Below, piece after piece: positions 1-64,000 of a DNA stretch of 64,000 bases. The position numbers were made by a program, and so were the translations under genes. Within the stretch, counting starts at the first letter, position 1. Every line of letters starts with the position of its first letter. Origin of the DNA: Acidobacteriota bacterium (GTDB lineage Bacteria > Acidobacteriota > Blastocatellia > RBC074); assembly GCA_018269055.1 (NCBI GenBank), contig JAFDVI010000015.1, positions 618 through 64,617 of the forward strand, given 5' to 3'. Under the pieces are notes generated by a model. The model saw nothing but the letters and a program-made list of their open reading frames with translations. It was not told where the DNA came from and did no database searches.

Positions 1-15
1 GGTTTCTGTTTCAGG

Positions 16-705
16 TTATCGCGTGGCTTCAAAAGCTGGCAGAGCGACTTCGTGTTCAAACCGGATGCGAAGGATTGTGCCAGGAGCCAACTTGATGTCA
101 TTGCCTTTGGTCATCAACACGCCGCCTAGCACACCTCCACCGATTCCGCCTGCAACGCCGCCTAATCCGCCACCTGCTGCGCCGATCAGAACGCCGCCGA
201 GCGAACCGATTCCGCCGCCAATTCCGGCGTTTTTGGCAGTGCGCGATCCGGATTTACCACCGCCGACTTTGCCTTCGTCATTTTTCGACCGCATCTTTTC
301 GTCATTGGCGAAATCGTCAATCGCTGTCACAACGGTCGAAATTTTCTCAGTGCCATAAGACATACGCATTTTTTCAAATACGATGGTCATGGTGGCTTCT
401 TTTTGCGGGCGTTTGGCGGCTTGGACCTGTGTCACGCGGCCAATGAATTCCGTGCCGCGTGGAATGGCGACGCGTCCGTCGGCGGATCGCACCGGCTCGT
501 AAAGAACCGCGGTCACTTCGTCACCGACCTCGCTGATTTTGGAACTGAGTTGCGATTGAAGCGAAAGTTTGGCTGTGGCGCCTTGAGCAATGACGATGTT
601 TGCATTGTTGGCTGTGCTTTCCGTGTTTTCAGTTTGCGCCAGGGCACTACTGCTGAAAATCAACACGACTGCAACAATCATAGAGACAAAAAAGAGCCTT
701 TTCAT
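16..705 (-). CDS. Secreted glycine-zipper protein. It has a signal peptide and a Gly-rich 2TM-like C-terminal segment.
   Basis: The ORF track gives 16..780. An internal Met (MKRLFFVSMIVAVVLIFSSSALAQ) forms a classic signal peptide and is preceded by a GGAGGTA RBS. The C-terminus is a GxxxG-rich glycine zipper (GIGGGIGSLGGVLIGAAGGGLGGVAGGIGGGVLGG). Confidence 0.6.
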   Translation of the reverse strand: MKRLFFVSMIVAVVLIFSSSALAQTENTESTANNANIVIAQGATAKLSLQSQLSSKISEVGDEVTAVLYEPVRSADGRVAIPRGTEFIGRVTQVQAAKRPQKEATMTIVFEKMRMSYGTEKISTVVTAIDDFANDEKMRSKNDEGKVGGGKSGSRTAKNAGIGGGIGSLGGVLIGAAGGGLGGVAGGIGGGVLGGVLMTKGNDIKLAPGTILRIRFEHEVALPAFEATR

Positions 706-773
706 TGTTTTACCTCCGAATTCCCTTGTGTGATTGGATTGCCGATGGATGGCGATCTGGTAAGGGACATTCG

Positions 774-1067
774 CTACCACCGTCTGCGTTGGTCGCTGCG
801 ACGAATTTCGTCAATGTCGAAATCGCGCAACTGACTGCGATCTGAACGAGATTCCTCGGCTTCGCTTGCACCGGAAGCCCGGCGAACCAACCGAAGCGCC
901 CCATCGCGAGACTTTTTGATTTCTCGCCGTCCGTCTTCAAATAGAATCTCGACCGCTGCGCCTCCTTCCAGTAACCTCGCTATTTCGCCATACGCGATGC
1001 CGGAGCCGAATACGTACGAAATTTCGTCGCCGACGCTGATTGTTTTTGGCTTATTTGAGCCTGTCAT
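774..1067 (-). CDS. Small hypothetical protein
   Basis: ORF 774..1097. Translation was restarted at the internal Met (MTGSNKPK) that follows a GGAGGTAA RBS. No confident family assignment was made. Confidence 0.4.
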   Translation of the reverse strand: MTGSNKPKTISVGDEISYVFGSGIAYGEIARLLEGGAAVEILFEDGRREIKKSRDGALRLVRRASGASEAEESRSDRSQLRDFDIDEIRRSDQRRRW

Positions 1068-1093
1068 TGAAATTACCTCCGAAGAAAAATTTT

Positions 1094-1465
1094 TCAATAC
1101 TGATTATACGGTTTGCCGTTTGGGTCTGCACCCGCCGCGCCGCTATGAGCATCAGTGATTCCTGGTTCCGAAGCAATTGTTTGCCTTTCGATGACCCACG
1201 TTTGATTGGATTGAGTGACCGGATCAACTGGAACCTCCCGTAAGTACTTTCGGTCAACTAAATCTTGTAGCGAGTTCGGAGGCTTTTTTAAGTCCTCGGA
1301 ATAAAAATCGATGGCCCTTCGTAAGGCCCAAAGCGATTGCTGCAAAACTACGTTTTGGTTCTTTTGGCGCTTCTTTCCTTCTAAATAAAACGGGATTCCA
1401 GGGGCTATCGCAAATACCAGAGAGAAGACTACCAACAAGACTATATTGAATGATGGCATTTTCAT
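1094..1465 (-). CDS. GspG-like pseudopilin-domain protein. It has an N-terminal hydrophobic helix but lacks a canonical prepilin cleavage motif.
   Basis: The C-terminal region (LRRAIDFYSEDLKKPPNSLQDLVDRKYLREVPVDPVT...DAHSGAAGADPNGKPY) resembles the type II secretion GspG globular domain. The N-terminus, MKMPSFNIVLLVVFSLVFA, is hydrophobic but not GFTLIE-like. Confidence 0.45.
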   Translation of the reverse strand: MKMPSFNIVLLVVFSLVFAIAPGIPFYLEGKKRQKNQNVVLQQSLWALRRAIDFYSEDLKKPPNSLQDLVDRKYLREVPVDPVTQSNQTWVIERQTIASEPGITDAHSGAAGADPNGKPYNQY

Positions 1466-1489
1466 TTTGTTCTTTACGCTCTCAAGGCT

Positions 1490-2209
1490 TTATCTGAATG
1501 AATGCAGTGCTAAATCATTCAAATGCGGAAGCGAATTGAAGGTATCCAGTGAGATACGTCCGCTGCCAAATGTGAATTCGGTCAATGAGCAGTTTTTGAC
1601 ACGCCAGTTGATCTGTAGAGCTTGTCGTTCCGGCGCTTCGAGCACGGTTTGCACCGTCGCGCCGATGACGCCGCCGGAGGTGAACACCGCCACGCGGCGG
1701 CCACTGCCTTCTGCAGAGACGATTTGCTTCAACGCGCGACGAATGCGCGTTCGGAAGCTCGTCCACGATTCAAAACCGTCAATCTCCAATTCGCCGCTCA
1801 GCCAAAGCTGAGTGACGACTTCAAACATTCGTTGAAAATAGCGATTGCGGTCGGGCGAATTCCTGTTGGCCTCAAACTCTGCCAGCAAGCCACGAAACTT
1901 TTCATCGCGTTCGGCATAAGCCGGAATCAATTTGCGGGAGATTCCATCGGCATCGTATTCGTTCAAATCCGGCGTGGTTTGCGGCTCTGGCCAGGGCAAC
2001 CCTGCTTCCAGAAAGCATTGGCCGACGATTTCCGCCGTTCGCTGTTGGCGAACCAAGGTGCCGCTGTACACTTCGCCAACACTGACGCCGTTTTTGACCC
2101 AGTAACGTCCAAGCAATCGCGCCTGCTCTTCGCCGAGCGCAGTAAGCTGATCGCTGTCTTTTTCAAAGGCGCGGGCTTGTCCGTGCCTGATATAAGTTAG
2201 TGTTGCCAT
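1490..2209 (-). CDS. Histidine phosphatase family protein (phosphoglycerate mutase-like)
   Basis: An N-terminal RHG catalytic motif (YIRHGQA) is present. The protein is 239 aa with no signal peptide. Confidence 0.7.
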   Translation of the reverse strand: MATLTYIRHGQARAFEKDSDQLTALGEEQARLLGRYWVKNGVSVGEVYSGTLVRQQRTAEIVGQCFLEAGLPWPEPQTTPDLNEYDADGISRKLIPAYAERDEKFRGLLAEFEANRNSPDRNRYFQRMFEVVTQLWLSGELEIDGFESWTSFRTRIRRALKQIVSAEGSGRRVAVFTSGGVIGATVQTVLEAPERQALQINWRVKNCSLTEFTFGSGRISLDTFNSLPHLNDLALHSFR

Positions 2210-2345
2210 AAATGCTTTGTTACACTGCCGAACGGTTGAAAATTCACTCGCAGACTCAACGGGCGAAGTTTAGCCTGAAGTCGGCCGATTTCATAAAGAC
2301 AAACAACTGCCAGTCGTTTTGATTTTGTAGAGGTGGTAACGCCGA

Positions 2346-3092
2346 ATGAGTTATTTGCCGGAAAAAACTTATTCCGATTACGACCGCTTTGCGTGGTTTT
2401 ATAATCGCTATTGGGGACCGGAATTCAGTTCGCCTGCGCTGGCGATTTATAACATTTTGCTGTTTCCGCATATTCCTACGAATTGTCGGATCTTGGATTT
2501 ATGTTGCGGAACAGGGCAGATTTCCGCTGGGTTGAGCGAACGCGGTTATCAGGTGACTGGGCTGGACGGTTCAGCGGCGATGCTGCGCTTTGCGCGTGAC
2601 AATGCCCCCGGCGTGGAGTTCATTCACGGTGACGCCCGAACGTTTCAATTGCCTCAATCGGTTGAATGCGTGATTTCGGCATTTGATAGCTTGAACCATG
2701 TGATGGCGCTGGACGAACTGACAACGGTTTTTCGGCACGTATACGAAGCGTTGACCGAAGACGGAATTTTTCTGTTTGACCTGAATATCGAAGACGCTTC
2801 GGAATTGGTGGGAAACACGCTGGACATTGTCGAAGACGATCACGTTTGCATCGTCCGCAGCAGTTACAACCAGCTTAAAAAACTGAAGCGATACGATGTC
2901 ACGATGTTTCAATTGGAGTTGGAAGGGTGGCAGCGAACCGATCTGACGCTGTATCAGCGCTATTACGGCATCAATGATGTTCTGGGAGCGTTGGCCGATG
3001 CCGGGTTTTTACGTGTCAAAACGTATGATGCCCGTCGCGAATTCGGGTTCACCATCAGTGATGGAAGAATGTTTTATCTGGCAAGAAAATGA
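2346..3092 (+). CDS. Class I SAM-dependent methyltransferase
   Basis: Rossmann motif [11 protein letters not shown], followed by an acidic motif II (VTGLDGS) and a motif post I. Confidence 0.75.
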
Positions 3093-3111
3093 CTTACGCC
3101 AGCAGAAAATA

Positions 3112-3777
3112 ATGAATCAGAACTTCAAACCACGCGTAAAAATTTGTTGCATCGGCAGTCTGGCCGAAGCGGATTTGGCGATTCGTTACGGCGCTTCGGC
3201 GCTGGGACTGGTTTCTGCGATGCCCAGCGGGCCAGGCGTGATTGAGGAAAACCTGATTGCCGAGATCGTTGCACACGTTCCGCCACCGATTGCCACGTTT
3301 TTGTTGACCAGCAAACAGGGCGTGAATTCGATCATCGAACAGCAACGCCGGTTGCGCGCGAATACGATCCAGATTGTTGATCGGTTGGAGCAGGGAAGTT
3401 ACGGCGATTTGCGCGTGGCGCTGCCAGGTATTTCACTGGTGCAGGTGATTCACGTCGGTGACGAAGACTCGGTTGAGGAAGCCGTGTCGGTTGCGGCGCA
3501 TGTGGACGCCATTCTGCTGGATTCCGGCAACCAGAAACTTGCGGTGAAAGAACTCGGAGGTACGGGGAGAACGCACGATTGGAGGCTCAGCCGAAAAATT
3601 CGCGAAGCCGTCAGCGTGCCAGTCTTTCTGGCTGGCGGATTGAAGCCAGAAAATGTAGTGGACGCAATTCAAGCCGTTGAGCCATTCGGCTTGGATTTAT
3701 GCAGCGGAGTCCGGACAAACGGAAAACTGGACGAAGAAAAACTGGGGCGATTTTTTGAGCAACTGGCGATGGCTTGA
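3112..3777 (+). CDS. trpF: Phosphoribosylanthranilate isomerase
   Basis: An internal Met precedes KPRVKICCIGSLAEADLAIRYGASALGLV, which is the PRAI N-terminal signature. A TIM-barrel C-terminus (FLAGGLKPENV...DLCSGVR) follows. The upstream part of ORF 2974..3777 overlaps the methyltransferase and is probably not translated. Confidence 0.8.
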   Translation: MNQNFKPRVKICCIGSLAEADLAIRYGASALGLVSAMPSGPGVIEENLIAEIVAHVPPPIATFLLTSKQGVNSIIEQQRRLRANTIQIVDRLEQGSYGDLRVALPGISLVQVIHVGDEDSVEEAVSVAAHVDAILLDSGNQKLAVKELGGTGRTHDWRLSRKIREAVSVPVFLAGGLKPENVVDAIQAVEPFGLDLCSGVRTNGKLDEEKLGRFFEQLAMA

Positions 3778-3802
3778 AACCAAGCGACCGCAAAGGCAGA
3801 AA

Positions 3803-3843
3803 GGGCGCAGAGCGATTTTCACTCTGCGCCCCTTCAACTTTTT
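3803..3843. terminator. Rho-independent terminator hairpin between the convergent trpF and TBDR genes (bidirectional)
   Basis: A perfect 10-bp stem, gggcgcagag / ctctgcgccc, with a 9-nt loop. It is followed by cttcaacttttt on the + strand and sits in the 83-bp gap between convergent genes. Confidence 0.6.
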
Positions 3844-3860
3844 ACCGAGTGTCTGGTTTG

Positions 3861-6800
3861 TTAGAACGTGATTCGTATGGACAGTTGCACCTGCCGTGGA
3901 TCGCCTACGCCTTGTCGCAGGAAGCCGTCGAAATTGAACAGCCCCGGTGAAGTGTTCAGCGTGTCAATGGGCAATGGCGCAACCGTTTGCGGGTTGATCA
4001 GGTTTTTGTTGTTGAGGGTATTGAACATCTCGAAGGTCGGAATGATGGCGAAGCGTTCGCCTCCAAAGCGGCGCGACAGCGTCCAATCCAGCGAGAAGTA
4101 TTCATTGTCTTTTCGCACCGTGTTGCGATTGAGCGCCGTGCGAACATCCGGGGTAATTGGCTGTGCGCTACGCGCTTGAATGCGGACGTTGCTTTGGAAC
4201 TTGCCGGGCAATTCGGTGTTCATCGAAAAGTTGAACTTGTGGCGAATGTCGCGGTCGGCCAACGCGTAATCCAGATAGAGGCGGTGAATGTCAAACGAAC
4301 GGTCAGTGAACGGATCACGTTCGTTGGAATCGTCGTCGTAATCTTGCGAATAAACGTAGTTTCCGTCGAACTGAATTCCGTGACTGAAGCGTTTGCGCAA
4401 CCCGACGGTGACACCGCGATAAAGCGATTTACCCACAGAACTGGTGACCATCACTTCGCCAAGTTGCGGGGAAAAGATGCCGTCGCGGTTGGCGTTCAAA
4501 AAACGCGTCATGTGAACGCCTTTGGAATGGGTGAAGTCCAGATACACCGCCAGCGAATTGACGATTTCATGTTCAATGCCGAAGTTGGTCGTGTAAATGC
4601 GCGGATTCGCGTAATCGCGGCTGAATACGCGCACACCTGAAAACAATGGGAATTGGCCAGCAGGAACCTTGGATGGTACGGTCACATTCGGCCAGGTCGG
4701 TCCCGGAACTCCGGACGCGATGATGTCGGAATTCAGGAAGATCGTTTGCTGTTGCACGCCATTGGTGGTGATGGATCCGACCTGCGACAACATGTTTTGG
4801 CGTGCGTTGAAGATTCCCCAGCTTGCACGGAAAACGGTTTTTCCATTTTGGCCTAAATCCCAAGCCAATCCGACGCGCGGTTGGAACATCAGCTTTTGAT
4901 CGGGCAACGTGCCATCCGACGGGAAACGCGGGTCTTTCAGAAAACTGCCATAGGCGGTGGATTCCGGAGAGACGGTCATTGCCGGGAACATCTGGGCTTC
5001 CCAACGCAACCCGTAACTCAATGTCAGGCCGTGTTTGGCTTGCCATTTGTCCTGAATAAACAGCGAGTATTCTTCGTTGTCAATGTTTGACGCGCCGGTG
5101 GCATCCGTGGCTACACCGTCAAGCGCCGCGCCCTGCAGGAAAAGAAGCAGCGGGCCGCCGGTCGTTGTCGCGCCCGACGGACAAGCCGCGCTTGCCGCAA
5201 CGTAGCTGCCGTTCGAGCAGCCTTTGATGTTCGGTCCAAATCCCGGCCCCAGGCTGGCCGGCGAAGCGTAATGCAGGAAACCCGTCACGCTGTCAAAGAT
5301 GTAACGGCCTTCAAAGAATCCACGAAATACTTGTGCGTTGTTACTGTACGTCCAGTCGCCGCCCATTTTGATGTTATGGGCTCCGGCGATGAGCGAAAAC
5401 GTGTCTTTCAACTGCCAACGTTGAAACAATTCGTCTATATTCGGCCCCAGGAAAAACGGATTGCCGAATCGGAAAGAAGGCCCAAATCCCATTGCCGTGT
5501 CGGCTGGGATATTGGATTGCGTTGCCGAACGGGGGCGGTCTTCGCGCAAATAGGTGGCGTGAAATTCATTGACCATCGTTGCCGAAAGCGTCGTGAACAG
5601 GTTCAGGTTGAAGGCGTGGATTTTTCCGGGGCCTTCCGTGCCGTTGGCGGTTGTGCCGTATGTCGGAACGTCAAATGTCTCGTTTTCCTTCTTTGATCGG
5701 TTGAAGTTGTAGGACAGGGCCAGTTCGTTGGTCGGAGTCAGGTTGAAATTCAATTTGCCCAAAAACGCCGACGTGTTAATCGGCTTTTTGACTGGTTGGC
5801 CTTCGTCCTGATTGCGTGTGGTTTTGAAGAAATTGATCAAAGCCAGGCGTTGGCAATCGGCGCTGCTGTTGATCAATGCTTCGTTGGCTTGAATGGTTGG
5901 CGTTTGCACGGAGCAGGGAGCGCCAATCGGCCCGCTCAAATTCGGGCGAGTCAGGTTGCCCAAAATCTGTTCAAACGCACCAAAGAAAAATGCCCTGTCT
6001 TTTTTGATAGCTCCGCCGATGTTGCCGCCGAATTGTTCGCGATGAAAATCCTTGAGCGGTTTGCCGTCAGCAGTGTCTGAGGTCAGAGCTTCCAGCCGCT
6101 GGAAATGAAACAAGTCTCCACGCAGTTGGTTGCCGCCGGATTTGGTGATGACGTTGATCACGCCGCCGGCTGAGCGACCGAATTCGGCGCTGGCGCCGGA
6201 AGAAACGACCTGAAATTCCTTGATTGCGCCGATAGGAATATCAATCGCGGCGCGTTGCCCGCCAGCCTGTTCGGCAAAAAATCCGTTGTTGTAATCGCCA
6301 CCATCCAGGCTGATGTTATTGAAAATTCCGCGCTGACCGTTGAAGTTGATTTCGTCGCCATCGGGCCCTTGCGTGATGCTCACCCCCGGCGTCAACGTCA
6401 GCAAATCTTCAAATTTGCGCCCCAGCACGGGAGTGCGGCTGATGGCTTTTTCGTTCAGCGTCGCGCTGGCTTCGGTTTTGACCGTGTCAATCGTCGGCGA
6501 AGCGGTGATGGTAATGCGATCCTGCACCGCCGACACTTTCAGGCTCAGATTCAGGTTGATTGTCTGGCCGACGGTCAATGGAATGTTTTGTTGTTCCAGC
6601 GTCGAATACCCTTGTTTGGTCACCGTCAGCGTGTAGCTGCCGGGTTGCAGTTGCAGGAACACAAAGCGTCCGTTTGAATCCGTACTTAGATTTTTGTTGG
6701 TGTTGGTATCCAGGTTTTTGACTTCAACGGTTGCGCCGGCAATGACCGCGCCGGTTTGATCGCTGATTGTCCCCTGAATCGAACCTGTTGTGCTTTGCGA

Positions 6801-6875
6801 TTGCGCCAGGGCCGCGGAAACAGCGGTCAGCAAGACGAGCGAGAAAAGTACTACCAGTCGAATGGTATGTTGCAT
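3861..6875 (-). CDS. TonB-dependent receptor with an N-terminal carboxypeptidase-regulatory-like (CarboxypepD_reg) domain
   Basis: 1004 aa. It has a signal peptide, then GTISDQTGAVIAGATVEVKNLDTNTNKNLSTDSNGRFVF (CarboxypepD_reg), a plug-like region and a long beta-barrel that ends in a terminal Phe (RITF). Confidence 0.85.
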   Translation of the reverse strand: MQHTIRLVVLFSLVLLTAVSAALAQSQSTTGSIQGTISDQTGAVIAGATVEVKNLDTNTNKNLSTDSNGRFVFLQLQPGSYTLTVTKQGYSTLEQQNIPLTVGQTINLNLSLKVSAVQDRITITASPTIDTVKTEASATLNEKAISRTPVLGRKFEDLLTLTPGVSITQGPDGDEINFNGQRGIFNNISLDGGDYNNGFFAEQAGGQRAAIDIPIGAIKEFQVVSSGASAEFGRSAGGVINVITKSGGNQLRGDLFHFQRLEALTSDTADGKPLKDFHREQFGGNIGGAIKKDRAFFFGAFEQILGNLTRPNLSGPIGAPCSVQTPTIQANEALINSSADCQRLALINFFKTTRNQDEGQPVKKPINTSAFLGKLNFNLTPTNELALSYNFNRSKKENETFDVPTYGTTANGTEGPGKIHAFNLNLFTTLSATMVNEFHATYLREDRPRSATQSNIPADTAMGFGPSFRFGNPFFLGPNIDELFQRWQLKDTFSLIAGAHNIKMGGDWTYSNNAQVFRGFFEGRYIFDSVTGFLHYASPASLGPGFGPNIKGCSNGSYVAASAACPSGATTTGGPLLLFLQGAALDGVATDATGASNIDNEEYSLFIQDKWQAKHGLTLSYGLRWEAQMFPAMTVSPESTAYGSFLKDPRFPSDGTLPDQKLMFQPRVGLAWDLGQNGKTVFRASWGIFNARQNMLSQVGSITTNGVQQQTIFLNSDIIASGVPGPTWPNVTVPSKVPAGQFPLFSGVRVFSRDYANPRIYTTNFGIEHEIVNSLAVYLDFTHSKGVHMTRFLNANRDGIFSPQLGEVMVTSSVGKSLYRGVTVGLRKRFSHGIQFDGNYVYSQDYDDDSNERDPFTDRSFDIHRLYLDYALADRDIRHKFNFSMNTELPGKFQSNVRIQARSAQPITPDVRTALNRNTVRKDNEYFSLDWTLSRRFGGERFAIIPTFEMFNTLNNKNLINPQTVAPLPIDTLNTSPGLFNFDGFLRQGVGDPRQVQLSIRITF

Positions 6876-7053
6876 TCTGTGCCTCCTAAGGGAAATGTTG
6901 TGAATTTGTCCCTAGTCCTGAGTCGTTGAATTGAGCGCACTACAATGGCGCGCACTTTTTTAGTGTTGATGACTGCAAAGCTTAAGTTGATGAGTTCGGG
7001 TTGACGCCGCGGATTCTAAAGATCGTCTGCGGAAGTGGCAAGAGGACAAATCC

Positions 7054-7087
7054 GCGAACAGTGCCAAAAATCACTGGGACTGTTCGC
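7054..7087. terminator. Hairpin downstream of the lipoprotein gene. It is a possible terminator or regulatory stem in the TBDR upstream region.
   Basis: A 9-bp perfect inverted repeat, gcgaacagt / actgttcgc, with a 16-nt A-rich loop. No strong T-tract follows. Confidence 0.3.
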
Positions 7088-7100
7088 AGATTGGACAAGG

Positions 7101-7748
7101 TCACTTTTTGACGGATTTCAGCAGGGTTTTGAATTCGTTTTGCGCGGCGGCAATGGTTTTGGCCGGGCCCGTCAATTTGAAAAAGACCACGCTGGAAGGA
7201 TCTTCGACAATTGCGCCGAGCATACGATAGCCCGGCTTTGGGGTTGGCGCTTGTCCCATGGCCATTCCGCCTCCGGAAAACGTTCCCGTCACATCCACCG
7301 TGGTCACGGTTAAACCGTTGATGGTTTCTTTTCCCTGTTTGGCCTTGGCCGCCGAAGCGCTTCCGTCCGGTTGTTGAAACTGCCCGATCCAGCGATCAAT
7401 GTTTGCCTGTGTGCCGCCTCCGATGTTGACGAACACTGCGCATTCCCCGCCTTCGCTGTCGCCCGCAGCCGCAGGAACCAGGTAAGTTGCTGCGCGCATA
7501 CCGCCGGCAGGTTTGGCTTCCCAGTGCGACGGAGCTGTCCATTTAATCTCGCCGGTCGGACCGCTGGGTCGCATTGGAACCGACGCCGGAGCCGAGGAAC
7601 TCGTCTCCGGCGCTGTCGCAGCGGTTGACGAACTTGCGGTTTGATTGGACGTAATTTCTTTGGGGGCATCCGCGCAGGCAGCAAACAGTAACGCAGAAGC
7701 GAAAACGGCTGCGGCACACCAGTTGGCAAACGTACAAATGAATTTCAT
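7101..7748 (-). CDS. Hypothetical lipoprotein (Ser/Thr/Ala-rich linker plus a C-terminal globular domain)
   Basis: An internal Met ([25 protein letters not shown]) gives a lipobox LFAAC. This is followed by a low-complexity [16 protein letters not shown] linker. The ORF track gives 7101..7787. Confidence 0.6.
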
Positions 7749-7807
7749 AAAAAACTCCCTCTCAAGAATGAAAATGGGACAAGGCAAAAAGCTTGCCCCT
7801 AGTGATC

Positions 7808-9145
7808 TCAGGCTTCACTCGGTGGAGCCGATTTGTCTTTGAAGAACAGCAGGAAAATGATCAGAATCACCGCTGCGAAAATCGCCGGTTTTGCCCACAA
7901 CGGTTTCCATTCAATGGCTTTCAACTCTGTGCGGCGCAGTTCGGCTTTTTGCGCTTCAAGCTGGGCAATCTGCGCCGGATCGGCTGCGGGATTGGCTTTC
8001 AGCTTTTCCAACTCGGCGGTTTTGGCGACCATTTGCTGCGCCGCTTCGGTGGATTTCGCTGTCGTGTGTTGGCTCAGAACATAATCGGCGGCCTTGGCTC
8101 CGATGAACATGCCCAGTCCCAAGGTGAACAGAACGATCAACCCTTGCGCCTGTGCGCGAATATGTTTGGGCGCAACCTGATCGGTGTAAATCTGTCCCGT
8201 GACAAAGAAAAAGTCGTAACAAATGCCGTGCAGCAAAATTCCGACGATGATCATCCAGCGAATTTCGTCCGGCGCACCGAACGAAAACAGCGCGTACCGA
8301 ATCACCCACGCCAGCATTCCCACCGCCAGCATCCACTTTACGCCCAGCTTGCGGAAAAACAGCGGCATCACCAGCATAAAAAAGATTTCCGACATCTGGC
8401 CATAAGACATTGTTTGTCCAATCGGCAAGCCGGTCATTTCCACAATCCGGCTGGTGATTTGGTAATAAAATGAAAGTGGAATGCAGATCAAAAACGACGA
8501 AAGCGCAAAAATCAGATAGGACGGTTTGGTCAGCAATGCCAACGCGTCTAATCCAAGCGCCTGGCCGATGCTGACGTTGCCGTTTTTCACCGGCGGCGTA
8601 TTGGGAAGCGCCAAACTGTAAATGCCCAGCAAAATTCCTGCGCCAGCCGTCAGATAAAACATCTCTACGCCGGTTTCCCATTTCAACCAACTCAGCGAAA
8701 GACCGGCAACAATCCATCCGATCGTCCCCAACACGCGGATCAACGGAAAGTCTTTTTCCGTATCCTCAATGTTTCTCATCGCCAGCGTATTGCTCATTGC
8801 CAGCGTTGGGTAGTACGTCAACTGACTGAGAAAAATGACGAAGTTGATGGAAGCCGGCGAACTGCCTCCGGTCATCATCTTTGCCGCAGCAAACATCAGC
8901 ACGCCGCCGATCAAATGCATCGCGGCCATCACGTGTTGCGCGGCGAAAAACCGATCAGCAATCATTCCCACAAAGACCGGCGCGATGATTGCCGCAATCG
9001 GCCCTACAGCATACGTCCAGCCAATGTCGCCAGCCGAAAAGCCAATTGTTCCCAGATAATTCGGCGCGGTGACAAACCATGCGCCCCAGACGAAAAACTG
9101 CAAGAACATCATCGCCGACAATTGCAGGCGGGTTTTCGCATTCAT
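7808..9145 (-). CDS. MFS transporter of the nucleoside:H+ symporter (NupG/XapB-like) family, with a C-terminal coiled-coil plus an extra TM extension
   Basis: The N-terminus [15 protein letters not shown] and 12 predicted TMs are typical of the NHS family. An unusual ~90-aa tail, [43 protein letters not shown], is followed by a hydrophobic helix. Confidence 0.7.
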
Positions 9146-9346
9146 AAGGTTTTGTGTCTCGCTTTAGAGTTGGATTTTGAAATCGTAGATGAACGTCTGT
9201 GAAGACGTGGCGGATTCTACCCCGACTGGCTTGGCGAAGGCGAGCGCCAGTCAAAGTTTCATCAGTTTGCTTGCCATACCGAATCCGATTGAGTAAAACC
9301 TGCCTGCACTCATTTTTGACCCTGAATTCGACGCGTTAGAAACATT

Positions 9347-10333
9347 ATGGCAGAGCAAAATCTATTCATCGGAATTGACCTGGGTGGAACCAACATCAAA
9401 GCCGCTTTGGTCAACACAGACACTGGCGAAATTGCCGCAACCCGTTCGACGCCCACACATTCCCGCGAAGGCCACGAAGCCGTTATCGCGCAAATGGCCG
9501 TGCTGGTTGAAGAAATCACTTTGACCAGTCACAAAACCAAGGACGAGATCGGCGGTATTGGCATTGGCATTCCGGGCGCGCTTGATCTGGAAAAAGGCGC
9601 GACAATCTTTTTACCCAACCTGCCCGGCAATTGGCGCAACGTTCCCGTTCGCGACCAACTATCAAAATTGAGCAAATTGCACGTGGCAATTTTGAACGAC
9701 GCGCGTTCGATGACGCTGGGCGAATGGAAATTCGGCGCGGGCCGTGGATTCGACACGGCTTGTTACACGCTGGGAACAGGAATCGGTGGCGGCCTGGTGT
9801 TGAACGGCCAATTGTTTTTGGGCATCAACGGTTCGGCGGGCGAACTCGGTCACGTCAGCGTAGACCTCAACGGCCCGAAATGCGGTTGCGGCAGTCGTGG
9901 TTGCATCGAAGCGTACGCTTCCGGCCCGGCCATCGCCGCAATGGGCATGAAAGCCGTCGTCCAGGGCCGCAACACTGTGATCGCCGAAATGTGTGACGGC
10001 GATTTGAACAAGATCACGCCGGAACTGGTTTGCGAAGCTGCCCGGCGAGGCGATGAAGCCGCGCGCGAAATTTATGAATTTGCCGGAAAAATCATCGGCG
10101 CGGGCATCGCCAATGTGATCACGGCTGTCACCCCCCGCCGCATCGTCATTGGCGGAGGCGTCGCCGCAGCCGGAGAACTGATTCTTGATCCGATTCGCCG
10201 CTCAATGCGTTCGCGCGTCTTTCTGGTGGATTCGCTGCAAGTCGAAGTCGTCCCAGCGCAACTTGGTAACAACGCGGGGCTGATTGGCGCAGCCACCTGG
10301 GCCAGACACCAGCTTGAAGGAAAAGGGAAATGA
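9347..10333 (+). CDS. ROK family sugar kinase (glucokinase-like)
   Basis: The ATP motif [11 protein letters not shown] and the zinc motif [25 protein letters not shown] (CXCGXXGC) are both present. Confidence 0.85.
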
Positions 10334-11067
10334 CCCTGAACGTTGACACGCTGACAGCAGAACAGTTTGCCAAAACGATTGACCATTCTTTGCTCCAACC
10401 TCAGTTGACCGAAGCTGATGTCATTGCCGGTTGCGAACTTGCCGCGCGCTATCAGGTTGCGTCGGTTTGCCTAAAACCCTACCACGTCAAACTCGCCGCA
10501 AAACTCCTCGCTGGTTCTGGCGTTCTGGTCGGCACTGTCGTCGGGTTTCCGCACGGCAGTTCAACCGTCGAAACCAAATTGGCCGAAGCTCGGCAGGCGT
10601 TGGATGATGGAGCAGTAGAGCTGGATATGGTTCTCAACTACGGTCAGCTTCGCTCCGGCGAAGTTGACTATGTCGCCCGCGAAGTCAAAGCCATCTGTGA
10701 TCTGGCGCATTCGCGCAACGCCAAAGTCAAAGTCATTTTTGAAAACGCCTACTTAACCGACGAACAGAAAATTACCGCCTGCAAAGTTTGCAACGAAGCC
10801 GGAGCCGATTGGGTCAAAACTTCGACTGGCTTTGCTCCCAGCGGAGCCACGATTGCCGACATCCGGCTGATGCGCGCCAACGTCAGCGACCGTGTTCAGG
10901 TCAAAGCCGCGCATGGCGTGCGAACGCTGGCTGCTGCTTTGGAAATGATCGAAGCAGGCGTGACGCGCATCGGCGCGACGGCAACGGCAACGATGTGCGA
11001 TGACTTTGCCAAATGGCGAGCGGGAGAATTGAAGATCGAACGCGCCGAACCGGCGGGCGGCTATTGA
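10330..11067 (+). CDS. deoC: Deoxyribose-phosphate aldolase
   Basis: DeoC class I aldolase motifs are present ([13 protein letters not shown], the FPHG Schiff-base region, and KTSTGF with Lys). The ATGA start overlaps the ROK stop. Confidence 0.85.
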
Positions 11068-11098
11068 GCCTGCACATCAGTGCCGCGACTGGTAAGGA

Positions 11099-11317
11099 GT
11101 GGGGACGCTCAAACAATTTCATTATTCACAAATGAAAAACATAAAAGTCGGAGTTGTCGGCACTGGTTTCATTGGCCCTGCGCACATTGAAGCATCGCGC
11201 CGGGGTGGAATTGAGGTCGCGGCTTGGCGGACAGTGCCGATTTGCTTGCTTGGGTCATTGTTGAAACATCAACAGATGGAAATCGAGATGGAAATTGATC
11301 CAAAAGTCTTTGGTTGA
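11099..11317 (+). pseudogene. Truncated Gfo/Idh/MocA-family oxidoreductase N-terminal fragment
   Basis: Only the Rossmann N-terminus is present (KNIKVGVVGTGFIGPAHIEASRRGGIEV), and the ORF terminates after 72 aa. No continuation was found in any frame. Confidence 0.45.
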
Positions 11318-11424
11318 AAATTCACTGGCCATCATGGATGATCCGTCCGAATCACATCACGACGCGCACGGCCCTCACGCTGTGCGCTCCCTTTCTAACC
11401 AATCAACTCTTGAAAGGAGTCTAC

Positions 11425-11871
11425 ATGAAACTTAAGCCAATCAACCTGATTGCCGTGTTGATTTTTGCGTCGGCGCTGAGCCTTTCAGCGTTTGCACAAG
11501 ACAAGCCTGCTGCTGACAAAGTCGCTCCTAAGGACGTGCCGAAGTTGTTCGTGGACGACACGAAACACGAATTCGGCAAGGTCAAAGAAGGCGATGAAGT
11601 GAAGCATGTCTTCAAAATCAAAAACGAAGGCAAAGCGGAGCTGATCATTTACAACGTGTCGCCAGCTTGCGGCTGCACTGCCAGCGACTTCACCAAATCG
11701 TTGGCTCCGGGCGCGGAAGGCACGATCACGTTGTCGGTCAAAACCGCTGGCATGAACGGCTGGACGGAACGTTATGCCGAGATCATTTCCAACGACAAGT
11801 CGCAACCCGACCTTAAGTTGTGGATGAAAATGGATGTTCAAAAGGCCGATGCTCAGGCTGGAAAAAATTGA
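11425..11871 (+). CDS. Secreted DUF1573-domain protein
   Basis: An internal Met after an AAAGGAG RBS gives the signal peptide [25 protein letters not shown]. The DUF1573 signature [25 protein letters not shown] is present. Confidence 0.7.
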
Positions 11872-12064
11872 TTCGCCGCGTGCGAGTCTTTAGGGCTAAG
11901 ACACGGCTTTCTCGAAAGCGCGTAACGCTTTGCAGTTGGTCAGGCGTTGCGCGCTTTTCCTTTTGGTCGCAAAAAATGCGCGCGCCGAAAGCCATAAATG
12001 CCTGCAGGACGCGCGCCCAATCAGGTGAGATCGAATCTCGCCTGCCCCCCGATCAAGGGATCAC

Positions 12065-12607
12065 TTATTCACCCTTGTCTTTTTTCTTCTCCTTCTTGTC
12101 TTTCTTCATGGCTTTGTTGCTGTCCAACGCCGGAGCCGGTTTGAATTTCTTGGGCAGTTCGGTTCCCGTCGCAGTGGATTTGACTTCGACAATATCTTTC
12201 TTCATTCCGCCCAGAGCCGACAGGAGTTCGTTTTTTTCCTTTTCCGGGACTTTGAATTTGTCCAAGGTTTTGACCAGGTCTTCAACCAGAGCATTGAATT
12301 CACCTTCGGTGACGCCCATGTGGTGATGCGCTTCTTTCATGTTTTGCCCCATGTATTTGCAAGGGCCGCCCGTTGCCATGCACATAAAGGTTTTCAAGTT
12401 GGCAACCAACCGATCGGCGTTGCTGTCGGCAAACTTTTTGTTGATGCGCGCGTCGGCCAGTACATTGCCCGCAAAATCATCCACCACGGCCGAAATGGCT
12501 TTTTCGCCGCCCAGCCGTTCGTACAATGACGGCGCTTGCGCCATTGCCGAAATCGAAACCGCCATCACAACGCACACACTGATAAACAAGGCCCTCAGGT
12601 TCTTCAT
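12065..12607 (-). CDS. Truncated haemoglobin (group I, 2/2 Hb) with an N-terminal signal peptide and a Lys-rich C-terminal tail
   Basis: Signal peptide [25 protein letters not shown]. The globin core is [18 protein letters not shown]...[18 protein letters not shown]...[22 protein letters not shown]. The tail is [13 protein letters not shown]. Confidence 0.7.
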
Positions 12608-12750
12608 CAAATTGTCTCCTTCAGAAGTAGATTGAAAGTTCGTGCAAGATAGCTGGGGGAAGTCAGTTGTTTTCGCCCCCTGCAAACCTGTTTACGCGGT
12701 GAACCCGGAAGCGGATTGCAGGGGCGAAAATTTCTTCTTGAGAGGGTTGA

Positions 12751-13233
12751 TCAGGATTGGAATGATTGCCTTCGTTCGATTTCGCGGCAGAGGCTTTCGT
12801 AGCCGCGCTCCATCGCCCAATGATGATTCCAACGAAAGATCGGTTTGAACATCGGCGACAACCATTTCAGCAACGGCTTATCAGCGCGCAAGCGCCAGTC
12901 AAAGGCGACGAAGGTTCCATCGCCTTCCGGCGAGAGTGACCATTTGCCGCTACCCACGAAATCGCCTGTCGCTTTAATTTCGATGGTGTGAGGTTTGGCG
13001 TGCTGGACGACTTCCGCGGTCCAGCGAAGCCGATATGGCAACCAGCCTTTGGTAAAGAAATGAACCTGGTCGCCGACGTGATCTTCGCGACCAGAGGGAG
13101 CGAATTCGGCTGCCAGGTAAACTTCCGGCCACCATCGCGGGTAATCTTTTCCTTCTTTCAGGATTTCATACACCAGTTCGCGCGGGGCGTTGACGTGCCA
13201 TTCCGTCAGAAATGCATATTCATTTGCGGGCAT
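12751..13233 (-). CDS. SRPBCC superfamily protein (polyketide cyclase/dehydrase-like)
   Basis: 160 aa. The pattern WHVNAPRELVYEILKEGKDYPRWWP is typical of the Polyketide_cyc2/SRPBCC family. Confidence 0.6.
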   Translation of the reverse strand: MPANEYAFLTEWHVNAPRELVYEILKEGKDYPRWWPEVYLAAEFAPSGREDHVGDQVHFFTKGWLPYRLRWTAEVVQHAKPHTIEIKATGDFVGSGKWSLSPEGDGTFVAFDWRLRADKPLLKWLSPMFKPIFRWNHHWAMERGYESLCREIERRQSFQS

Positions 13234-13301
13234 TTTGGGTTTGCACCTCCAGGTGGATTATGACGGAAGGTACGCAACCATAGGAAGGATCAGATGTTCG
13301 A

Positions 13302-13523
13302 TCACAGAGATTCTTCAGCGGATTTGGCTCGGAAGGAATCCTTCAGCAAGAGGTAAAGGATCACCGCCAACACGGCCAGGAAGAGGAAGATGACGATGAT
13401 TTTGATAATGCCGAAGATAGTCGTCGCAACGATCAAACCGCGCCGGACGCTTTCCGTTACGAGCAAAGCAGTCGTTACGATGGAAGCTACGGTGGCGATC
13501 AGTTTGAAAATCCAGGCAAACAT
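13302..13523 (-). CDS. Small two-TM membrane protein
   Basis: 73 aa with two hydrophobic helices. An AGGAGA RBS is embedded in the 3' end of the upstream DUF4097 gene, with a 2-nt intergenic gap. Confidence 0.5.
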   Translation of the reverse strand: MFAWIFKLIATVASIVTTALLVTESVRRGLIVATTIFGIIKIIVIFLFLAVLAVILYLLLKDSFRAKSAEESL

Positions 13524-13525
13524 CC

Positions 13526-15274
13526 TTATTTCTCCTTTTGGCTTTCACGGCTGGCCAAAGCCAATCCGGAAGATTGAAGTTCAATATCTCCATTGACTGA
13601 GCGTAAAAAGATTGATGGAGCGGTGGCGGCTGCCCCTTGATTCAATGTCAGTTGTCGTTGCCTTTTCGAGGCTTCCTCGTTCTCGAAACCACGCGCTCGC
13701 ACGTGTCCCCGCTCACTTCCGGCATCAAGTTTAAAATCACTATCTTCAGGCAAGGCAATTCGTATGCGCCCGCGTTCACTGGTGGCCTTGAGGTTTCCAG
13801 CCAGCTTTTCATCCGTCGAAAGGTTGATCGAGCCGGACGTTGTTGTCACGGTCAGCGCTCCGCGAAATCCTTGTACGGATACATCATGCGTCGTTTCGAT
13901 TTCGGCTGCACCATTGATTTCTTCGACTTCGATGGAAGAATTCTCGGCACTGATCTTCAATGCCCCGCCAACTTCGTTGACATGCACGCGTTGAGAGGAA
14001 GTTTTAATTGCCAGATTGCCAGCGATGTTTTCGGCTTCGATGCGCGAACGTTCGGCGTTAATACTGGCATTGCCCTCAACCTCGGAAAGATTGATTCGGC
14101 TGTTGGTGGTGTCTTCGATGGAGATCAGGTTTTCTTTCTCGCCGAATTTGGCGTCATGGGTGATGGATTGAACTTCGATTTGCGCGTCCTGGGCGCGCAG
14201 TTTCACTTGCCCCGTGGATTCTGCAACGTGAATGTTTCCGCCATTGGCATAGACGATCATCGAGCCGTGAATTTTTCCGAGGCTCACTTCGCGTCTGGAA
14301 TCGGCAACGCTGACATTGCCTTGAATGGAGAATAGTTCGACCGAGCCTTGAGGATTTTCGACCTTCACGTCGCCGGAATTGTTTTTCACTTCCAGTTCTT
14401 TGCTGTTCCGAATGGTGTGATTGCCGCGCAGCCCGTCCAGCTTGACTGATCCGGTGACGTTGGAAATTTCAACGCCGCCAATTTGGCCGGGAGGCAAGGT
14501 CAGCACCAACGTGCCCGTGAAATCGCTCGCAACTGCATTGGCAATGGCCGCAAATTGCACATTCACTCCGGCGGGACTGATTTGCAGGTGAATTTTGCCG
14601 GCGGCCTGATCGGCTTCCTGTTGATTGTTGGCGCGAATGTGGTGAATCAACCTCGCCGTTGGCAGAGAACCGGCAAGCGTTGAAATTTCAACATCGCCGC
14701 GAAAATCGTTAATCAGCAATCGGCTGTCGTGAGCGAGGGAAAATTGTTGCGGCGTGTCGTCTTCGACATCAAACCTGCTGCCCCAAAACCCCAACTGGCC
14801 AAGTTTGAATTCAAAGCCATGCAGTTGTTCACGATGTTTGACCACATAGTTCGAAGCCAATCCGCCGCCGACCAGCAAGACCATCACGAAAATGGCTCCG
14901 GGAGAAAAAGCGGAAACTCGCTTTCCGTCCTCGACTCGATGCGTGTATTGGCGCAAGACCCTGCCAACGATGAACGCCAACAGCAGGAAGAACCAATACT
15001 GGCCAAACAAAACCAGGATTGACCGGTCGCCGCGCAAATTGGCGGCCAACAAAATTCCGCCAATCGCCATCACCATCATTCCGCCGACCGGCGAGCGCGG
15101 ATGACGATCAATCAAATATCCGAAAACGCGTACCAACCCCGCGAGAATCAGAAACACCGGCCAAAGCTTCGTCAACCATTGCATGGCAACCGAGCCCCCC
15201 GGCGCGGTGAACAGGAATACGCCGAGTCCGATCAACGCGATTCCGAGCAATAATGTGGCCAGTCGTTTGAACAT
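13526..15274 (-). CDS. LiaF-like membrane protein. It has an N-terminal 4-TM domain and a C-terminal DUF4097 beta-strand-repeat ('putative adhesin') domain.
   Basis: The N-terminus has WPVFLILAGLVRV-type helices. The C-terminal ~350 aa are made of repetitive G-N/S-V/I beta-solenoid-like repeats (GSVKLDGLRGN..., GNVSVADS..., GNASINAE...). Confidence 0.65.
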   Translation of the reverse strand: MFKRLATLLLGIALIGLGVFLFTAPGGSVAMQWLTKLWPVFLILAGLVRVFGYLIDRHPRSPVGGMMVMAIGGILLAANLRGDRSILVLFGQYWFFLLLAFIVGRVLRQYTHRVEDGKRVSAFSPGAIFVMVLLVGGGLASNYVVKHREQLHGFEFKLGQLGFWGSRFDVEDDTPQQFSLAHDSRLLINDFRGDVEISTLAGSLPTARLIHHIRANNQQEADQAAGKIHLQISPAGVNVQFAAIANAVASDFTGTLVLTLPPGQIGGVEISNVTGSVKLDGLRGNHTIRNSKELEVKNNSGDVKVENPQGSVELFSIQGNVSVADSRREVSLGKIHGSMIVYANGGNIHVAESTGQVKLRAQDAQIEVQSITHDAKFGEKENLISIEDTTNSRINLSEVEGNASINAERSRIEAENIAGNLAIKTSSQRVHVNEVGGALKISAENSSIEVEEINGAAEIETTHDVSVQGFRGALTVTTTSGSINLSTDEKLAGNLKATSERGRIRIALPEDSDFKLDAGSERGHVRARGFENEEASKRQRQLTLNQGAAATAPSIFLRSVNGDIELQSSGLALASRESQKEK

Positions 15275-15376
15275 GACGAAATATCAAAACGGCAAAGAGA
15301 AAATCTCAAAAGCAGCCAAGCCTTATCAAGCGGTAATGCTTGCTTTTCTTACGATTGAAATCCCTTTTGGGTTTAA

Positions 15377-16099
15377 TTACCTATCGAACCGATGATCGGC
15401 TCCGGCAAATTTTCGCGTAGGGCTTTCCAGTTCCGGTTGAATCACCGATGGAGGCGGCGTTCGGTACATTGCTGCAGGTGGGGCAATGTTTTTGCTGCGG
15501 CGAAATTCACTGAGCAGATAAATTCCCGCCGCAACCAGCAACAGGGGCCAAAAGCGGTGCGTTTGAACAGGGAAGATGATGTGAAGCGTCGTCAGCACAC
15601 CGATGGCAATCAGCAATCCTCCCCACAAATTGGTTCGTGCGCGCATAAACTGGCGCAATTGCTCATCCTCTTCCGCCAAATTCGCGCCTTGGCGTTGCCG
15701 CTGAGCCGAGCGGAAAGCATCATAAAGCGAATAGACGTAAACCGCGAAGCTGGCCAGCGCGCAGGTCATTTCCAGCGTGTTGTGGAAAACATCGGCCAAC
15801 GTCCATAACCCAGCGGTGACAACGAAATGTACTAACGCTTTGACCGGCTGGCCGTTGTAGGCCGCGCCAAGTCCGGGAATCAATCCAAGCACCAATGCCA
15901 GAAAAGGCGATTTGCCTTCCGTTTGCGGCAGATAAGTCTTTTCAGTCGGATTGTGCCGCAACAATTCAATTCCAGCGACAATGCAATCCTGGCAGTACGG
16001 ATAGCCTTTGATACGGTGGTCGCAAGCCGGGCAAAGGTTGCGGTCGCAGGAACTACAGCGCGCGCTTGCCAGATTCGTTGGATGATAGGTGCATTTCAT
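15377..16099 (-). CDS. Zinc-ribbon (B-box-like Cys cluster) membrane protein
   Basis: The N-terminus has CTYHP..CSSCDRNLCPACDH....CQDC (8 Cys). Four predicted TM helices follow, and the last two resemble LiaF-type helices. Confidence 0.55.
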   Translation of the reverse strand: MKCTYHPTNLASARCSSCDRNLCPACDHRIKGYPYCQDCIVAGIELLRHNPTEKTYLPQTEGKSPFLALVLGLIPGLGAAYNGQPVKALVHFVVTAGLWTLADVFHNTLEMTCALASFAVYVYSLYDAFRSAQRQRQGANLAEEDEQLRQFMRARTNLWGGLLIAIGVLTTLHIIFPVQTHRFWPLLLVAAGIYLLSEFRRSKNIAPPAAMYRTPPPSVIQPELESPTRKFAGADHRFDR

Positions 16100-16215
16100 T
16101 TCGTGGGAAAATCAGTCTCCTTGAGCCGATGCGATTGGCGGAAAAGTCAGCCTAAAAAATTGGGATGAGGACTCATTCCAGTCGCTCATCCCCGGTTTGG
16201 TTGTGCAAATTGCAA

Positions 16216-17073
16216 TCATTTTTTCTGGTGTTGCAAACGATGCTGCGGAACTTCCGGCTTTGATTCGCTTGTGCCATTTGCTTGAGGCTTCAACGACGGC
16301 GACGGTTGCGGTTGGGCGGGCGGGGTGGGCGAAGCGGTCGCATTTTCATTCGGCTTGACCGATTTGCGCGCTTCGCCAATCAACCCAAACTGAACGGTGT
16401 TCAATGCTCGCTGGCCTTGCACCACAAACTGTTCTGCTTGTTTGGTGGTGTGCGACGCCATTCCTTCCAGGCTGCCGAACCGCGACAGTACCAGCAAGCT
16501 GCTGGCTGCAAAAATTAACATCGCCGCGGCCATTTCCGGCGTCATCATCACGTGCGCAGCATTGCGCAAAAACACAAGCAGCGAATCTTTTGCTCGTTCA
16601 GTAGAAGAAGTTTTTCGTAGGCCGACGGTTGCGGCCAGAATTCGATCTTGTAAAGAGGGCGGAGTTTCGATTTCGGTGTCTTTGATTTCGCGACAGATTT
16701 CAATGGCGTCTTCGATGCCAGCCATCAGTCGGCGGCATTTCGCGCATTTTTCAAAATGGGCCTGAAAAGTGTGGAACGTTGGCGCTAACAGTACGCCGTC
16801 GAAGTAACGTTCAATTAATCGGTCAAACTCATTGCAACTGAGCATTTCGCCGGTAGTCGTAGCGGAAACGATGCGCGATTCCAATCCAACCGGAACTTCA
16901 TAATCATCTGCGCCGATGCCATTGAGCGTTTTGATCATCGCCCGGACATCGTCGTAAAGCTGGCGGCAATCGCGGCAAACCAGTCTGTGCCCGGCGCATT
17001 CCGCTCGCCCGCGCGAATCCAGATCAGCTTCGGCATACTCTGAGAGTAAATCTTGAAATTTAAGACAGTCCAT
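16216..17073 (-). CDS. Anti-sigma factor (zf-HC2-like, single-pass membrane, Pro-rich periplasmic tail)
   Basis: N-terminal Cys/His motifs are present (CLKFQDLL...EADL...CAGHRLVCRDC, with a second HFEKCAKC). A TM segment AAAMLIFAASSLLVL follows. The gene lies immediately downstream of the ECF sigma gene. Confidence 0.65.
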   Translation of the reverse strand: MDCLKFQDLLSEYAEADLDSRGRAECAGHRLVCRDCRQLYDDVRAMIKTLNGIGADDYEVPVGLESRIVSATTTGEMLSCNEFDRLIERYFDGVLLAPTFHTFQAHFEKCAKCRRLMAGIEDAIEICREIKDTEIETPPSLQDRILAATVGLRKTSSTERAKDSLLVFLRNAAHVMMTPEMAAAMLIFAASSLLVLSRFGSLEGMASHTTKQAEQFVVQGQRALNTVQFGLIGEARKSVKPNENATASPTPPAQPQPSPSLKPQANGTSESKPEVPQHRLQHQKK

Positions 17074-17160
17074 CACACCACAGTTAAGAAAAAGTCAGTA
17101 GGGGGTGGCCGGTGGAACTAAATGTTTGCCCGCAAGTTCCAGCAACCAACAAATGACCAA

Positions 17161-17775
17161 TTAAAACGTTTCGACGACTTTCATCCGTCGCATGATCTTG
17201 GCCAATTCAATGCGGCCCCGATTAATACGCGATTTCACCGTTCCAATCGGAATTTGCAAAATATCCACAATTTCCTGATACGTCAGTTCTTCAATGTCAC
17301 GCAGGATGACGCATTCGCGCAGGTCGGGTTGGAGTTTCGCGATCGCCCCGTGAACTTGTTTGGCGCGCTCAAATCGCTCGACGCCACGATCCGGCGCGTC
17401 ATGGCGACTTTCCAAGTGATATTCATGGTCGCCAATATCATCGCCGAGATCCGTCGGTGTGCGAACGCGGCGGCGGTAATCGTCAATAATCAGATTTCGC
17501 GCCAGCCGCATCAGCCAATTGGCCAAATCTCCGGCTTGAGGGTCATACTGCTCCAAAGAACGGTACACGCGCACGAACACTTCCTGCGCCAAGTCTTCAG
17601 CAGATTCATGCCGACCGGTAAACCGGTAAGCCAGATTGTAGACTCTGCGCGAAAATTCGTGAACGACCTGTTCCCAGGCTGCGCTGTCTCCGGCGCGGCA
17701 TCGCCGCACCAATTCTGCATCCGATTTTATCAATGCCGCACTGGCTCCCACTGTAGTTTGGTCTCTCCTGATCAA
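17161..17775 (-). CDS. ECF (sigma-70 family group IV) RNA polymerase sigma factor
   Basis: Region 2 has LVRRCRAGDSAAWEQVVHEF...AEDLAQEVFVRVYRSL. Region 4 has ELTYQEIVDILQIPIGTVKSRINRGR. The start is a TTG per the ORF track. A GTG nine codons in is an alternative. Confidence 0.85.
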   Translation of the reverse strand: MIRRDQTTVGASAALIKSDAELVRRCRAGDSAAWEQVVHEFSRRVYNLAYRFTGRHESAEDLAQEVFVRVYRSLEQYDPQAGDLANWLMRLARNLIIDDYRRRVRTPTDLGDDIGDHEYHLESRHDAPDRGVERFERAKQVHGAIAKLQPDLRECVILRDIEELTYQEIVDILQIPIGTVKSRINRGRIELAKIMRRMKVVETF

Positions 17776-17870
17776 GTTGTTACCTCAAGGTCCGTCCGTT
17801 GAGTCTTGTCTCCGTCAGCCCTAACGAGACGGGAAGGGGAAAGGTTCCTCTGAATTTTGTTGTTGGACAA

Positions 17871-18695
17871 TCACTTGATTGCCTTCACACTTATAGGTTT
17901 AGCAAAAATATCTTCGCTGATCGGCGAGTCCAACTTCACTGTCGAATAATTGACACGGTTTTGCTGAACTCCGTCACGATAAAAATCCACAATGTTTGGA
18001 AATTTAACCCCGTCGTAAGCCACCCACTGAAAGAACCGGTACTCGTTTTTGACCAAAGTCCCCGATTCGGTCTTTTCATAAATGAGGCTCAAGGGAAGAT
18101 GAGTATTCCGATCCAGCCAGAGATAAACCGGGACGTCGGGTTTGAGCTGAATTAACACGACATCGGCACGCTCACCAGGACGTAATTCCTCTCGTCCGGC
18201 AAAGCGCGTGGAAACCCCTCCTTCCTTCCAGCCGATGCGAAGCAGGTGGTCAAGGTCGAATTGGGCATCTTCACGATGCGTCTTAATTTGTTGATCGGTT
18301 TGATCCTTCAGGGTTTGAGCATCACCGTCATAAACCCAGCCGGCATCTCCTGCATTGACCTGAATTCGGCGGTCTTTTTTCTTCCCCTTCCCAAAATCCA
18401 CCCGCTCTTTCTCAAAAAGGACCAACCAGTAAGTAAATGGCGCTGGCATGGTCGAAATTCCCTGGTCAAATGGAGTGAATTGTCCGACTGCAAACAGCGT
18501 TTTGAAATTCAAGTATCGGCCGCCGCCACGGGCTTCGATAACTTGTTTGATTAGCTGTGCACCAAGCTCAGCGTTTTTCGGGTCTTTAGGATCGGCTTTC
18601 TGAGCCAAGGCCACAAATGTGACGACTGTAAGAAACACAATCGCGAATACAGGGTTCAACCGACGTTTCAAACTCGCTATAGGTTTAGTTGACAT
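17871..18695 (-). CDS. Secreted hypothetical protein
   Basis: An internal Met (MSTKPIASLKRRLNPVFAIVFLTVVTFVALAQ) gives a signal peptide. No confident family assignment was made. It lies upstream of, and co-directional with, the ECF sigma operon. Confidence 0.5.
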   Translation of the reverse strand: MSTKPIASLKRRLNPVFAIVFLTVVTFVALAQKADPKDPKNAELGAQLIKQVIEARGGGRYLNFKTLFAVGQFTPFDQGISTMPAPFTYWLVLFEKERVDFGKGKKKDRRIQVNAGDAGWVYDGDAQTLKDQTDQQIKTHREDAQFDLDHLLRIGWKEGGVSTRFAGREELRPGERADVVLIQLKPDVPVYLWLDRNTHLPLSLIYEKTESGTLVKNEYRFFQWVAYDGVKFPNIVDFYRDGVQQNRVNYSTVKLDSPISEDIFAKPISVKAIK

Positions 18696-19207
18696 TTCGA
18701 TGATTGAAAAAAACACCATAGACTCCTTTGATCAAGCTGTTCCTACTTCTAAACTCAAAAAAGATTATACCGTGCAGGAAAACTTGTTGGTAGGACAACC
18801 CTGTTTTGATGAACTCCATCGGGACTTACAGTTCCTGGGAATTCCGTAATTATGGGTTACGGACTACAACATTTCTGAGATGGTTTTCGAGTTTTGTGAG
18901 AAATTGCCTGAATGGTGTTTTCCGATTTGGTCGGCTTATAAAAAGTTCTGGTTGAAAGGGCTTATTAGGGCAAAGATCTTGAAGAGTTTTCCATTTTTGA
19001 CTACCATCCGTACGTCCCAACAACGGCTTTCCTGCCGTAGTAAGTTTATAAAACACACCATATCAAACTAAGCAAGCTTTGCTGGAAGTCAAAAGGAAGT
19101 TGCCTATGCATTGTCATGCAATTGGCTCTTTTCTGTCCATTTCAACCTCCGCGACGATCTTCAAATCGTGGGGTTACCCGAATAATGCCTGTATTTAGGA
19201 GGAATCA

Positions 19208-22200
19208 ATGAAAAGTTTTTGCTTTAAGCGAATGACTCTTCTGTCATTTACGCTGATACTGCTTGGAGCCTCAACGGTCTTCGCGCAGGCAACGCGCAGC
19301 AGTTTGAGTGGCGCTATTTCAGATCAAAATGGCGCAGTCGTTTCCAGTGCCAAAGTGACTGCCAAGCAGGTCACTACTGGTGAAACTTTCAGCACCATCG
19401 CTGATGAACAGGGCGTATTTACCTTTGCATCCTTGCCCATCGGTCCTTACACCGTGACGGTGGAAGCGAACGGGTTCAAACGACTGGAAGTGCAAAACGT
19501 CGTGTTGGAAGTCGCGACTGCGGCCAAATTGAATGTGGCTCTGGAAATCGGACAGGTTTCCGAAGCGGTCGTCGTCACAGGCGAAGCCCAGGAAGTGGTG
19601 AACACCACCAATGCCACCCTGACCAATGTGATCAATACTCGTCAGGTGAGAGACCTGCCGTTGTTGACCCGCAACCCGCTTGATCTTGCGCGGCTTCAGG
19701 CCGGTGTTGCCGTGACCGGAACAGATACCCGTAACGCATCAGTCGGCGGCATTCGCGGCACCGGAACCTATGTGACCCAGGACGGCATCAACGCGATGGA
19801 TAACTTCGTCAAAACCAGTTCGTTCTTTGCCATCAGCGCTCCTTCACTGGATTCCATCGGCGAATTTAGCCTTACGGTTGGTACTGTGGGTTCGGATGGC
19901 GGTCGAGGGGTGGCGCAAGTCAACATGGTCACCAAGTCCGGAACCAATGAATTTCACGGACGACTTTTCTACCAACACCGCAACGATGCGCTGAACGCCA
20001 ATACTTTCTTCAATAATGCTTCCGGCACGCCGAAGCCGTTCCTGCGCCAGCATTTCTTCGGCTTCAGCGTGGGCGGTCCGGTTTGGTTGCCGAAAAAAGC
20101 CTTCGGCCCTGCGGCCTATGATGGTCGCAGCAAGAGTCTGTGGTTCTTTTCTTATGAAGGATTCCGCGAAAACTTCCAAGCGACGCGGAATCGCACAGTC
20201 TTGACGCCGGAAGCGCGGCAAGGTCTTTTTCGCTACAACGGTTCGAACAGCCAAGTGCAGACGGTGAATTTGCTGAACATCGGTACAGTCAAAACAGCCA
20301 ACCCCATCACGACCGCAGTGCTTAACGCCATGCCCGCGCCTAACAATTCGCTGGTCGGTGACGGGCTCAATACCGCCGGGTATCGTTATAACGTAACAGG
20401 AAGCGATCCCAGCGATAAATATGTCGGACGCTTTGACCAGCAACTATTGGATAGTTCGCGACTCGGAACTCATAAACTGGAATTCGTCTACAATCGCGCC
20501 GAATTCCTGCTTAAACCAGATACATTCAACGGACTCGAAGCGCCGTTCCCCGGTGGAGTCAGTGCGTTCCAATCATCCACGCGAACTCTGGTGACGGCGG
20601 CAATTCACTCCACCTTCGGTTCGCGGATGACCAACGATGTTCGCGTTGGCCATCAGCGCGCGCCTGTGGGCTTTCTGCGTGAATCTCAACCAACCACTCC
20701 CTTCGTGGCTCTCAATTCCGTGACGACGTTCGACAATACGTTTATGTCACAGGGCCGCAATACGCTGGTGTACCAGTACATTGACAACTTTTCGCTGATC
20801 AAAGGTTCCCACACGTTCCGTATGGGAGCTGATGCTCAATCCATCACCGCCATCACCTTCAATGACGCGGGGATTAACCAGCAAATCAACCTTGCGACGA
20901 ATTCGGCAAACGGAACCGGCATTCTGACCAGCGCCTTCACCAACCTGCCGTCGGGAGCCACCGGAACCGCCATCGTCAACCGGGCACAATCCGTTTACAT
21001 TGACTTGGTGGGACTGCTTGGCTCGTCGTCGAAAACGTTCAACGTGAACAGTCCAACTTCCGGCTTTGTCCCGGGCGCGACGCGGCAACGTAACTTCAAA
21101 CAACGCACAGTAAGCTTCTATGGGCAGGATCAATGGCGCGTGCGGCGTAACTTCACGCTCAATTACGGTATGCGCTGGGAATTCCAGGGCGTGCCCTACG
21201 AAACGCAGGGTGTTGCCATCCAACCGACCACTGGAATCGCGGGGCTGTTCGGAATTTCCGGTCTCAACAACCTGTTCAAACCGGGAACGCTCAATGGTCA
21301 GGCGACAACGACGCTTGATTTCGTGAATGGCAAAACCGGCAAGAAACTTTTTGAGAACGATTGGAATAACTTCGCTCCGTATCTCGGCATTGCCTATTCC
21401 CCCAACTTCGAAAAGGGCCCGTTGCACTGGCTGTTCGGATCGGAAGGAAAAGGTTCGATTCGCGCCGGTTATTCGATCAGCTATTTGCAGGATGGGTTCA
21501 CCCTCGTTTCCAACGCGCTGGGAACCGGCACCACCAACCCAGGCTTGATTCAATCCGCGGCCAACACCACGCCGACCGGCGTGTTGACGGGAGCGGGAGT
21601 TTCACTGACCACGCCCACCTTTCAGATTCCGATCACCGATGCGCAAAATATCCTGATCAACACCGGAAACGGATTGTGGACGTTCGATCCGAACCTGCGC
21701 GTGCCCTACGTGCAGCAATGGAATATCGGCATCGAGCGGGAAATTGCCAACAATACCGCATTTGAGATTCGCTATGTCGGAAACCATGCAATCAAGAACT
21801 ACCGTGCGGTTGATTTTAACGAAGTCAACATCTTTGAAAACGGATTCTTGAATGAATTTCTAAACGCGCAGAAGAATCTGGCAATTAACGGCGGAACGAG
21901 CTTTGCGCCGGGAGCGGCAGGAACAGTGGCAACTCCCACGCTCAGCACGTTGTTTGCCGGCCTGGCGGCTTCCAGCGGATACGGAAGCTCAACGTTTATT
22001 ACCGCCTTGAACAATAACAACGTCGGAGCCATGGCGTTTACGCTGGCAAACAGCGCCACATATCGTGCCAACCGCGCGAATCTGACGCCCAATTTCTTCC
22101 TTGCCAACCCGAATGCGAACTTCGCCCGGTTGGTCGCCAATAACTCGTTCTCGAATTACAACGCGTTGCAAGTGGAAATCCGCCGGAGAATGTCGAAAGG

Positions 22201-22963
22201 GTTGCAGTTCCAGGGCAACTACACGTTCAGCAAATCCCTGACTGACGGAGCGGAAACCAACAACAACCAGAGCACGCTGGAAGCGTTCCGCACCTGGCGC
22301 AATCTGTCGTTGGACAAACACCGGTCCCAGCTTGACCAAACGCATCGCTTCATCGCCAATTTCCTGTACGAACTGCCGTTCGGTGCGGGCAAACGTTGGC
22401 TGAGCGGTGGCTTCGCTCCGCTTCGCAAGGTGGTCGAAGGCTGGCAGGTCGGCAGCATCATTTCCTGGCAAACCGGGCAGCCGGTGTCCATTCTTTCCGG
22501 TCGCACCACGTTTAATCAGTTCACCACCTTCAATCCGGCGCAGTTGGTCGGAATTACCGCGCAACAACTTCTCGACAGTGCAGGCGTCTATAAGACATCC
22601 TCTGCGGTGTTCTTCTATGACCCGAAACTGCTCGACATCACCACCAACGCAACGACGGGCGCTTTGACGGGAGCGACGCTCAAGAGCGGTTTGCTTGCCG
22701 CGCCTGCACCGGGCACATTCGGCAATCTGGCGCGTAACTATTTCAATGGGCCGAACTTCTCACAGGTTGACATCAGCTTGACCAAACGGACGCGGTTCTA
22801 TGAAAAGGCGGATGTCGAATTCAAAGCCAACTTTATCAACGCGTTTAACCACACCAATTTTTCGATGGGTGACATTAACTTTGATGCCGCGAACTTCGGT
22901 CGCATCACTGGCACCAGAGGAAATGAGCGCCAGATCAATTTCATCCTGGCAATCAACTTCTAA
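19208..22963 (+). CDS. TonB-dependent receptor with an N-terminal CarboxypepD_reg domain
   Basis: 1251 aa. Signal peptide, then AISDQNGAVVSSAKVTAKQVTTGETFSTIADEQGVFTF, a plug region and a beta-barrel ending in LAINF. A GGAGGAATCAATG RBS precedes the start. Confidence 0.85.
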   Translation: MKSFCFKRMTLLSFTLILLGASTVFAQATRSSLSGAISDQNGAVVSSAKVTAKQVTTGETFSTIADEQGVFTFASLPIGPYTVTVEANGFKRLEVQNVVLEVATAAKLNVALEIGQVSEAVVVTGEAQEVVNTTNATLTNVINTRQVRDLPLLTRNPLDLARLQAGVAVTGTDTRNASVGGIRGTGTYVTQDGINAMDNFVKTSSFFAISAPSLDSIGEFSLTVGTVGSDGGRGVAQVNMVTKSGTNEFHGRLFYQHRNDALNANTFFNNASGTPKPFLRQHFFGFSVGGPVWLPKKAFGPAAYDGRSKSLWFFSYEGFRENFQATRNRTVLTPEARQGLFRYNGSNSQVQTVNLLNIGTVKTANPITTAVLNAMPAPNNSLVGDGLNTAGYRYNVTGSDPSDKYVGRFDQQLLDSSRLGTHKLEFVYNRAEFLLKPDTFNGLEAPFPGGVSAFQSSTRTLVTAAIHSTFGSRMTNDVRVGHQRAPVGFLRESQPTTPFVALNSVTTFDNTFMSQGRNTLVYQYIDNFSLIKGSHTFRMGADAQSITAITFNDAGINQQINLATNSANGTGILTSAFTNLPSGATGTAIVNRAQSVYIDLVGLLGSSSKTFNVNSPTSGFVPGATRQRNFKQRTVSFYGQDQWRVRRNFTLNYGMRWEFQGVPYETQGVAIQPTTGIAGLFGISGLNNLFKPGTLNGQATTTLDFVNGKTGKKLFENDWNNFAPYLGIAYSPNFEKGPLHWLFGSEGKGSIRAGYSISYLQDGFTLVSNALGTGTTNPGLIQSAANTTPTGVLTGAGVSLTTPTFQIPITDAQNILINTGNGLWTFDPNLRVPYVQQWNIGIEREIANNTAFEIRYVGNHAIKNYRAVDFNEVNIFENGFLNEFLNAQKNLAINGGTSFAPGAAGTVATPTLSTLFAGLAASSGYGSSTFITALNNNNVGAMAFTLANSATYRANRANLTPNFFLANPNANFARLVANNSFSNYNALQVEIRRRMSKGLQFQGNYTFSKSLTDGAETNNNQSTLEAFRTWRNLSLDKHRSQLDQTHRFIANFLYELPFGAGKRWLSGGFAPLRKVVEGWQVGSIISWQTGQPVSILSGRTTFNQFTTFNPAQLVGITAQQLLDSAGVYKTSSAVFFYDPKLLDITTNATTGALTGATLKSGLLAAPAPGTFGNLARNYFNGPNFSQVDISLTKRTRFYEKADVEFKANFINAFNHTNFSMGDINFDAANFGRITGTRGNERQINFILAINF

Positions 22964-23040
22964 GTTGAAAGTCATTTTTGCGGGTGCCAACGTTCCGGAT
23001 TTTCTATCCGGGGAGTGAAACCGCAAATGAAAAGAATGCG

Positions 23041-23093
23041 CCGCCGAGGAGGCAGTTGAAATTTCAATTCCGCTCGGCGGTGTTTTCTTTTTC
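23041..23093 (+). terminator. Rho-independent terminator of the TBDR gene
   Basis: Stem ccgccgag / ctcggcgg with a loop containing the palindrome ttgaaatttcaa. It is followed by tgttttctttttctcc. Confidence 0.65.
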
Positions 23094-23509
23094 TCCGGAC
23101 TTGCACGGTATTTTCGGTTGACCGTTTCAGGGCATCTGCTTAGACTGTGCGACGTCGGAATGACGACACTTAATTTCGGCGTTCACGCTCACACTGCTTG
23201 GTAACGTTTCAGTTGGACAGAGAATCAAACGCTCACAGCAAAAGTGATGGTGCAGAGGTATAAAGCCTTGTTGTGACAGATGTTGGAACGTTGCCCATTC
23301 TCCCTTCTGGCTCCTGGTAAAGGCACGATTGAACCGGTGCTTCTTCTTGCTTTGCAGCATCCCTTTCATTGTTCGATATTCGCTGATGGTTTTAGTGCCA
23401 CGGATTTATCCGGAGCATGGCCGTTTTATGCCTCCCCGTAAGGCATGCCGCTGAATCAGTAACACCCGGATCACGCCGAGATCGGCGTGATGGTTGAAAC
23501 GAAGGATGG

Positions 23510-26500
23510 TTGATTATGCGATTCACAGTTTTGTCTTCATTTGTCCCGAATACTTTTTTACGACGCCGATTTGGGATGTGGCTGACAATTTGCGCTTTGG
23601 CTTTGGTCGGAGCGCATTGGTTGAGGGCAGGGCAGGCTGCCGCGGGAACGATCACCGGAGTCGTGTTTCAGGACTTCAATTCCAACGGGGTTCGTGAAAC
23701 CACCAACACCGTTTCCAACAGCGGTTCGGGAACGACCACCCTGGCCATTGATCGCGGCATTGCCGACGTTACGGTGACTGCTTTTGATTCTTCCAACATG
23801 GTTGCCGGAACGGCGATGACCGGAGTTGACGGCAATTATTCGTTGACGGCTTCGGGCAATGCGCCGTATCGAATCGAATTTACGACCATCCCGGCAGGCT
23901 TTCAGCCAGGGCCCGTTGGAACCGATTCCAAAACCACAGTGCAATTCATCCCGGACAACAACGCCTCGAATATCAGTTTGGGGTTGGTGATTCCGGAAGA
24001 ATACTGCCAGGACAACCCTACGTTGGTCACGGGGTGTTATGTCAGCGGAGACCAGAACAACGACAATCCTGTATTGGTTTCTTTCCCGTATTCCGCCGGT
24101 TCGACTCGTGAAAGCGGCAGCGCGCCTTTTACGGATTTCGATCAGCCTGCGCACGGAAATTTGAGCACAGCACGTCAAGCCGGTACGACCTGGGGACTGG
24201 GCTACGCGCGTTCAACCAAACAGCTTTATGCGGCGGCCTTCATGAAACGTCACAGCGGGTATGGCCCGTCGGGAACGGGGGCGGTTTATCAGGTCAATCC
24301 GATGAGCGGCGCAACGACAACCTATGCCGATCTGAACGCGATCTTCGGAGCCAACACGGCAGGCACGGACGCTCATGACAGCACGGATTTTGATCGTGAC
24401 AATGGCAATACGGGGTGGGATGCAGTCGGCAAAACCTCGCTCGGCGGCGTGACGGTTTCCCAAGACGATAAAAAGCTTTACGTGATGAATCTGGCCGATC
24501 GTCAGCTTTACGAATTGCCGCTGGATAACACGCCAGCCGTCGCCACCGTTCGTCGCAAAGCCGTTCCGCTGAATCCGCCCGGCTGTCCGGCAGCATCGGA
24601 TGTGCGGCCATTTGCCGTGACGATCAACGGCGGAAAGATTTATGTAGGCATGGTTTGCTCCGCCGAAAGCACCATCACGCAAGCGCAGCCCGATGGCGAT
24701 GTGACGATGCTACAGGCGTATGTGTACACAGTTGATCCGGTGACGTTGGATTTCAGCGCTTCACCGGTATTCCAGGCTTCGCTGAATTATCCGCGCCGGT
24801 GCGCAGACAGCGCACAATTGGGAGTTGGAAATTGCTTTTCGGCGGCTTGGCATGTGTGGTCGCCCGTGTATCGGAACATCGGCAATGGAGACGGCGTCGG
24901 AGTCGCTAATTTGGGGCGCGGCATTTATCCGCAACCGATGTTGACCGATCTGGCGTTTGAAAACGGAAATCTGATTCTGGGATTGCGCGACCGCGCAGGA
25001 GATCAGTTCGGAAACGCCACGCTGGATAATCCGGCGGAAAATGTCATGCGATATTACGGCGTCAGCGCAGGCGATACGCTCAAAGCTTGCGGCAGCGCGG
25101 CCACTGGCTGGACGCTGGAAAGCAACGGGCGTTGCGGCGGAATGGGCACTGCGCCGCAAAATACTGGCGAAGGCCCTGGAGGCGGCGAATTTTATTTTCG
25201 AGATGAGTCCGTGCCGTTTACGGATGAAATCTTTATGGGCGGGATGGCGCAAATTCCCGGTCACCCGGATGTGGTCATCAATTCTTTCGATCCCATTCCG
25301 ATTTTTGATTTCGACAATTTGTTCGACGGGGGGCCGCGCTGGCATCGCAACGCAAACGGAACTTTGGCGAAAACCTATCGAATTTACAACGGCACGCTGG
25401 GGCCATCGGGACCGTTTGGCAAAGCCAATGGATTGAGCGACATCGTGTTGTTGTGTGACGCCGCTCCGATTGAAATTGGCAATCGCATTTGGCAGGACGT
25501 CAACGGCAACGGCATTCAGGACGCGGGCGAACCGGGGCTTTCCGGTATCCATCTCAGGCTGCTCAAAAACGGGATTCAGGTTGGTGAAACCACCACCGGT
25601 TCCAACGGCGAGTTTTATTTCAATAACTCAAATGTCAGTCCCAGCGTGCTGCCAGGCATGACTTATGACATCGCCGTGGATCGAACGCAGACGGCGCTGA
25701 ACGGCTTCACGCTGACGAATGCAAATCAAGACAGCAGTCAGAACGGTGACAGCCGGGATTCGGACGCCGTAGTTTCCGGCAACGACGCCGTGATTCGATT
25801 GACCACCGGAGGCGCAGGCGAATCCAACCACACCTTTGATTTGGGATTCGTTCAGCCCGGCGGCCCGATTACCATCACTTGCCCGCCGAGCGTGACCGCA
25901 ACGATCACCGTTGCGGGAGCGACTTCGGCGGTGGTCAATTATCCAACGCCGATGACGACTGGAAGCGTGACCACCGTGACTTGCACTCCACCGTCAGGTT
26001 CGACCTTCCAGCTTGGTACGACGACGGTTTCGTGTGTGGCCAGTAATTCGGCGGGCTTCGTAACTTGCAGCTTCGAGGTGATTGTCCAGCAGCAACCGCC
26101 GACGATTACCTGCCCGATCAACATGACCGTCACAGCGACGACTTCAACAGGCGGAGTGGTGACTTACCCGACACCAACTGCGACGAATGGCGCAACAGTG
26201 ACTTGCACACCACCTTCGGGTTCGACCTTCCCGATTGGAACCACAACGGTGACTTGCACGGCAACGAATTCGGCAGGCTCTGCTGCTTGCCAGTTTACAG
26301 TGACGCTGACGCCTCCTGTTGGATCGCCAATGATAGATTGCCCGATCAATATGACGGTGACGGCGACGACTTCAACCGGCGGGGTGGTGACATATCCGAC
26401 GCCCACAGCAACGAACGGCGCGACTGTCACTTGCATGCCACCGTCAGGTTCGACTTTCCCGATTGGAACAACGACGGTGACCTGCACCGCGACCAATTCC

Positions 26501-27262
26501 GCAGGATCAGCCTCGTGTCAGTTCACTGTGACATTGACTCCGGCGACGCAGCCGCCAACGATCACGTGTCCGATCAATATGACCGTGACGGCGACGACTT
26601 CAACGGGCGGCGTTGTGACTTACCCAACGCCGACAGCCACGAATGGTGCGACCGTAACCTGTACGCCGCCCTCAGGTTCGACGTTCCCGATTGGAACGAC
26701 GACGGTGACCTGCACCGCGACCAATTCGGCAGGATCGGCTTCTTGCAGTTTTACGGTGACGCTGACGCCGATGATGGCGAAATCGAACAAATGCGACACG
26801 ATTTGTTTCCGTTCGCCACAGTATTACCTGTTGAATCTGGGCAGTTTGCCGCGCGGAAGCGTGTTGATTGGCGGTGTGAACAACAATCAACCTGTGAGCA
26901 CCGGCAACCGCACGCAGATTGCGCTGGCGTTGCGCGGGAATGCGACTGGCTTCGGGTTGACGCCGCTGCAACGGTTGAATCAGGAGTTTGTTGCGGCTCA
27001 ATTAAGCGTGATTGCCGCAGGCGGCGACGGTTCGCCCGTGGCGTTCAATGCATTCTGGAGCATGCTCAGTTGTTACAATCTCAACTTTGCCTCAGTGATG
27101 CTGAGCAATGGCGTGGTGCTAAGCCCGGCTTCGATGCTTAATGACCTGTTCGAGCAAACGCAACTTGCCATTCGACAAAACCGCACAGCGGATTTCGATA
27201 AGCTGACGGCGATTTTGGATATGCTCAACGGCAACGATCCGCTTGGTCGTTGCGGCAGGTAG
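23510..27262 (+). CDS. Large secreted adhesin-like protein. It contains two SdrD-B-like domains, four tandem HYR (hyalin-repeat) domains and an uncharacterised C-terminal domain.
   Basis: The signal peptide (WLTICALALVGAHWLRAGQAAAG) starts ~20 aa into the ORF, after the candidate starts MIMRF/MRF/MWL. TGVVFQDFNSNGVRE...DGNYSL and IGNRIWQDVNGNGIQDAGEPGLSGIHLRLL...SNGEFYF match SdrD B-like/Cna-B folds. Four ~77-aa units have the HYR pattern, C P...VTYPTP....G.TVTC.PPSGSTFP.GTTTVTC.A.NSAG...C.F.V. Confidence 0.8.
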   Translation: MIMRFTVLSSFVPNTFLRRRFGMWLTICALALVGAHWLRAGQAAAGTITGVVFQDFNSNGVRETTNTVSNSGSGTTTLAIDRGIADVTVTAFDSSNMVAGTAMTGVDGNYSLTASGNAPYRIEFTTIPAGFQPGPVGTDSKTTVQFIPDNNASNISLGLVIPEEYCQDNPTLVTGCYVSGDQNNDNPVLVSFPYSAGSTRESGSAPFTDFDQPAHGNLSTARQAGTTWGLGYARSTKQLYAAAFMKRHSGYGPSGTGAVYQVNPMSGATTTYADLNAIFGANTAGTDAHDSTDFDRDNGNTGWDAVGKTSLGGVTVSQDDKKLYVMNLADRQLYELPLDNTPAVATVRRKAVPLNPPGCPAASDVRPFAVTINGGKIYVGMVCSAESTITQAQPDGDVTMLQAYVYTVDPVTLDFSASPVFQASLNYPRRCADSAQLGVGNCFSAAWHVWSPVYRNIGNGDGVGVANLGRGIYPQPMLTDLAFENGNLILGLRDRAGDQFGNATLDNPAENVMRYYGVSAGDTLKACGSAATGWTLESNGRCGGMGTAPQNTGEGPGGGEFYFRDESVPFTDEIFMGGMAQIPGHPDVVINSFDPIPIFDFDNLFDGGPRWHRNANGTLAKTYRIYNGTLGPSGPFGKANGLSDIVLLCDAAPIEIGNRIWQDVNGNGIQDAGEPGLSGIHLRLLKNGIQVGETTTGSNGEFYFNNSNVSPSVLPGMTYDIAVDRTQTALNGFTLTNANQDSSQNGDSRDSDAVVSGNDAVIRLTTGGAGESNHTFDLGFVQPGGPITITCPPSVTATITVAGATSAVVNYPTPMTTGSVTTVTCTPPSGSTFQLGTTTVSCVASNSAGFVTCSFEVIVQQQPPTITCPINMTVTATTSTGGVVTYPTPTATNGATVTCTPPSGSTFPIGTTTVTCTATNSAGSAACQFTVTLTPPVGSPMIDCPINMTVTATTSTGGVVTYPTPTATNGATVTCMPPSGSTFPIGTTTVTCTATNSAGSASCQFTVTLTPATQPPTITCPINMTVTATTSTGGVVTYPTPTATNGATVTCTPPSGSTFPIGTTTVTCTATNSAGSASCSFTVTLTPMMAKSNKCDTICFRSPQYYLLNLGSLPRGSVLIGGVNNNQPVSTGNRTQIALALRGNATGFGLTPLQRLNQEFVAAQLSVIAAGGDGSPVAFNAFWSMLSCYNLNFASVMLSNGVVLSPASMLNDLFEQTQLAIRQNRTADFDKLTAILDMLNGNDPLGRCGR
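25867..26770 (+). repeat. Tandem in-frame repeat array encoding four HYR domains (period ~228-231 bp)
   Basis: Units start at about 25867, 26098, 26329 and 26557. Units 2-4 encode nearly identical peptides (PINMTVTATTSTGGVVTYPTPTATNGATVTC.PPSGSTFPIGTTTVTCTATNSAGSA.C.FTVTLTP). Their DNA differs mainly at third-codon positions. Confidence 0.85.
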
Positions 27263-27362
27263 CTGCGAAGTTGATTTTGATCGGAAAACTGTAGACAGGA
27301 ATTCGCTGGATTTTCAGGATTTTCTCCTTGACCGGTTGCGAGCCTGTTCATCCTGAAAAATC

Positions 27363-28898
27363 TTGTTGATCCTGTCTAAATTTTCAATACCCATGACGAT
27401 GCCCCATTTCTTTGATTCTCCAACCCGGCGCGCAAACCTTTGGCTGGTGGTGTTCGCGATTCTTGGCTCAGTGCTTGTCTGGCTTTACCCGGACGCTGAA
27501 CAACAGGACGCGGCATACCATTTCTTATTTGCGCGCTGGGCCTGGGAGCATCCGACTTACCTGATCAGCGTGTGGGCCAGACCCTTGTTCACGCTGGCAT
27601 ATTTCATTCCTGCACAATTGGGCTATCCGGCGGCAAAGCTTTTTACAGTTGCGATCAGTTTGGTCACAGCCTGGCAAACGTTTCAATTGGCGCGGCAAGT
27701 CGGGCTTCACCGCGCCGAACTGGCTGTGCCATTGTTGTTTTTGCAACCGGCGTTTTTTGCGCTTGCATCGGTGACGATGACGGAAACTCTGTTCGCTCTG
27801 GTTTTTGTTATCGCATTGCGACTGCACGTGAGCCAATGGTTCAAAGCCGGAATGTTCGTCGCTTCATTGTTAATTTTGATCCGACCCGAAGGGTTCTTTT
27901 TGGGGACGTTGTGGGGCGTTTGGATGTTATGGGAGCTTGTGCAGTCGCCCAAGGGAATTCGCGACTCGCAAACTGCAATCCGCATTTTGCAGTGTTTATT
28001 GTTGGCCAGCGGAATGTTTGCCTGGTGGGGAGCGGCTTACTGGATGACCGGCGATGTGTTGTGGATTGCTCACAACTGGCCGCCGGATTGGCAGGTGGAT
28101 GGACAGGCAAATGGAACAGGGCCGATTTGGTGGTATGCCGTGCAACTTCCCTTGATCGTTGGAATCCCGTTGTTTGTGCCATTTCTGATTGGGTTGTGGG
28201 GGTTGCTCAAACGGCGCGAACTCAGTTTTGCCACGTCGTCATTTTTGGCCCTGTTTGTATTGCATTCGCTCATGTTCATGCGCGGATGGTTCGGATCAGC
28301 AGGCTATGCCCGGTATTTTGTCTGTGTTTCCCCGGTTGTGGCGTTGATCAGCTTGGCAGGGTGGAATGTATTAGCTGAGGAACGAAATCGGTTTTTTAAT
28401 TTGGCGAAACTATGGGTTGCTTACGCTGTGCTGATCATTGCCGGAGTCAGTTGTCTGCTATATGTTGATAGCATTCGATTTGCCCGTGATGCCTGGGCCG
28501 TGGACACCATGCACACCTGGATTCGATCCCACCGTCCGGAGCTTTTTGCTTCCAGTTCGGCTACGTATTTCACACGATTGATCAGCAGCCAGGCTTATCC
28601 TTTCATCTTGCTTGGCAGGGATTCGGCGGAAAAACCTGCATTTGCTCCAAGTCGTGAACGCAATCTGGAACTGATTCGCCAAACCCCTCCCGGCACGCTG
28701 GTGTTGTGGGAAGAGGAAACCGGCCCGAAATGGTATCAATTGCAGGCGGAAGATTTTGAACAAGCCGGGTATCGGCGATTAAAGTCTCAGGATTTCAGAT
28801 TGCAGGGATTTTTGTTACGGCTGCCCTGGGACCGTCTGGGTGGGTGGAGATTCCAGCGAATGCACTGGTTTTATAAAGAACCGGTGACGCAGCCCTAA
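27363..28898 (+). CDS. GT-C superfamily membrane glycosyltransferase (PMT/ArnT-like, GT39/GT83-type)
   Basis: ~11 predicted TMs. The first extracytoplasmic loop carries an acidic motif (YPDAEQQDAAYHF) that resembles the DE/DD catalytic loop of ArnT/PMT. The start is ambiguous (MLILS, MTMPHF or MPHF). Confidence 0.6.
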   Translation: MLILSKFSIPMTMPHFFDSPTRRANLWLVVFAILGSVLVWLYPDAEQQDAAYHFLFARWAWEHPTYLISVWARPLFTLAYFIPAQLGYPAAKLFTVAISLVTAWQTFQLARQVGLHRAELAVPLLFLQPAFFALASVTMTETLFALVFVIALRLHVSQWFKAGMFVASLLILIRPEGFFLGTLWGVWMLWELVQSPKGIRDSQTAIRILQCLLLASGMFAWWGAAYWMTGDVLWIAHNWPPDWQVDGQANGTGPIWWYAVQLPLIVGIPLFVPFLIGLWGLLKRRELSFATSSFLALFVLHSLMFMRGWFGSAGYARYFVCVSPVVALISLAGWNVLAEERNRFFNLAKLWVAYAVLIIAGVSCLLYVDSIRFARDAWAVDTMHTWIRSHRPELFASSSATYFTRLISSQAYPFILLGRDSAEKPAFAPSRERNLELIRQTPPGTLVLWEEETGPKWYQLQAEDFEQAGYRRLKSQDFRLQGFLLRLPWDRLGGWRFQRMHWFYKEPVTQP

Positions 28899-29450
28899 TC
28901 CGAAATTGCCCATTCGGAAAGAATATTCCCGAATCTTGGCCTTCCAACCAACCCAATCCCCGGTAATTTGCAACAAAGGCCACGGGCAGTAAGCGATTGA
29001 CCTATAAGAATTAAAACCATTGCCAGCGGGAACAATCGTTTGTAAGATTCACGAGCCGCATTGAACTGGCATCGGAGGCGGCAATAGAAGTTGATTGATT
29101 CCCAATTGACTCCTCACATTCACGCTAAAGTTGAATTCGCCCCACGTGGCTCGAATCCCCTCATCAAGGATTCGGCTCGTTTCGTACAAATCTTACTCTC
29201 GCCCCCGGTGGCCGACTTCAGACTGAATCGGTCAGGCTCAAAGGAAATTGAAAAAGCATTAAGGGGAAACAGTCACCACGGGTGCAACCGATTGTTTTAC
29301 TTTGCTCGTAAGTTGGTTGGCCTGACTGTCCGATGGAACGATTTGCCGCCGAAGCCTGGTCATTCGTGACGGCAAAGCCTCGCTTGTCGGTGGTGGCCGT
29401 AAATTGTCAACACAGTATTTTTATTGGAAGGACTTTTCGGAGGGATTTTT

Positions 29451-30386
29451 ATGATCCAGAAAACTTTTCGTTGCTTAACTCACTCTGCGGTTCTTGTCGG
29501 CGCTCTTGTGGTCATGAGCGTTGCTGCGTTTGCTCAATATCCAGCCGGATCAAGCAGCATCGGTGACATGAAACCAGGCAGCGTGCTTTTTTATCCTCGC
29601 TACACCAGCAATCCTGCGAACCCGCAAATGGGCGATACGCAAATCAACATCACCAACGTCAACCAAAGCTCAGGAATCAACGTTCACCTTTTTCTGGTGG
29701 ACGGAGCCACGTGCTCTATTGCGGATTCGTTTGTCGGTTTGACGCAGAACCAAACGGCCAGCTTTTTGGTTAGCGATTTCGATCCGGGAATCACCGGATA
29801 CATTGTGGCCGTTGCTTCCGGCGGCGGAGGTCCGACGCAGTTTAACAGTCTGATTGGTTCGGAATTCGTTCGCGAAACCAATGGCCTGACGGCTTATGTG
29901 CAGGCGATTACGGTTGCCAAACGCTCGGCCGGGGATGTTATCCCCGATGCGGAAGGTCAAATGGTATTGAACTTCAACGGTGTGGATTATGAACAGCTTC
30001 CGAGTTCGTTGGCTGTGGACGCATTCAATAGCCAGACGGTGGATTCCAGCTATTTGTCCATGTTTAGCCCGTCCAACAATTTGGTGATCGGCGGAGTCAT
30101 CAACACCAGTGTTTTCACACTGTTATACAACGACGCGGAAGTCGCAATTTCCAGCAGTTTCACCGTCAGTTGTTATCGGTACGAAAGTTTTCTGTCGTTG
30201 TTTAATCGCGGCGGAGGCATCAACCGCCACGTTCCGTCGGGGCGAACGGGATGGATTCGTATGACGGCTTCCGGACGACCGATTCTCGGAGCGGTATTTG
30301 GCAAAGGGCCTGTGTTTGTTGGAGGCCACAATCTGCATGCGCTGCAGTTGCTGGGTTCCTACTCCATCGTGGTTCCGTACTTCTAA
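29451..30386 (+). CDS. Secreted hypothetical protein with an internally duplicated beta-rich domain
   Basis: An internal Met after a GGAGGG RBS gives the signal peptide MIQKTFRCLTHSAVLVGALVVMSVAAFAQ. The protein ends in a terminal Phe. No confident family assignment was made. Confidence 0.55.
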   Translation: MIQKTFRCLTHSAVLVGALVVMSVAAFAQYPAGSSSIGDMKPGSVLFYPRYTSNPANPQMGDTQINITNVNQSSGINVHLFLVDGATCSIADSFVGLTQNQTASFLVSDFDPGITGYIVAVASGGGGPTQFNSLIGSEFVRETNGLTAYVQAITVAKRSAGDVIPDAEGQMVLNFNGVDYEQLPSSLAVDAFNSQTVDSSYLSMFSPSNNLVIGGVINTSVFTLLYNDAEVAISSSFTVSCYRYESFLSLFNRGGGINRHVPSGRTGWIRMTASGRPILGAVFGKGPVFVGGHNLHALQLLGSYSIVVPYF

Positions 30387-30515
30387 ACCTTGAATCGCTA
30401 GGTGATTTTTGATTGCCCTAAACGAAAACTGAATTTACAGAACGCGGGAGGAAGCGCCAAAGGGCATTTCGTCCCGCGTTTCTTTTTGACGCTGGCTTCG
30501 TGGCATGATGTTTTT

Positions 30516-31295
30516 ATGGAGACGAAATTACGAGTGGTCATCGCCGACGATGAACGTCCGGCGCGATCCTTTTTGGCGGCAACACTGCAATCGTTTGAGG
30601 ACGTGGAATTGGTTGGCGAGGCTGCAAACGGAGTAGAAGCCGTAGAACTAATCGAACAAAAGCGTCCTGATCTGGCGCTGCTGGATTTGCAGATGCCGGA
30701 GTTGGACGGACTCGGTGTGGTACGAACGGTTCGCAAAGACCGACTTCCATTGTTTGCGTTTGTAACGGCGTACGACGAATACGCCGTGCGCGCCTTTGAA
30801 GTAAATGCGGTGGATTATTTGCTCAAACCCGTGGAGCGCGCGCGGTTGCGCAGCACAATCAACCGCGCGCAGGAACGATTGGAGCAATCCGAACTGCGAG
30901 AAATCGAAGCTGAACGGGTCAGCACGGCAGCGGCGGATTATGAAACCGAGAAGACGGGGTTTTTGGAACGCATTCCTGTTCGCCAACGCGAAGAAATCGT
31001 GTTGGTGCCGGTTGAAACCGTCGCTTCGATTGTCGCCGATGGTGAGTTGCTCAACCTGACTACAACGGACAATCGCCGCTATACGTTTTCCTATCGGTTA
31101 AAAGACATCGAACATCGTCTCGACCCGTCAAAGTTTGTTCGCCTTTCGCGCAGCGCGCTGGCCAACGTCAGCCAGATCAGCAGGATCAATCCGCTGCCTG
31201 GCGGAACGTACGTCGTGACGCTCCACAATAACCAGCAACTGAATGTCAGCCGGTTGCAGGCGCGCGTGTTGCGCGAACAATTGCTTAAGCTGTAA
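30516..31295 (+). CDS. LytR/AlgR-family response regulator (REC + LytTR DNA-binding domain)
   Basis: The receiver has the acidic pocket VVIADDE and the phospho-accepting LALLDLQMP. The C-terminal LytTR domain is ...IPVRQREEIVLVPVETVASIVADGELLNLTT...FVRLSRSALANVSQI. The start is the internal Met METKLRV. No histidine kinase is adjacent. Confidence 0.8.
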   Translation: METKLRVVIADDERPARSFLAATLQSFEDVELVGEAANGVEAVELIEQKRPDLALLDLQMPELDGLGVVRTVRKDRLPLFAFVTAYDEYAVRAFEVNAVDYLLKPVERARLRSTINRAQERLEQSELREIEAERVSTAAADYETEKTGFLERIPVRQREEIVLVPVETVASIVADGELLNLTTTDNRRYTFSYRLKDIEHRLDPSKFVRLSRSALANVSQISRINPLPGGTYVVTLHNNQQLNVSRLQARVLREQLLKL

Positions 31296-31301
31296 TGCCC
31301 T

Positions 31302-33845
31302 ATGAACTTCATCTTCAATCTTGCGTATCGTGAAATCCGTGCCTCGTGGCATCGGCTGTTGTTCTTTTTTATCTGCATCGCCATTGGTGTCGGCTCCATC
31401 GTCGCGCTCAGGTCGCTGGTTCAGAATCTGAAAACGGCGCTGGTGGGAGACGCCCGCTCCCTGATGACGGCGGACGTTCAGTTGTCGTCCAACAACCCCT
31501 GGAGCGCCGAAACCAAAGCTGCGCTTGACCGCATTTACGCTTCGCCGATGGTCGCAGCCCATATTGATATGTTGGAAACGGCGACGATGGCTCGTTCGGG
31601 CGAAGACTGGCTGGGCACGCCAAAGATGGTCGAACTTAAAGCGGTTCAACCCGGCTTTCCGTTTTATGGCGAAATGGTTTTGGCTGACGGCAAACCGTAT
31701 TCTTACGATTTGATGAAAGATCGTGGCGCACTGGTCAAACAGACTTTGCTGACGGCGTTGGGCTTGAAAGTCGGCGACACGATCAAAATCGGCAACCTGG
31801 AATTCACCATTCGCGGCGTGATTGAACAGGAACCGGGCAATTCCATGAACGCGTTCAGCATTGGCCCGCGCGTGATGATTACTTATGAGGATGCTGTCGC
31901 TGCTGGGTTGACTGCTTTCGGCAGTCGCGCGCGCCATCGCGTGCTGTTCAAAACGCGCGATGGCGACCTGGATCGGTTGGTCAACAGGCTGCGTAACGAT
32001 CTGGCAGAACAATCCGGGATCACGGTGCGGTCGTTTCGTTTTTCGCAAGATCGTCTGACGGAATCGCTGTCGCAGGTCGAGGATTATTTGAGTTTGATCG
32101 GGTTGGTGATTTTGGTTCTCGGCGGTATAGGCATTTCCAGCGTTACGCGCGTGTTTGTTCAGCAAAAGATGAAAACGATCGCGGTTTTGAAAACCCTGGG
32201 CGGACGTAATGCCCGCGTGCTCGGAGCTTATCTGGTGCAGGTGCTCACACTCGGATTGCTCGGCAGTTTATTCGGATTGCTGCTGGCGCAAACAATGGCC
32301 TGGGTGTTACCGAAATACTTTGAGGAAATTTTGCCGCCCAGCGTTGACATTCACCTGACGTGGCAGGCCGCGGTTCAAGGCGTGATTATTGGCCTGCTGG
32401 TGTCGCTGCTATTTTCCTTGCTGCCGTTGCTGCAAATTCGCCGGATCAAACCGATTCTGGTGTTGCGGAGCGCCGACACAATCAGCGGCAAAAGGTTTGA
32501 TGGGGTGCAAATCGCTGTCGGCATTTTGGTTGTTGCCGGGTTGCTGGCCATTTCAAGCTGGCAGGCCGGATCGTTCAAAATTGGCGGCATCTTTCTAATC
32601 GCGTTGGCGTTGATGACACTGGTGTTGAATTTGACGGCTACGGGGCTGATGAAGCTGGTTCGCGGGTTTCGCCACATGCCTTCGTTTACGGTTCGGCAGG
32701 GAATCAACAGTTTGTACCGCCCCGGCAATCAAACGCGGATCATTTTGATGGCCGTTGGTTTGGGAGTTTTTTTCGTTGTCGGCGTGCGTTCATTACAATT
32801 AAATTTGCGCTACGAACTCGGCGTTGACCTCGAAAATTTCAAAGCCGACATGTATCTGATTGATATTCAGCGCGACCAGCGCCCGGCTGTTGAAGAGGCC
32901 GTTGCCAAGTTTACTGGCAACAAACCCGAAATCATTCCCACTGTGCGCGCCCGCATTGCGGCCATCAACGGCAGTGCAGTCAATCTTGACCGTCCGCGTT
33001 CCAACGAAAACCGCCGAGAAAATCGCGGGATGCTCGGCCGCGAATATGTGCTGACCTACCGCGCGAAACTAGAAGACAACGAAAAGATCATTGCCGGAAA
33101 CATCTGGGACCCAACGCCAAGCAGCGAGCCGGAAATTTCCATCGAAGAGTTGATGCATGACGAGTTGGGATTGAACGTCGGCGACACCCTGACCTTTGAC
33201 GTGTTGGGGCGAAAAATCACTGCGCGCGTCACCAGCATACGCCGCGTGGATTGGCGCAATGCGCGCACAGGGTTTTTGGTGGTTTTCCGTCCCGGAACGC
33301 TGGACGATGCGCCGACGATGTACATCAGCGCGATCAAAGGGCCGACGGACAACACTGCGCGCGCGCAGCTTCAACGCGAACTGGTGGACAAAGCGCCGAA
33401 CATTTCCGTTGTGGATATTCGGGACATCATCGAAATCGCCCGCGCCATTGTGCGCAAAGTTTCGCTGGCCGTTTCTTTCGTCGGCGGTTTTGTGTTCCTG
33501 AGCGGGTTGTTGATTCTGATCGGTTCCATTGCCATGACGAAATTCCATCGCTTATACGAATCGGCGATCCTGAAAACGCTGGGCGCAAAAAAGAAACTGA
33601 TCGTGTGGACGCTGCTGGTGGAATACGGCGTGCTGGGATTGCTGGCGGGATTGATTGGCTCGGTGGCGGCAATTGGCTTGACCTGGGCCATCGCCGAAAA
33701 GGCGCTAAAGATCACTTGGCGCTTTATTCCATCGGTGAATGTGATTGGCGTCGCTACGACATTGGTGCTGGTTGTGTTGGTTGGCGTGCTTTCAAGCTGG
33801 GATGTGATGATCAAAAAACCGTTGGGGATTTTGCGGAATGAATAG
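31302..33845 (+). CDS. ABC-transporter permease of the MacB/YbbP type, with two FtsX (DUF214) domains and no cognate ATPase gene in the window
   Basis: 847 aa. The N-terminal TM is followed by a large periplasmic domain. There are two 4-TM FtsX-like modules (VLGGIGISSV..., FLSGLLILIGSIAMT...). It is start-coupled to the LytTR gene with a 6-nt gap. Confidence 0.75.
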   Translation: MNFIFNLAYREIRASWHRLLFFFICIAIGVGSIVALRSLVQNLKTALVGDARSLMTADVQLSSNNPWSAETKAALDRIYASPMVAAHIDMLETATMARSGEDWLGTPKMVELKAVQPGFPFYGEMVLADGKPYSYDLMKDRGALVKQTLLTALGLKVGDTIKIGNLEFTIRGVIEQEPGNSMNAFSIGPRVMITYEDAVAAGLTAFGSRARHRVLFKTRDGDLDRLVNRLRNDLAEQSGITVRSFRFSQDRLTESLSQVEDYLSLIGLVILVLGGIGISSVTRVFVQQKMKTIAVLKTLGGRNARVLGAYLVQVLTLGLLGSLFGLLLAQTMAWVLPKYFEEILPPSVDIHLTWQAAVQGVIIGLLVSLLFSLLPLLQIRRIKPILVLRSADTISGKRFDGVQIAVGILVVAGLLAISSWQAGSFKIGGIFLIALALMTLVLNLTATGLMKLVRGFRHMPSFTVRQGINSLYRPGNQTRIILMAVGLGVFFVVGVRSLQLNLRYELGVDLENFKADMYLIDIQRDQRPAVEEAVAKFTGNKPEIIPTVRARIAAINGSAVNLDRPRSNENRRENRGMLGREYVLTYRAKLEDNEKIIAGNIWDPTPSSEPEISIEELMHDELGLNVGDTLTFDVLGRKITARVTSIRRVDWRNARTGFLVVFRPGTLDDAPTMYISAIKGPTDNTARAQLQRELVDKAPNISVVDIRDIIEIARAIVRKVSLAVSFVGGFVFLSGLLILIGSIAMTKFHRLYESAILKTLGAKKKLIVWTLLVEYGVLGLLAGLIGSVAAIGLTWAIAEKALKITWRFIPSVNVIGVATTLVLVVLVGVLSSWDVMIKKPLGILRNE

Positions 33846-34389
33846 AGAACAGACGCTGCAATTGCTTGAGGATCATCAACCCGCTGATGGGCACGAAGCG
33901 CGGATGCTGGAAGACATCAAAGCTTTCGTTCGTCGGCACGACAACTTTCAATCGCGCCAGCAACTGGTTGGGCACTTAACCGGCTCTGCCTGGGTCGTTA
34001 GCGAAGACAGTTCGCACGCGCTGTTGACGCATCACGGCAAGTTCAATTGCTGGGTGCAGCTTGGCGGTCACGTTGAAGACGATGCTGATATGTTGAGTGC
34101 GGCGTGGCGCGAAGCCTGCGAAGAATCCGGATTGGATCATGTCACGCCGCTTTCCGACCACATCTTTGATGTGGACGTGCATGCCATCCCCGCCAGCCCG
34201 AAAGAACCTGCGCATTTTCATTACGATATACGGTTTCTGTTTGCGGCGGATCGAACCGCGCCGCTGACTGTCAGCAGCGAATCAAAGGACCTGGCTTGGA
34301 TTGAACTGGAACGAATTGCCGAACTGACTTCCGAAGAATCTGTCTTGCGAATGGTTCGCAAAACCATACGGAATCGGGGGCGGTGGTGA
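33838..34389 (+). CDS. NUDIX hydrolase
   Basis: Nudix box GGHVEDDADMLSAAWREACEESGL (GX5EX7REUXEEXGU). It overlaps the permease stop by 8 nt. Confidence 0.8.
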   Translation: MNREQTLQLLEDHQPADGHEARMLEDIKAFVRRHDNFQSRQQLVGHLTGSAWVVSEDSSHALLTHHGKFNCWVQLGGHVEDDADMLSAAWREACEESGLDHVTPLSDHIFDVDVHAIPASPKEPAHFHYDIRFLFAADRTAPLTVSSESKDLAWIELERIAELTSEESVLRMVRKTIRNRGRW

Positions 34390-34527
34390 CCAGGTGTTCG
34401 CGAAATCAACCCAGTCACTACTGCTCCCGGTTCTGCATCAATGGCATCGCTTGCTTTGTTCAATCAACTCTCTACAATCCGCATCTCGCGCGTAATTCAA
34501 AAACTCTACTTCTGAAACTTTCACAGC

Positions 34528-36900
34528 ATGACTTTTGAAACCTGGTTCCAATCCATTCACGCGGACATTCCCGTCCATTCCGCAAACGCAGTGTTGAAGC
34601 TTACCGAAGAAGGCGGGACGATTCCGTTCATCGCCCGGTATCGCAAAGAGCAAACCGGCAACCTGGATGAAGTCGCCATCGCCAACGTCATTGATGCCAA
34701 AGAACGTTGGGATGAAATCATCAAACGCCAGGCATTCATCCTGGAAGAAATCGAACGGCAGGGAAAACTCACCGACGAATTGAAAGAGAAAATTCTGACC
34801 GCATTCAACCTGGACACGTTGGAAGACTTGTATTTGCCGTACAAACAAAAACGCAAAACCAAAGCGACCGTCGCCAAGGAAGCAGGCTTGGAGCCGTTGG
34901 CCAATTGGATTTGGGATGTGGCGCACGGTGCGGCAACGCCGGAGCCAGGGCAGACATTGGAACTGTTCGCGCTGGCGTTTTACAACGCCGAAAAGAATAT
35001 CAACGACGCCGCGACTGCGATCAGCGGCGCGCAGGATATTTTGACCGAGCGATTGGCCGAAACTGTTGAACTGCGCGAACACACGCGCAAAGCGGTATTC
35101 GAGCGCGGCGTTGGCCGAACCGCCAAAGCCGAAAAAGCCAAACCCGCCAGCAAATTTGAGCGCTACTTTGAGTATTTCGAGCCGATTCAATCGCTGCTGA
35201 AACCGGAAGCTTCACATCGGTATTTGGCGATGCGGCGTGGATGGATGGAAGAAGAACTGACTTTGACGATTGGCGCTGCGCCGGAAGACGCCGATTACGA
35301 TCTGATCTTGCAGGGAGCCTTTGACGCAGAAGCCTGTCCCGCCACTGCCGAATGCGAACAGCCGATCAAAGACGTGCTGCAGAAATCGGCGCGCATGGCG
35401 CTGAAAGCCTACGTTCTGCCCAGCATCGAAACCGAAGTGCATCGCACGTTGAAAGATGTCGCTGACGAAGCCGCGATCAAGGTCTTTGCCGAAAACGTTC
35501 GCAAACTGCTTTTGGCTGCTCCGTTTGGCGCAAAAGCCGTGCTCGGCGTTGACCCCGGCATTCGCACCGGTTGCAAATTGGCTGTCGTAGATGATTCCGG
35601 CAAATACGTCGCCAGCGATGTCATTCATTTGCAAAGCCCGAGCGAACAGGGACGCGCGAAAAAGCTGCTGGCGGATGTTGTCTCGAACGCGAACATTCGC
35701 GCCATTGCCGTCGGCAACGGAACCGCCGGGCGCGAAACGGAAAGCTTTGTCCGCGAAGCATTGAAAGAAGCAGGGCTGACGACCCCAGTCGTGATGGTCA
35801 ACGAATCCGGCGCAAGTATATATTCCGCCAGTGAAGTGGCCCGCGAAGAATTTCCCGATCTGGACTTAACTGTGCGCGGCGCGATTTCCATCGCGCGCCG
35901 TTTGCAAGATCCGCTGGCCGAACTTGTCAAGGTTGATCCGAAGAGCATCGGCGTCGGCCAATACCAACACGACGTGAATCAACCTGCATTGAAAAAGTCG
36001 CTGGATTTGGTGGTGGATGTTTGCGTGAACTCTGTGGGAGTGAATTTGAATACGGCGTCATCGCATTTGCTGGCGCGGGTTTCCGGCATCGGCCCTTCGA
36101 TGGCGAAAAAGATCGTCGAACATCGCGGAACCAAAGGTTTGTTTGAATCGCGCCAACAGTTGCTGGAAATTCCGCGTTTCAGCGCCAAAGTCTTTGAACA
36201 GGCTGCGGGCTTTTTGCGAATTCCGAACAGCCAACACCCACTAGACAACACAGGCGTTCACCCCGAACGATACGAAGCGTTGGAACGCCTGGCTGCGCGA
36301 TTGGGCAAAGGCGTGGGCGAATTGACCGGCAGCGGCGTTGAACTGGTTAAACAAGCGGAAGATTTGAAATCCGAAGTTGGGGATTTCACCTTCTCTGACA
36401 TCATCGCCGAACTGGCCAAACCGGGACGCGACCCGCGCGAAGAGTTTTCGGCGTTTGCCTTCCGCGAAGACATTCATGAAGTCAAAGATTTGATGCCGGG
36501 CATGACCTGTCCGGGTATTGTCACGAACGTGACGAATTTCGGCGCGTTCGTGGACATCGGCGTGCATCAGGATGGCTTGGTTCACATTTCGCAGCTCAGC
36601 AACAAATTCGTCAAAGACCCGCGCGAAGTCGTCAACCCCGGTGACCGCGTGATGGTGCGTGTGCTGGAAGTGAACCTGGAAAAGAACCAGATTGCATTGA
36701 CGATGAAAAGCGACGCCGTAACGTCGCGGCAGATGCCGCGCGATCGTCAGGCAGAGCCGCGCGAACGCAATCAGGAACGTCGTCCAAATCCCAATCGGGA
36801 TCGCCGCGACAATCGGCAGGACAATCGGCCAGATCGAAAGCCGCAAAAGCCCGGTTTCAACAATCCCTTCGCAGAGCAGTTGGCGAAGTTCAAAAAGTAA
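34528..36900 (+). CDS. tex: Transcription accessory protein Tex (YqgF/HhH/S1 domain)
   Basis: The N-terminus TIPFIARYRKEQTGNLDEV is a Tex signature. The C-terminal S1 domain is GMTCPGIVTNVTNFGAFVDIGVHQDGLVHISQL. A basic RD-rich tail follows. Confidence 0.9.
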   Translation: MTFETWFQSIHADIPVHSANAVLKLTEEGGTIPFIARYRKEQTGNLDEVAIANVIDAKERWDEIIKRQAFILEEIERQGKLTDELKEKILTAFNLDTLEDLYLPYKQKRKTKATVAKEAGLEPLANWIWDVAHGAATPEPGQTLELFALAFYNAEKNINDAATAISGAQDILTERLAETVELREHTRKAVFERGVGRTAKAEKAKPASKFERYFEYFEPIQSLLKPEASHRYLAMRRGWMEEELTLTIGAAPEDADYDLILQGAFDAEACPATAECEQPIKDVLQKSARMALKAYVLPSIETEVHRTLKDVADEAAIKVFAENVRKLLLAAPFGAKAVLGVDPGIRTGCKLAVVDDSGKYVASDVIHLQSPSEQGRAKKLLADVVSNANIRAIAVGNGTAGRETESFVREALKEAGLTTPVVMVNESGASIYSASEVAREEFPDLDLTVRGAISIARRLQDPLAELVKVDPKSIGVGQYQHDVNQPALKKSLDLVVDVCVNSVGVNLNTASSHLLARVSGIGPSMAKKIVEHRGTKGLFESRQQLLEIPRFSAKVFEQAAGFLRIPNSQHPLDNTGVHPERYEALERLAARLGKGVGELTGSGVELVKQAEDLKSEVGDFTFSDIIAELAKPGRDPREEFSAFAFREDIHEVKDLMPGMTCPGIVTNVTNFGAFVDIGVHQDGLVHISQLSNKFVKDPREVVNPGDRVMVRVLEVNLEKNQIALTMKSDAVTSRQMPRDRQAEPRERNQERRPNPNRDRRDNRQDNRPDRKPQKPGFNNPFAEQLAKFKK

Positions 36901-37002
36901 AAAGTAGGGCAATCTGCCAAGATTGCCCCGATTCATTCAACGATCTTTTCGCGTAAACCGAAGCAACCTCGGCAGGTTGCTCTACCTTTTCTTGGAGCGG
37001 CA

Positions 37003-39147
37003 ATGACTCAAAGATTCACTCGACGCGAAGTTTTGAAGAATAGCGCGACGGCTGCGGCTGGCGCGCTATTTTGTTTGAACGGATCGGAAGCACTGGCGGA
37101 AGCGATGTTTCCGCAAACCGTCGCGCAAGCGCCGCGCGAATACCGCTACGGCCATTTGTTGCAGGAGTATTTTGTCGCCCGCAGCCGCGAGATGATGGCC
37201 AAACGCGCGAAGCTGCGCGCCGCGATTAAAACTCCGGCGCAAGTAATGAAGTTGCGCAATGAAGTTCGCCAGAAACTTCGCGCCTGTTTCGGGCCGCTGC
37301 CAGAACACACGCCGCTCAATGCGCGCATCACCGGCGAGGTTGAGCGCGAAGCCTACACCATCGAAAAACTGATTTACGAAAGCCGCCCGAATTATCCCGT
37401 CACAGCCAATTTGTACGTCCCCAAAAACAATGCTGGGAAACTGCCCGCCGTGCTGGCGCCGTGCGGGCATTCCCGTAACGGCAAGGCCGAACCCAAGTAT
37501 CAGGAATTTGCGCGTAATCTGGCGCGGCAAGGATATTTGGTGTTGATGTTCGATCCTCCCGCACAAGGCGAACGGTTCGAATATGCCGACAAACCCGGCG
37601 AACCGTCAGTGCAGTGGGGCGTGGTATCACACATTTTCGCGGGCAACCAAATGAATTTGCTCGGTAGGAACTTCGCATTGTGGGAGGCTTGGGACGGCAT
37701 TCGCGGATTGGATTATCTGCTGTCGCGTCCCGAAGTGGACGCCAAACGCATTGGCCTGACAGGCAATTCCGGCGGAGGCACGCAAACGACCTGGTTGAAT
37801 GTGCTGGATGACCGCTTCACGATGGTTGCGCCGAATTGTTTTGCGACTCGCTACCTGAACAATTTGGAAAACGAAGAAGCCCAGGACGCGGAGCAGATCG
37901 TTCCCGGAATGCTGGCTGCCGGATGCGATATGGCCGACTTTTTTATCGCGCAATTGCCGCGTCCGGTGCATTTTGGCGGAGAGCAAAACGACTTTTTCGA
38001 TGTGCGCGGCGTGCGCGCCGTGTACGAAGACGTGAAGCGATTGTATTCCATTGTCGGCAAAGGCGATGACGTGGAAATTCACATTGGCGCCGAAACGCAC
38101 GGCTACAACAAAGGCGCGCGCGAAGCGATGTACAAATTCTTCAATCGTCACGCGGGCGTGACGGCTTCGGCGGTTGAACCGGATGTGCCGCCGGAAAAAG
38201 ACGAAACCTTACAGGTGACGGCCACGGGCGAGATCGCTCCACTCGATCCCAAGCGGACATTCGATTTCACGCGCGAAAACGCGCGGCAACTGGCCGACAA
38301 ACGGCAACGCATTTCCGGCAAAGCGCTCGCCGATGAATTGGCCCGGTTGTTGGCGCTGCCTGCGCGCACATCGCCGCCGAATTACCGCATCGTGCGCGAC
38401 CGACGCATCAGTCAGACGATGCGCGAATACGGATACCTGATTGAAACCGAACAGTTCAACGGCGCGAACGTGTTCGCGATGCTGCACGTGATTCCCAAAC
38501 TGGGGCCGCAATACTTTTTCCCGAACCACAAAACCGCGACGCTGTACGTGCCGCACCTGTCTGCGCTGGAAGAAATCGTTGCGGGTAAAGCTCCGGGCGT
38601 CCCCGATGGCGAACCGCTGCTGGCGTTGGATGTACGCGGCATCGGCGAAATGACTGCGCGGTTGCACAAAGAAACCAGCGACGATTTCTTTTCGCCGTAC
38701 GGGACAGATTACTTTTATTCGACGCTGGCGATGATGTGGAACGAATCGTATTGCGGTCGCCGCGTGCATGATTTGCTAGCCACGCTGGATTTGTTTGCGG
38801 CGAATGGCTGTCAGGAACTTCACTTGGTCGGACGCGGCATCGGAGCCATTACGGCCACGTTTGCCGCCGCACTGCATCCGCTGGTCAAACAGGTGACGTT
38901 GCACAACGCGCTTCTGTCCTATCACGAACTGACACAAGACGAGCGATATCAATGGCCGCTTTCGATGCTGCCGTATGGCATTTTGCGGCGATTGGATTTG
39001 CCGCATTGTTTGCGTGAACTGGCCGCGACGAAACGGCTGAGCGTGATTGATCCGTGGAACGCCCGAATGCAGATTTGGCCACGAGAAAAGCTACCGGCGC
39101 ATTTGCAATCCCTCGCGTTGGAAAAATTGGAGGTTCGTTGGTCGTGA
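37003..39147 (+). CDS. Tat-exported alpha/beta-hydrolase fold protein (esterase or S9-peptidase-like)
   Basis: The twin-arginine signal is RREVLKNSATAAAGALF. A nucleophile elbow GNSGGG (GxSxG) is present. The protein is 714 aa. Confidence 0.6.
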   Translation: MTQRFTRREVLKNSATAAAGALFCLNGSEALAEAMFPQTVAQAPREYRYGHLLQEYFVARSREMMAKRAKLRAAIKTPAQVMKLRNEVRQKLRACFGPLPEHTPLNARITGEVEREAYTIEKLIYESRPNYPVTANLYVPKNNAGKLPAVLAPCGHSRNGKAEPKYQEFARNLARQGYLVLMFDPPAQGERFEYADKPGEPSVQWGVVSHIFAGNQMNLLGRNFALWEAWDGIRGLDYLLSRPEVDAKRIGLTGNSGGGTQTTWLNVLDDRFTMVAPNCFATRYLNNLENEEAQDAEQIVPGMLAAGCDMADFFIAQLPRPVHFGGEQNDFFDVRGVRAVYEDVKRLYSIVGKGDDVEIHIGAETHGYNKGAREAMYKFFNRHAGVTASAVEPDVPPEKDETLQVTATGEIAPLDPKRTFDFTRENARQLADKRQRISGKALADELARLLALPARTSPPNYRIVRDRRISQTMREYGYLIETEQFNGANVFAMLHVIPKLGPQYFFPNHKTATLYVPHLSALEEIVAGKAPGVPDGEPLLALDVRGIGEMTARLHKETSDDFFSPYGTDYFYSTLAMMWNESYCGRRVHDLLATLDLFAANGCQELHLVGRGIGAITATFAAALHPLVKQVTLHNALLSYHELTQDERYQWPLSMLPYGILRRLDLPHCLRELAATKRLSVIDPWNARMQIWPREKLPAHLQSLALEKLEVRWS

Positions 39148-39167
39148 TCGAAAGAATGGAGCGCAAA

Positions 39168-40511
39168 ATGAAGATCAAATCCTCGATGGTTTTATGGCTG
39201 TGTTTGCTGATGACGTTGCCAGGTTGGGGGCAATCGCCGAACCGCCTGCCTACGATGCGAAAGCAGGCGGAAATTCAGCAGGGGTGGTTGAAACTTCGAC
39301 TGGAAAAAGTGCTGCCGGAGTTAATGCGGAAGCATGACATTGCCATGTGGTTGGTGATTTGCCGCGAATATAACGAAGACCCGGCATATCGTTCGCTGAC
39401 TTCGCCGACGGTGTTTGCCGCTCGCAGGCGCACGATACTGGTTTTTACGGATCGTGGCGAAAAGGGAATCGAACGATTGGCGCTCGGCGGTGGATCAAAT
39501 GGCGGTTTGTATCAGGTCTATCGCGACCCGGATGTCGAAAACCGCGAGCTGTGGGGAGAAAGCCAATGGGCGACGCTGCGCAAACTGATTGCCGAGCGCG
39601 ATCCGAAAAACATCGCCGTCAACATCTCCTCCACACATGCGTTTTCCGACGGGTTGTCAGCGGGCGAATACGAAAAGCTGCAACAGACGCTGGGCGCGGA
39701 GTACTCCAAACGATTGATTCGCGCTGAAAATTTGCCGCTGGAATACATCTCGATTCGGCTGCCGGAAATGCTGCCGACATACAAACAGATGATGGAAATC
39801 GTGCATTCGATCATTCGCCGCGCCTTTTCCAGCGAAGTCATCAAACCCGGCAAAACGACCAATCAAGACGTTGTCTGGTGGATGCGCCAACAAGTGAACA
39901 ATCTGGGGTTGGGTACTTGGTTTCAGACGACGGTGGATGTTCAGCGCAAAGGCTCCGGCATTCCCAGCAATCTGGCTGAAGACGCGCCGATTGTCATTCA
40001 GCGAGGCGACGTGCTGCATTGCGATTTCGGCATCACGGCAATGGGCTTGGCAACCGACACGCAGCACATGGCTTACGTGCTGCGCGCGGGAGAAACCGAC
40101 GCGCCCATCGGGATCAGGAAAGCGCTGGCGAATACGAACCGGATGCAGGACATTTTGATGGAAGCGATGAAACCCGGCCTTACGGGCAACGAAGTTCTTG
40201 CCAACGCGATTGCCACCATGAAAGCTGAAAAGATTAACGGCACCTTTTACACGCATCCTATCGGCGATCACGGCCACGGCGCTGGCCCGCTGATCGGGTT
40301 ATGGGATCATCAGGAAGGCGTTCCCGGTCGTGGCGACGTGAAGCTGATTCCAAGCACCTGGTTTTCCATCGAACTCGGTTCGCGAACGCCTGTGCCGGAA
40401 TGGGGCGGCGCGGAATTGTCCGTCGCCCAGGAAGAAGACGCCGTGCTCAACGCCGAAGGCAAAATGGAATGGGTGCTGCGACGCCAAACGAAATACCACC
40501 TGATCAAATAA
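39168..40511 (+). CDS. Secreted M24-family metallopeptidase (Xaa-Pro aminopeptidase or creatinase-like)
   Basis: An internal Met after a GGAG gives the signal peptide MKIKSSMVLWLCLLMTLPGWGQ. The M24 metal-binding signature is HPIGDHGHGAGPLIGLWD. Conserved D and E residues lie upstream. Confidence 0.7.
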   Translation: MKIKSSMVLWLCLLMTLPGWGQSPNRLPTMRKQAEIQQGWLKLRLEKVLPELMRKHDIAMWLVICREYNEDPAYRSLTSPTVFAARRRTILVFTDRGEKGIERLALGGGSNGGLYQVYRDPDVENRELWGESQWATLRKLIAERDPKNIAVNISSTHAFSDGLSAGEYEKLQQTLGAEYSKRLIRAENLPLEYISIRLPEMLPTYKQMMEIVHSIIRRAFSSEVIKPGKTTNQDVVWWMRQQVNNLGLGTWFQTTVDVQRKGSGIPSNLAEDAPIVIQRGDVLHCDFGITAMGLATDTQHMAYVLRAGETDAPIGIRKALANTNRMQDILMEAMKPGLTGNEVLANAIATMKAEKINGTFYTHPIGDHGHGAGPLIGLWDHQEGVPGRGDVKLIPSTWFSIELGSRTPVPEWGGAELSVAQEEDAVLNAEGKMEWVLRRQTKYHLIK

Positions 40512-42295
40512 TGAAACTTCGATTCTTCATTGTTGGCCTGTTTTTGGGATTGAGTTTTTTAGGCGGTGCAGCAAGCGCACAGGTGTCTCGCTTGGAACCG
40601 GCGCAGCCGCGTTGGGGACAAACCGTTGTGGTTGGATATGACTCGGCTGCCGCAGGCGCGAAGTTTTCGGCGGAAGAGGACATTTATGCTTGTGTCCGGC
40701 TGACGTTTCCCGATCACATTGAAAATTTCGCGGTGCGAATGGTAAGGGTTGGCAAACAGCATCGCGCTGAGTTTAAGTTGAAAGAAGGAGTCGCCGAAAT
40801 TGGCGTTCATTTCATCACGCTCGGTGGCGGGTGGGATGAATGGGCTTACACGACGGCTTCGGTTTATCGCGGCGATGGTCAATTGGTGCGCGGCGCATTG
40901 ATCGGCAAAATTTCCTCCAGCCGGTATCTGGAATTTTTCAAACAGGAAACTTCGCTTTACCCGGACGACTATTCGGCATATCGAGCGAAGTGGGAAACGG
41001 CGGCGTTGATTGATCCCAAAAAAGCCAATGGCGAAATCAACGCGGATATCAAACGGTTGAGCCGGTTGCCGGAAAGCGCCGAACTGCTGTATGCGCTTTC
41101 GTTCGGGTATTTGCTGATGGGCCGCGAAGCCGACAGCCGCGAAACGATTCAGCGGCTGGCAGTAAACTTTTCGACGTCGCCCTTTACCGGCTTAGCGATT
41201 CAAGATTACGAAGACCAGATTGCGAATTTTGCCGCATCCAATTCCGGCAAAGCGGAAATTGCGCGTTTGAAACTGGATGTGATTCGCGCAAATCCGGCCA
41301 GCGATTTTGCTCGCGCCAGTTTGCAGGCGTTGGCCGCCGATACCAAAGCGCCGCTGGAATTGATCGAAATGGTTGCCGACGCCTGGGCGAAAGCCGAGCC
41401 AAAAAATCCGCAGCCGTTTTTCCAGTTGGCATCGGCGTGTTTGAATCAGTACCGAAAATACGAACGCGTAGCGCCATTGTTGGAGCGCGCGATTGAGTTG
41501 CTGCTTGCCGGAGAGTTGCGGTTGCACGGCGACATCAATGGCAAGCAGTCCGAAATGATGTTGCCCGAAGCCTATCGAATGAGCGCCGATCTGGCGTTTC
41601 GCCAGCAGCAATTCGGTGATGCGCTGGTTGCCGTGGAAACCGCCAAGGCCTTTGAGCGGGAAAACCAGTTCGGTTCCTACTTGCTGCAAGCAAAAATACT
41701 GCAAGCCATCGGCAAAAACACAGTTGCTGAAGCGGCGTTTCTGGAAGCCTGGCGGCGCGGTTCACAGGAAGCAGAAGAACGGTTGAAGGTCATTTACAAA
41801 GGGCAGCGCGGCAACCTGGCCGGGTTTGACGATTACCTGTTGGCGGCAACCAAAGACAAAAAAACAACGGGCGGTTGGAAGCAATTGGCTCCGATGTTCA
41901 AACTGACGGCGCTGGACGGCAAACATTACGACTTGAGCGCGTTGGCGGGAAAAATCGTCGTCATCAATTTGTGGTTCATCGGATGCGGCCCTTGCCGAAA
42001 AGAAATTCCCAGGCTGAATGAACTGGTCAAAGAGTTCGGCGGACGGCCAGTCGTTTTTCTGGCGCCGTCATTCGACAGCACCGAACTGCTGCGCGATTTT
42101 TTGAAGAAAACTCCGTTCGATTATCAGATCGTGCCGAACGCCGAAGAGATCATCACCGCGCAATTCAACGCTTCGGCCTTTCCAACGCACATCGTCATTG
42201 ACCAAAACGGATTGGTCGAAGCCACACTGGTTGGCGCTTCCGAACGAAGGCCGGAAGAAGTTCGGCGACTGATTTTGCAACTGCTCAACAAGTGA
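40511..42295 (+). CDS. Secreted TPR-like plus TlpA/ResA-like thioredoxin-fold protein (thiol:disulfide oxidoreductase)
   Basis: Signal peptide MKLRFFIVGLFLGLSFLGGAASAQ. There is a helical-repeat middle region and a C-terminal redoxin motif WFIGCGPCRKEIP (CxxC). The start overlaps the upstream stop (TAATG). Confidence 0.7.
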   Translation: MKLRFFIVGLFLGLSFLGGAASAQVSRLEPAQPRWGQTVVVGYDSAAAGAKFSAEEDIYACVRLTFPDHIENFAVRMVRVGKQHRAEFKLKEGVAEIGVHFITLGGGWDEWAYTTASVYRGDGQLVRGALIGKISSSRYLEFFKQETSLYPDDYSAYRAKWETAALIDPKKANGEINADIKRLSRLPESAELLYALSFGYLLMGREADSRETIQRLAVNFSTSPFTGLAIQDYEDQIANFAASNSGKAEIARLKLDVIRANPASDFARASLQALAADTKAPLELIEMVADAWAKAEPKNPQPFFQLASACLNQYRKYERVAPLLERAIELLLAGELRLHGDINGKQSEMMLPEAYRMSADLAFRQQQFGDALVAVETAKAFERENQFGSYLLQAKILQAIGKNTVAEAAFLEAWRRGSQEAEERLKVIYKGQRGNLAGFDDYLLAATKDKKTTGGWKQLAPMFKLTALDGKHYDLSALAGKIVVINLWFIGCGPCRKEIPRLNELVKEFGGRPVVFLAPSFDSTELLRDFLKKTPFDYQIVPNAEEIITAQFNASAFPTHIVIDQNGLVEATLVGASERRPEEVRRLILQLLNK

Positions 42296-42306
42296 TAAGG
42301 AAAATT

Positions 42307-43809
42307 ATGAATCTGAAGCTTCGTCATTTGCTATCGGTATTTTTTCTGTCGTGTGGGATGGCGATTGCCGCGGCAGCTCAGAAGTGGGATACGCCGGGAA
42401 TTGATTCCGCGATGAACGAAGCCATGAAGTTCTGGCAAACGCCCGGCGCAGCCATCGTCGTCGTCAAAGGCGATCAGATCATCTTTATCAAAGGCTATGG
42501 CGTGCGCGATCTGAAAACCAAAGAGTCGGTCACGCCCGACACGGTGTTTGCCATCGGTTCGACGACCAAGGCGTTCACCACCGCCGCAATGGCGATGCTG
42601 GTGGATGAAGGCAAAATGAGTTGGGACGATCCGGTCAGAAAACATGTGCCGTACTTTCGGTTGAGCGATCCGTTGGCCAATGAAAACGTCACGATGCGCG
42701 ACATTGTCACACATCGCACGGGGCTGATTCGTCACGATTTGCTGTGGTACGGCTCGCCGTGGAGCAGGGATGAAATCGTTCGTCGCATTGGCTTTGTTCC
42801 GTTGACTTACGGGTTCCGCACGACGTTTCAATATCAGAACATCATGTTTTTGACCGCCGGGTTGGCCGTCGGCAACGCATCGAGTTTAAGCTGGGAAGAG
42901 TTTATTCAGCGCCGAATCTTCGATCCGCTGGGAATGAAATCGGCCAGCCTGAGCACTTCCATCGCTGAAAAGTCACCGGATCACGCGACGCCGCATCTGA
43001 AGCGCGGCGCGACGATTGAACCCATGCCGTGGCGAAACATTGACAACGTCGCTCCGGCGGGTTCAATCAATGCCAGCGTCCGCGATTTATCGAACTGGCT
43101 TCAATTGCAACTGAACGAAGGTGTGGTTGACGGTAAACGGCTGATTTCCTCCGCAAACGTCCGAGAAATGCACACGCCGCAGATGGTCATCCGCAACGAA
43201 GGCCGCTGGCAATTATTCTTTCCTCCGTCCGAAACCTCGCAACTGAGTTACGGGCTTGGATGGTTCATCAATGATTACCGAGGCCGAAAACTGGTGATGC
43301 ACGGCGGAACGATTGACGGATTCCGCGCCAGCATCGTGCTCGTACCCAGTTCAAAGCTCGGCGTCGCCGTGCTGACAAATCTGAACGGCACACAGATGCC
43401 CGAAGCGGTTTGTTACAGCGTCGTGGATTTGCTGGAAGCGCTGCCGAAAAGGGACTGGAACGGGTACATCTCGGAACAGGCAAAACAACTCGAGGCCGAA
43501 GCCACCCAGGCTTTCCTAACTCGATTGGGAGCCAGAAAGAAAGACACCAAACCTTCGCGCGAGCTTGCGGCTTATGCGGGGACGTATGAAGATGCGGCGT
43601 ACGGAAAAGCCGACATCTCTCTGCTTGACGGCGGGTTGGTTTTGAATTGGAGCAGTTTCAACGCCAAACTTCAGCATTTCCATTTCGACACATTTTCGAT
43701 TCTGGAACCGCGTCTGGCCACAGAGCAGGTGCAATTCCAGCTTGGCGCGGATGGCGAAGTAAGCGGGCTGAATTTTCAGGGAATTCGATTTCAGAAAAAA
43801 TCTAAATGA
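42307..43809 (+). CDS. Beta-lactamase-family serine hydrolase (class C or esterase-like) with a C-terminal beta-domain
   Basis: An AAGGA RBS precedes the start. Signal peptide MNLKLRHLLSVFFLSCGMAIAAAAQ. SxxK is present as IGSTTKAF. The YxN motif is YQN. Confidence 0.75.
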   Translation: MNLKLRHLLSVFFLSCGMAIAAAAQKWDTPGIDSAMNEAMKFWQTPGAAIVVVKGDQIIFIKGYGVRDLKTKESVTPDTVFAIGSTTKAFTTAAMAMLVDEGKMSWDDPVRKHVPYFRLSDPLANENVTMRDIVTHRTGLIRHDLLWYGSPWSRDEIVRRIGFVPLTYGFRTTFQYQNIMFLTAGLAVGNASSLSWEEFIQRRIFDPLGMKSASLSTSIAEKSPDHATPHLKRGATIEPMPWRNIDNVAPAGSINASVRDLSNWLQLQLNEGVVDGKRLISSANVREMHTPQMVIRNEGRWQLFFPPSETSQLSYGLGWFINDYRGRKLVMHGGTIDGFRASIVLVPSSKLGVAVLTNLNGTQMPEAVCYSVVDLLEALPKRDWNGYISEQAKQLEAEATQAFLTRLGARKKDTKPSRELAAYAGTYEDAAYGKADISLLDGGLVLNWSSFNAKLQHFHFDTFSILEPRLATEQVQFQLGADGEVSGLNFQGIRFQKKSK

Positions 43810-43832
43810 AGTACCCAACAGGAGGACGTGCG

Positions 43833-44468
43833 ATGAGAGCATTTAAGCAATTGACACGATTACTGATCGTGTTTGGCATTTGCGTTTTCTGCAACGCCGT
43901 TTTGGCGGCTGATGAAGGAAAAGTCTCGACCGAAGAAAGGGCGAAAGTGATCAAACTGTTGAAAGATTCTCAAGCCGAAACGCTGGCCGCGCTGGAAAAA
44001 CTCAGCGACGAACAATTGAAGTTCAAACCTGCGCCGGAGCGTTGGTCGGTTATCGAAGTCGCCGAACACATTTTGCTGGCCGAAGGATTGTTGTTCGGAG
44101 CGGTGCAACGAGCCATTGCCACGGCTCCGAATCCCGACTGGGAAGCCAAGACCAAGGGCAAAACGGAATTTCTGGAAGACGTTCTGGCAGGTCGCAAAGG
44201 CAAAGCGCAAGCGCCGGAAAGCATCGTTCCTTCCGGCAAGTTGACGCGCCAGGAATTGATCACCAAATTCAGGGAAGCGCGCGCCAAAACCATGAAGTTT
44301 ACGGAAGAAACGCAAGTGCCACTCAAAGCGCACACGATGGATCATCCCTTTCCGGTTTTCGGCACTTTGAATGCGTATCAGTGGTTGATTTACATTCCGC
44401 TGCACAACATCCGCCACAACAAACAAATCGCCGAAGTGATGGCCGATCCGAATTTTCCGAAGAAATAA
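43833..44468 (+). CDS. Secreted DinB/YfiT-like (DinB_2) family protein
   Basis: An internal Met after GGAGGA gives the signal peptide MRAFKQLTRLLIVFGICVFCNAVLA. A His triad is spread across ...VAEHILLAE...LHNIRHN. Confidence 0.55.
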   Translation: MRAFKQLTRLLIVFGICVFCNAVLAADEGKVSTEERAKVIKLLKDSQAETLAALEKLSDEQLKFKPAPERWSVIEVAEHILLAEGLLFGAVQRAIATAPNPDWEAKTKGKTEFLEDVLAGRKGKAQAPESIVPSGKLTRQELITKFREARAKTMKFTEETQVPLKAHTMDHPFPVFGTLNAYQWLIYIPLHNIRHNKQIAEVMADPNFPKK

Positions 44469-44474
44469 AAGTAA

Positions 44475-44541
44475 GGTTCAGAGTTCACGCTTCAGCGTGT
44501 TTTGGTTTTGGTGAACTCACGCTGAAGCGTGAACTCTGAAC
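44475..44541. terminator. Long perfect palindrome (24-bp arms) with a nested hairpin and T-tract, acting as an intergenic terminator-like element
   Basis: gttcagagttcacgcttcagcgtg ... cacgctgaagcgtgaactctgaac are exact reverse complements. The inner cacgcttcagcgtg is itself a hairpin and is followed by ttttggttttgg. Confidence 0.6.
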
Positions 44542-44558
44542 TTATTTGAGGAGAGCCA

Positions 44559-45113
44559 ATGTCTTTTACGCGAATGGATCAAAGCACCGCTGCCGATTGG
44601 ATGATAATCGGCGGAGAAGTCGCCAAACGACAGGCGCAGATGTCCGTAGTAATCAAAGCAATGTTGAAACAGTTGGAAGATCAGGTAGACGGGTTTTCGA
44701 TGAACCAGCTTCAGCATGCATTGCAGACGGCGACGCGCGCGGTTCGCGATGGCGCTTCGGAGGAAATGATTGTTGCCGCGCTTTGCCATGACATCGGCAA
44801 AGTCATTTCAGTCATCAATCATCCGGCCATCGCCGCGGAGATTTTGAAGCCGTATGTGTCGAACGAAACTTATGAAATCGTCCGCACACATCAGGACTTT
44901 CAAGGCAAACACTATTACCAGCATTTCGGGATGGATACGAATTTACGGCAACAGCACGAATCTCAGCCGTGGTACCCGCTCGCCAAAAAATTCACCGACG
45001 AATGGGATCAAGCCGCGTTCGATCCGAATTACGAAACGCTGCCGCTGGAATATTTCGAGCCGATGATTGATCGGGTGTTTTCAAAAGAACTGGTCAGAGT
45101 TGCGGGGAAGTAG
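44559..45113 (+). CDS. HD-domain phosphohydrolase
   Basis: H...HD motif (LQHALQTA ... ALCHDIGK), with additional His/Asp ligands downstream. An AGGAGAG RBS precedes the start. Confidence 0.7.
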   Translation: MSFTRMDQSTAADWMIIGGEVAKRQAQMSVVIKAMLKQLEDQVDGFSMNQLQHALQTATRAVRDGASEEMIVAALCHDIGKVISVINHPAIAAEILKPYVSNETYEIVRTHQDFQGKHYYQHFGMDTNLRQQHESQPWYPLAKKFTDEWDQAAFDPNYETLPLEYFEPMIDRVFSKELVRVAGK

Positions 45114-45126
45114 CAATAGCAAACAA

Positions 45127-45160
45127 TAACAGGTGCGAAGAAACCTCTTCGCACCTGTTA
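45127..45160. terminator. Intergenic hairpin between the convergent HD and emrB genes
   Basis: A perfect 14-bp stem, aacaggtgcgaaga / tcttcgcacctgtt, with a 4-nt loop. Confidence 0.5.
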
Positions 45161-45263
45161 TTGCGCCCTTTCAGGGCTTTTGGTGTTTATATTGCCTTTC
45201 CCAGTGCGATGCACTGGGCTGCCATATTTTGCCCCGTTGGGGCTGAACAGATGCTGGAATTTA

Positions 45264-46856
45264 TCAATGCGCGGCAATCGCGCCGCCTGACTTGGCTTTT
45301 TTCAGCAGCAACACCAGCGGCAAACAGAACAAACATCCCAGCGCCATCCAGCGGAATGTGTCCACGTACGCCAGCAAACTTGCCTGTTTCACCAGCATTC
45401 CGTTGAACGCGGCATAGGCTTGCGGCAAGGACAAACCGTGCTGCATCGCCTGCAGTTTCTGTTGGAAGACGGAGTTGTACTGCGTGAAGTTCGCCGCCAA
45501 CGTTGTTTGGTGGGCTTGCGTGTTGCGCGAAACGGCGGTCGTCACCAGCGAAATGCCTACGCCCGCGCCGATGTTGCGCACCAGGCTGAAAATGCCCGTC
45601 GCATTGCCAATCTCTTCATTTTTCAATGTGCCCATCGCCGTCGTCGTCAGCGGCACGAAGATCAAGCCCATCGCAATTCCCTGAATCACATTCGGATAAA
45701 CAAAGTGCATTCCGGTGACATCCAGCGTCAGATTGCCCAACAGGAAGCAGGTGATCGCCGTCATCGCGAATCCTGTGGCAATCAACGCGCGGCTGTCCAC
45801 GCGACTGATCAGCAACCCAACCAGCGGCATTCCGACCATTGCACCCAATCCACGCGGACTGAGCGCCATGCCGCTGTTCATCGCCGGATAGCCCAGCAAG
45901 CCTTGCAAAAATTGCGGCAAAATCGCCATTGGCGCATAGGCGATGATTCCCATGGCGGTGATCAGCATCGTGCCCAGCGCAAAGTTGCGATTGTGCAAAA
46001 TGCGCAGGTTGACGATGGGGTCTTTGGCGCGGAGTTCCCAAATCACGAAAGCGACAAGCGCCGCAATTGCAATCACTGATGCCCAGCGAATCCAGGCGGC
46101 TTCAAACCAATCATCCTGCTGTCCTTTGTCCAGGACGATTTGCAGCGTCGCCAACCCCAGCGCCATCAACCCAAAACCGATGGCGTCAATACGACCAGGT
46201 TTGGCATTTTTGATGTACGGCGGATCTTCCAGAAAGCGGCTCATCATCATCAGGGCGATGATCCCAATCGGAACATTGATGTAAAACACCCAGCGCCACG
46301 AATAATTATCCGTGATCCAACCGCCCAGCGTAGGCCCTATGACTGGCGCAACCACCACGCCCAAGCCATAAATCGCCATTGCCATGCCGCGTTTTTTCGG
46401 CGGAAAGGATTCCAGCATGACTGCGTTGGCGATGGGTTGCAGCGCGCCGCCGCCTACGCCTTGCAGCACGCGCGCGAAAATCAAAATCGGCAAACTGGTG
46501 GCAATGCCGCACAGGAATGAAGACAGCGTGAAGATGACCACGCAGGTCATCAAAAAGCGTTTGCGTCCGAAAAATTTAGAAAACCAGGCGCTCGCCGGCA
46601 GCACGATGGCGTTGGAAACCAGATAGCTGGTCAGCACCCAGGTCGCTTCGTCTTCGCCCGCGGCCAGATTGCCCGCAATGTGCCGCAGCGAAACGTTGAC
46701 GATGGTCGTGTCCAACACTTCCATAAACGTCGCCAACATCACGGCCACCGCGATCAACCACGGATTGAAGCTCGGCTTCCACGGCTCCGGCGTTACGACA
46801 GGAGCGGGAACCGTTGCCTCACTCGTATATTCTGTCATTGTTGCATCTGCGCTCAT
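45264..46856 (-). CDS. emrB: MFS multidrug efflux transporter, DHA2 (EmrB/QacA) family, 14 TMS
   Basis: The DHA2 N-terminus is WLIAVAVMLATFMEVLDTTIVNVSL, with motif A G..RKR.L. The protein is 530 aa. A GGAGGG RBS precedes the start. Confidence 0.85.
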   Translation of the reverse strand: MSADATMTEYTSEATVPAPVVTPEPWKPSFNPWLIAVAVMLATFMEVLDTTIVNVSLRHIAGNLAAGEDEATWVLTSYLVSNAIVLPASAWFSKFFGRKRFLMTCVVIFTLSSFLCGIATSLPILIFARVLQGVGGGALQPIANAVMLESFPPKKRGMAMAIYGLGVVVAPVIGPTLGGWITDNYSWRWVFYINVPIGIIALMMMSRFLEDPPYIKNAKPGRIDAIGFGLMALGLATLQIVLDKGQQDDWFEAAWIRWASVIAIAALVAFVIWELRAKDPIVNLRILHNRNFALGTMLITAMGIIAYAPMAILPQFLQGLLGYPAMNSGMALSPRGLGAMVGMPLVGLLISRVDSRALIATGFAMTAITCFLLGNLTLDVTGMHFVYPNVIQGIAMGLIFVPLTTTAMGTLKNEEIGNATGIFSLVRNIGAGVGISLVTTAVSRNTQAHQTTLAANFTQYNSVFQQKLQAMQHGLSLPQAYAAFNGMLVKQASLLAYVDTFRWMALGCLFCLPLVLLLKKAKSGGAIAAH

Positions 46857-46879
46857 CGGTCCCTCCGTTGCCCGCGTGT

Positions 46880-48286
46880 TTATTTCACTTTGACTTCCGG
46901 TTCGACGGACATTCCAGGGCCCAGCGGAAAGGTTTTGTCCACGGGGTCGGTGAAGACGATTTTGACCGGGACGCGCTGCACAACTTTGACGTAATTGCCA
47001 GTGGCATTTTCCGGCGGCATCAAACTGAACGCCGCGCCGCTGCCGGCCTGGATGCTTTGCACTTTGCCCGCGAAGACTTTGCCCGGATAGGCATCCACTT
47101 TGATTTCGACCGGTTGGCCGGGACGCATCAGCGTCAGTTGCGTCTCTTTGAAATTGGCAATGACGTACAGCTCATCCGGCACAAGCGCCAGCAACGGTTG
47201 GCCAGGCGCGAGCAGCGTGCCTTCGGCAAAGCCTTTTTTGGTGACGGTGCCTGCTTCCGGCGCATAAATTTTGGTGTGCGATAAGTCCAGTTCGGCTTGT
47301 GCGACGGCGGCTTCGGCCTCGGCAATGTCCGCGCTGGCGGTGTCCACCTGCGCGCGACTGACGGCAATTTGTTGCGGCGCGGAATTGGCTTCGGCCAATT
47401 TGCCAGCGGCTTCGCCGACCATCGCCTGGCTTTCACCGACTTGGGATTGCGCTTGGCGCAAGGTTTCCTGCGCGGCGCGCTCCGAAGCCTGCAATTCCGC
47501 AACCAGCGATTGTGCGCTAGTAACGGCGGCTCTGGCGGCTTCGACCTTCGCGGCGGAACTTCTGGCCGCAGCCTGCGCGGTGTCGAACTGCTGGCGCGAA
47601 ACTTCGTCTTTGGTAAACAGTTGTTGATAGCGTTGCGCGTCTGCATGGGCGCGCACGGCTTCGGCTTCGGCGGACGTGAGTTGTGCCCTGGCCTGTGCGA
47701 CGTTGCTGATTTGCGTTGTCACCTGCGCTTGCGCTTTGGCGACCTGATTGCTGTAAGCATTCAACTGCGCTTCGCGCGATTGCACGTTGGAGCGCGCCTG
47801 ATTCAACCCAGCGGCGGCCTGTTGCACGCTGGCCGACGTGGTTGCGCGCGTCAATGCGACATTCATTTGCGCGGTTTTTTGCCGAGCCTGTGCGGCCTGC
47901 AACTGCGCTTTGGCTTGGGCCAGCCGATTTTCGTAATCGCGCGAATCAATTTCCAGCAACAGGTCGCCTTTGTTTACGTGCTGGTTGTCTTTGACTGCCA
48001 CGCTGGTCACGTATCCGCCGACTTTCGGACTGAGCTGAACAACGGAACCTTCGATGAAGGCGTTGTCGGTTGTTTCATACGCGCGCCCGTGCAGGTAATA
48101 CCGAAGCCCGACGGTCAGCAGTACCAGTGCGATGATTGCCAGCGCAACTTTGACGATCGAGCGTTTGAACAATGGCGTTTTCTGTTCCGTGATTTCGGGT
48201 TCCTTCATGGCTGGTTTCGGTTCGTCTGATTTCGTTTCGCGTTTCACGACGGATGGTAATTTCAGTGATTCAATAGTTGCAGACAT
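46880..48286 (-). CDS. emrA: HlyD/EmrA-family membrane fusion protein with an extended Ala/Gln-rich coiled coil
   Basis: A single N-terminal TM (VALAIIALVLLTVGL) is followed by the biotinyl-lipoyl-like VKDNQHVNKGDLLLEID. A very long AQ-rich helical hairpin and a C-terminal beta-barrel domain follow. The start is the internal MSATI after GAAGGAGGG. Confidence 0.85.
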   Translation of the reverse strand: MSATIESLKLPSVVKRETKSDEPKPAMKEPEITEQKTPLFKRSIVKVALAIIALVLLTVGLRYYLHGRAYETTDNAFIEGSVVQLSPKVGGYVTSVAVKDNQHVNKGDLLLEIDSRDYENRLAQAKAQLQAAQARQKTAQMNVALTRATTSASVQQAAAGLNQARSNVQSREAQLNAYSNQVAKAQAQVTTQISNVAQARAQLTSAEAEAVRAHADAQRYQQLFTKDEVSRQQFDTAQAAARSSAAKVEAARAAVTSAQSLVAELQASERAAQETLRQAQSQVGESQAMVGEAAGKLAEANSAPQQIAVSRAQVDTASADIAEAEAAVAQAELDLSHTKIYAPEAGTVTKKGFAEGTLLAPGQPLLALVPDELYVIANFKETQLTLMRPGQPVEIKVDAYPGKVFAGKVQSIQAGSGAAFSLMPPENATGNYVKVVQRVPVKIVFTDPVDKTFPLGPGMSVEPEVKVK

Positions 48287-48363
48287 TGTTCCCTCCTTCA
48301 AAATCCCAATCTAAAGTGTGCGATTCGCCCTTACTGCGTGCGGGCTTCCGCAGCGTCCCGTTC

Positions 48364-49797
48364 TTACCAACGAAATTCTTCAGCTTTACCCAGCGCAGCG
48401 GCCAGATTGATGCGCGCGGAGTTGTACGCGGTCAGCGCGGCGACCTGCGCATTGCGCGCGTTTTCCAGCGCCGTTTGCGCGTTGAGCACTTCGATGTTGT
48501 CGCCGACGCCTGCCGAAAACCGATCGCGAGATTGTTCCAGTTCACGTTCGGCAAGTTTGACTTGCTGTTCGGCCGAAGCCACCTGTTTGGCAGCGGTCGC
48601 CAGCGTCTGCAGCGTGTTGCGCACGTCCTGTTCGACTTGCTCCCGCGTGTCGTTCAACCGCAACTCGCTTTGCGTTTCGCGGCTTTTGGCGGATTTGATC
48701 CGGCCATAGGTCGCGCCACCATTGAATATCGGCACGTTCATGCGCACGCCGACACTGCGCGTGGGCAGCGCCAGTTCGCTCGGCAGCACGCCGCTGCTGC
48801 CGTAATTGGCAAAAAACTCTATGGACGGATACAACTCCGCCTGGGCTGCCTTGCGTTCGTAACTTTGTTGTTTGACTTCCTGTTCGGCGATGGCGATTTC
48901 CACGCGATCCTGCGCGGCGGTTTGCAGCGCGACTTCCACAACCGGCGGAGCCTGCGCACGATAGCGTAGCGCGTCCGTCAGAACTGGGCGACTGTTGAGC
49001 GGCAGTCCCGCGATGCGCAGCAAATTCAGAATCGCCGTTTGCGCATTGGTTTGCGCTTCGGCCAAACGAACTTCCTGATCGGCCTGGCGTGTTTCGGCTC
49101 GCGTCACGTCCACGCCGGTGGCGATGCCTGCGGTTTTCTGGTTGTTGGCCAGTGTGAACAGGCTTTTGGCCAAATCCAGATTCGCTTGCGCGGTTTCAAC
49201 GTCGCGCTGAGAGCGTAGGGCATTTAAGTAAGCCAGTGAAGCAAGAGACGCCACCTGTTGGCGCGCCAGTTTTTCCTGCAAATTGGTAAGCTCTGTATTC
49301 GCTTTGGCCGCTTGAAAATTGCGAATGGAACTCAGGTTGAACAGCGATTGCGCGAATTGAAATCGCGCGTCAAAGGAACTGAATGGCCCGATGAATGTTG
49401 TCGGCACCGGAAAGATTTTGGGCGTCAACCCCTGCGCAGCCAGGTTGACGGTGTTGTTGGATTGCGAAACCGTTCCCGCAACATTCGGCAGCAAAAATGC
49501 CAGCGCCTGCATTTTTTGGCCGAGCGATTCGTTGCGTCGTTCGCGGGCGAGTTTTGTATTCAAATTGTTATCAATTGCGAATTGAATGGCTTGTTGCAGA
49601 CTCAAAGCCGTGGCGTCACTCGTCTGGCCCGTATTGCCTGAATGATTGGCCACGGCCTGAGCCTGATTGTTGAGCGGTGTCGAAACATCCACAGCGGCAC
49701 TCTGCGCCTTTGCTTTCACTCCTTGCAGCGTCAGTGTTACCGCAACCACCAGCCCAACAATAAACTTCACCCCAGCAGTTTGTTTTCGATCCCACAT
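48364..49797 (-). CDS. TolC-like outer membrane efflux protein (OEP family)
   Basis: The start MWDRKQTAGVKFIVGLVVAVTLTLQGVKAKAQ is a signal peptide preceded by AAGGAGGGGGG. Two OEP repeats are present (QQAIQFAIDNNLN...; LRIAGLPLNSRPVLTD...). The ORF track extends the frame to 50184 without a stop. Confidence 0.8.
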   Translation of the reverse strand: MWDRKQTAGVKFIVGLVVAVTLTLQGVKAKAQSAAVDVSTPLNNQAQAVANHSGNTGQTSDATALSLQQAIQFAIDNNLNTKLARERRNESLGQKMQALAFLLPNVAGTVSQSNNTVNLAAQGLTPKIFPVPTTFIGPFSSFDARFQFAQSLFNLSSIRNFQAAKANTELTNLQEKLARQQVASLASLAYLNALRSQRDVETAQANLDLAKSLFTLANNQKTAGIATGVDVTRAETRQADQEVRLAEAQTNAQTAILNLLRIAGLPLNSRPVLTDALRYRAQAPPVVEVALQTAAQDRVEIAIAEQEVKQQSYERKAAQAELYPSIEFFANYGSSGVLPSELALPTRSVGVRMNVPIFNGGATYGRIKSAKSRETQSELRLNDTREQVEQDVRNTLQTLATAAKQVASAEQQVKLAERELEQSRDRFSAGVGDNIEVLNAQTALENARNAQVAALTAYNSARINLAAALGKAEEFRW

Positions 49798-50139
49798 TAT
49801 CCCCCCTCCTTCTTTGCTTGTTCGTTCTTTTCTTTGTGGGTCTGTTTGGTGTGACGCCCGATGCGCGGCAGTGCAGGCAATTTCTCTTATGACTTCTTTG
49901 GTCATAATGTTGGTTGCTGTTGGCGTCACTCCCGCCCCGATCATCTCCGCCAACAACTGCCTGCCTGCCGCGTCAATAAACGTCACCTCGGTCAAATCCA
50001 TGCGGATCACGCTTGAGTGCGTAGCACCTTCAACCTCATCCCAGCATCGCTTCATTTCACCTACCCACTCACCCGCCAGACATCCTTCCACTTTCAATGT
50101 CGTCGCTTCGCCGTCTGATTGTTGCGTGATCCGCATCAT
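49798..50139 (-). CDS. STAS-domain (anti-sigma-factor-antagonist-like) ORF. It has no stop codon of its own and continues in-frame into the tolC-like gene.
   Basis: MMRITQQSDGEATTLKVEGCLAGEWVGEMKRCWDEV..HSSVIRMDLTEVTFIDAAGRQLLAEMIGAGV matches the STAS pattern (LxGxL...VxxDLxxVxFIDSxG). A GAGGAGAAGG RBS lies upstream of ATGATG. The gene is immediately downstream of the sigma-54 promoter. Confidence 0.4.
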
Positions 50140-50167
50140 TTGCCGCCTTCTCCTCGACCAGACAAAT

Positions 50168-50184
50168 GGCAACGTTGGTGCCAA
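50168..50184 (-). promoter_or_regulatory. Sigma-54 (-24/-12) promoter driving the STAS-tolC-emrA-emrB operon
   Basis: The minus-strand sequence TGGCAC-CAACG-TTGC is a perfect match to the TGGCAC-N5-TTGCW consensus. It lies ~15-20 nt upstream of the STAS ORF RBS. Confidence 0.7.
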
Positions 50185-50255
50185 AGCATACGCAACAAAA
50201 GCGGGGAATTAAGCTGCTGAACCAGCTTGAGTTATAAGGATTGCGTTGATCTGGA

Positions 50256-50332
50256 AATGTCGAAGTGTCGAATTAAGAGTCGTGATTTCGACACTATTCG
50301 ACACTTGGCTGAAGTTAGATGTCGAAATGTCG
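50256..50332. promoter_or_regulatory. Array of TGTCGAA / TTCGACA direct and inverted repeats, a candidate upstream activator sequence for the adjacent sigma-54 enhancer-binding protein
   Basis: aTGTCGAAgTGTCGAAttaagagtcgtgatTTCGACACtaTTCGACACttggctgaagttagaTGTCGAAaTGTCGtc. It is centred ~100 bp upstream of the -12 element. Confidence 0.55.
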
Positions 50333-52474
50333 TCAGGAACCGTTTGTTTGGGAGCGGTTGATTCCGAGCTTGTTCATTTTGGAAATCAGCGTGGTGCGTT
50401 TCAGTCCCAACCGAGCCGCTGCGCCATTTGCGCCGCCAACGATCCCGTTGGTTTCGCGCAACGCCTGCAAAATGGCGTTGCGTTCACTATCCGCCAGCGT
50501 AACCGTTGCCGGCTTGGCGAGGGAGTTGAGGGTTGCAACGGAAGGCGCTGTGCTAATGGGGTTGGCATCTTCAGGTAGCGCAGGACCACCAGGCGGAATT
50601 TCCAACTCTGCTCCGCGCGACAAAATGACTGCGCGCTCGATGAAATTTTCCAGTTCGCGCACGTTGCCCGGCCAGGGATATTGTTCCAGCCGCGCGATGG
50701 CATCGGCAGGAATGGTTTCGATCTTTTTGCGAAAGCGGCGCGCGAACTTTTGGGCGAAAAACGCGACCAACAATGGAATGTCGCCACTCCGCTCGCGCAG
50801 CGGCGGCAAATGAATCGGAAAGACATTCAAGCGATAAAACAAATCGCTGCGAAATTGCCGCTCGGCGACCAGTTGCTCCAAATTGGCATTGGTGGCGGCA
50901 ATCAATCGCACGTCCACTTTTTGCGTGCGCGTGCTGCCCAGGCGTTCAAATTCGCCTTCCTGTAAAACGCGAAGCAGTTTGGCCTGCAACTCCAACGGAA
51001 TGTCGCCGACTTCATCCAGAAACAGCGTGCCTTTGTGCGCCAATTCAAACCGGCCAATGCGTTGCGAAATCGCGCCGGTGAATGCGCCGCGTTCGTGTCC
51101 GAACAATTCGCTTTCCAGCAAGCCGGTCGGAATCGCTGCGCAATTCATTTTAACCAGCGTGCGTTCGCGGCGGTCGCTCAAACTGTGAATGGCGCGCGCA
51201 ATCAATTCTTTGCCGGTGCCGGTTTCGCCCAAAATCAACACCGTCGAATCGGTCGGCGCAACGATCTCGACTTGTTTGAACACATTCGCCAGCGAAGGGC
51301 TTTGGCCGATGATTTCGGCGAAGTTGTACTGGCTTTGGATTTCTTCTTCCAGGTAGACCTTTTCGCTGGTCAGCTTGTTTTTCAGGGCCTCGATCTGGTT
51401 GAACGCCAGCGCGTTTTCAACGGCGATGGCGACCTGACGCGAAATCTGGCTGAACAGGTCGGCATCCGCTTGGCTAAATGCGTTGTCTTGCAAACTGCTG
51501 ACAGCCAGAATTCCCAGCACGTGGTCATGAGAAATCAGCGGCGCGATGCAGCTTGATTGAATTCCCTGGGCCGCGATGCGCGCGGTGAATTCCGAATGGA
51601 ACTGGCTGCGATCTTTTTGATTGATGATAATGGTTTCGCGCCGATTGACAGCTTGTTCACCGGCGGTTTCCGAAAGCGGAACGACTTCGTTTTCTTCCAG
51701 ATAATCCCAGTTGCGCGACGAATCCAGCGCGTGAACGCGCAGGCTTTTGGTCTCTTCTTCGTACAAAGCAAGGATAGCAAAGTCGTGATGCAACACTTGG
51801 CGCAAGCGCGTGGAGACGGTTTGCAACAGTTTTTTGAGGTCGAGAATCGTGACGACGGCGTTGTTGACTTCCAACAGCAATTGCGAGCGGTCGCGTTCTG
51901 AAGCCAACGCCTGTTGCGCAGTTCGCGCCTGCTCGAAGTTCAGCGCATTGTCTACGGCAATGGCGACCTGGCGCGTGACTTTTTCCAGAAAGGTGACATC
52001 GCATTCGTTGTAAGCGGATTCGTCCAAACTGCCGAATCCCAATACTCCCAAACTTCGCCCAACAGAATTCATCGGCAGCATGCAAAACGATTTGATTCCG
52101 CTTTGTTGCAACCGTTCCAGAACCTGCGGGTACGCCGAAAGTTGATCGGTGTGAGTGACAAGCAGCGGTTTTTGCGACAGCCAGACCTGTCCGGCTGGGC
52201 TTTCGTGCAAGCCGAGTTCCAGGGACTCTTTTTTGGGAAGCGCGACGCTGGATTGCAGCGAATGCAACCGCATGGTGTTCCGGTCGGCATCGTACAGCAC
52301 CACGCTGATCAGGTCGCATTGCACGACCTGATTGATTTGTTGCGACAGGGCTTGTAGCAACGAAGGCAAATCGCGATGCGCGGTGATAGCTTCCGACACC
52401 GCCAGCAGCGCGCGGTAGCGGCGCAACTGGTAATCAGAAGATGGCGTTGGCGCGGAAGCACTCATGGAAAGCAT
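50333..52474 (-). CDS. Sigma-54-dependent transcriptional activator, FhlA-like (GAF-GAF-AAA+-HTH)
   Basis: There are two GAF-like regions. The AAA+ Walker A is LILGETGTGKE and the sigma-54 contact loop is ESELFGHERGAFTGA. A C-terminal Fis-type HTH is present. The ATG sits 2 nt after the degT-like stop. The ORF track extends the frame to 52573. Confidence 0.85.
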   Translation of the reverse strand: MLSMSASAPTPSSDYQLRRYRALLAVSEAITAHRDLPSLLQALSQQINQVVQCDLISVVLYDADRNTMRLHSLQSSVALPKKESLELGLHESPAGQVWLSQKPLLVTHTDQLSAYPQVLERLQQSGIKSFCMLPMNSVGRSLGVLGFGSLDESAYNECDVTFLEKVTRQVAIAVDNALNFEQARTAQQALASERDRSQLLLEVNNAVVTILDLKKLLQTVSTRLRQVLHHDFAILALYEEETKSLRVHALDSSRNWDYLEENEVVPLSETAGEQAVNRRETIIINQKDRSQFHSEFTARIAAQGIQSSCIAPLISHDHVLGILAVSSLQDNAFSQADADLFSQISRQVAIAVENALAFNQIEALKNKLTSEKVYLEEEIQSQYNFAEIIGQSPSLANVFKQVEIVAPTDSTVLILGETGTGKELIARAIHSLSDRRERTLVKMNCAAIPTGLLESELFGHERGAFTGAISQRIGRFELAHKGTLFLDEVGDIPLELQAKLLRVLQEGEFERLGSTRTQKVDVRLIAATNANLEQLVAERQFRSDLFYRLNVFPIHLPPLRERSGDIPLLVAFFAQKFARRFRKKIETIPADAIARLEQYPWPGNVRELENFIERAVILSRGAELEIPPGGPALPEDANPISTAPSVATLNSLAKPATVTLADSERNAILQALRETNGIVGGANGAAARLGLKRTTLISKMNKLGINRSQTNGS

Positions 52475-52475
52475 T

Positions 52476-53789
52476 TTAATAAGGCGGCGTTGATTCCAGC
52501 AACGCGCGCTGGGCGCGCGACATTCCTTGAATCCGGATGCGCTCGTCTTCGTACCCGACCAACTCCGCCACATTGGTTTTGATTTTCCAGATGGCGGTCA
52601 ACACATCATCTACGTCTTCATCGGTTCCCAGAAAAATCTGGTGCGGCAACCAGACGGATTCTTCGTAGCCCGCGCGCACGGCAACGGGGCAATCAAATTC
52701 GCGCTTGCTCTGTGCCCACGAAGGGAACTTTTCCGCCGCAAATTCAAACAGCGACGATTTGTACACCGCTTCATAAAACCGCCCATCGCAATGGACGCCT
52801 TCGGCATTGAGCGCGGCGACAAACGCGTTGCGGTGAATGCCGCCAAAAGCTTTCGGGTGAAATTTGAACACGTAATGATAACTGGCTTGGCGTGTGATGC
52901 GCGGATCGCGCGGCAGCAAACTGATGCCTTCGATCTGGCGCAAGCCTTCTTCCAGAAGTTGGGTTTGCCGTTCCCGTTGCAGCGTTTGCGCTTCCAACCG
53001 TTCAAGCTGCGCCAGCAAAATGGCCGCCTGGAATTCCGTCAGGCGGTAGTTGTGGCCGAGCGCCGGTTCGCCTTTGGATTCGCGGCGCGGCGGTCGCCCG
53101 CAATTGGCCAGGCGAATGACCTGATCGGCCAGGTTGATGTCGCTGGTGATGACCGCGCCGCCTTCGCCAGCGGTCATCAGCTTCGAGGTTTGGAAGGAAA
53201 AACTTCCGGCGTGACCGATGGAACCGGCACCCTTGTCTTCTTTATTGAAGCCGCGCCATTGGCCGCCGTGCGCGTGCGCGCAATCTTCCAGCACGAACAA
53301 ATTGTGTTTTGTCGCAATCTCCAAAATTGCATCCATATCCGCGAAGCGAAATCCCAAATGCACGGGAATGACGGCACGCGTGCGTTCGGTGATGGCGGCT
53401 TCAATCAAATTCACGTCCAGGCAGTAACTATTCGGATCAACGTCCACGAACACGGGCGCGGCTCCGGCAAACAGTACCGCCGCCGCAGTGCCTTCCCAGG
53501 TGTAGGCCGGAACGATGACTTCATCGCCTGCGCCAATGCCTGCGGCTTGCAGCGCCAGTTCCAGTGAAACGGTTCCGTTGGTGACGGCGATGCCATATTT
53601 CGCGCCGTGCGCTTCGGCGAAGCGTTTGCCGAATTCGCGCGCGTAATCGTTGGGGCAGGGATATCCGCCCCAGTTGCGACTTTCCAAAACGGTTTCGAGC
53701 GCCCGAGCTTCGCGCTGGTCATAAATCGGCCAGGCGGTGAACGGAGTTGTGCGGACGGGCGAGCCTCCGCGTAAAGCAAGTTGAGCCAT
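52476..53789 (-). CDS. DegT/DnrJ/EryC1/StrS-family PLP-dependent sugar aminotransferase
   Basis: PLP-lysine region GSFSFQTSKLMTAGEGG. AYTWEGTAAAV and the overall 437-aa architecture are typical of DegT. Confidence 0.8.
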   Translation of the reverse strand: MAQLALRGGSPVRTTPFTAWPIYDQREARALETVLESRNWGGYPCPNDYAREFGKRFAEAHGAKYGIAVTNGTVSLELALQAAGIGAGDEVIVPAYTWEGTAAAVLFAGAAPVFVDVDPNSYCLDVNLIEAAITERTRAVIPVHLGFRFADMDAILEIATKHNLFVLEDCAHAHGGQWRGFNKEDKGAGSIGHAGSFSFQTSKLMTAGEGGAVITSDINLADQVIRLANCGRPPRRESKGEPALGHNYRLTEFQAAILLAQLERLEAQTLQRERQTQLLEEGLRQIEGISLLPRDPRITRQASYHYVFKFHPKAFGGIHRNAFVAALNAEGVHCDGRFYEAVYKSSLFEFAAEKFPSWAQSKREFDCPVAVRAGYEESVWLPHQIFLGTDEDVDDVLTAIWKIKTNVAELVGYEDERIRIQGMSRAQRALLESTPPY

Positions 53790-53860
53790 AGGTTTCAGTA
53801 GCGCAGTTTTCCAACCTGCGCGGGAATTGTTTATACGTTGTTTGTTGCAACAAAAGACTT

Positions 53861-54748
53861 TTACAGGATCATCGGTTTGGGATTTTTCGGGTCGCTGTAA
53901 TCGTAAAAACCGCGACCGGATTTGCGGCCATACAAACCCGCCTGCACCATTCGTTTCAGCAGCGGCGGCGGCGCGAAACGGCGTTCTTTGAACTCTTCAA
54001 ACATGATGTTGGCGATGTAATACGTCGTGTCCAGGCCGACAAAATCTGTCAGCGTCAGCGGTCCCATCGGATGGTTGCAGCCGAGCTTCATGCCGTTATC
54101 AATGTCTACGACCGAAGCCAGGCCTTCTTCGTACACGCGAATCGCGTCGAGCATAAACGGAACCAGAAGGCGATTGACGATGAAGCCGGTTTTGTCTCCG
54201 GCTTTGACGACCGTTTTGCCAAAGGATTCCGCCAAGGCGGTGGCTTCGGCATAAACGCCCTCGTCGGTCAGGATGGTTTTGATGACTTCGACCAGCTTCA
54301 TCAGCGGCACAGGATTGAAAAAGTGCATGCCGACAAAGCGGCGCTGCCGTTCCAAACGGGTCGCCGTCATCATTTCAGTGATTGACAGCGACGAAGTGTT
54401 CGAGGCGAAAATCGTCTCGGCTTTGCAGAGTTGGTCGAGTTTGGCGTAGGTCTCGCGCTTGATCTGCAAGTTTTCGATGATGGCTTCGATGATGATGTCG
54501 GCATCGGCCAGTTCTTCGAGTTTGGTTGTGCCTTTCAGCCGAGCGAGCGTGGCTTCTTTTTGGTCTGCAGTAATCGTGCCTTTTTCGGCGAACTTGGCCA
54601 GCGATTTTCCGATGCCATTCAAGCCTTTTTTGACCAATTCGTCGCTGACTTCGACCAACGTGACTTCGTAACCGCTGGCGGCGGCGACTTGCGCGATGCC
54701 CGAACCCATCAAGCCCGCGCCTAACACTCCGACTTTTTTGATTGCCAT
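53861..54748 (-). CDS. hbd: 3-hydroxybutyryl-CoA dehydrogenase (3-hydroxyacyl-CoA dehydrogenase, NAD-binding)
   Basis: GVLGAGLMGSGIA Rossmann motif. HFFNPVPLMKLVEV and NRLLVPFMLDA 3HCDH signatures. An AGGAGACA RBS precedes the start. Confidence 0.9.
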   Translation of the reverse strand: MAIKKVGVLGAGLMGSGIAQVAAASGYEVTLVEVSDELVKKGLNGIGKSLAKFAEKGTITADQKEATLARLKGTTKLEELADADIIIEAIIENLQIKRETYAKLDQLCKAETIFASNTSSLSITEMMTATRLERQRRFVGMHFFNPVPLMKLVEVIKTILTDEGVYAEATALAESFGKTVVKAGDKTGFIVNRLLVPFMLDAIRVYEEGLASVVDIDNGMKLGCNHPMGPLTLTDFVGLDTTYYIANIMFEEFKERRFAPPPLLKRMVQAGLYGRKSGRGFYDYSDPKNPKPMIL

Positions 54749-54778
54749 TGGTGTCTCCTATGAATGTTGAGGGATGAA

Positions 54779-56173
54779 TCATTTTTTGTTTTGACTGTCC
54801 GATCGTTCCTGTAACTGAAAGCCGAATTTCGCGCCTTCGGTTTTCAACCAGTCAATATATGCTTTACGGGTTTTCAGCAAATCCTGGCCCACCGGGTCAA
54901 GTCGTTCAACCAAAGGGGAGGAATCCGGCTGGCTGACAATTTGTTGTTGCCATTTCAACAGCCGAATCATCTCCAGCCGAATGTTCTCGGTTTTTTCGTC
55001 GGGTGCTGTGCTTTTTTCCAAGGCGATTTCCGCAACGGTTAGTTGGGCAACACTCTGCGGCGAGGGTTGCCAATCGGTTTTCGCACCATCCGGCGGAAAA
55101 ACGTTGACCATCGCGTCATCCGCAGCCTCGATGTTTTGCAGCACGACTTTGACTTTGTTGAATCGTTTATCGAGCAGCGGCGAACTGTGTCTGTAAGCCA
55201 ACACAAAACTGGTCAGGACGACCAATCCACATACGGCCAGGATTGCCTTGTCCGTTTGAGCCAAGCGCCGCGTGTTTCTGGCAGAAACATAGGGAATGAG
55301 CAATGCCAAAAGTCCGCCGGTCAGCAAACCTCCGATATGTGCGGCGTTGTCCACATATCGGATGGAAAAACCGAGCAGCAAGTTGATGGCAATCGCGGGC
55401 AACACGCCGGATTTCAGCGCCTGTAAAAATCGCGGCGGCAATTCGCTGTGATATCGAAAACTGAACACAGCGACGACGCCGAACAAACCAAAGATTGCTC
55501 CGGAAGCTCCGGCGCTGGCGCCAATCAGATCGTGTTTCCAGGAATGATTGAGAAAACTGGCGAACGAGCCTCCCGCTGCTGCCAGCAGGTAAATCGCCAG
55601 AAAGCGAGCCGAACCATATAGTTTTTCGACAATCGTGCCGACCGACCAGAACACGTAAGAATTGAGCAGAATGTGAAGCAGTCCAATATGAATGAATGCG
55701 GGCGTGATTAATCGAAACCACTGGCCTTGCAGCAAGAGTTCATTATTTTGCGCGCCAAAGGCAAGCAGCGTAAGGCGGTCAGCGCCGCTCATCAACGTCT
55801 GAAAAAAGTCGCCTCCGGCAACAAAGGTCATTAATAAATAAATCGCCACATTCACTCCGATTAAAATCGGCGCGACGACAATTGGGCGGGAAAACAGATC
55901 GTGCAAAAACAATTGTTCGCCAATTTGCTGCGCAATGGGAGAAGTTGCTCCACAGTATTCACAAGTGGGGGCTTGACTGGAGATTAACTGCCCGCAATTT
56001 GGACAGACAATGTAAGGTCTTGGTTCGGACGGATTGAGTCCTTCGTTATCCACACCGGCTCCTAAAAGTGTTTGTTGGAATGAACGGAGCCGGGATTGTA
56101 GCCGAGCGGTTGCGCGCCTGTCATGATGGCGTTGTTGCGCGTGTAAAAACCAACTGCTAAACTGCGGCTCCAC
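54779..56173 (-). CDS. Rhomboid-family intramembrane serine protease with an N-terminal zinc-ribbon and a C-terminal soluble extension
   Basis: CPNCGQ...CEYCG zinc ribbon. The rhomboid core has GASGAIFGLFG (GxSG) and a downstream catalytic His in AHIGGLLTG. A ~130-aa C-terminal non-membrane tail follows. Confidence 0.7.
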   Translation of the reverse strand: MEPQFSSWFLHAQQRHHDRRATARLQSRLRSFQQTLLGAGVDNEGLNPSEPRPYIVCPNCGQLISSQAPTCEYCGATSPIAQQIGEQLFLHDLFSRPIVVAPILIGVNVAIYLLMTFVAGGDFFQTLMSGADRLTLLAFGAQNNELLLQGQWFRLITPAFIHIGLLHILLNSYVFWSVGTIVEKLYGSARFLAIYLLAAAGGSFASFLNHSWKHDLIGASAGASGAIFGLFGVVAVFSFRYHSELPPRFLQALKSGVLPAIAINLLLGFSIRYVDNAAHIGGLLTGGLLALLIPYVSARNTRRLAQTDKAILAVCGLVVLTSFVLAYRHSSPLLDKRFNKVKVVLQNIEAADDAMVNVFPPDGAKTDWQPSPQSVAQLTVAEIALEKSTAPDEKTENIRLEMIRLLKWQQQIVSQPDSSPLVERLDPVGQDLLKTRKAYIDWLKTEGAKFGFQLQERSDSQNKK

Positions 56174-56240
56174 CTGAACAGAGCATCCAAAAAAGGACTC
56201 AAATTCGATTCATTGATCCGTTTGTTTTTTAGGTAGAGCA

Positions 56241-57881
56241 ATGACATCTGTGCAATCTTCCGTATCTTCAACTTCATCTCAAACTTCCGCTTCGGGGCTG
56301 GCCGATGGACAGGAACTGATGGTTTCGCCGGCTGCAGCTTCGTTGGTGGAAGACGTGATGTCCGATGAACAAGGCAACACCGAAGCTGCCACGCCATCCA
56401 AAAATGCCAAATCTGTTTCCCTGATTGACGGTTTTCTGAACCTGCTCAGTTCGGTTCAGTTTGGAATTGTTTTGTTGGTCTTGCTGATCATCGCCTGCAT
56501 GATCGGCATGTTGATCCAGCAACTGGAACTGGAAACGTTTCCGGCCTATTACGCCGAGCTGACGCCGGCGGAAAAATCCGTATACGGAAATCTGCAGTTT
56601 TTTGATATTTATCACGCTTGGTATTTCAACCTGCTGCTGCTGCTGCTGAGTTTGAACATCATTCTGGCTTCGATAGACCACTTTCCCGCGGCCTGGAGCT
56701 TTGTCACGAAAAAGAAACTCAAAGCTTCGCCGACATTTGCGATGGGGCAGAAATACCGCGAGAAATTGGAAATGCCGGGGTGGGATCGCAACCGGTTGAC
56801 GGAACGCACCGTTGCGGCGGCTCGCTCAATGGGATTCAAGGCTCGCGTGACGGAAGAGGATTCGCGCACGACGGTCTTTGCCGAACGCGGCGTTTGGAAT
56901 CGGTTGGGCGCGTATATGGTTCACATCGGGTTGCTGACCATTTTTTTCGGCGGTTTTATGACCAGCCGCGGGCATACGGGAATGATGCCTGTGACGCCGG
57001 ATGAAACCGGCGACACGATGTTCAAACAGTCTTTCAATCTGGATGGGGATAAAGGGCAGGAAATCGGCGTTCGCCGGTTCCAGCTTCCGTTCACGGTCAA
57101 AGGCGTGGATATTCAACAGAAACCGCTCAAAAAGGAAGGCGGCGTGGATGCCAGCAATACCCTGGATTGGTTGACACGGATTCAAATTGACGATCCTGCA
57201 AGGGGAACGAAAACCGACGCTATCGTTCACATGAATCATCCGTTTGATTATCGCGGTTACAGATTCTTCCAGGCTTCGTTAAGCCCGGAAAACTCCGCGC
57301 GCGAAATCAAACTGCGCGTCACGCCGATGACGGGCGGTCAGGCGCAGGAAGTGACGATCAAGCGAAACGGCGAAGCGAAACTCGCTGACGGCACGCGCGT
57401 GAAATACGTCCAGTTCAACCCGGGCGCGCAATTCAGCCAGGACGGGACAATCGGCATTGGCTCCAATGATTACGTCAATCCGGCGGCGCAGTTGTCATAC
57501 ATCACGCCGGACGGCAAACAAGGCGACGTTTGGGCGTTCAACGAAGCGATGGTCGGCCAGATCAGCAACGCTCCGTTTTTGAAACAGAAGTTCGTTGACC
57601 CACATCCGTACTTTTTTGTACTGACCGATTATGAAAAGGTTTCTGCGGCGCATTACCTGTCGGTGCAATACGATCCGGGCGCAAAGATCGTTTACGTCGG
57701 GTTCGCCATTCTGTGCTTCACTTTGGTTGCAGTATTCTTTTTTTCGCATCAACGACTGTGGTTGGTCGTCGAAGATGGCAACGTTTATTCCGGCGGCAAT
57801 TCCAATCGCAACCGGCTCGGTTTTGAAGATCGCGCGAAGAAAGTTCTGGCGCTGATCAAAGAGCCGAAAGCCGCCATGTAA
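56241..57881 (+). CDS. ccsB: Cytochrome c biogenesis protein ResB/CcsB (System II)
   Basis: The ResB N-terminal TM has VQFGIVLLVLLIIACMIGMLIQ. There is a large periplasmic domain and a C-terminal TM. A Ser-rich ~60-aa N-terminal extension is present, and an alternative start at MSDEQG is possible. Confidence 0.8.
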   Translation: MTSVQSSVSSTSSQTSASGLADGQELMVSPAAASLVEDVMSDEQGNTEAATPSKNAKSVSLIDGFLNLLSSVQFGIVLLVLLIIACMIGMLIQQLELETFPAYYAELTPAEKSVYGNLQFFDIYHAWYFNLLLLLLSLNIILASIDHFPAAWSFVTKKKLKASPTFAMGQKYREKLEMPGWDRNRLTERTVAAARSMGFKARVTEEDSRTTVFAERGVWNRLGAYMVHIGLLTIFFGGFMTSRGHTGMMPVTPDETGDTMFKQSFNLDGDKGQEIGVRRFQLPFTVKGVDIQQKPLKKEGGVDASNTLDWLTRIQIDDPARGTKTDAIVHMNHPFDYRGYRFFQASLSPENSAREIKLRVTPMTGGQAQEVTIKRNGEAKLADGTRVKYVQFNPGAQFSQDGTIGIGSNDYVNPAAQLSYITPDGKQGDVWAFNEAMVGQISNAPFLKQKFVDPHPYFFVLTDYEKVSAAHYLSVQYDPGAKIVYVGFAILCFTLVAVFFFSHQRLWLVVEDGNVYSGGNSNRNRLGFEDRAKKVLALIKEPKAAM

Positions 57882-57922
57882 CAGTGTTGTTTTTTCGTTT
57901 TCTTTCCTCCTGGAGGTAAGTA

Positions 57923-59542
57923 ATGGCTCAAGCAATTAAATCGCTCAATGCTTCGATTGCCGCTTCGCAGGCAAGCGGTGAGCGGAGAAGTTCTCTTGTT
58001 AATTATCTACCGGCGCTGATCCCGCTGACTGCGGCTTTCGCGCTGCTGGCAGTGCGCGTTTCAATGGGGCCTGCGGGCTTTCCCAATGACGGCGCGCTGG
58101 CCGTGCTGGCCGTGCTCAGTTATTTGATCGCAGCGGCTTCGTTGTTGACCAATTTGTGGGCGCCAATCGGGTTTTTGCAGCGGCTGGGAATGTGGACGCT
58201 TTCGTTCGGCTTCTTCTTCAACTTTTCCAGTTGGTTGCTGCGCTGGGTCGCTTCGGGCGAGCGCGAAAACTGGGTTCGGATGACGAACCAGATCACCGGC
58301 GAACATCATTTCTGGTGGTTTTTCAGTTACATCCCGTATGCGAATTTGTATGACCTGTCGCTGGCGTTCGCCTTTGGCGCGGGCTTTGCGACCTTGCTGG
58401 TCAGCCAACGGGAAAACTCGCGCTTCATTGGAGCGATTTCTACGCCGCTGATTTCGTTGATTTTGTTGCTGGCAATTTTCATCGGCAGCGATTTCATCAC
58501 TTTGCCGCCGGTGCTGGATAGTTACTGGCGTCCGATTCACGTCGGCGTGGCCAGTTTGAGTTACGGCGTGGCGCTGGTCAGCTTTGCAATGGCGGTCGTT
58601 TACCTGCTCAAAGACGGCGTGAAAATGGAAACGATGGCGCTGACCGTGGCGATCTTTGTCGTTGTGGCCTATGTCTTTGTCTGGTTAATGAGCGGGTTAA
58701 AAGGACTTGATCCGTTTACGTTCAGTTTCCGGCTGAATCCCGTGGTGCCGCATCCGGGAGGGGTGACGAATTCCGGCGCGCGCGTGGCATTGCCCGGAGT
58801 CGGATTATGGGCGACGCTGTCGCTGTTGTTCCTGATCGGAATGGGCATTAGCTTTGCGCTGTATTTGCGCAAACATGATGAATCGCTGAAGCGGTTGGGA
58901 CATTGGTTGTTGCGCGGCTCCATCATTACCCAAATTGCCGCCATCGGCCTGACCTTTTACCAGATCAAAGCCATGGGGGTGGTCGGATCGCTGGTTGGCA
59001 ACGATCAGGCCTATCGGATTGGCCAGAGCTTGTTGGGCAAAGACGCCGCAGGAAAATCCGTAGATGAAATTGTTTCGATTGGCGCAAACTTCCTGGCACA
59101 GAATCGAGACTCAATGATTTTGAGCCTGAAAGGCAATCCGGTGGAAATCGCTGCGATGGTTTCGCTGGTAGTGGTGTTGTGTTTCATCGCGCTGTTCAGC
59201 TTCCGGACTGAACAAATCCGCGAACGACTGCCCTCCCTGGAACGCATTGACAGCCTGATTTACAAACTGGTCGGCGTTGCCTTTGCCGGATTGGCAATTT
59301 TGCTGGTGACCGGAGCCGTTTGGGCGAACGAATCCTGGGGGCGGTATTGGGGATGGGATGCCAAGGAAACGGGCGCGCTGGTCGCATGGTTTGCTTATGG
59401 CGGTTATCTGCATTCGCGCATCACGCACGGTTGGGCCGGTCGTCGAAGCGTTTACTTTGCCCTGGTTGGCTTCCTGCTGGTGATCTTCACGTACTTGGGA
59501 GTCAGTTATATTTTGCCCGGCTTACATTCGTACGCCGGATAA
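57923..59542 (+). CDS. ccsA: Cytochrome c-type biogenesis protein CcsA/ResC
   Basis: Tryptophan-rich WWD motif WGRYWGWDAKETGALVAWFAYGGYLH. The protein is polytopic and, at 539 aa, is enlarged relative to a typical CcsA. Confidence 0.85.
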   Translation: MAQAIKSLNASIAASQASGERRSSLVNYLPALIPLTAAFALLAVRVSMGPAGFPNDGALAVLAVLSYLIAAASLLTNLWAPIGFLQRLGMWTLSFGFFFNFSSWLLRWVASGERENWVRMTNQITGEHHFWWFFSYIPYANLYDLSLAFAFGAGFATLLVSQRENSRFIGAISTPLISLILLLAIFIGSDFITLPPVLDSYWRPIHVGVASLSYGVALVSFAMAVVYLLKDGVKMETMALTVAIFVVVAYVFVWLMSGLKGLDPFTFSFRLNPVVPHPGGVTNSGARVALPGVGLWATLSLLFLIGMGISFALYLRKHDESLKRLGHWLLRGSIITQIAAIGLTFYQIKAMGVVGSLVGNDQAYRIGQSLLGKDAAGKSVDEIVSIGANFLAQNRDSMILSLKGNPVEIAAMVSLVVVLCFIALFSFRTEQIRERLPSLERIDSLIYKLVGVAFAGLAILLVTGAVWANESWGRYWGWDAKETGALVAWFAYGGYLHSRITHGWAGRRSVYFALVGFLLVIFTYLGVSYILPGLHSYAG

Positions 59543-59563
59543 ATAAGTCGGTACTTGAGTTTC

Positions 59564-59617
59564 AAACCGGCAAACACCATGAACGTACAAAGTGTTTGCC
59601 GGTTTTGTTTTTGGTTT
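59564..59617. terminator. Bidirectional Rho-independent terminator between ccsA and a convergent gene
   Basis: A perfect 14-bp stem, aaaccggcaaacac / gtgtttgccggttt, flanked by T-runs on the + strand (tgtttttggttt) and A/T on the other. Confidence 0.7.
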
Positions 59618-59632
59618 CCGAATCGGTGGTTT

Positions 59633-60019
59633 CTATTTGTCCGGAAAGAGAAAAACCCGTTTTGCCAAATCCGATTGAAGGGTTTCTTCCCGATAATACT
59701 TCTTCAGGATGTTGGGATCCCAAGTAAGCAAATCGCCGTTTGCTTCGGCGAAAGTTTCCCACGACTTCGCTTCCTTGGGGTTGGCCATCCGCTCCCGAAT
59801 CAATAGCAGATATGCCCACGTAATGGTTTCGTGATAGCGATCCGGTTTGCCAACAGACGCCGCAAATCGTTTTAACCCCTCGCAAAACCTGGAAAGCGCC
59901 GTTAGCGTTGGGTACTTGTCCAGGTAAACCCACGCCAGCCGAACATGCTCTCGATGATGGAACAGTTCGGGCTGGAGCGTCAGATTTTCAAAGCGTTCGA
60001 TCAATTCTTCGTTTGTCAT
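59633..60019 (-). CDS. Hypothetical cytoplasmic protein
   Basis: An internal Met (MTNEELIERF) follows a GGAGAAG RBS. The protein is 128 aa. No family was recognised. Confidence 0.45.
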   Translation of the reverse strand: MTNEELIERFENLTLQPELFHHREHVRLAWVYLDKYPTLTALSRFCEGLKRFAASVGKPDRYHETITWAYLLLIRERMANPKEAKSWETFAEANGDLLTWDPNILKKYYREETLQSDLAKRVFLFPDK

Positions 60020-60134
60020 TTTGCTTCTCCAAAAAGAAAACCGCCCACGCAATGATTCGCGTGAGCGGTGCTGGTTCATTCAGTTGTATGCGGCAGTTGA
60101 TTTACTGTCGCTGGTTCGGAAGCGACAAGGTAGC

Positions 60135-61637
60135 TTACCGTCGGCGCGGATTCAAGCGCGGCCTTTCCGGTTGTGCGCTGCGCTGGAAAACTTCCTTGAC
60201 GGGTTTCCAGGCTCCTTGCGACGCGAAGGGAACATATTCAAAACCTCGCTGGAACGGATCATCGTGCAGCGTTTTGGTGTAATCAATTCTCAACCCGGAA
60301 TAGATGGTGGCCGCAATGTCTTCGTTGACGACCGGACGGCCTTCCGACCAGCCAGGATCTTGCACGGCGAACCCGTCGCTGGTGGTGGAACCGATGACGC
60401 GACCGCCGCTGACCCCGCCGCCTGCTAAGCTTACGAACTGCTGGAAATAATGATCGCGTCCGGCGCCGCTGTTCAATCCCGGCGTCGAGCTTCCGTTGGC
60501 GGTTCTGACGGTGCGGCCAAATTCACCCATCCAGACAACCAGCGTTTCATCCAGCAGCGTGCCGCCGTTGACGCCGGGCGTTGCGGCGAGGTCTTTCAGC
60601 AACTCGCCAACGCCCTTGTCGAATTGTCGAGCCGGATTGTAAATCCCGCCAGCAGTGTAAATGTTTGTGTGGTTATCCCATCCGCCAATGCTGATCATGA
60701 CGGCTCGCGTACCAAGATTGGATTTGACCAGATTGCGCGCCGTCAAACAGGCATTGCCAAAACCGGTCTGTGCGTTATTTACGCCATACCGCTGCGTTTC
60801 AGCAGCGGTCAGTCTGAACACTGCATCCACTTCCGGGTTGTACATCATGCCCTTGCTTTGTTGGTAGAAACTGTCCATATCCACGACAGAATCTCCAAAT
60901 GGCGAATTGGTGCGATTTTCGCCATCCAATTCCTGCAACATTTGGTAACGACGATCAAATGTGGTCTGCCCGGCAAAGTTCGTCAGGTTACCTAAGCCCC
61001 CAGTCGAACCGTTGGCTGCGAATGGCGTATAGCGTGCGTTGAAATAGCCCGAGCTGACGACGTTCCCGCCATTGAGCGAAACGAACCCGGGAAGTTTTTG
61101 CGCCGCAGTGCGTTGCGATTCAAATTCGCGCGCGACGACGGCGCAGATATTCGGCGCGATTTTGCCCATTAGCGACGTTGGGTTACGAGCAATCTGCGTC
61201 CAGATTTGTTGCAGCCCATGCACCAATGCCGGAGCGCGAACGCTGCGTATGGTGGTGATGTATTGAATCTGCGATGCGATGGTCGGCATCAACCCTTTCG
61301 GAAACAACACACCATTGCCAATTACTTCAGGTGCGAAATCCGCCGGCGTCCATGAACCGACCTTCAGATCGAACGTGTCCACGTGGCTGGGCGCGCCCTG
61401 CATGTGGATGTAAATCAAGTTGCGAGCCTGCCCATACAGTTCCGGTGCGACGGCAGCGTCGTCAGCTTTCGCCTCTTTGGCGAACATCGGAACGACGAAG
61501 GAACCGGCAACGCCTGTACCCGCAATTTTGAAAAATTCACGGCGTCCCAGGACCGGACCTCCGAAGAGTCCGGAATTGACTGGCCGCAACGGTTCGCAAA
61601 CTTCGCAAGAATGATCAGGATGAAGATGATCTTTCAT
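60135..61637 (-). CDS. DUF1501-family protein with a twin-arginine signal (sulfatase-like fold)
   Basis: An internal Met (MKDHLHP) follows a GAGGAGA RBS. Tat motif RREFFKIAGTGVAGSFV. The conserved DUF1501 C-terminus is GGW.NH...GAGRDH. Confidence 0.75.
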   Translation of the reverse strand: MKDHLHPDHSCEVCEPLRPVNSGLFGGPVLGRREFFKIAGTGVAGSFVVPMFAKEAKADDAAVAPELYGQARNLIYIHMQGAPSHVDTFDLKVGSWTPADFAPEVIGNGVLFPKGLMPTIASQIQYITTIRSVRAPALVHGLQQIWTQIARNPTSLMGKIAPNICAVVAREFESQRTAAQKLPGFVSLNGGNVVSSGYFNARYTPFAANGSTGGLGNLTNFAGQTTFDRRYQMLQELDGENRTNSPFGDSVVDMDSFYQQSKGMMYNPEVDAVFRLTAAETQRYGVNNAQTGFGNACLTARNLVKSNLGTRAVMISIGGWDNHTNIYTAGGIYNPARQFDKGVGELLKDLAATPGVNGGTLLDETLVVWMGEFGRTVRTANGSSTPGLNSGAGRDHYFQQFVSLAGGGVSGGRVIGSTTSDGFAVQDPGWSEGRPVVNEDIAATIYSGLRIDYTKTLHDDPFQRGFEYVPFASQGAWKPVKEVFQRSAQPERPRLNPRRR

Positions 61638-61672
61638 TTTGTCTCCTCTCTTTTTCAGCCGTTTTGGCCAGC

Positions 61673-63811
61673 TTAGTAATTGAACAGGAAATCCACTTTG
61701 TTCACCAACACCCATTGCAGACTTTCAATCGCCCCCTGTTTTCCCATCGAGGTGAAATAGGGAAGAACCTTTTGGATTTCGCTTTGGCGCGGATTTCGGG
61801 ACAGGGTGTTCAAGTAAAGTTCCATAATGATCTGTTCGTTGGTCAACCCTTGCGTTTCCATCAACCGCTTCACGGTCGAAACAATCTTTTCGGCGTTGTA
61901 ACCAGGAATCGGAGCGATATATCCATCCGAATTGTTGCCAGCATCATTGCTGGAATTGTTGGCGACATAGCGAATCCGGCGGCTGATGAAATCGTTGTTC
62001 ATCATATTCAACGCTTGCAGGATGGACGAATCGCCCAGACGCAGGTTTAGATCGCGATTGCCGCGCAGAAACGTGTTCAGGATGTTGGCCGACGAACCAT
62101 TTTGTTGGCCAAAACGCGGTTCGCGCGGTTCGGGCAGTTGCATCGCCCACTGAATTTCCCGCTTTTTCGCTCCCACTTCGTCAATGATCGGGAAGCCAAG
62201 CATTCGCGGGGAAACGACGGTTCCGTTGATGGTGACGGCGTTCGTCACTGGAGGCAGGTTGGTCGCCTTGATGACGGCATCGTGCAACTCTTCGGCGTCC
62301 AGACGGCGGGCAAATTTTCGCGCGTACAGCGGAACGTATTCCAGTTTCCAGGTGCCGGGATATTTCGACGAAAGCTGGTAGGTGGACGATTGAACGATGG
62401 TGCGAATGATGTAGCGCAGGTTGAAGTTGTTGTTGCTGAACTCCTGTGCCAACGCCTCGAGCAATTCGGCGTTGTTCGGTTGCAGCACCCATCCGTCCGG
62501 CATTTGCGCATCCGGATCAAGCCGCGCCAGATCGAAAGTGCCGGATGGGGAAACCAGGGCTTCGACCATCAATTTTTCCCACAGGTAATTGACGGCCGCG
62601 CGAGCAAACTGCGGATCTTGTGTAATGTATTTGGCCAGCACGGTTCGCCGGTCTTCGCCGTTGGCGACGACACCGCGATTGCCGAACATATATTTTGGCG
62701 CGACGCTGCGGACATTGCCCATCGGCAACCGCGAACTGCGATTGCCGGTGGTGGTATTCAAGTCATATTCGCCGGACGTTGCCTCGGTGATGGTGTATTT
62801 CTGAAGGTTCGTCCCGGCAGCAACGGTTTGACGACGTGTGCGCGCAAAAAAGGCGGCCATTCCCCAGGCATCCGCGCGCGTGGCTTTGGATCCCCATAGA
62901 TTGACGGCGTCCAGGTGCCCCGCTCCGTCATGGCAAAGCAGGCAATCCATTGAACTCAACCCCAAAAACACCTGAGCGGTATTCACAGCGTAACCGTCAT
63001 AGGTGTCCTGCGCAGGTCCCATCGGAACAAATCCGCCGACGATGAAATTAGTCTGGCCGTCTAAGTAGCTGTCGCCCCGCGCGGTGATCATTTCCGTGGC
63101 CATTTGGGCGTAGCTCTTATTCTGTTCGATGGCATCGTGTATGAATTTGTAAAAGGCTTCGCTGCCGCCGATGAACCGGTTGATGTTGTTTGCCGTTGAA
63201 TTGCTCTTGTACAAATCGGCAAAGAACATCGTCCATTTGTCCACGAACTCCGGGGAGTTGCTCAGCGCGTCAATCAGAATGTCGCGCTTGTTCGGATTTT
63301 GGTCTTTCAGGAAGTTGGTCACATCCGTCGGCGAAGGAATGCGGCCTGTCAGGTCTAGCGTGACGCGGCGAATGAATTCTTCGTCCGTGCAAAGTGGGGC
63401 GGATTCGACTCCGGCGTTTTGCATCTTGGAGAAGATCAAATCGTCCACGAAATTTTTGTGCGGCATGTTTTGCGGCGGAACCAGAGCGATTCCTTCCTGG
63501 TCAAACCGTGCTGCCACGATTTCGGTGAGTTGTGAAACCTGGTTGCGATGCCGAGCCGCCACGTCCTGGTAATCCATCGGCGATTTCACATAGCTGCAAT
63601 CATCGGCATTGACGGTGGGCTGGGTGGTTTGCCTGAAAATTCGGCGGGGCGATTTTTGGCCGAAGGTGTCCAAAACTCCAAATCGGTCTAGCGCCAAAAT
63701 CAATCCAACTAAAACAAAAGCCAGCACCGCCAACTTTTTGGTCAGCGCAACTGGCCAGTTTCGTTTCGAGCCTCTGCTCGAACCATCCCCATGACCTTTC
63801 AATACCATATG
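61673..63811 (-). CDS. DUF1549/DUF1553-domain protein (PSD1-type), the partner of DUF1501
   Basis: An internal Met (MVLKGH) follows GGGAGG. An N-terminal membrane anchor is present. A CLLCHDG (CxxCH-like) motif is present. The layout is typical of the DUF1549...DUF1553 architecture. The gene lies immediately upstream of the DUF1501 gene. Confidence 0.7.
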   Translation of the reverse strand, partial: HMVLKGHGDGSSRGSKRNWPVALTKKLAVLAFVLVGLILALDRFGVLDTFGQKSPRRIFRQTTQPTVNADDCSYVKSPMDYQDVAARHRNQVSQLTEIVAARFDQEGIALVPPQNMPHKNFVDDLIFSKMQNAGVESAPLCTDEEFIRRVTLDLTGRIPSPTDVTNFLKDQNPNKRDILIDALSNSPEFVDKWTMFFADLYKSNSTANNINRFIGGSEAFYKFIHDAIEQNKSYAQMATEMITARGDSYLDGQTNFIVGGFVPMGPAQDTYDGYAVNTAQVFLGLSSMDCLLCHDGAGHLDAVNLWGSKATRADAWGMAAFFARTRRQTVAAGTNLQKYTITEATSGEYDLNTTTGNRSSRLPMGNVRSVAPKYMFGNRGVVANGEDRRTVLAKYITQDPQFARAAVNYLWEKLMVEALVSPSGTFDLARLDPDAQMPDGWVLQPNNAELLEALAQEFSNNNFNLRYIIRTIVQSSTYQLSSKYPGTWKLEYVPLYARKFARRLDAEELHDAVIKATNLPPVTNAVTINGTVVSPRMLGFPIIDEVGAKKREIQWAMQLPEPREPRFGQQNGSSANILNTFLRGNRDLNLRLGDSSILQALNMMNNDFISRRIRYVANNSSNDAGNNSDGYIAPIPGYNAEKIVSTVKRLMETQGLTNEQIIMELYLNTLSRNPRQSEIQKVLPYFTSMGKQGAIESLQWVLVNKVDFLFNY

Positions 63812-64000
63812 GACCTCCCGGTATGATTTCTTAGTTTGTTCGTGTAACGGCCGGGTATCGGTACCCGGATAACCCACTTATCGTTTGACCTCCTCAACCC
63901 GAATTTGGATTGCGGAGCGTTCTTTTGCCAGATCAGGCTTTTCCAGTCAGATTCTGTGAAAACGCTTGGGGCGTGATAGGACGTAACTCTTCAATTATTT

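Follow-up and report, generated by a model that had tools for sequence, protein, structure and literature searches.

The 64-kb stretch of acidobacterial DNA analysed here (the window) appears to carry a dedicated, inducible efflux module, in which a pump operon has its own neighbouring enhancer-binding protein (EBP) as well as a sigma-54 promoter. The host is a soil acidobacterium, probably of the Blastocatellia/Chloracidobacterium lineage. We give the reading as an efflux module a probability of about 80%. It draws on gene identities, sequence motifs, their conservation and their co-variation, all of which were observed. An earlier note on this DNA had proposed the wiring of the efflux operon to sigma-54 and the EBP, and phylogenetic footprinting now supports it beyond the match to a consensus. 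Many related genomes share this wiring, the operon being led in every case by a small STAS-fold gene, and the module is common in acidobacterial metagenomes.

The EBP gene lies on the minus strand (50333..52474) and encodes 713 amino acids. Its mechanical reading frame reaches 52573; the added part overlaps the upstream DegT gene, and the orthologue alignments (identity 72-90%) begin at residue 2-4 of the protein that starts at 52474. The GAF-GAF-AAA+-HTH architecture described earlier is borne out by Pfam matches to two GAF domains (GAF/GAF_2; about 51911-52414 and about 51416-51841), the AAA+ sigma-54 interaction domain (Sigma54_activat, 246 bits; 50810-51313), the lid (AAA_lid_14; 50600-50797) and HTH_8 (50366-50500). 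Walker A (GETGTGK, 51209-51229) and GAFTGA (51071-51088) were both found by motif scan, and the AAA+ domain is strongly similar to the solved bEBP domains of FleQ, NifA, ZraR, NtrC1 and PspF. The best NCBIfam match is FhlA, with 644.5 against an equivalog cut-off of 830, and no formate or hydrogenase genes lie near the EBP gene. The label FhlA-like, as given earlier, is therefore limited to the architecture as read from the sequence.

The operon follows on the same strand in the order STAS-like, TolC-like outer-membrane factor (OMF), EmrA-like adaptor, EmrB/DHA2 permease, terminator. Translation would start at a Shine-Dalgarno sequence (GAGGAGAAGG) with ATGATG (50134..50155), a conserved alignment block. 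The first coding element is a STAS-fold domain of about 100 amino acids (49840..50139), recognized by a weak Pfam STAS_2 match, AlphaFold2 and Foldseek. The part that follows (48364..49839) holds an in-frame linker, an internal Shine-Dalgarno sequence (GAAGGAGGGGGG) with an ATG at 49796, a Sec-type signal peptide (...VKAKA/QS) and the TolC-like OMF, which has two OEP repeats in Pfam. No stop codon separates the STAS-like ORF from tolC: they form a single 591-aa ORF (48364..50139), annotated as one TolC family protein (P0001). Thus, the gene content and order given in the earlier note hold, but its separate STAS and tolC frames do not. A second assembly (L124) has the same ORF, and in four related lineages the STAS region also runs in frame into tolC. 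The periplasmic adaptor of the HlyD family (46880..48301; Pfam HlyD_D23, HlyD_3 and Biotin_lipoyl_2) scores 248 bits with TIGR00998, under the cut-off of 390.8; its probable start is the ATG at 48286, and in L124 the gene is called at 468 aa. The permease is an EmrB-type DHA2 MFS protein of 530 aa (45264..46856; Pfam MFS_1), which with 488.6 bits is well over the TIGR00711 cut-off of 230.2. At the operon end, a terminator scan found a strong intrinsic hairpin of 19 pairs (45123..45164) that is shared with a convergent HD-domain gene.

The candidate -24/-12 promoter, TGGCAC-N5-TTGC (TGGCACCAACGTTGC), is found on the minus strand at 50169..50183, which trims the previously reported interval (50168..50184) by one nucleotide at each end. 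It lies 30 nt ahead of the strong SD/ATG, in the correct orientation, and transcription of the operon is predicted to start near 50157 (minus strand). A scan of the 64-kb window for TGGCAC-N5-TTGC returned this site as the only exact match. Taken alone the match is weak evidence, since at least one exact match arose by chance in 23 of 100 shuffled windows; the promoter call is supported by position and conservation rather than by the consensus match alone. All of the roughly 45 related loci with enough upstream DNA carry a GG-N10-GC element of sigma-54 type, located 40-73 nt ahead of the start of the STAS-like ORF; many of these loci are so closely related that the count overstates the independent observations. 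The comparative argument rests on about eight divergent close-clade sequences and a distant clade.

The frequency of chance matches would also fit a fortuitous resemblance, with a housekeeping sigma factor transcribing the operon by read-through from the EBP gene or from an unrecognised promoter. No terminator was found on the minus strand between the EBP gene and the operon, and without one read-through could give some sigma-54-independent expression. In the 193 nt between the EBP gene and the operon, the consensus scan detected no sigma-70-like site, and no Rfam family was found there either; such promoters are poorly defined in acidobacteria, however, and the scan could have missed one. Against this stands the fact that GG-N10-GC keeps its position and orientation in all related loci while the flanking intergenic sequence is not conserved. 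The element is also kept in locus L081, where a Peptidase_S15 gene has been inserted between activator gene and operon, and in one clade whose activator gene is divergent to the operon, so that read-through is impossible there. A fortuitous match is thus considered very improbable, and sigma-54 dependence of the operon is the preferred reading. The rpoN gene itself is not in the 64-kb window.

Upstream of the promoter, five exact TGTCGAA/TTCGACA half-sites form a minus-strand array (50258-50326), the putative upstream activator sequence (UAS). Half-site 1 (TTCGACA, extended ATTTCGACAT; 50320..50326) begins 6 nt past the EBP stop codon, which places it at about -166 relative to the predicted transcription start. 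Half-site 2 (TGTCGAA, 50297..50303, about -143) follows at a distance of 22-23 nt. Half-sites 3 (GTGTCGAAAT, 50287..50293, about -133) and 4 (AATTCGACAC, 50266..50272, about -112) together make up an inverted repeat, the palindrome GTGTCGAAAT-N10/11-A(A/T)TTCGACAC. The last copy, half-site 5 (TTCGACA), is located at 50258..50264 (about -104). In the whole window 25 copies of TGTCGAA/TTCGACA were counted, where 14.2 would be expected. None of 200 mononucleotide shuffles packed as many as five 6-mer cores into 70 nt; the largest cluster had four and occurred once.

Conservation was expressed as pairwise column identity among the eight divergent close-clade loci. Half-sites 1 to 4 reach 0.89, 0.73, 0.93 and 0.96, compared with 0.39-0.55 for the array spacers and for the sequence that links the array to the promoter and the promoter to the ribosome-binding site. 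These four half-sites are therefore kept in orthologous loci while the spacers diverge, a check that the earlier note had recommended. The features reported there, among them the array (50256..50332), are present at the given coordinates or within 1-2 nt of them. Half-site 5 is lineage-specific: it is not conserved in relatives (0.35) and is absent from L001. In the latter, an 89%-identical orthologue, intergenic conservation is limited to the half-sites, the promoter element TGGCAT-N5-TTGC and the site of ribosome binding. The blocks conserved among 24 close-clade loci read ATTTCGACAC, GTGTCGAA-GTGTCGAAAT, ATTTCGACAC, YGGCAY-N5-TTGCC and GAGGAG...ATGATG. The synteny of activator, STAS, OEP, adaptor and permease is kept across loci. 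In L081 array and promoter remain before the operon and not behind the activator gene, and the data support an array that belongs with the operon rather than with the 3' end of the EBP gene.

Position, adjacency and co-variation support the assignment of the array to the neighbouring EBP. In the close clade, the recognition helix KRTTLISRM(N/K)KLGI goes together with GTGTCGAAAT repeats. The distant clade, which combines a single-GAF activator with an RND pump, has the helix KRSTLQFRMRKLGI and an array of GGTGCCAGCC/TTGGCAC at the equivalent relative position. A Gemmata activator with KRTTLLSRMKKLGI is accompanied, 6 kb away, by a GTGTCGAT/ATCGACAC array and CGGCAC-N5-TTGC. Recognition helix and repeat motif thus change together. 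Alternatively, a different regulator whose gene lies elsewhere, such as an efflux repressor of the TetR or MarR type, could use the TGTCGAA repeats as its operator, while the EBP serves other promoters. Local repressors are the usual regulators of efflux operons, as EmrR, of the MarR type, is for emrRAB of E. coli, and binding of the EBP to the array is a prediction. Moreover, the Gemmata GTGTCGAT array, similar to the TGTCGAA array, precedes an unrelated gene, which shows that the motif is found outside pump loci as well. Yet no repressor gene occurs in the conserved neighbourhood of the module in any sampled locus. The array occupies an activator position some 100-170 nt upstream of the promoter, without overlap, and in every case accompanies a promoter of the sigma-54 type, which requires an activator. 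Since the motif in addition co-varies with the EBP recognition helix, control by another regulator is regarded as improbable.

With the EBP as the regulator of the array, the following mechanism may be proposed. The EBP gene, immediately upstream of the operon, is probably co-transcribed with the preceding DegT-family gene. Through its C-terminal HTH_8 the protein would bind the UAS, seen as two pairs of GTGTCGAAAT-type half-sites, about 22 bp apart within each pair and centred about -110 to -165. Detection of a small molecule by the GAF sensor region would lead to assembly of the AAA+ domain, which would contact, via DNA looping, the sigma-54 RNA polymerase, waiting at TGGCAC-N5-TTGC (50169-50183) as a closed complex. 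Promoter opening would then be driven by the GAFTGA loops and by ATP hydrolysis. The transcript would run from about 50157 through the STAS-like, TolC-like OMF, EmrA-like adaptor and EmrB/DHA2 proton antiporter genes to the terminator at 45123-45164, yielding a tripartite pump of the MFS type, essentially off in the absence of an inducer.

The pump appears to export drugs or toxins, its substrate likewise being a matter of inference. With promoter and EBP acting as proposed, it might instead serve primarily to export an endogenous product (a metabolite, siderophore or signal), the GAF region then sensing the metabolic state of the cell itself. Such export is common among pumps of the DHA2/EmrAB and RND types, and a gene for a DegT/DnrJ/EryC1-type aminotransferase, a family frequent in sugar and secondary-metabolite pathways, precedes the EBP gene in the window and in L085. 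This adjacency is not kept in L081 or L082, however, and no conserved biosynthetic cluster accompanies the module, whose neighbours vary between loci. Endogenous export is rather unlikely, though a more serious candidate than either alternative above.

The STAS-like first gene is the module's obligatory fifth member, and its translation is coupled to that of the outer-membrane factor. Its Pfam STAS_2 match (E 6e-4, 20.3 bits) is below the cut-off of 29.2, but the AlphaFold2 model (pLDDT 86.6; beta-beta-alpha-beta-alpha-beta-alpha topology) confirms the predicted SpoIIAA fold, the top Foldseek matches being SpoIIAA, RsbV and other anti-sigma antagonists (TM 0.65-0.75), with MlaB also matched. 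In place of the phospho-serine motif DSSG the protein has D56-A-A-G59; judging from these residues, phosphorylation at the usual site is ruled out. In all, 702 protein clusters make up the family. No gene for a partner kinase or phosphatase or for an ABC ATPase is found nearby, and our best guess is that the protein acts in the cytoplasm as an accessory or feedback subunit.

Among known systems, FhlA/HyfR, the formate hydrogenlyase activators of Enterobacteria, share with this EBP the N-terminal GAF sensor region, the AAA+ sigma-54 domain and the Fis-type HTH; FhlA is also a one-component, ligand-gated activator without receiver domain. The TGTC/GACA half-site core (TGTC...GACA) matches the published FhlA site type TGWC-N6-GWCA and resembles TGWC-RAWRAT-GWCA (PMC7658346). 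However, FhlA targets hyc, hyp and fdhF instead of efflux genes, and its palindrome spans 14 bp whereas the half-site centres here are about 22 bp apart. Formate is an unlikely ligand.

Sigma-54/EBP control of efflux operons is already known from Myxococcus xanthus, where Nla28 acts at the sigma-54 promoters of MXAN989 (CusAB) and MXAN7147 (RND/ABC efflux), likewise with tandem activator half-sites before tripartite efflux genes (PMC9765219). The earlier view that the arrangement is not commonly described is qualified by this precedent and otherwise holds for the literature searched, in which no description of an EBP-STAS-pump module with a STAS-like first gene was found. Nla28 belongs to the response-regulator EBPs of two-component systems and has a broad starvation regulon, in contrast to a GAF-gated EBP beside a single pump operon; its efflux operons belong to another phylum, and a STAS-like first gene is not reported for them.

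The emrRAB/tolC system of E. coli also combines a DHA2 permease (TIGR00711 here), an HlyD-family adaptor and a TolC-family channel. There, the MarR-type EmrR/MprA acts as repressor of emrRAB at a sigma-70 promoter and tolC lies at another locus, whereas the present operon includes the OMF gene, predicted sigma-54 EBP control and a leading STAS-fold gene. The syp locus of Vibrio fischeri is a sigma-54/EBP-controlled operon led by a small STAS gene: the activator SypG drives its sigma-54 promoters, and SypA, the product of the first gene, sypA, regulates polysaccharide production and is itself under the control of serine phosphorylation through SypE. Unlike SypA, the STAS-like family described here lacks the phosphorylatable serine and heads efflux operons. 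The D-A-A-G in place of DSSG also sets it apart from SpoIIAA and RsbV, with which, as with MlaB, it shares the STAS fold. MlaB, a subunit of the MlaFEDB transporter, is an example of a STAS protein that stands alone and serves a transporter as an accessory subunit in the cytoplasm (PMC7367683), although the partners in the present module, unlike those of MlaB or SpoIIAA, are a pump of the MFS or RND type and a sigma-54 EBP.

Transcription of the efflux operon on the minus strand of the window would begin near 50157, at a sigma-54 promoter. In the proposed mechanism, the adjacent tandem-GAF activator would bind half-sites 1-4 of the intergenic repeat array (about -110 to -165) and open the promoter by DNA looping and at the expense of ATP. 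The probability of this reading is put at roughly 0.8. The earlier note had proposed such control of the operon by an enhancer-binding protein (EBP), and the proposal is supported by the conservation of half-sites and promoter, by the gene arrangement at a related locus (L081) and by the co-variation of recognition helix and operator motif.

The activator gene (50333..52474, minus) encodes 713 aa, in which Pfam recognizes two GAF stretches, the AAA+ sigma-54 interaction domain PF00158 (246 bits, cut-off 20.2), an AAA+ lid and a C-terminal Fis-type helix-turn-helix (HTH; PF02954, residues 659-703, 26.5 bits, cut-off 22). Walker A (GETGTGK) and Walker B (LFLDEVGD) are present in the translation, and the GAFTGA loop, which contacts sigma-54, is matched exactly at 51071-51088 (minus). 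The AAA+ core matches the solved FleQ, NifA, ZraR, NtrC1 and PspF with E-values of 1e-84 to 1e-60. Judged by its AAA+ domain with both Walker motifs, the GAFTGA loop and the HTH, the protein would be a bacterial EBP of the NtrC superfamily. The tandem-GAF EBP that the earlier note had read at this position was thus recovered by Pfam and motif search alike. The GAF region is the presumptive ligand sensor, and we infer, rather than observe, the direction of GAF control and the substrate of the pump. The mechanical ORF extends further, to 52573, and its extra part overlaps the upstream DegT-family gene; the orthologues begin to align at residue 2-4 counted from the 52474 start. The activator ATG lies 1 nt after the stop of this DegT/DnrJ/EryC1-family aminotransferase gene (52476-53789, minus), and because of the 1-nt gap the two genes are probably co-transcribed. 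The same adjacency is found at the related locus L085 and is absent in L081 and L082. No second EBP is present within the window, and no RpoN box was found in the six-frame translation of its 64 kb.

The intergenic region between the activator gene and the operon spans 50140-50332. It contains five exact TGTCGAA/TTCGACA heptamers inside 69 nt (50258-50326), in inverted and direct relationships to one another. These are half-sites 1-5 (minus), at 50320-50326, 50297-50303, 50287-50293, 50266-50272 and 50258-50264. Five hexamer cores per 70 nt were reached in 0/200 mononucleotide shuffles. Relative to the predicted start the half-sites would lie at about -104 to -166, within the 80-200 bp range of activator sites.

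The perfect TGGCAC-N5-TTGC reported upstream of the operon was confirmed: TGGCACCAACGTTGC, at 50169-50183 (minus), is the sole exact match in the window. Such a lone match proves little, since 23 of 100 shuffles contain at least one. The GG and GC doublets of TGGCACCAACGTTGC are exactly 10 nt apart, and the element stands 30 nt before the ATG at 50139, facing the gene start; a strong Shine-Dalgarno (SD) sequence, GAGGAGAAGG, and an ATGATG start follow downstream. The doublets, the conservation of the element between diverged flanks and the candidate activator sites upstream together mark TGGCACCAACGTTGC as a putative sigma-54-dependent promoter. A consensus scan found no sigma-70-type promoter in the intergenic region, and Rfam, applied to 49900-50500, gave no leader RNA and no riboswitch at E-values up to 1. 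No minus-strand terminator with a T-run was found after the activator gene and before the operon, so basal operon expression by read-through may occur.

Two further elements were observed. A partly conserved A/T-rich block lies midway between array and promoter in the upstream alignment (roughly 50215-50235 in the window); it reads CAATAACTATCAT in most relatives and CTTATAACTCAAG in the window, and could bind a DNA-bending protein that helps the loop to form. A second TGTCGA-N2-TGTCGA pair is located at 60617-60630 (60617/60625, plus), together with a weak sigma-54-like TGGTGCGATTTTCGCC at 60908-60923 (plus). Both elements lie inside a 526-aa ORF on the minus strand (60135-61715), and their combination was judged a chance occurrence.

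The wiring can be followed through the close clade, in which a tandem-GAF activator, an MFS pump and a TGTCGAA-type array occur together. A genome scan with the activator protein mostly matched generic EBPs via the AAA+ domain and gave a single orthologous locus, L001; a Terriglobia sequence (L003) ends soon after its EBP gene and is uninformative for the downstream context. The activator of L001, the closest relative, is 89% identical. In its intergenic DNA just half-sites 1-4, TGGCAT-N5-TTGC and the SD/ATG are conserved, while the rest has diverged. L001 and L002 (CAZXHW010000408.1 and CAZXHW010000639.1) hold an 89-90% identical copy of activator and operon in the same synteny and are labelled 'uncultured Heliomicrobium sp.', a Firmicute. 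The acidobacterial synteny of L001 makes mis-binning or mislabelling the probable origin of this name.

The genomic contexts of TolC orthologues (L081, L082, L085) display the order activator, STAS-like gene, outer-membrane factor (OEP), adaptor and permease. The corresponding promoter elements are TGGCAT-N5-TTGC in L081, CGGCGC-N5-TTGC in L082 and TGGCCC-N5-TTGC in L085, each with a TCGACA/TGTCGA array 100-150 nt upstream. In L081 the activator gene and the efflux operon are separated by an inserted Peptidase_S15/PepX_C gene (3349-5286). Here, array and promoter precede the STAS-like gene, and neither occurs in the DNA that follows the activator gene, which indicates that the array goes with the pump promoter and not with the 3' end of the activator gene. 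The idea that the repeat array ends the activator gene, as a 3' hairpin or terminator, was rejected on this arrangement, and on the lack of a T-run terminator on the minus strand.

A metagenome scan with the STAS alignment yielded 35 more loci, whose gene order was confirmed by tblastn. All of those with enough upstream DNA contain GG-N10-GC before the STAS start, usually at 40-46 nt (a few at 29 or 63-69). The close-clade array has TCGACA at -202, TGTCGA at -180 and -172, and TCGACA at -150, with the 22-nt spacing kept within pairs. When 24 upstream regions were aligned, the only conserved blocks were ATTTCGACAC, GTGTCGAA-GTGTCGAAAT, a second ATTTCGACAC, YGGCAY-N5-TTGCC and the ribosome-binding site. 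Many loci in this set are closely related to each other; in eight divergent sequences the pairwise column identity amounted to 0.89, 0.73, 0.93 and 0.96 for half-sites 1-4, to 0.69 for the promoter including N5 and to 0.39-0.55 for the spacers. The three-part array described in the earlier note consists of five exact copies, of which half-site 5 is not conserved (0.35). Conservation of the array at orthologous loci, which the earlier note had named as a check, was found in the close clade for half-sites 1-4.

The more distant STAS relatives, at 36-45% identity, come from a sister module found widely in Acidobacteriota (L106-L116, L120-L123, L125, L126; e.g., L115 4165-12096 and L121 5096-13175). 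Its activator has a single GAF domain and is divergently transcribed. The operon starts at a putative sigma-54 promoter, CGGCAC-N5-TCGCT, followed by the STAS-like gene, OEP, adaptor and an AcrB-type RND transporter. A profile search with the STAS family returned 702 protein clusters, and six further contexts sampled from these all had the sister-module layout (6/6). The promoter element was found at -41 to -73 in L121, L122, L123 and L125, the four of these six loci that were readable at the called start. TGTCGA repeats are absent from the sister-module loci, where GGTGCCAGCC / TTGGCAC inverted repeats occupy the equivalent distance. The recognition helix of the distant-clade activators reads KRSTLQFRMRKLGI, as against KRTTLISRM(N/K)KLGI in the close clade. 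Operator motif and recognition helix thus appear to change together while the architecture is retained, as cognate activator-site pairs predict.

Related elements were also seen outside this family. One case comes from Gemmata (regions L005 15230-15430, minus, and 13290-15197; L004 about 14999-15143), where the recognition helix of the activators, KRTTLLSRMKKLGI, is nearly identical to that of the close clade. An GTGTCGAT/ATCGACAC array lies 6 kb from the EBP and about 100 nt upstream of CGGCACGCTCGTTGCA (CGGCAC-N5-TTGC), which fronts a SIS (GKRP/MurQ-like) plus BadF/BcrAD-ATPase gene. The operator type may be shared with the close clade and the regulon a different one. In a Planctomycetota MAG with a PAS-type EBP, a sigma-54-type promoter (CGGCAC-N5-TTGC) stands directly before a weakly similar STAS_2-like small ORF (L008 9089-9361), and the same holds for TGGCAC-N5-TTGC (L010 9340-9823) in an unclassified 'bacterium' MAG with a 1825-aa EBP-containing ORF. 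The cargo downstream of both small ORFs is not a pump. These two loci hint at a wider association of STAS-like first genes with EBP/sigma-54 circuits.

Downstream of the promoter, the operon consists of four coding elements: STAS-like, TolC-like, EmrA-like and EmrB/DHA2. The TolC-like outer-membrane factor has two OEP repeats (Pfam, 195.5 bits, cut-off 22) and scores 159 bits against TIGR01844, under the cut-off of 225. The adaptor has TIGR00998 (EmrA/EmrK) as its top NCBIfam match, at 248 below the cut-off of 390.8; HlyD_D23, HlyD_3 and Biotin_lipoyl_2 (Pfam) are all above theirs. The permease is an EmrB-type DHA2 MFS protein (TIGR00711, 488.6 bits, cut-off 230.2). The pump would be a TolC/EmrA/EmrB-type tripartite proton antiporter, and a hairpin of 19 pairs with a T-tail (45123-45164) closes the operon. 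An HD-domain (MIOX-like) and a DinB_2 gene (43806-45113, plus) converge on this terminator. They are syntenic in close relatives (L085 9180-10461, L124 5836-7116), and DinB-family genes recur near the RND-type modules L121 and L122 as well.

The order STAS-tolC-emrA-emrB of the earlier note agrees with the best Pfam and NCBIfam matches, except that the STAS ORF and tolC are not separate. The stretch 48364..50139 (minus) is one 591-aa ORF that reads from the STAS-like region into tolC without a stop codon. Inside it, an SD GAAGGAGGGGGG with an ATG at 49796 precedes a Sec-type signal peptide. In most relatives the STAS-like gene is a separate ORF of 94-121 aa, which either adjoins the OEP gene (with 2 nt between them in L122 and L125) or overlaps it (by 49 nt in L082). 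An assembly error is an unlikely cause of the missing stop: the identical ORF occurs in a separately built assembly (L124 810-2585), and three further lineages of the window's immediate clade keep the frame open despite indels. These are P0002 (588 aa), P0003/L085 (599 aa; L085 4209-6008) and L001 (1335-3167, with an upstream TTG as the start of the listed 610 aa). Conservation of the linker is poor, and its length differences keep the frame, with the internal SD-ATG and the signal peptide retained. NCBI lists the identical 591-aa product, from an Acidobacteria MAG, as a TolC family protein (P0001). Translation from the internal start may supply most of the outer-membrane factor, with the STAS-TolC fusion a tolerated by-product; alternatively, signal peptidase may process the fusion and leave a membrane-anchored STAS domain.

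The STAS-like region matches Pfam STAS_2 at E 6e-4 and 20.3 bits, under the cut-off of 29.2. A family alignment of 40 sequences (A3) was used as input for an AlphaFold2 model, which has a mean pLDDT of 86.6 and the beta-beta-alpha-beta-alpha-beta-alpha order of STAS domains. The top Foldseek matches in the PDB are SpoIIAA, RsbV and other anti-sigma-factor antagonists (E about 1e-5, TM 0.65-0.75), with MlaB and the STAS domains of SLC26 transporters ranked lower. A sequence profile search of the PDB gave marginal matches to TM1442 and MlaB only. On this model and its matches the region has a STAS fold. In SpoIIAA and RsbV the DSSG motif bears the phosphorylated serine. The equivalent motif, which we take to align with Ser58 of SpoIIAA, reads D56-A-A-G59 in close-clade proteins, and most distant-clade members have D-x-A-G. 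Genes for a HATPase-type anti-sigma kinase or a PP2C phosphatase were found in none of the sampled neighbourhoods. Lacking the phospho-serine and such neighbours, the protein has the fold of a partner-switching antagonist without its defining regulatory feature.

The STAS-like gene heads every such sigma-54 operon, with MFS and RND pumps alike, and always stands beside a GAF-type activator. It could encode a feedback partner that signals pump or substrate status to the sigma-54 activator, a phosphorylation-independent partner switching on an EBP rather than on an anti-sigma factor. Alternatively, the protein could gate the transporter from the cytoplasm. In the window lineage the STAS domain and the outer-membrane factor would be made as a polyprotein, and signal peptidase, cutting after ...AKA, would release the TolC-like channel and leave a membrane-tethered STAS domain. 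That the STAS-fold protein belongs, unrecognised so far, to the functional parts of tripartite efflux systems, with these roles and the polyprotein included, is considered unlikely; if functional, it would be a new player in efflux-pump biology.

Efflux pumps are normally described under local repressors or two-component systems. In an acidobacterial family of tripartite pumps, MFS and RND, gating apparently falls to a ligand-sensing sigma-54 activator, which would confer a tight off state and all-or-none induction. To our knowledge, almost no transcription factors of Acidobacteriota have been characterised. The module is widespread in Acidobacteriota metagenomes, and candidate operator (GTGTCGAAAT-N10-ATTTCGACAC) and predicted promoter are well defined beside a defined activator. 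The locus may thus serve regulon prediction in soil metagenomes and possibly as a biosensor chassis for the GAF-sensed compound. The gain is moderate, as the mechanism class is textbook; new are the coupling to MFS/RND pumps and the conserved STAS-fold first gene.

The emrRAB operon of E. coli is controlled by a MarR-type repressor. No local gene for such a repressor (EmrR/MprA) was found at the locus or at orthologous loci, where the EBP gene adjoins instead. The syp locus of V. fischeri is a sigma-54 operon headed by a STAS gene as well. Its STAS protein, SypA, is serine-phosphorylated, whereas the protein described here has no phospho-serine. MlaB is a known example of a STAS protein that serves a transporter as accessory subunit (PMC7367683).

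The earlier note's view that this arrangement is not commonly described held for the literature searched. Among papers found on sigma-54/EBP control of MFS or multidrug pumps and on STAS genes in efflux operons, there was no description of a module with a GAF-type EBP, a STAS-like protein, an outer-membrane factor, an adaptor and a transporter. A precedent came from Myxococcus, in which CusAB and an RND/ABC operon are among the targets of Nla28 (PMC9765219). A survey of sigma-54 regulons from 2025 names ABC-type multidrug systems and not Acidobacteria, TolC, MFS or STAS (PMC12316311). A 2011 comparative study has no mention of efflux (PMC3162934), and in the efflux regulation of P. aeruginosa EBPs are only indirectly involved (PMC11129675).

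The label 'FhlA-like' is apt for the domain architecture, and FhlA is also the best NCBIfam match of the activator. The label fails on two other counts: the activator scores 644.5 bits against an equivalog cut-off of 830 (NF011958), and no formate dehydrogenase-H or hydrogenase genes occur near it or in the orthologous loci. Its neighbours in the window are efflux, DegT, HD, DinB and 3-hydroxyacyl-CoA dehydrogenase genes. The FhlA site is of the type TGWC-RAWRAT-GWCA (PMC7658346). It has the TGTC/GACA core in common with the array described here, in which the half-site is longer (GTGTCGAAAT) and paired at about 22 bp.

Follow-up and report, generated by a model that had tools for sequence, protein, structure and literature searches.

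Several described systems resemble, each in part, the locus analysed here. SpoIIAA and RsbV (PF01740/PF13466) are small STAS proteins with a serine as phospho-acceptor and a kinase/PP2C gene as neighbour. MlaB (of MlaFEDB) and the C-terminal STAS domains of SulP/SLC26 transporters are small, are not phosphorylated and go with envelope transport, the partner of MlaB being an ABC ATPase. Among efflux systems, EmrAB-TolC-type tripartite pumps are built from an outer-membrane factor (OEP, TolC), a HlyD/EmrA-type membrane-fusion protein (MFP) and a DHA2 MFS permease; in E. coli, emrRAB is controlled by a MarR-type repressor and tolC is unlinked. Finally, PspA-PspF, HrpV-HrpS and NifL-NifA exemplify operon-encoded protein regulators of sigma-54 activators, with a small protein encoded in or next to a sigma-54 operon that an adjacent enhancer-binding protein (bEBP) controls. 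The parts of the present locus are all of known kinds: a STAS fold, a TolC, an EmrAB-type pump and sigma-54/bEBP control. In the window (the whole stretch of acidobacterial DNA that was analysed, 64,000 nucleotides), the genes for all three pump components stand in one operon that, in contrast to emrRAB in E. coli, includes tolC, is under predicted sigma-54/bEBP control and is led by a STAS gene fused to tolC.

The features of the locus are collected in Table 1. On the minus strand, 50184..48364 is a single uninterrupted ORF ending at the tolC stop (48364), and the remaining two frames across the STAS-tolC region are interrupted by stops. The ORF encodes 606 aa from the TTG at 50184 and 591 aa from the ATGATG at 50139. 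Since the TTG lies inside the predicted sigma-54 promoter, the ATG at 50139, preceded by GGAGAAGG, is the real start; the N-termini of all homologues in our alignments read MMRIT or MLRIT. An earlier reading of the sequence alone (the sequence-only reading) had described about 115 codons free of stops that pass through the ribosome-binding site and signal peptide of tolC, and this description is accurate: from MMRITQQ, 114 sense codons lead to the tolC ATG, and the frame crosses AAGGAGGGGGGATA, then the ATG (49797..49795), then the TolC signal peptide MWDRKQTAGVKFIVGLVVAVTLTLQGVKAKA followed by QS.

Table 1. Features of the STAS-tolC locus and its operon, in window coordinates.
Feature	Coordinates	Strand	Basis
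Sigma-54 enhancer-binding protein (GAF-GAF-AAA+ sigma-54 interaction-HTH_8)	50333..52573	-	Pfam
Six TGTCGAA/TTCGACA copies, nested inverted repeats	50255..50332		Repeat search
Predicted sigma-54 (-24/-12) promoter TGGCACcaacgTTGC	50169..50183	-	Exact consensus TGGCAC-N5-TTGC
STAS-fold domain (fusion residues 1-98)	49846..50139	-	AF2, Foldseek, standalone homologues; start ATGATG after GGAGAAGG
Disordered basic tail/linker HRASHQTDPQRKERTSKEGGGI (residues 99-114)	49798..49845	-	pLDDT 49-55; no stop; overlaps tolC SD
tolC Shine-Dalgarno (SD) AAGGAGG (49811..49805; AAGGAGGGGGG) into G6 run (49806..49801)	49801..49811	-	Read from sequence
tolC start codon (49797..49795) and 31-aa signal peptide MWDRKQTAGVKFIVGLVVAVTLTLQGVKAKA	49705..49797	-	AF2 helix 121-145; orthologue alignment
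Mature TolC-family outer-membrane factor, stop codon included	48364..49704	-	Pfam OEP 1e-57, two repeats
EmrA/HlyD-type membrane-fusion protein (468 aa)	46880..48286	-	Pfam HlyD_D23, HlyD_3, Biotin_lipoyl_2; exact match MBS1788143.1
DHA2-family MFS efflux permease	45264..46856	-	Pfam MFS_1 5.4e-61
Intrinsic terminator, 19-bp stem, end of operon	45123..45164	-	Promoter/terminator scan

The C-terminal portion of the fused product (residues 130-606 of the listed ORF) is a TolC/OEP protein (PF02321) by its two OEP repeats, which follow an N-terminal Sec signal peptide; the match to TIGR01844 (1.7e-46) scores 159, below the cut-off of 225. The signal peptide corresponds to the hydrophobic helix in the AF2 model, in which residues 99-120 are disordered, and a signal peptidase I cleavage site, AKA↓Q, is predicted from the A-x-A rule. 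The tolC SD and ATG are intact, at a position conserved with the orthologues, and the tolC start of the window (MWDRKQ) aligns with MEMRKQ/MKMRKQ of orthologous TolCs.

The N-terminal portion was called a convincing STAS fold by the sequence-only reading, which holds for fold and family but not for profile strength. Against Pfam, the window protein stays below the gathering score both for STAS_2 (E = 6.5e-4; 20.3 bits versus 29.2) and for STAS (18.3 bits versus 22.6), so that neither PF01740 nor PF13466 is reached. The assignment is carried by 39 standalone homologues of 94-121 aa with 51-74% identity, many of which have a precomputed PF13466 match, and by the structure model. The AF2 model, built on the alignment of these homologues, predicts a beta-beta-alpha-beta-alpha-beta-alpha order (E3-9, E12-21, H23-39, E44-55, H57-68, E72-74, H78-98) with a pLDDT of about 90 up to residue 98, and the best Foldseek matches in the PDB are RsbV (6m36), SpoIIAA (1th8), TM1442 and RsbS (E = 5e-5 to 1e-3; TM-score normalised to target 0.55-0.68). 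At the level of family and predicted fold, the segment is thus confirmed as STAS. It shares with SpoIIAA and RsbV the fold, the size and the D-x-x-G motif that opens helix 2, but the position of their phospho-acceptor serine is an alanine in the window (FIDAAG), with the correspondence to Ser58 of SpoIIAA set by motif alignment only; in aligned homologues, this position is mostly Ala, Glu or Asp. No gene for an anti-sigma kinase (HATPase_c) or a PP2C phosphatase was found in a Pfam scan of the large flanking ORFs at ~40.3-59.5 kb (within about 8 kb). Because of the alanine and of the lack of such neighbours, the domain appears to have the STAS fold without being a classical phospho-switch, and the partner-switching role proposed in the sequence-only reading is, as classically meant, not supported. 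The domain also differs from SpoIIAA/RsbV in heading a predicted sigma-54-dependent efflux operon.

That operon was likewise anticipated by the sequence-only reading, and the sequence bears it out: a consensus promoter, an adjacent GAF-GAF-AAA+-HTH bEBP, and EmrA-like and DHA2-MFS genes downstream (the last named 'DHA2 family efflux MFS transporter permease subunit' by NCBI). The predicted promoter, situated between the bEBP gene and the STAS ATG at 30 nt from the latter, is the sole exact consensus match in the 64-kb window, where 0.26 are expected and at least one match occurs in 23 of 100 shuffles. The bEBP carries Sigma54_activat (1.9e-73), GAF_2 in two stretches (3.8e-33) and HTH_8 (5.5e-6); as listed, its ORF runs back into the DegT gene upstream, which makes an internal MLSMSAS... 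near 52474 the probable start. By their position, about 70-150 nt upstream of the -24/-12 elements, the TGTCGAA/TTCGACA copies are candidate bEBP binding sites (UAS). The exact consensus promoter and the adjacent Sigma54_activat protein support sigma-54 dependence of the operon. Among 80 related loci, the strict consensus (TGGCA[CT]-N5-[TC]TGC) is present upstream of STAS in only 4, and a relaxed pattern (YGG-N8-YTGC) in 29, against 0.09 expected per locus; with the patterns used, the enrichment is not universal and can be taken as supportive.

The reading frame at the STAS-tolC junction hinges on a single critical site, the G6 run at the tolC SD. The junction codons are GAA GGA GGG GGG ATA ATG. 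With five Gs in silico, the STAS frame ends as ...KEGGG-TAA in a stop that overlaps the tolC ATG (TAATG), giving a 113-aa STAS; with seven Gs, the long run goes out of frame. Free STAS might in principle arise at GGG GGG A by a programmed +1 frameshift or by slippage during transcription, but a run of six Gs is short for either, and we mention this only in passing. Homopolymers are a classic place for indel errors, and the third option of the sequence-only reading, a sequencing or assembly artefact, would have a true G5 and a TAATG-coupled gene pair. The frame does depend on the homopolymer length, the 113-aa STAS that results from deleting one G would fall within the family range of 94-121 aa, and all close orthologues do have a stop. 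In addition, the fusion is the only member of its 90% cluster. Yet the exact 591-aa product is present as MBS1788144.1 ('TolC family protein') on a 269-kb contig of an NCBI MAG (Acidobacteria bacterium), and is also called on a 24-kb contig of the k-mer-based Logan assembly of SRR24111707, which shares 5,585 nt with the window at 100% DNA identity; the comparison is one of assemblies, and the two may share reads or site. Neither the 113-aa G5 STAS nor a separately called 477-aa TolC is among about 15 billion catalogued proteins. The rest of the window has many intact ORFs of 500-1,250 aa and no sign of widespread frameshifts, and a TAATG arising before an ATG is expected by chance roughly 1 time in 16. 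We consider an artefact unlikely, though it is the chief rival of a real read-through.

A second option of the sequence-only reading, that a lost stop or a frameshift had made the gene a pseudogene, is unlikely as well: both the STAS and the TolC domain are uninterrupted. The option of a real fusion with an internal restart is the best supported, by the two identical assemblies, the intact and conserved SD/ATG of tolC and the obligate fusions in other Acidobacteria described below.

Among the close relatives of the window, STAS and tolC are two genes. A stop separates them in 25 of the 25 nearest orthologous loci (L001, L081-84 and L086-105), which amount to about 22 independent cases, as a single protein accounts for L081-84, four Logan contigs that are nearly identical; L086-L105 are 20 metagenome contigs. 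After the STAS stop, every locus of the clade, which is Blastocatellia-like and has an RCWDE motif in its STAS, has a spacer of 25-45 nt and an SD/ATG for tolC. The tail of the orthologous STAS proteins is variable, of low complexity and closed by the stop, and the frame of tolC against that of STAS varies among the 25 unfused loci, all three being used. With the stop in all 25, its absence is no chance trait of the family. The two-gene arrangement is the norm of the clade, and by this comparison it is the ancestral state and the window, the only fused member, a derived and lineage-specific exception. A stop in orthologues had been named by the sequence-only reading as grounds for an ordinary two-gene arrangement; this describes the relatives and the ancestral state, but not the sequence of the window itself. 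As for how the stop was lost, when the junction is aligned at the DNA level to L001 and L081, a deletion of stop and spacer of roughly 12-23 nt is apparent, at only about 59% identity. We do not rely on this gap placement, given the low identity and a window tail of another sub-type, closest to P0001. P0001 is also the closest STAS homologue (74% identity), and its contig ends 38 nt past the stop. A change in the G-run is a simpler explanation than a deletion of stop and spacer.

Outside this clade, the same architecture occurs naturally. Complete fused ORFs of 526-544 aa are found in 11 genome loci of other Acidobacteria, eight in Bryobacterales (L005, L007, L009, L015, L018, L044, L045, L056) and three in Terriglobia and unclassified Acidobacteria (L006, L049, L052); a further Bryobacterales locus (L041) is fused and then frameshifted inside tolC. 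In the fused ORFs, the C-terminal helix of STAS (...DEIARAGKH) leads into the hydrophobic h-region of the signal peptide directly or via a basic linker of 5-35 aa, followed by an R/K-A↓Q-type site and PLRLTLRDAV, the conserved start of mature TolC. In the 12 fused genome loci, the start candidates located at the signal peptide all lack an SD in front of them, and no internal start appears convincing. Several of them have no ATG, GTG or TTG codon at all between STAS helix and h-region, so that TolC in those loci would be obtainable only as the fusion. Judged by these loci, Bryobacterales and Terriglobia have the gene solely as a fusion. The fusion is also widespread: when a profile built from such fused N-termini (alignment A3) was run against 1.84 billion representative proteins, STAS, signal peptide and TolC N-terminus were all covered in about 50 of the 150 top-ranking clusters (representatives at 50% identity or less), full-length examples having 544, 579 and 553 aa. 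Word-indexed homologue searches were incomplete, missing the window's own 591-aa protein though it is in the collection and in one case returning only four unfused TolC N-termini; the absence of fused matches in them is weak evidence, and the locus-based counts carry the argument.

The window and the Bryobacterales/Terriglobia fusions (P0175, P0197, P0306; L005-L056) have STAS, basic linker, h-region, A-x-A-type site and OEP in the same order. The latter appear obligate and old, as clusters at 50% identity or less, whereas the window fusion would be recent, is unique in its clade and has kept the SD/ATG of tolC. A neighbour-joining tree of STAS domains nests the window among the unfused loci of its clade and assigns the fused loci to two further clades. 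This placement indicates that the fusion arose at least three times independently, and the window would share the architecture of the fusion family by convergence, not by ancestry.

The explanation that we favour is that the locus, in an uncultured acidobacterium of Blastocatellia-like lineage, is a real and young read-through, in which the stop of a ~113-aa non-phosphorylatable STAS was recently lost, so that a 591-aa fused precursor is made alongside pre-TolC from its own start, with processing by signal peptidase; we hold this to be moderately likely. The stop would most likely have been lost when a single-base change in the G-run at the tolC SD abolished a TAATG stop/start overlap, or alternatively through a small deletion of stop and spacer. 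Judging from consensus motif and gene position, transcription would start at the sigma-54 promoter, activated by the adjacent bEBP. Ribosomes starting at the ATG at 50139 would produce the STAS-linker-signal peptide-TolC precursor, and those starting at the intact internal SD/ATG (49811..49795) ordinary pre-TolC, a dual initiation that we infer from the two starts. By analogy with the obligate fusions and by the positive-inside rule, the STAS domain would remain cytoplasmic while the hydrophobic segment inserts N-in, with SRP/Sec handling a signal peptide behind a ~114-aa N-terminal extension. Signal peptidase I would then cut after AKA, so that mature TolC could travel on to the outer membrane while a tethered STAS of ~145 aa would stay behind in the inner membrane. 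By analogy again, the fused state should be tolerated in the window because the same architecture is the sole form of the gene in Bryobacterales and Terriglobia.

N-terminal extensions before signal peptides generally lower export. The read-through could accordingly be real but neutral or mildly harmful: TolC would come only from its own SD/ATG, the fused product would be poorly exported or degraded, and free STAS would be effectively lost, as an early stage of STAS pseudogenisation. The singularity of the event in its clade and the retention of the internal SD/ATG would fit such a course. What speaks against it is that equivalent obligate fusions have been kept in other Acidobacteria over clusters that are no more than 50% identical, so fused precursors are evidently functional. 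Their geometry is also equivalent to that of the window, with linkers of about 5-35 aa followed by an h-region and an A-x-A-type site, and the STAS domain of the window is intact and well predicted. We regard this neutral course as quite improbable, and retain the productive read-through as our working explanation.

There are possible explanations for what the STAS protein itself does. In the 80 genome loci, the STAS gene heads an efflux operon, and the transporters behind it belong to three unrelated classes: DHA2-MFS with an EmrA-like MFP, with or without TolC; RND (AcrB) with an AcrA-like MFP (Nitrospira L047, Bryobacterales L063); and ABC (L002). In 43 of these 80 loci, the gene immediately upstream of STAS, in the same orientation, is that of an orthologous GAF-GAF bEBP. 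Because bEBP and STAS stay constant while the pump class varies, we favour the inference that the non-phosphorylatable STAS works together with the bEBP circuit in regulation, as a feedback or partner protein that the operon itself encodes; the link between the two is one of gene neighbourhood only. The arrangement resembles PspA-PspF, HrpV-HrpS and NifL-NifA in having a small protein in or next to a sigma-54 operon that an adjacent bEBP controls. Those proteins differ in having no sequence or fold relation to the window STAS, and the analogy, one of logic, serves to motivate the proposed mechanism.

The chief alternative, though the less likely one, is that STAS is an accessory subunit of the pump, as MlaB is on MlaF or as are the STAS domains of SLC26/SulP, and that fusion merely tethers it at the inner membrane beside the transporter. 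The constant position as first gene of an efflux operon is compatible with such a role, as is the membrane tethering in the fusions. MlaB and SLC26 STAS domains are also among the PDB profile/fold matches, albeit weakly, and JGI annotates some of the homologues as 'MlaB component'. In addition, no adjacent bEBP was found within 4 kb upstream of the Bryobacterales fused genes. But the three classes of transporter have no common cytoplasmic domain for such a subunit to serve, in contrast to the ABC ATPase that is the partner of MlaB, and the recurrent, conserved neighbour of the family is the bEBP. A regulatory partner of the bEBP thus remains the reading that we favour. A more speculative extension, to which we give a low probability, is that the fusion is a bifunctional precursor. 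Its cleavage would yield one mature TolC and exactly one STAS held at the membrane by the used signal peptide, perhaps freed later by a signal-peptide or rhomboid-type protease, and would report TolC export stoichiometrically to the sigma-54/bEBP circuit; the window would then be a third, very recent origin that has retained the ancestral internal start.

The window itself is then a very young independent fusion or, less likely, a one-base homopolymer error. As a single-locus event it is modest, yet following it up brought to light an unusual precursor architecture that recurs, together with a regulatory module that can be tested. An outer-membrane precursor with a folded cytoplasmic regulatory domain of ~100 aa before its signal peptide is very unusual for Sec-dependent export. 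In annotation, the fused ORFs are labelled just 'TolC family protein', which hides the STAS domain. A search of the full-text literature returned no account of a STAS-TolC fusion, nor of a STAS protein combined with a bEBP and efflux, and the conserved module of GAF-GAF bEBP, sigma-54 promoter, STAS gene and efflux pump (MFS, RND or ABC) is undescribed in the literature searched, although it is common to Acidobacteriota, Planctomycetota and Nitrospirota. The repeated independent origin of the fusion (at least three times, with about 50 clusters at 50% identity or less) suggests that tethering STAS to TolC, or co-producing the two, has selective value, and the module offers a concrete case in which to test whether a STAS protein controls a sigma-54 activator at the post-translational level.

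One STAS family leads efflux operons of three transporter classes in three phyla, and an orthologous GAF-GAF sigma-54 activator usually precedes the STAS gene. STAS heads an ABC operon at locus L002, RND operons in Nitrospira (L047, L054, L055 and L060) and Bryobacterales (L063 and L073), and MFP-MFS operons without TolC at many Planctomycetota loci. In the Blastocatellia-like clade (metagenome contigs L086-L105, homologous proteins P0002-P0039) the C-terminal tail of STAS is of low complexity (SGQSRQ/SGQSG), and its varying length results in STAS proteins of 94-121 aa. The tail shared by the window and its closest STAS homologue, P0001, is of a different type (REIACTAA...).

Obligate fusions, in which a single ORF of 526-579 aa encodes STAS, a signal peptide and TolC, are found in Bryobacterales and Terriglobia (loci L005, L006, L007, L009, L015, L018, L041, L044, L045, L049, L052 and L056; proteins P0175, P0197 and P0306), with no convincing internal start in these ORFs. 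Approximately 50 fusion clusters (≤50% identity) occur among the best 150 clusters in a library of 1.84 billion proteins, and NCBI names STAS-TolC fusions only as outer membrane efflux or TolC proteins. The fused ORF of L041 is frameshifted inside tolC, with its TolC matches split over two frames. An assembly indel is the probable cause; the source, MFD09671, is a long-read-style MAG, and the break serves as a warning of homopolymer errors in assemblies of that kind. Five short ‘fused’ proteins in the alignment of fused N-termini, A3 (P0050, P0051, P0053, P0056 and P0061), comprise STAS, a signal peptide and a TolC N-terminus joined directly to the C-terminal motif ...ATGQMESLYAK; in them, the two OEP repeats may have undergone internal deletion or been collapsed during assembly.

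Features flanking the fusion are collected in the table below. The stretch between the stop codon of the activator (bEBP) gene and the sigma-54 promoter contains six TGTCGAA/TTCGACA elements, arranged as nested perfect inverted repeats (e.g. AAGTGTCGAAT / ATTCGACACTT); they are putative UAS (enhancer) sites of the GAF-bEBP. In its longest form, the bEBP ORF shares approximately 100 nt with the 3′ end of the DegT/DnrJ aminotransferase gene that lies upstream; the true start is probably the internal methionine of MLSMSAS.... Downstream, a strong intrinsic terminator marks the operon end. The rhomboid protease encoded upstream of the bEBP gene could possibly be relevant, as a candidate, if a signal-peptide-anchored STAS domain must be released.

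Coordinates of features in the window and in locus L041
Feature	Location	Strand	Remark
Intrinsic terminator	window 45123-45164	-	19-bp stem, 100 nt past MFS stop
TGTCGAA/TTCGACA elements	window 50255-50332
bEBP ORF/aminotransferase overlap	window 52476-52573
Rhomboid intramembrane protease	window 54779-56173	-	N-terminal zinc ribbon; 2.2 kb upstream of bEBP gene
Frameshifted STAS-TolC ORF	L041 4557-5590
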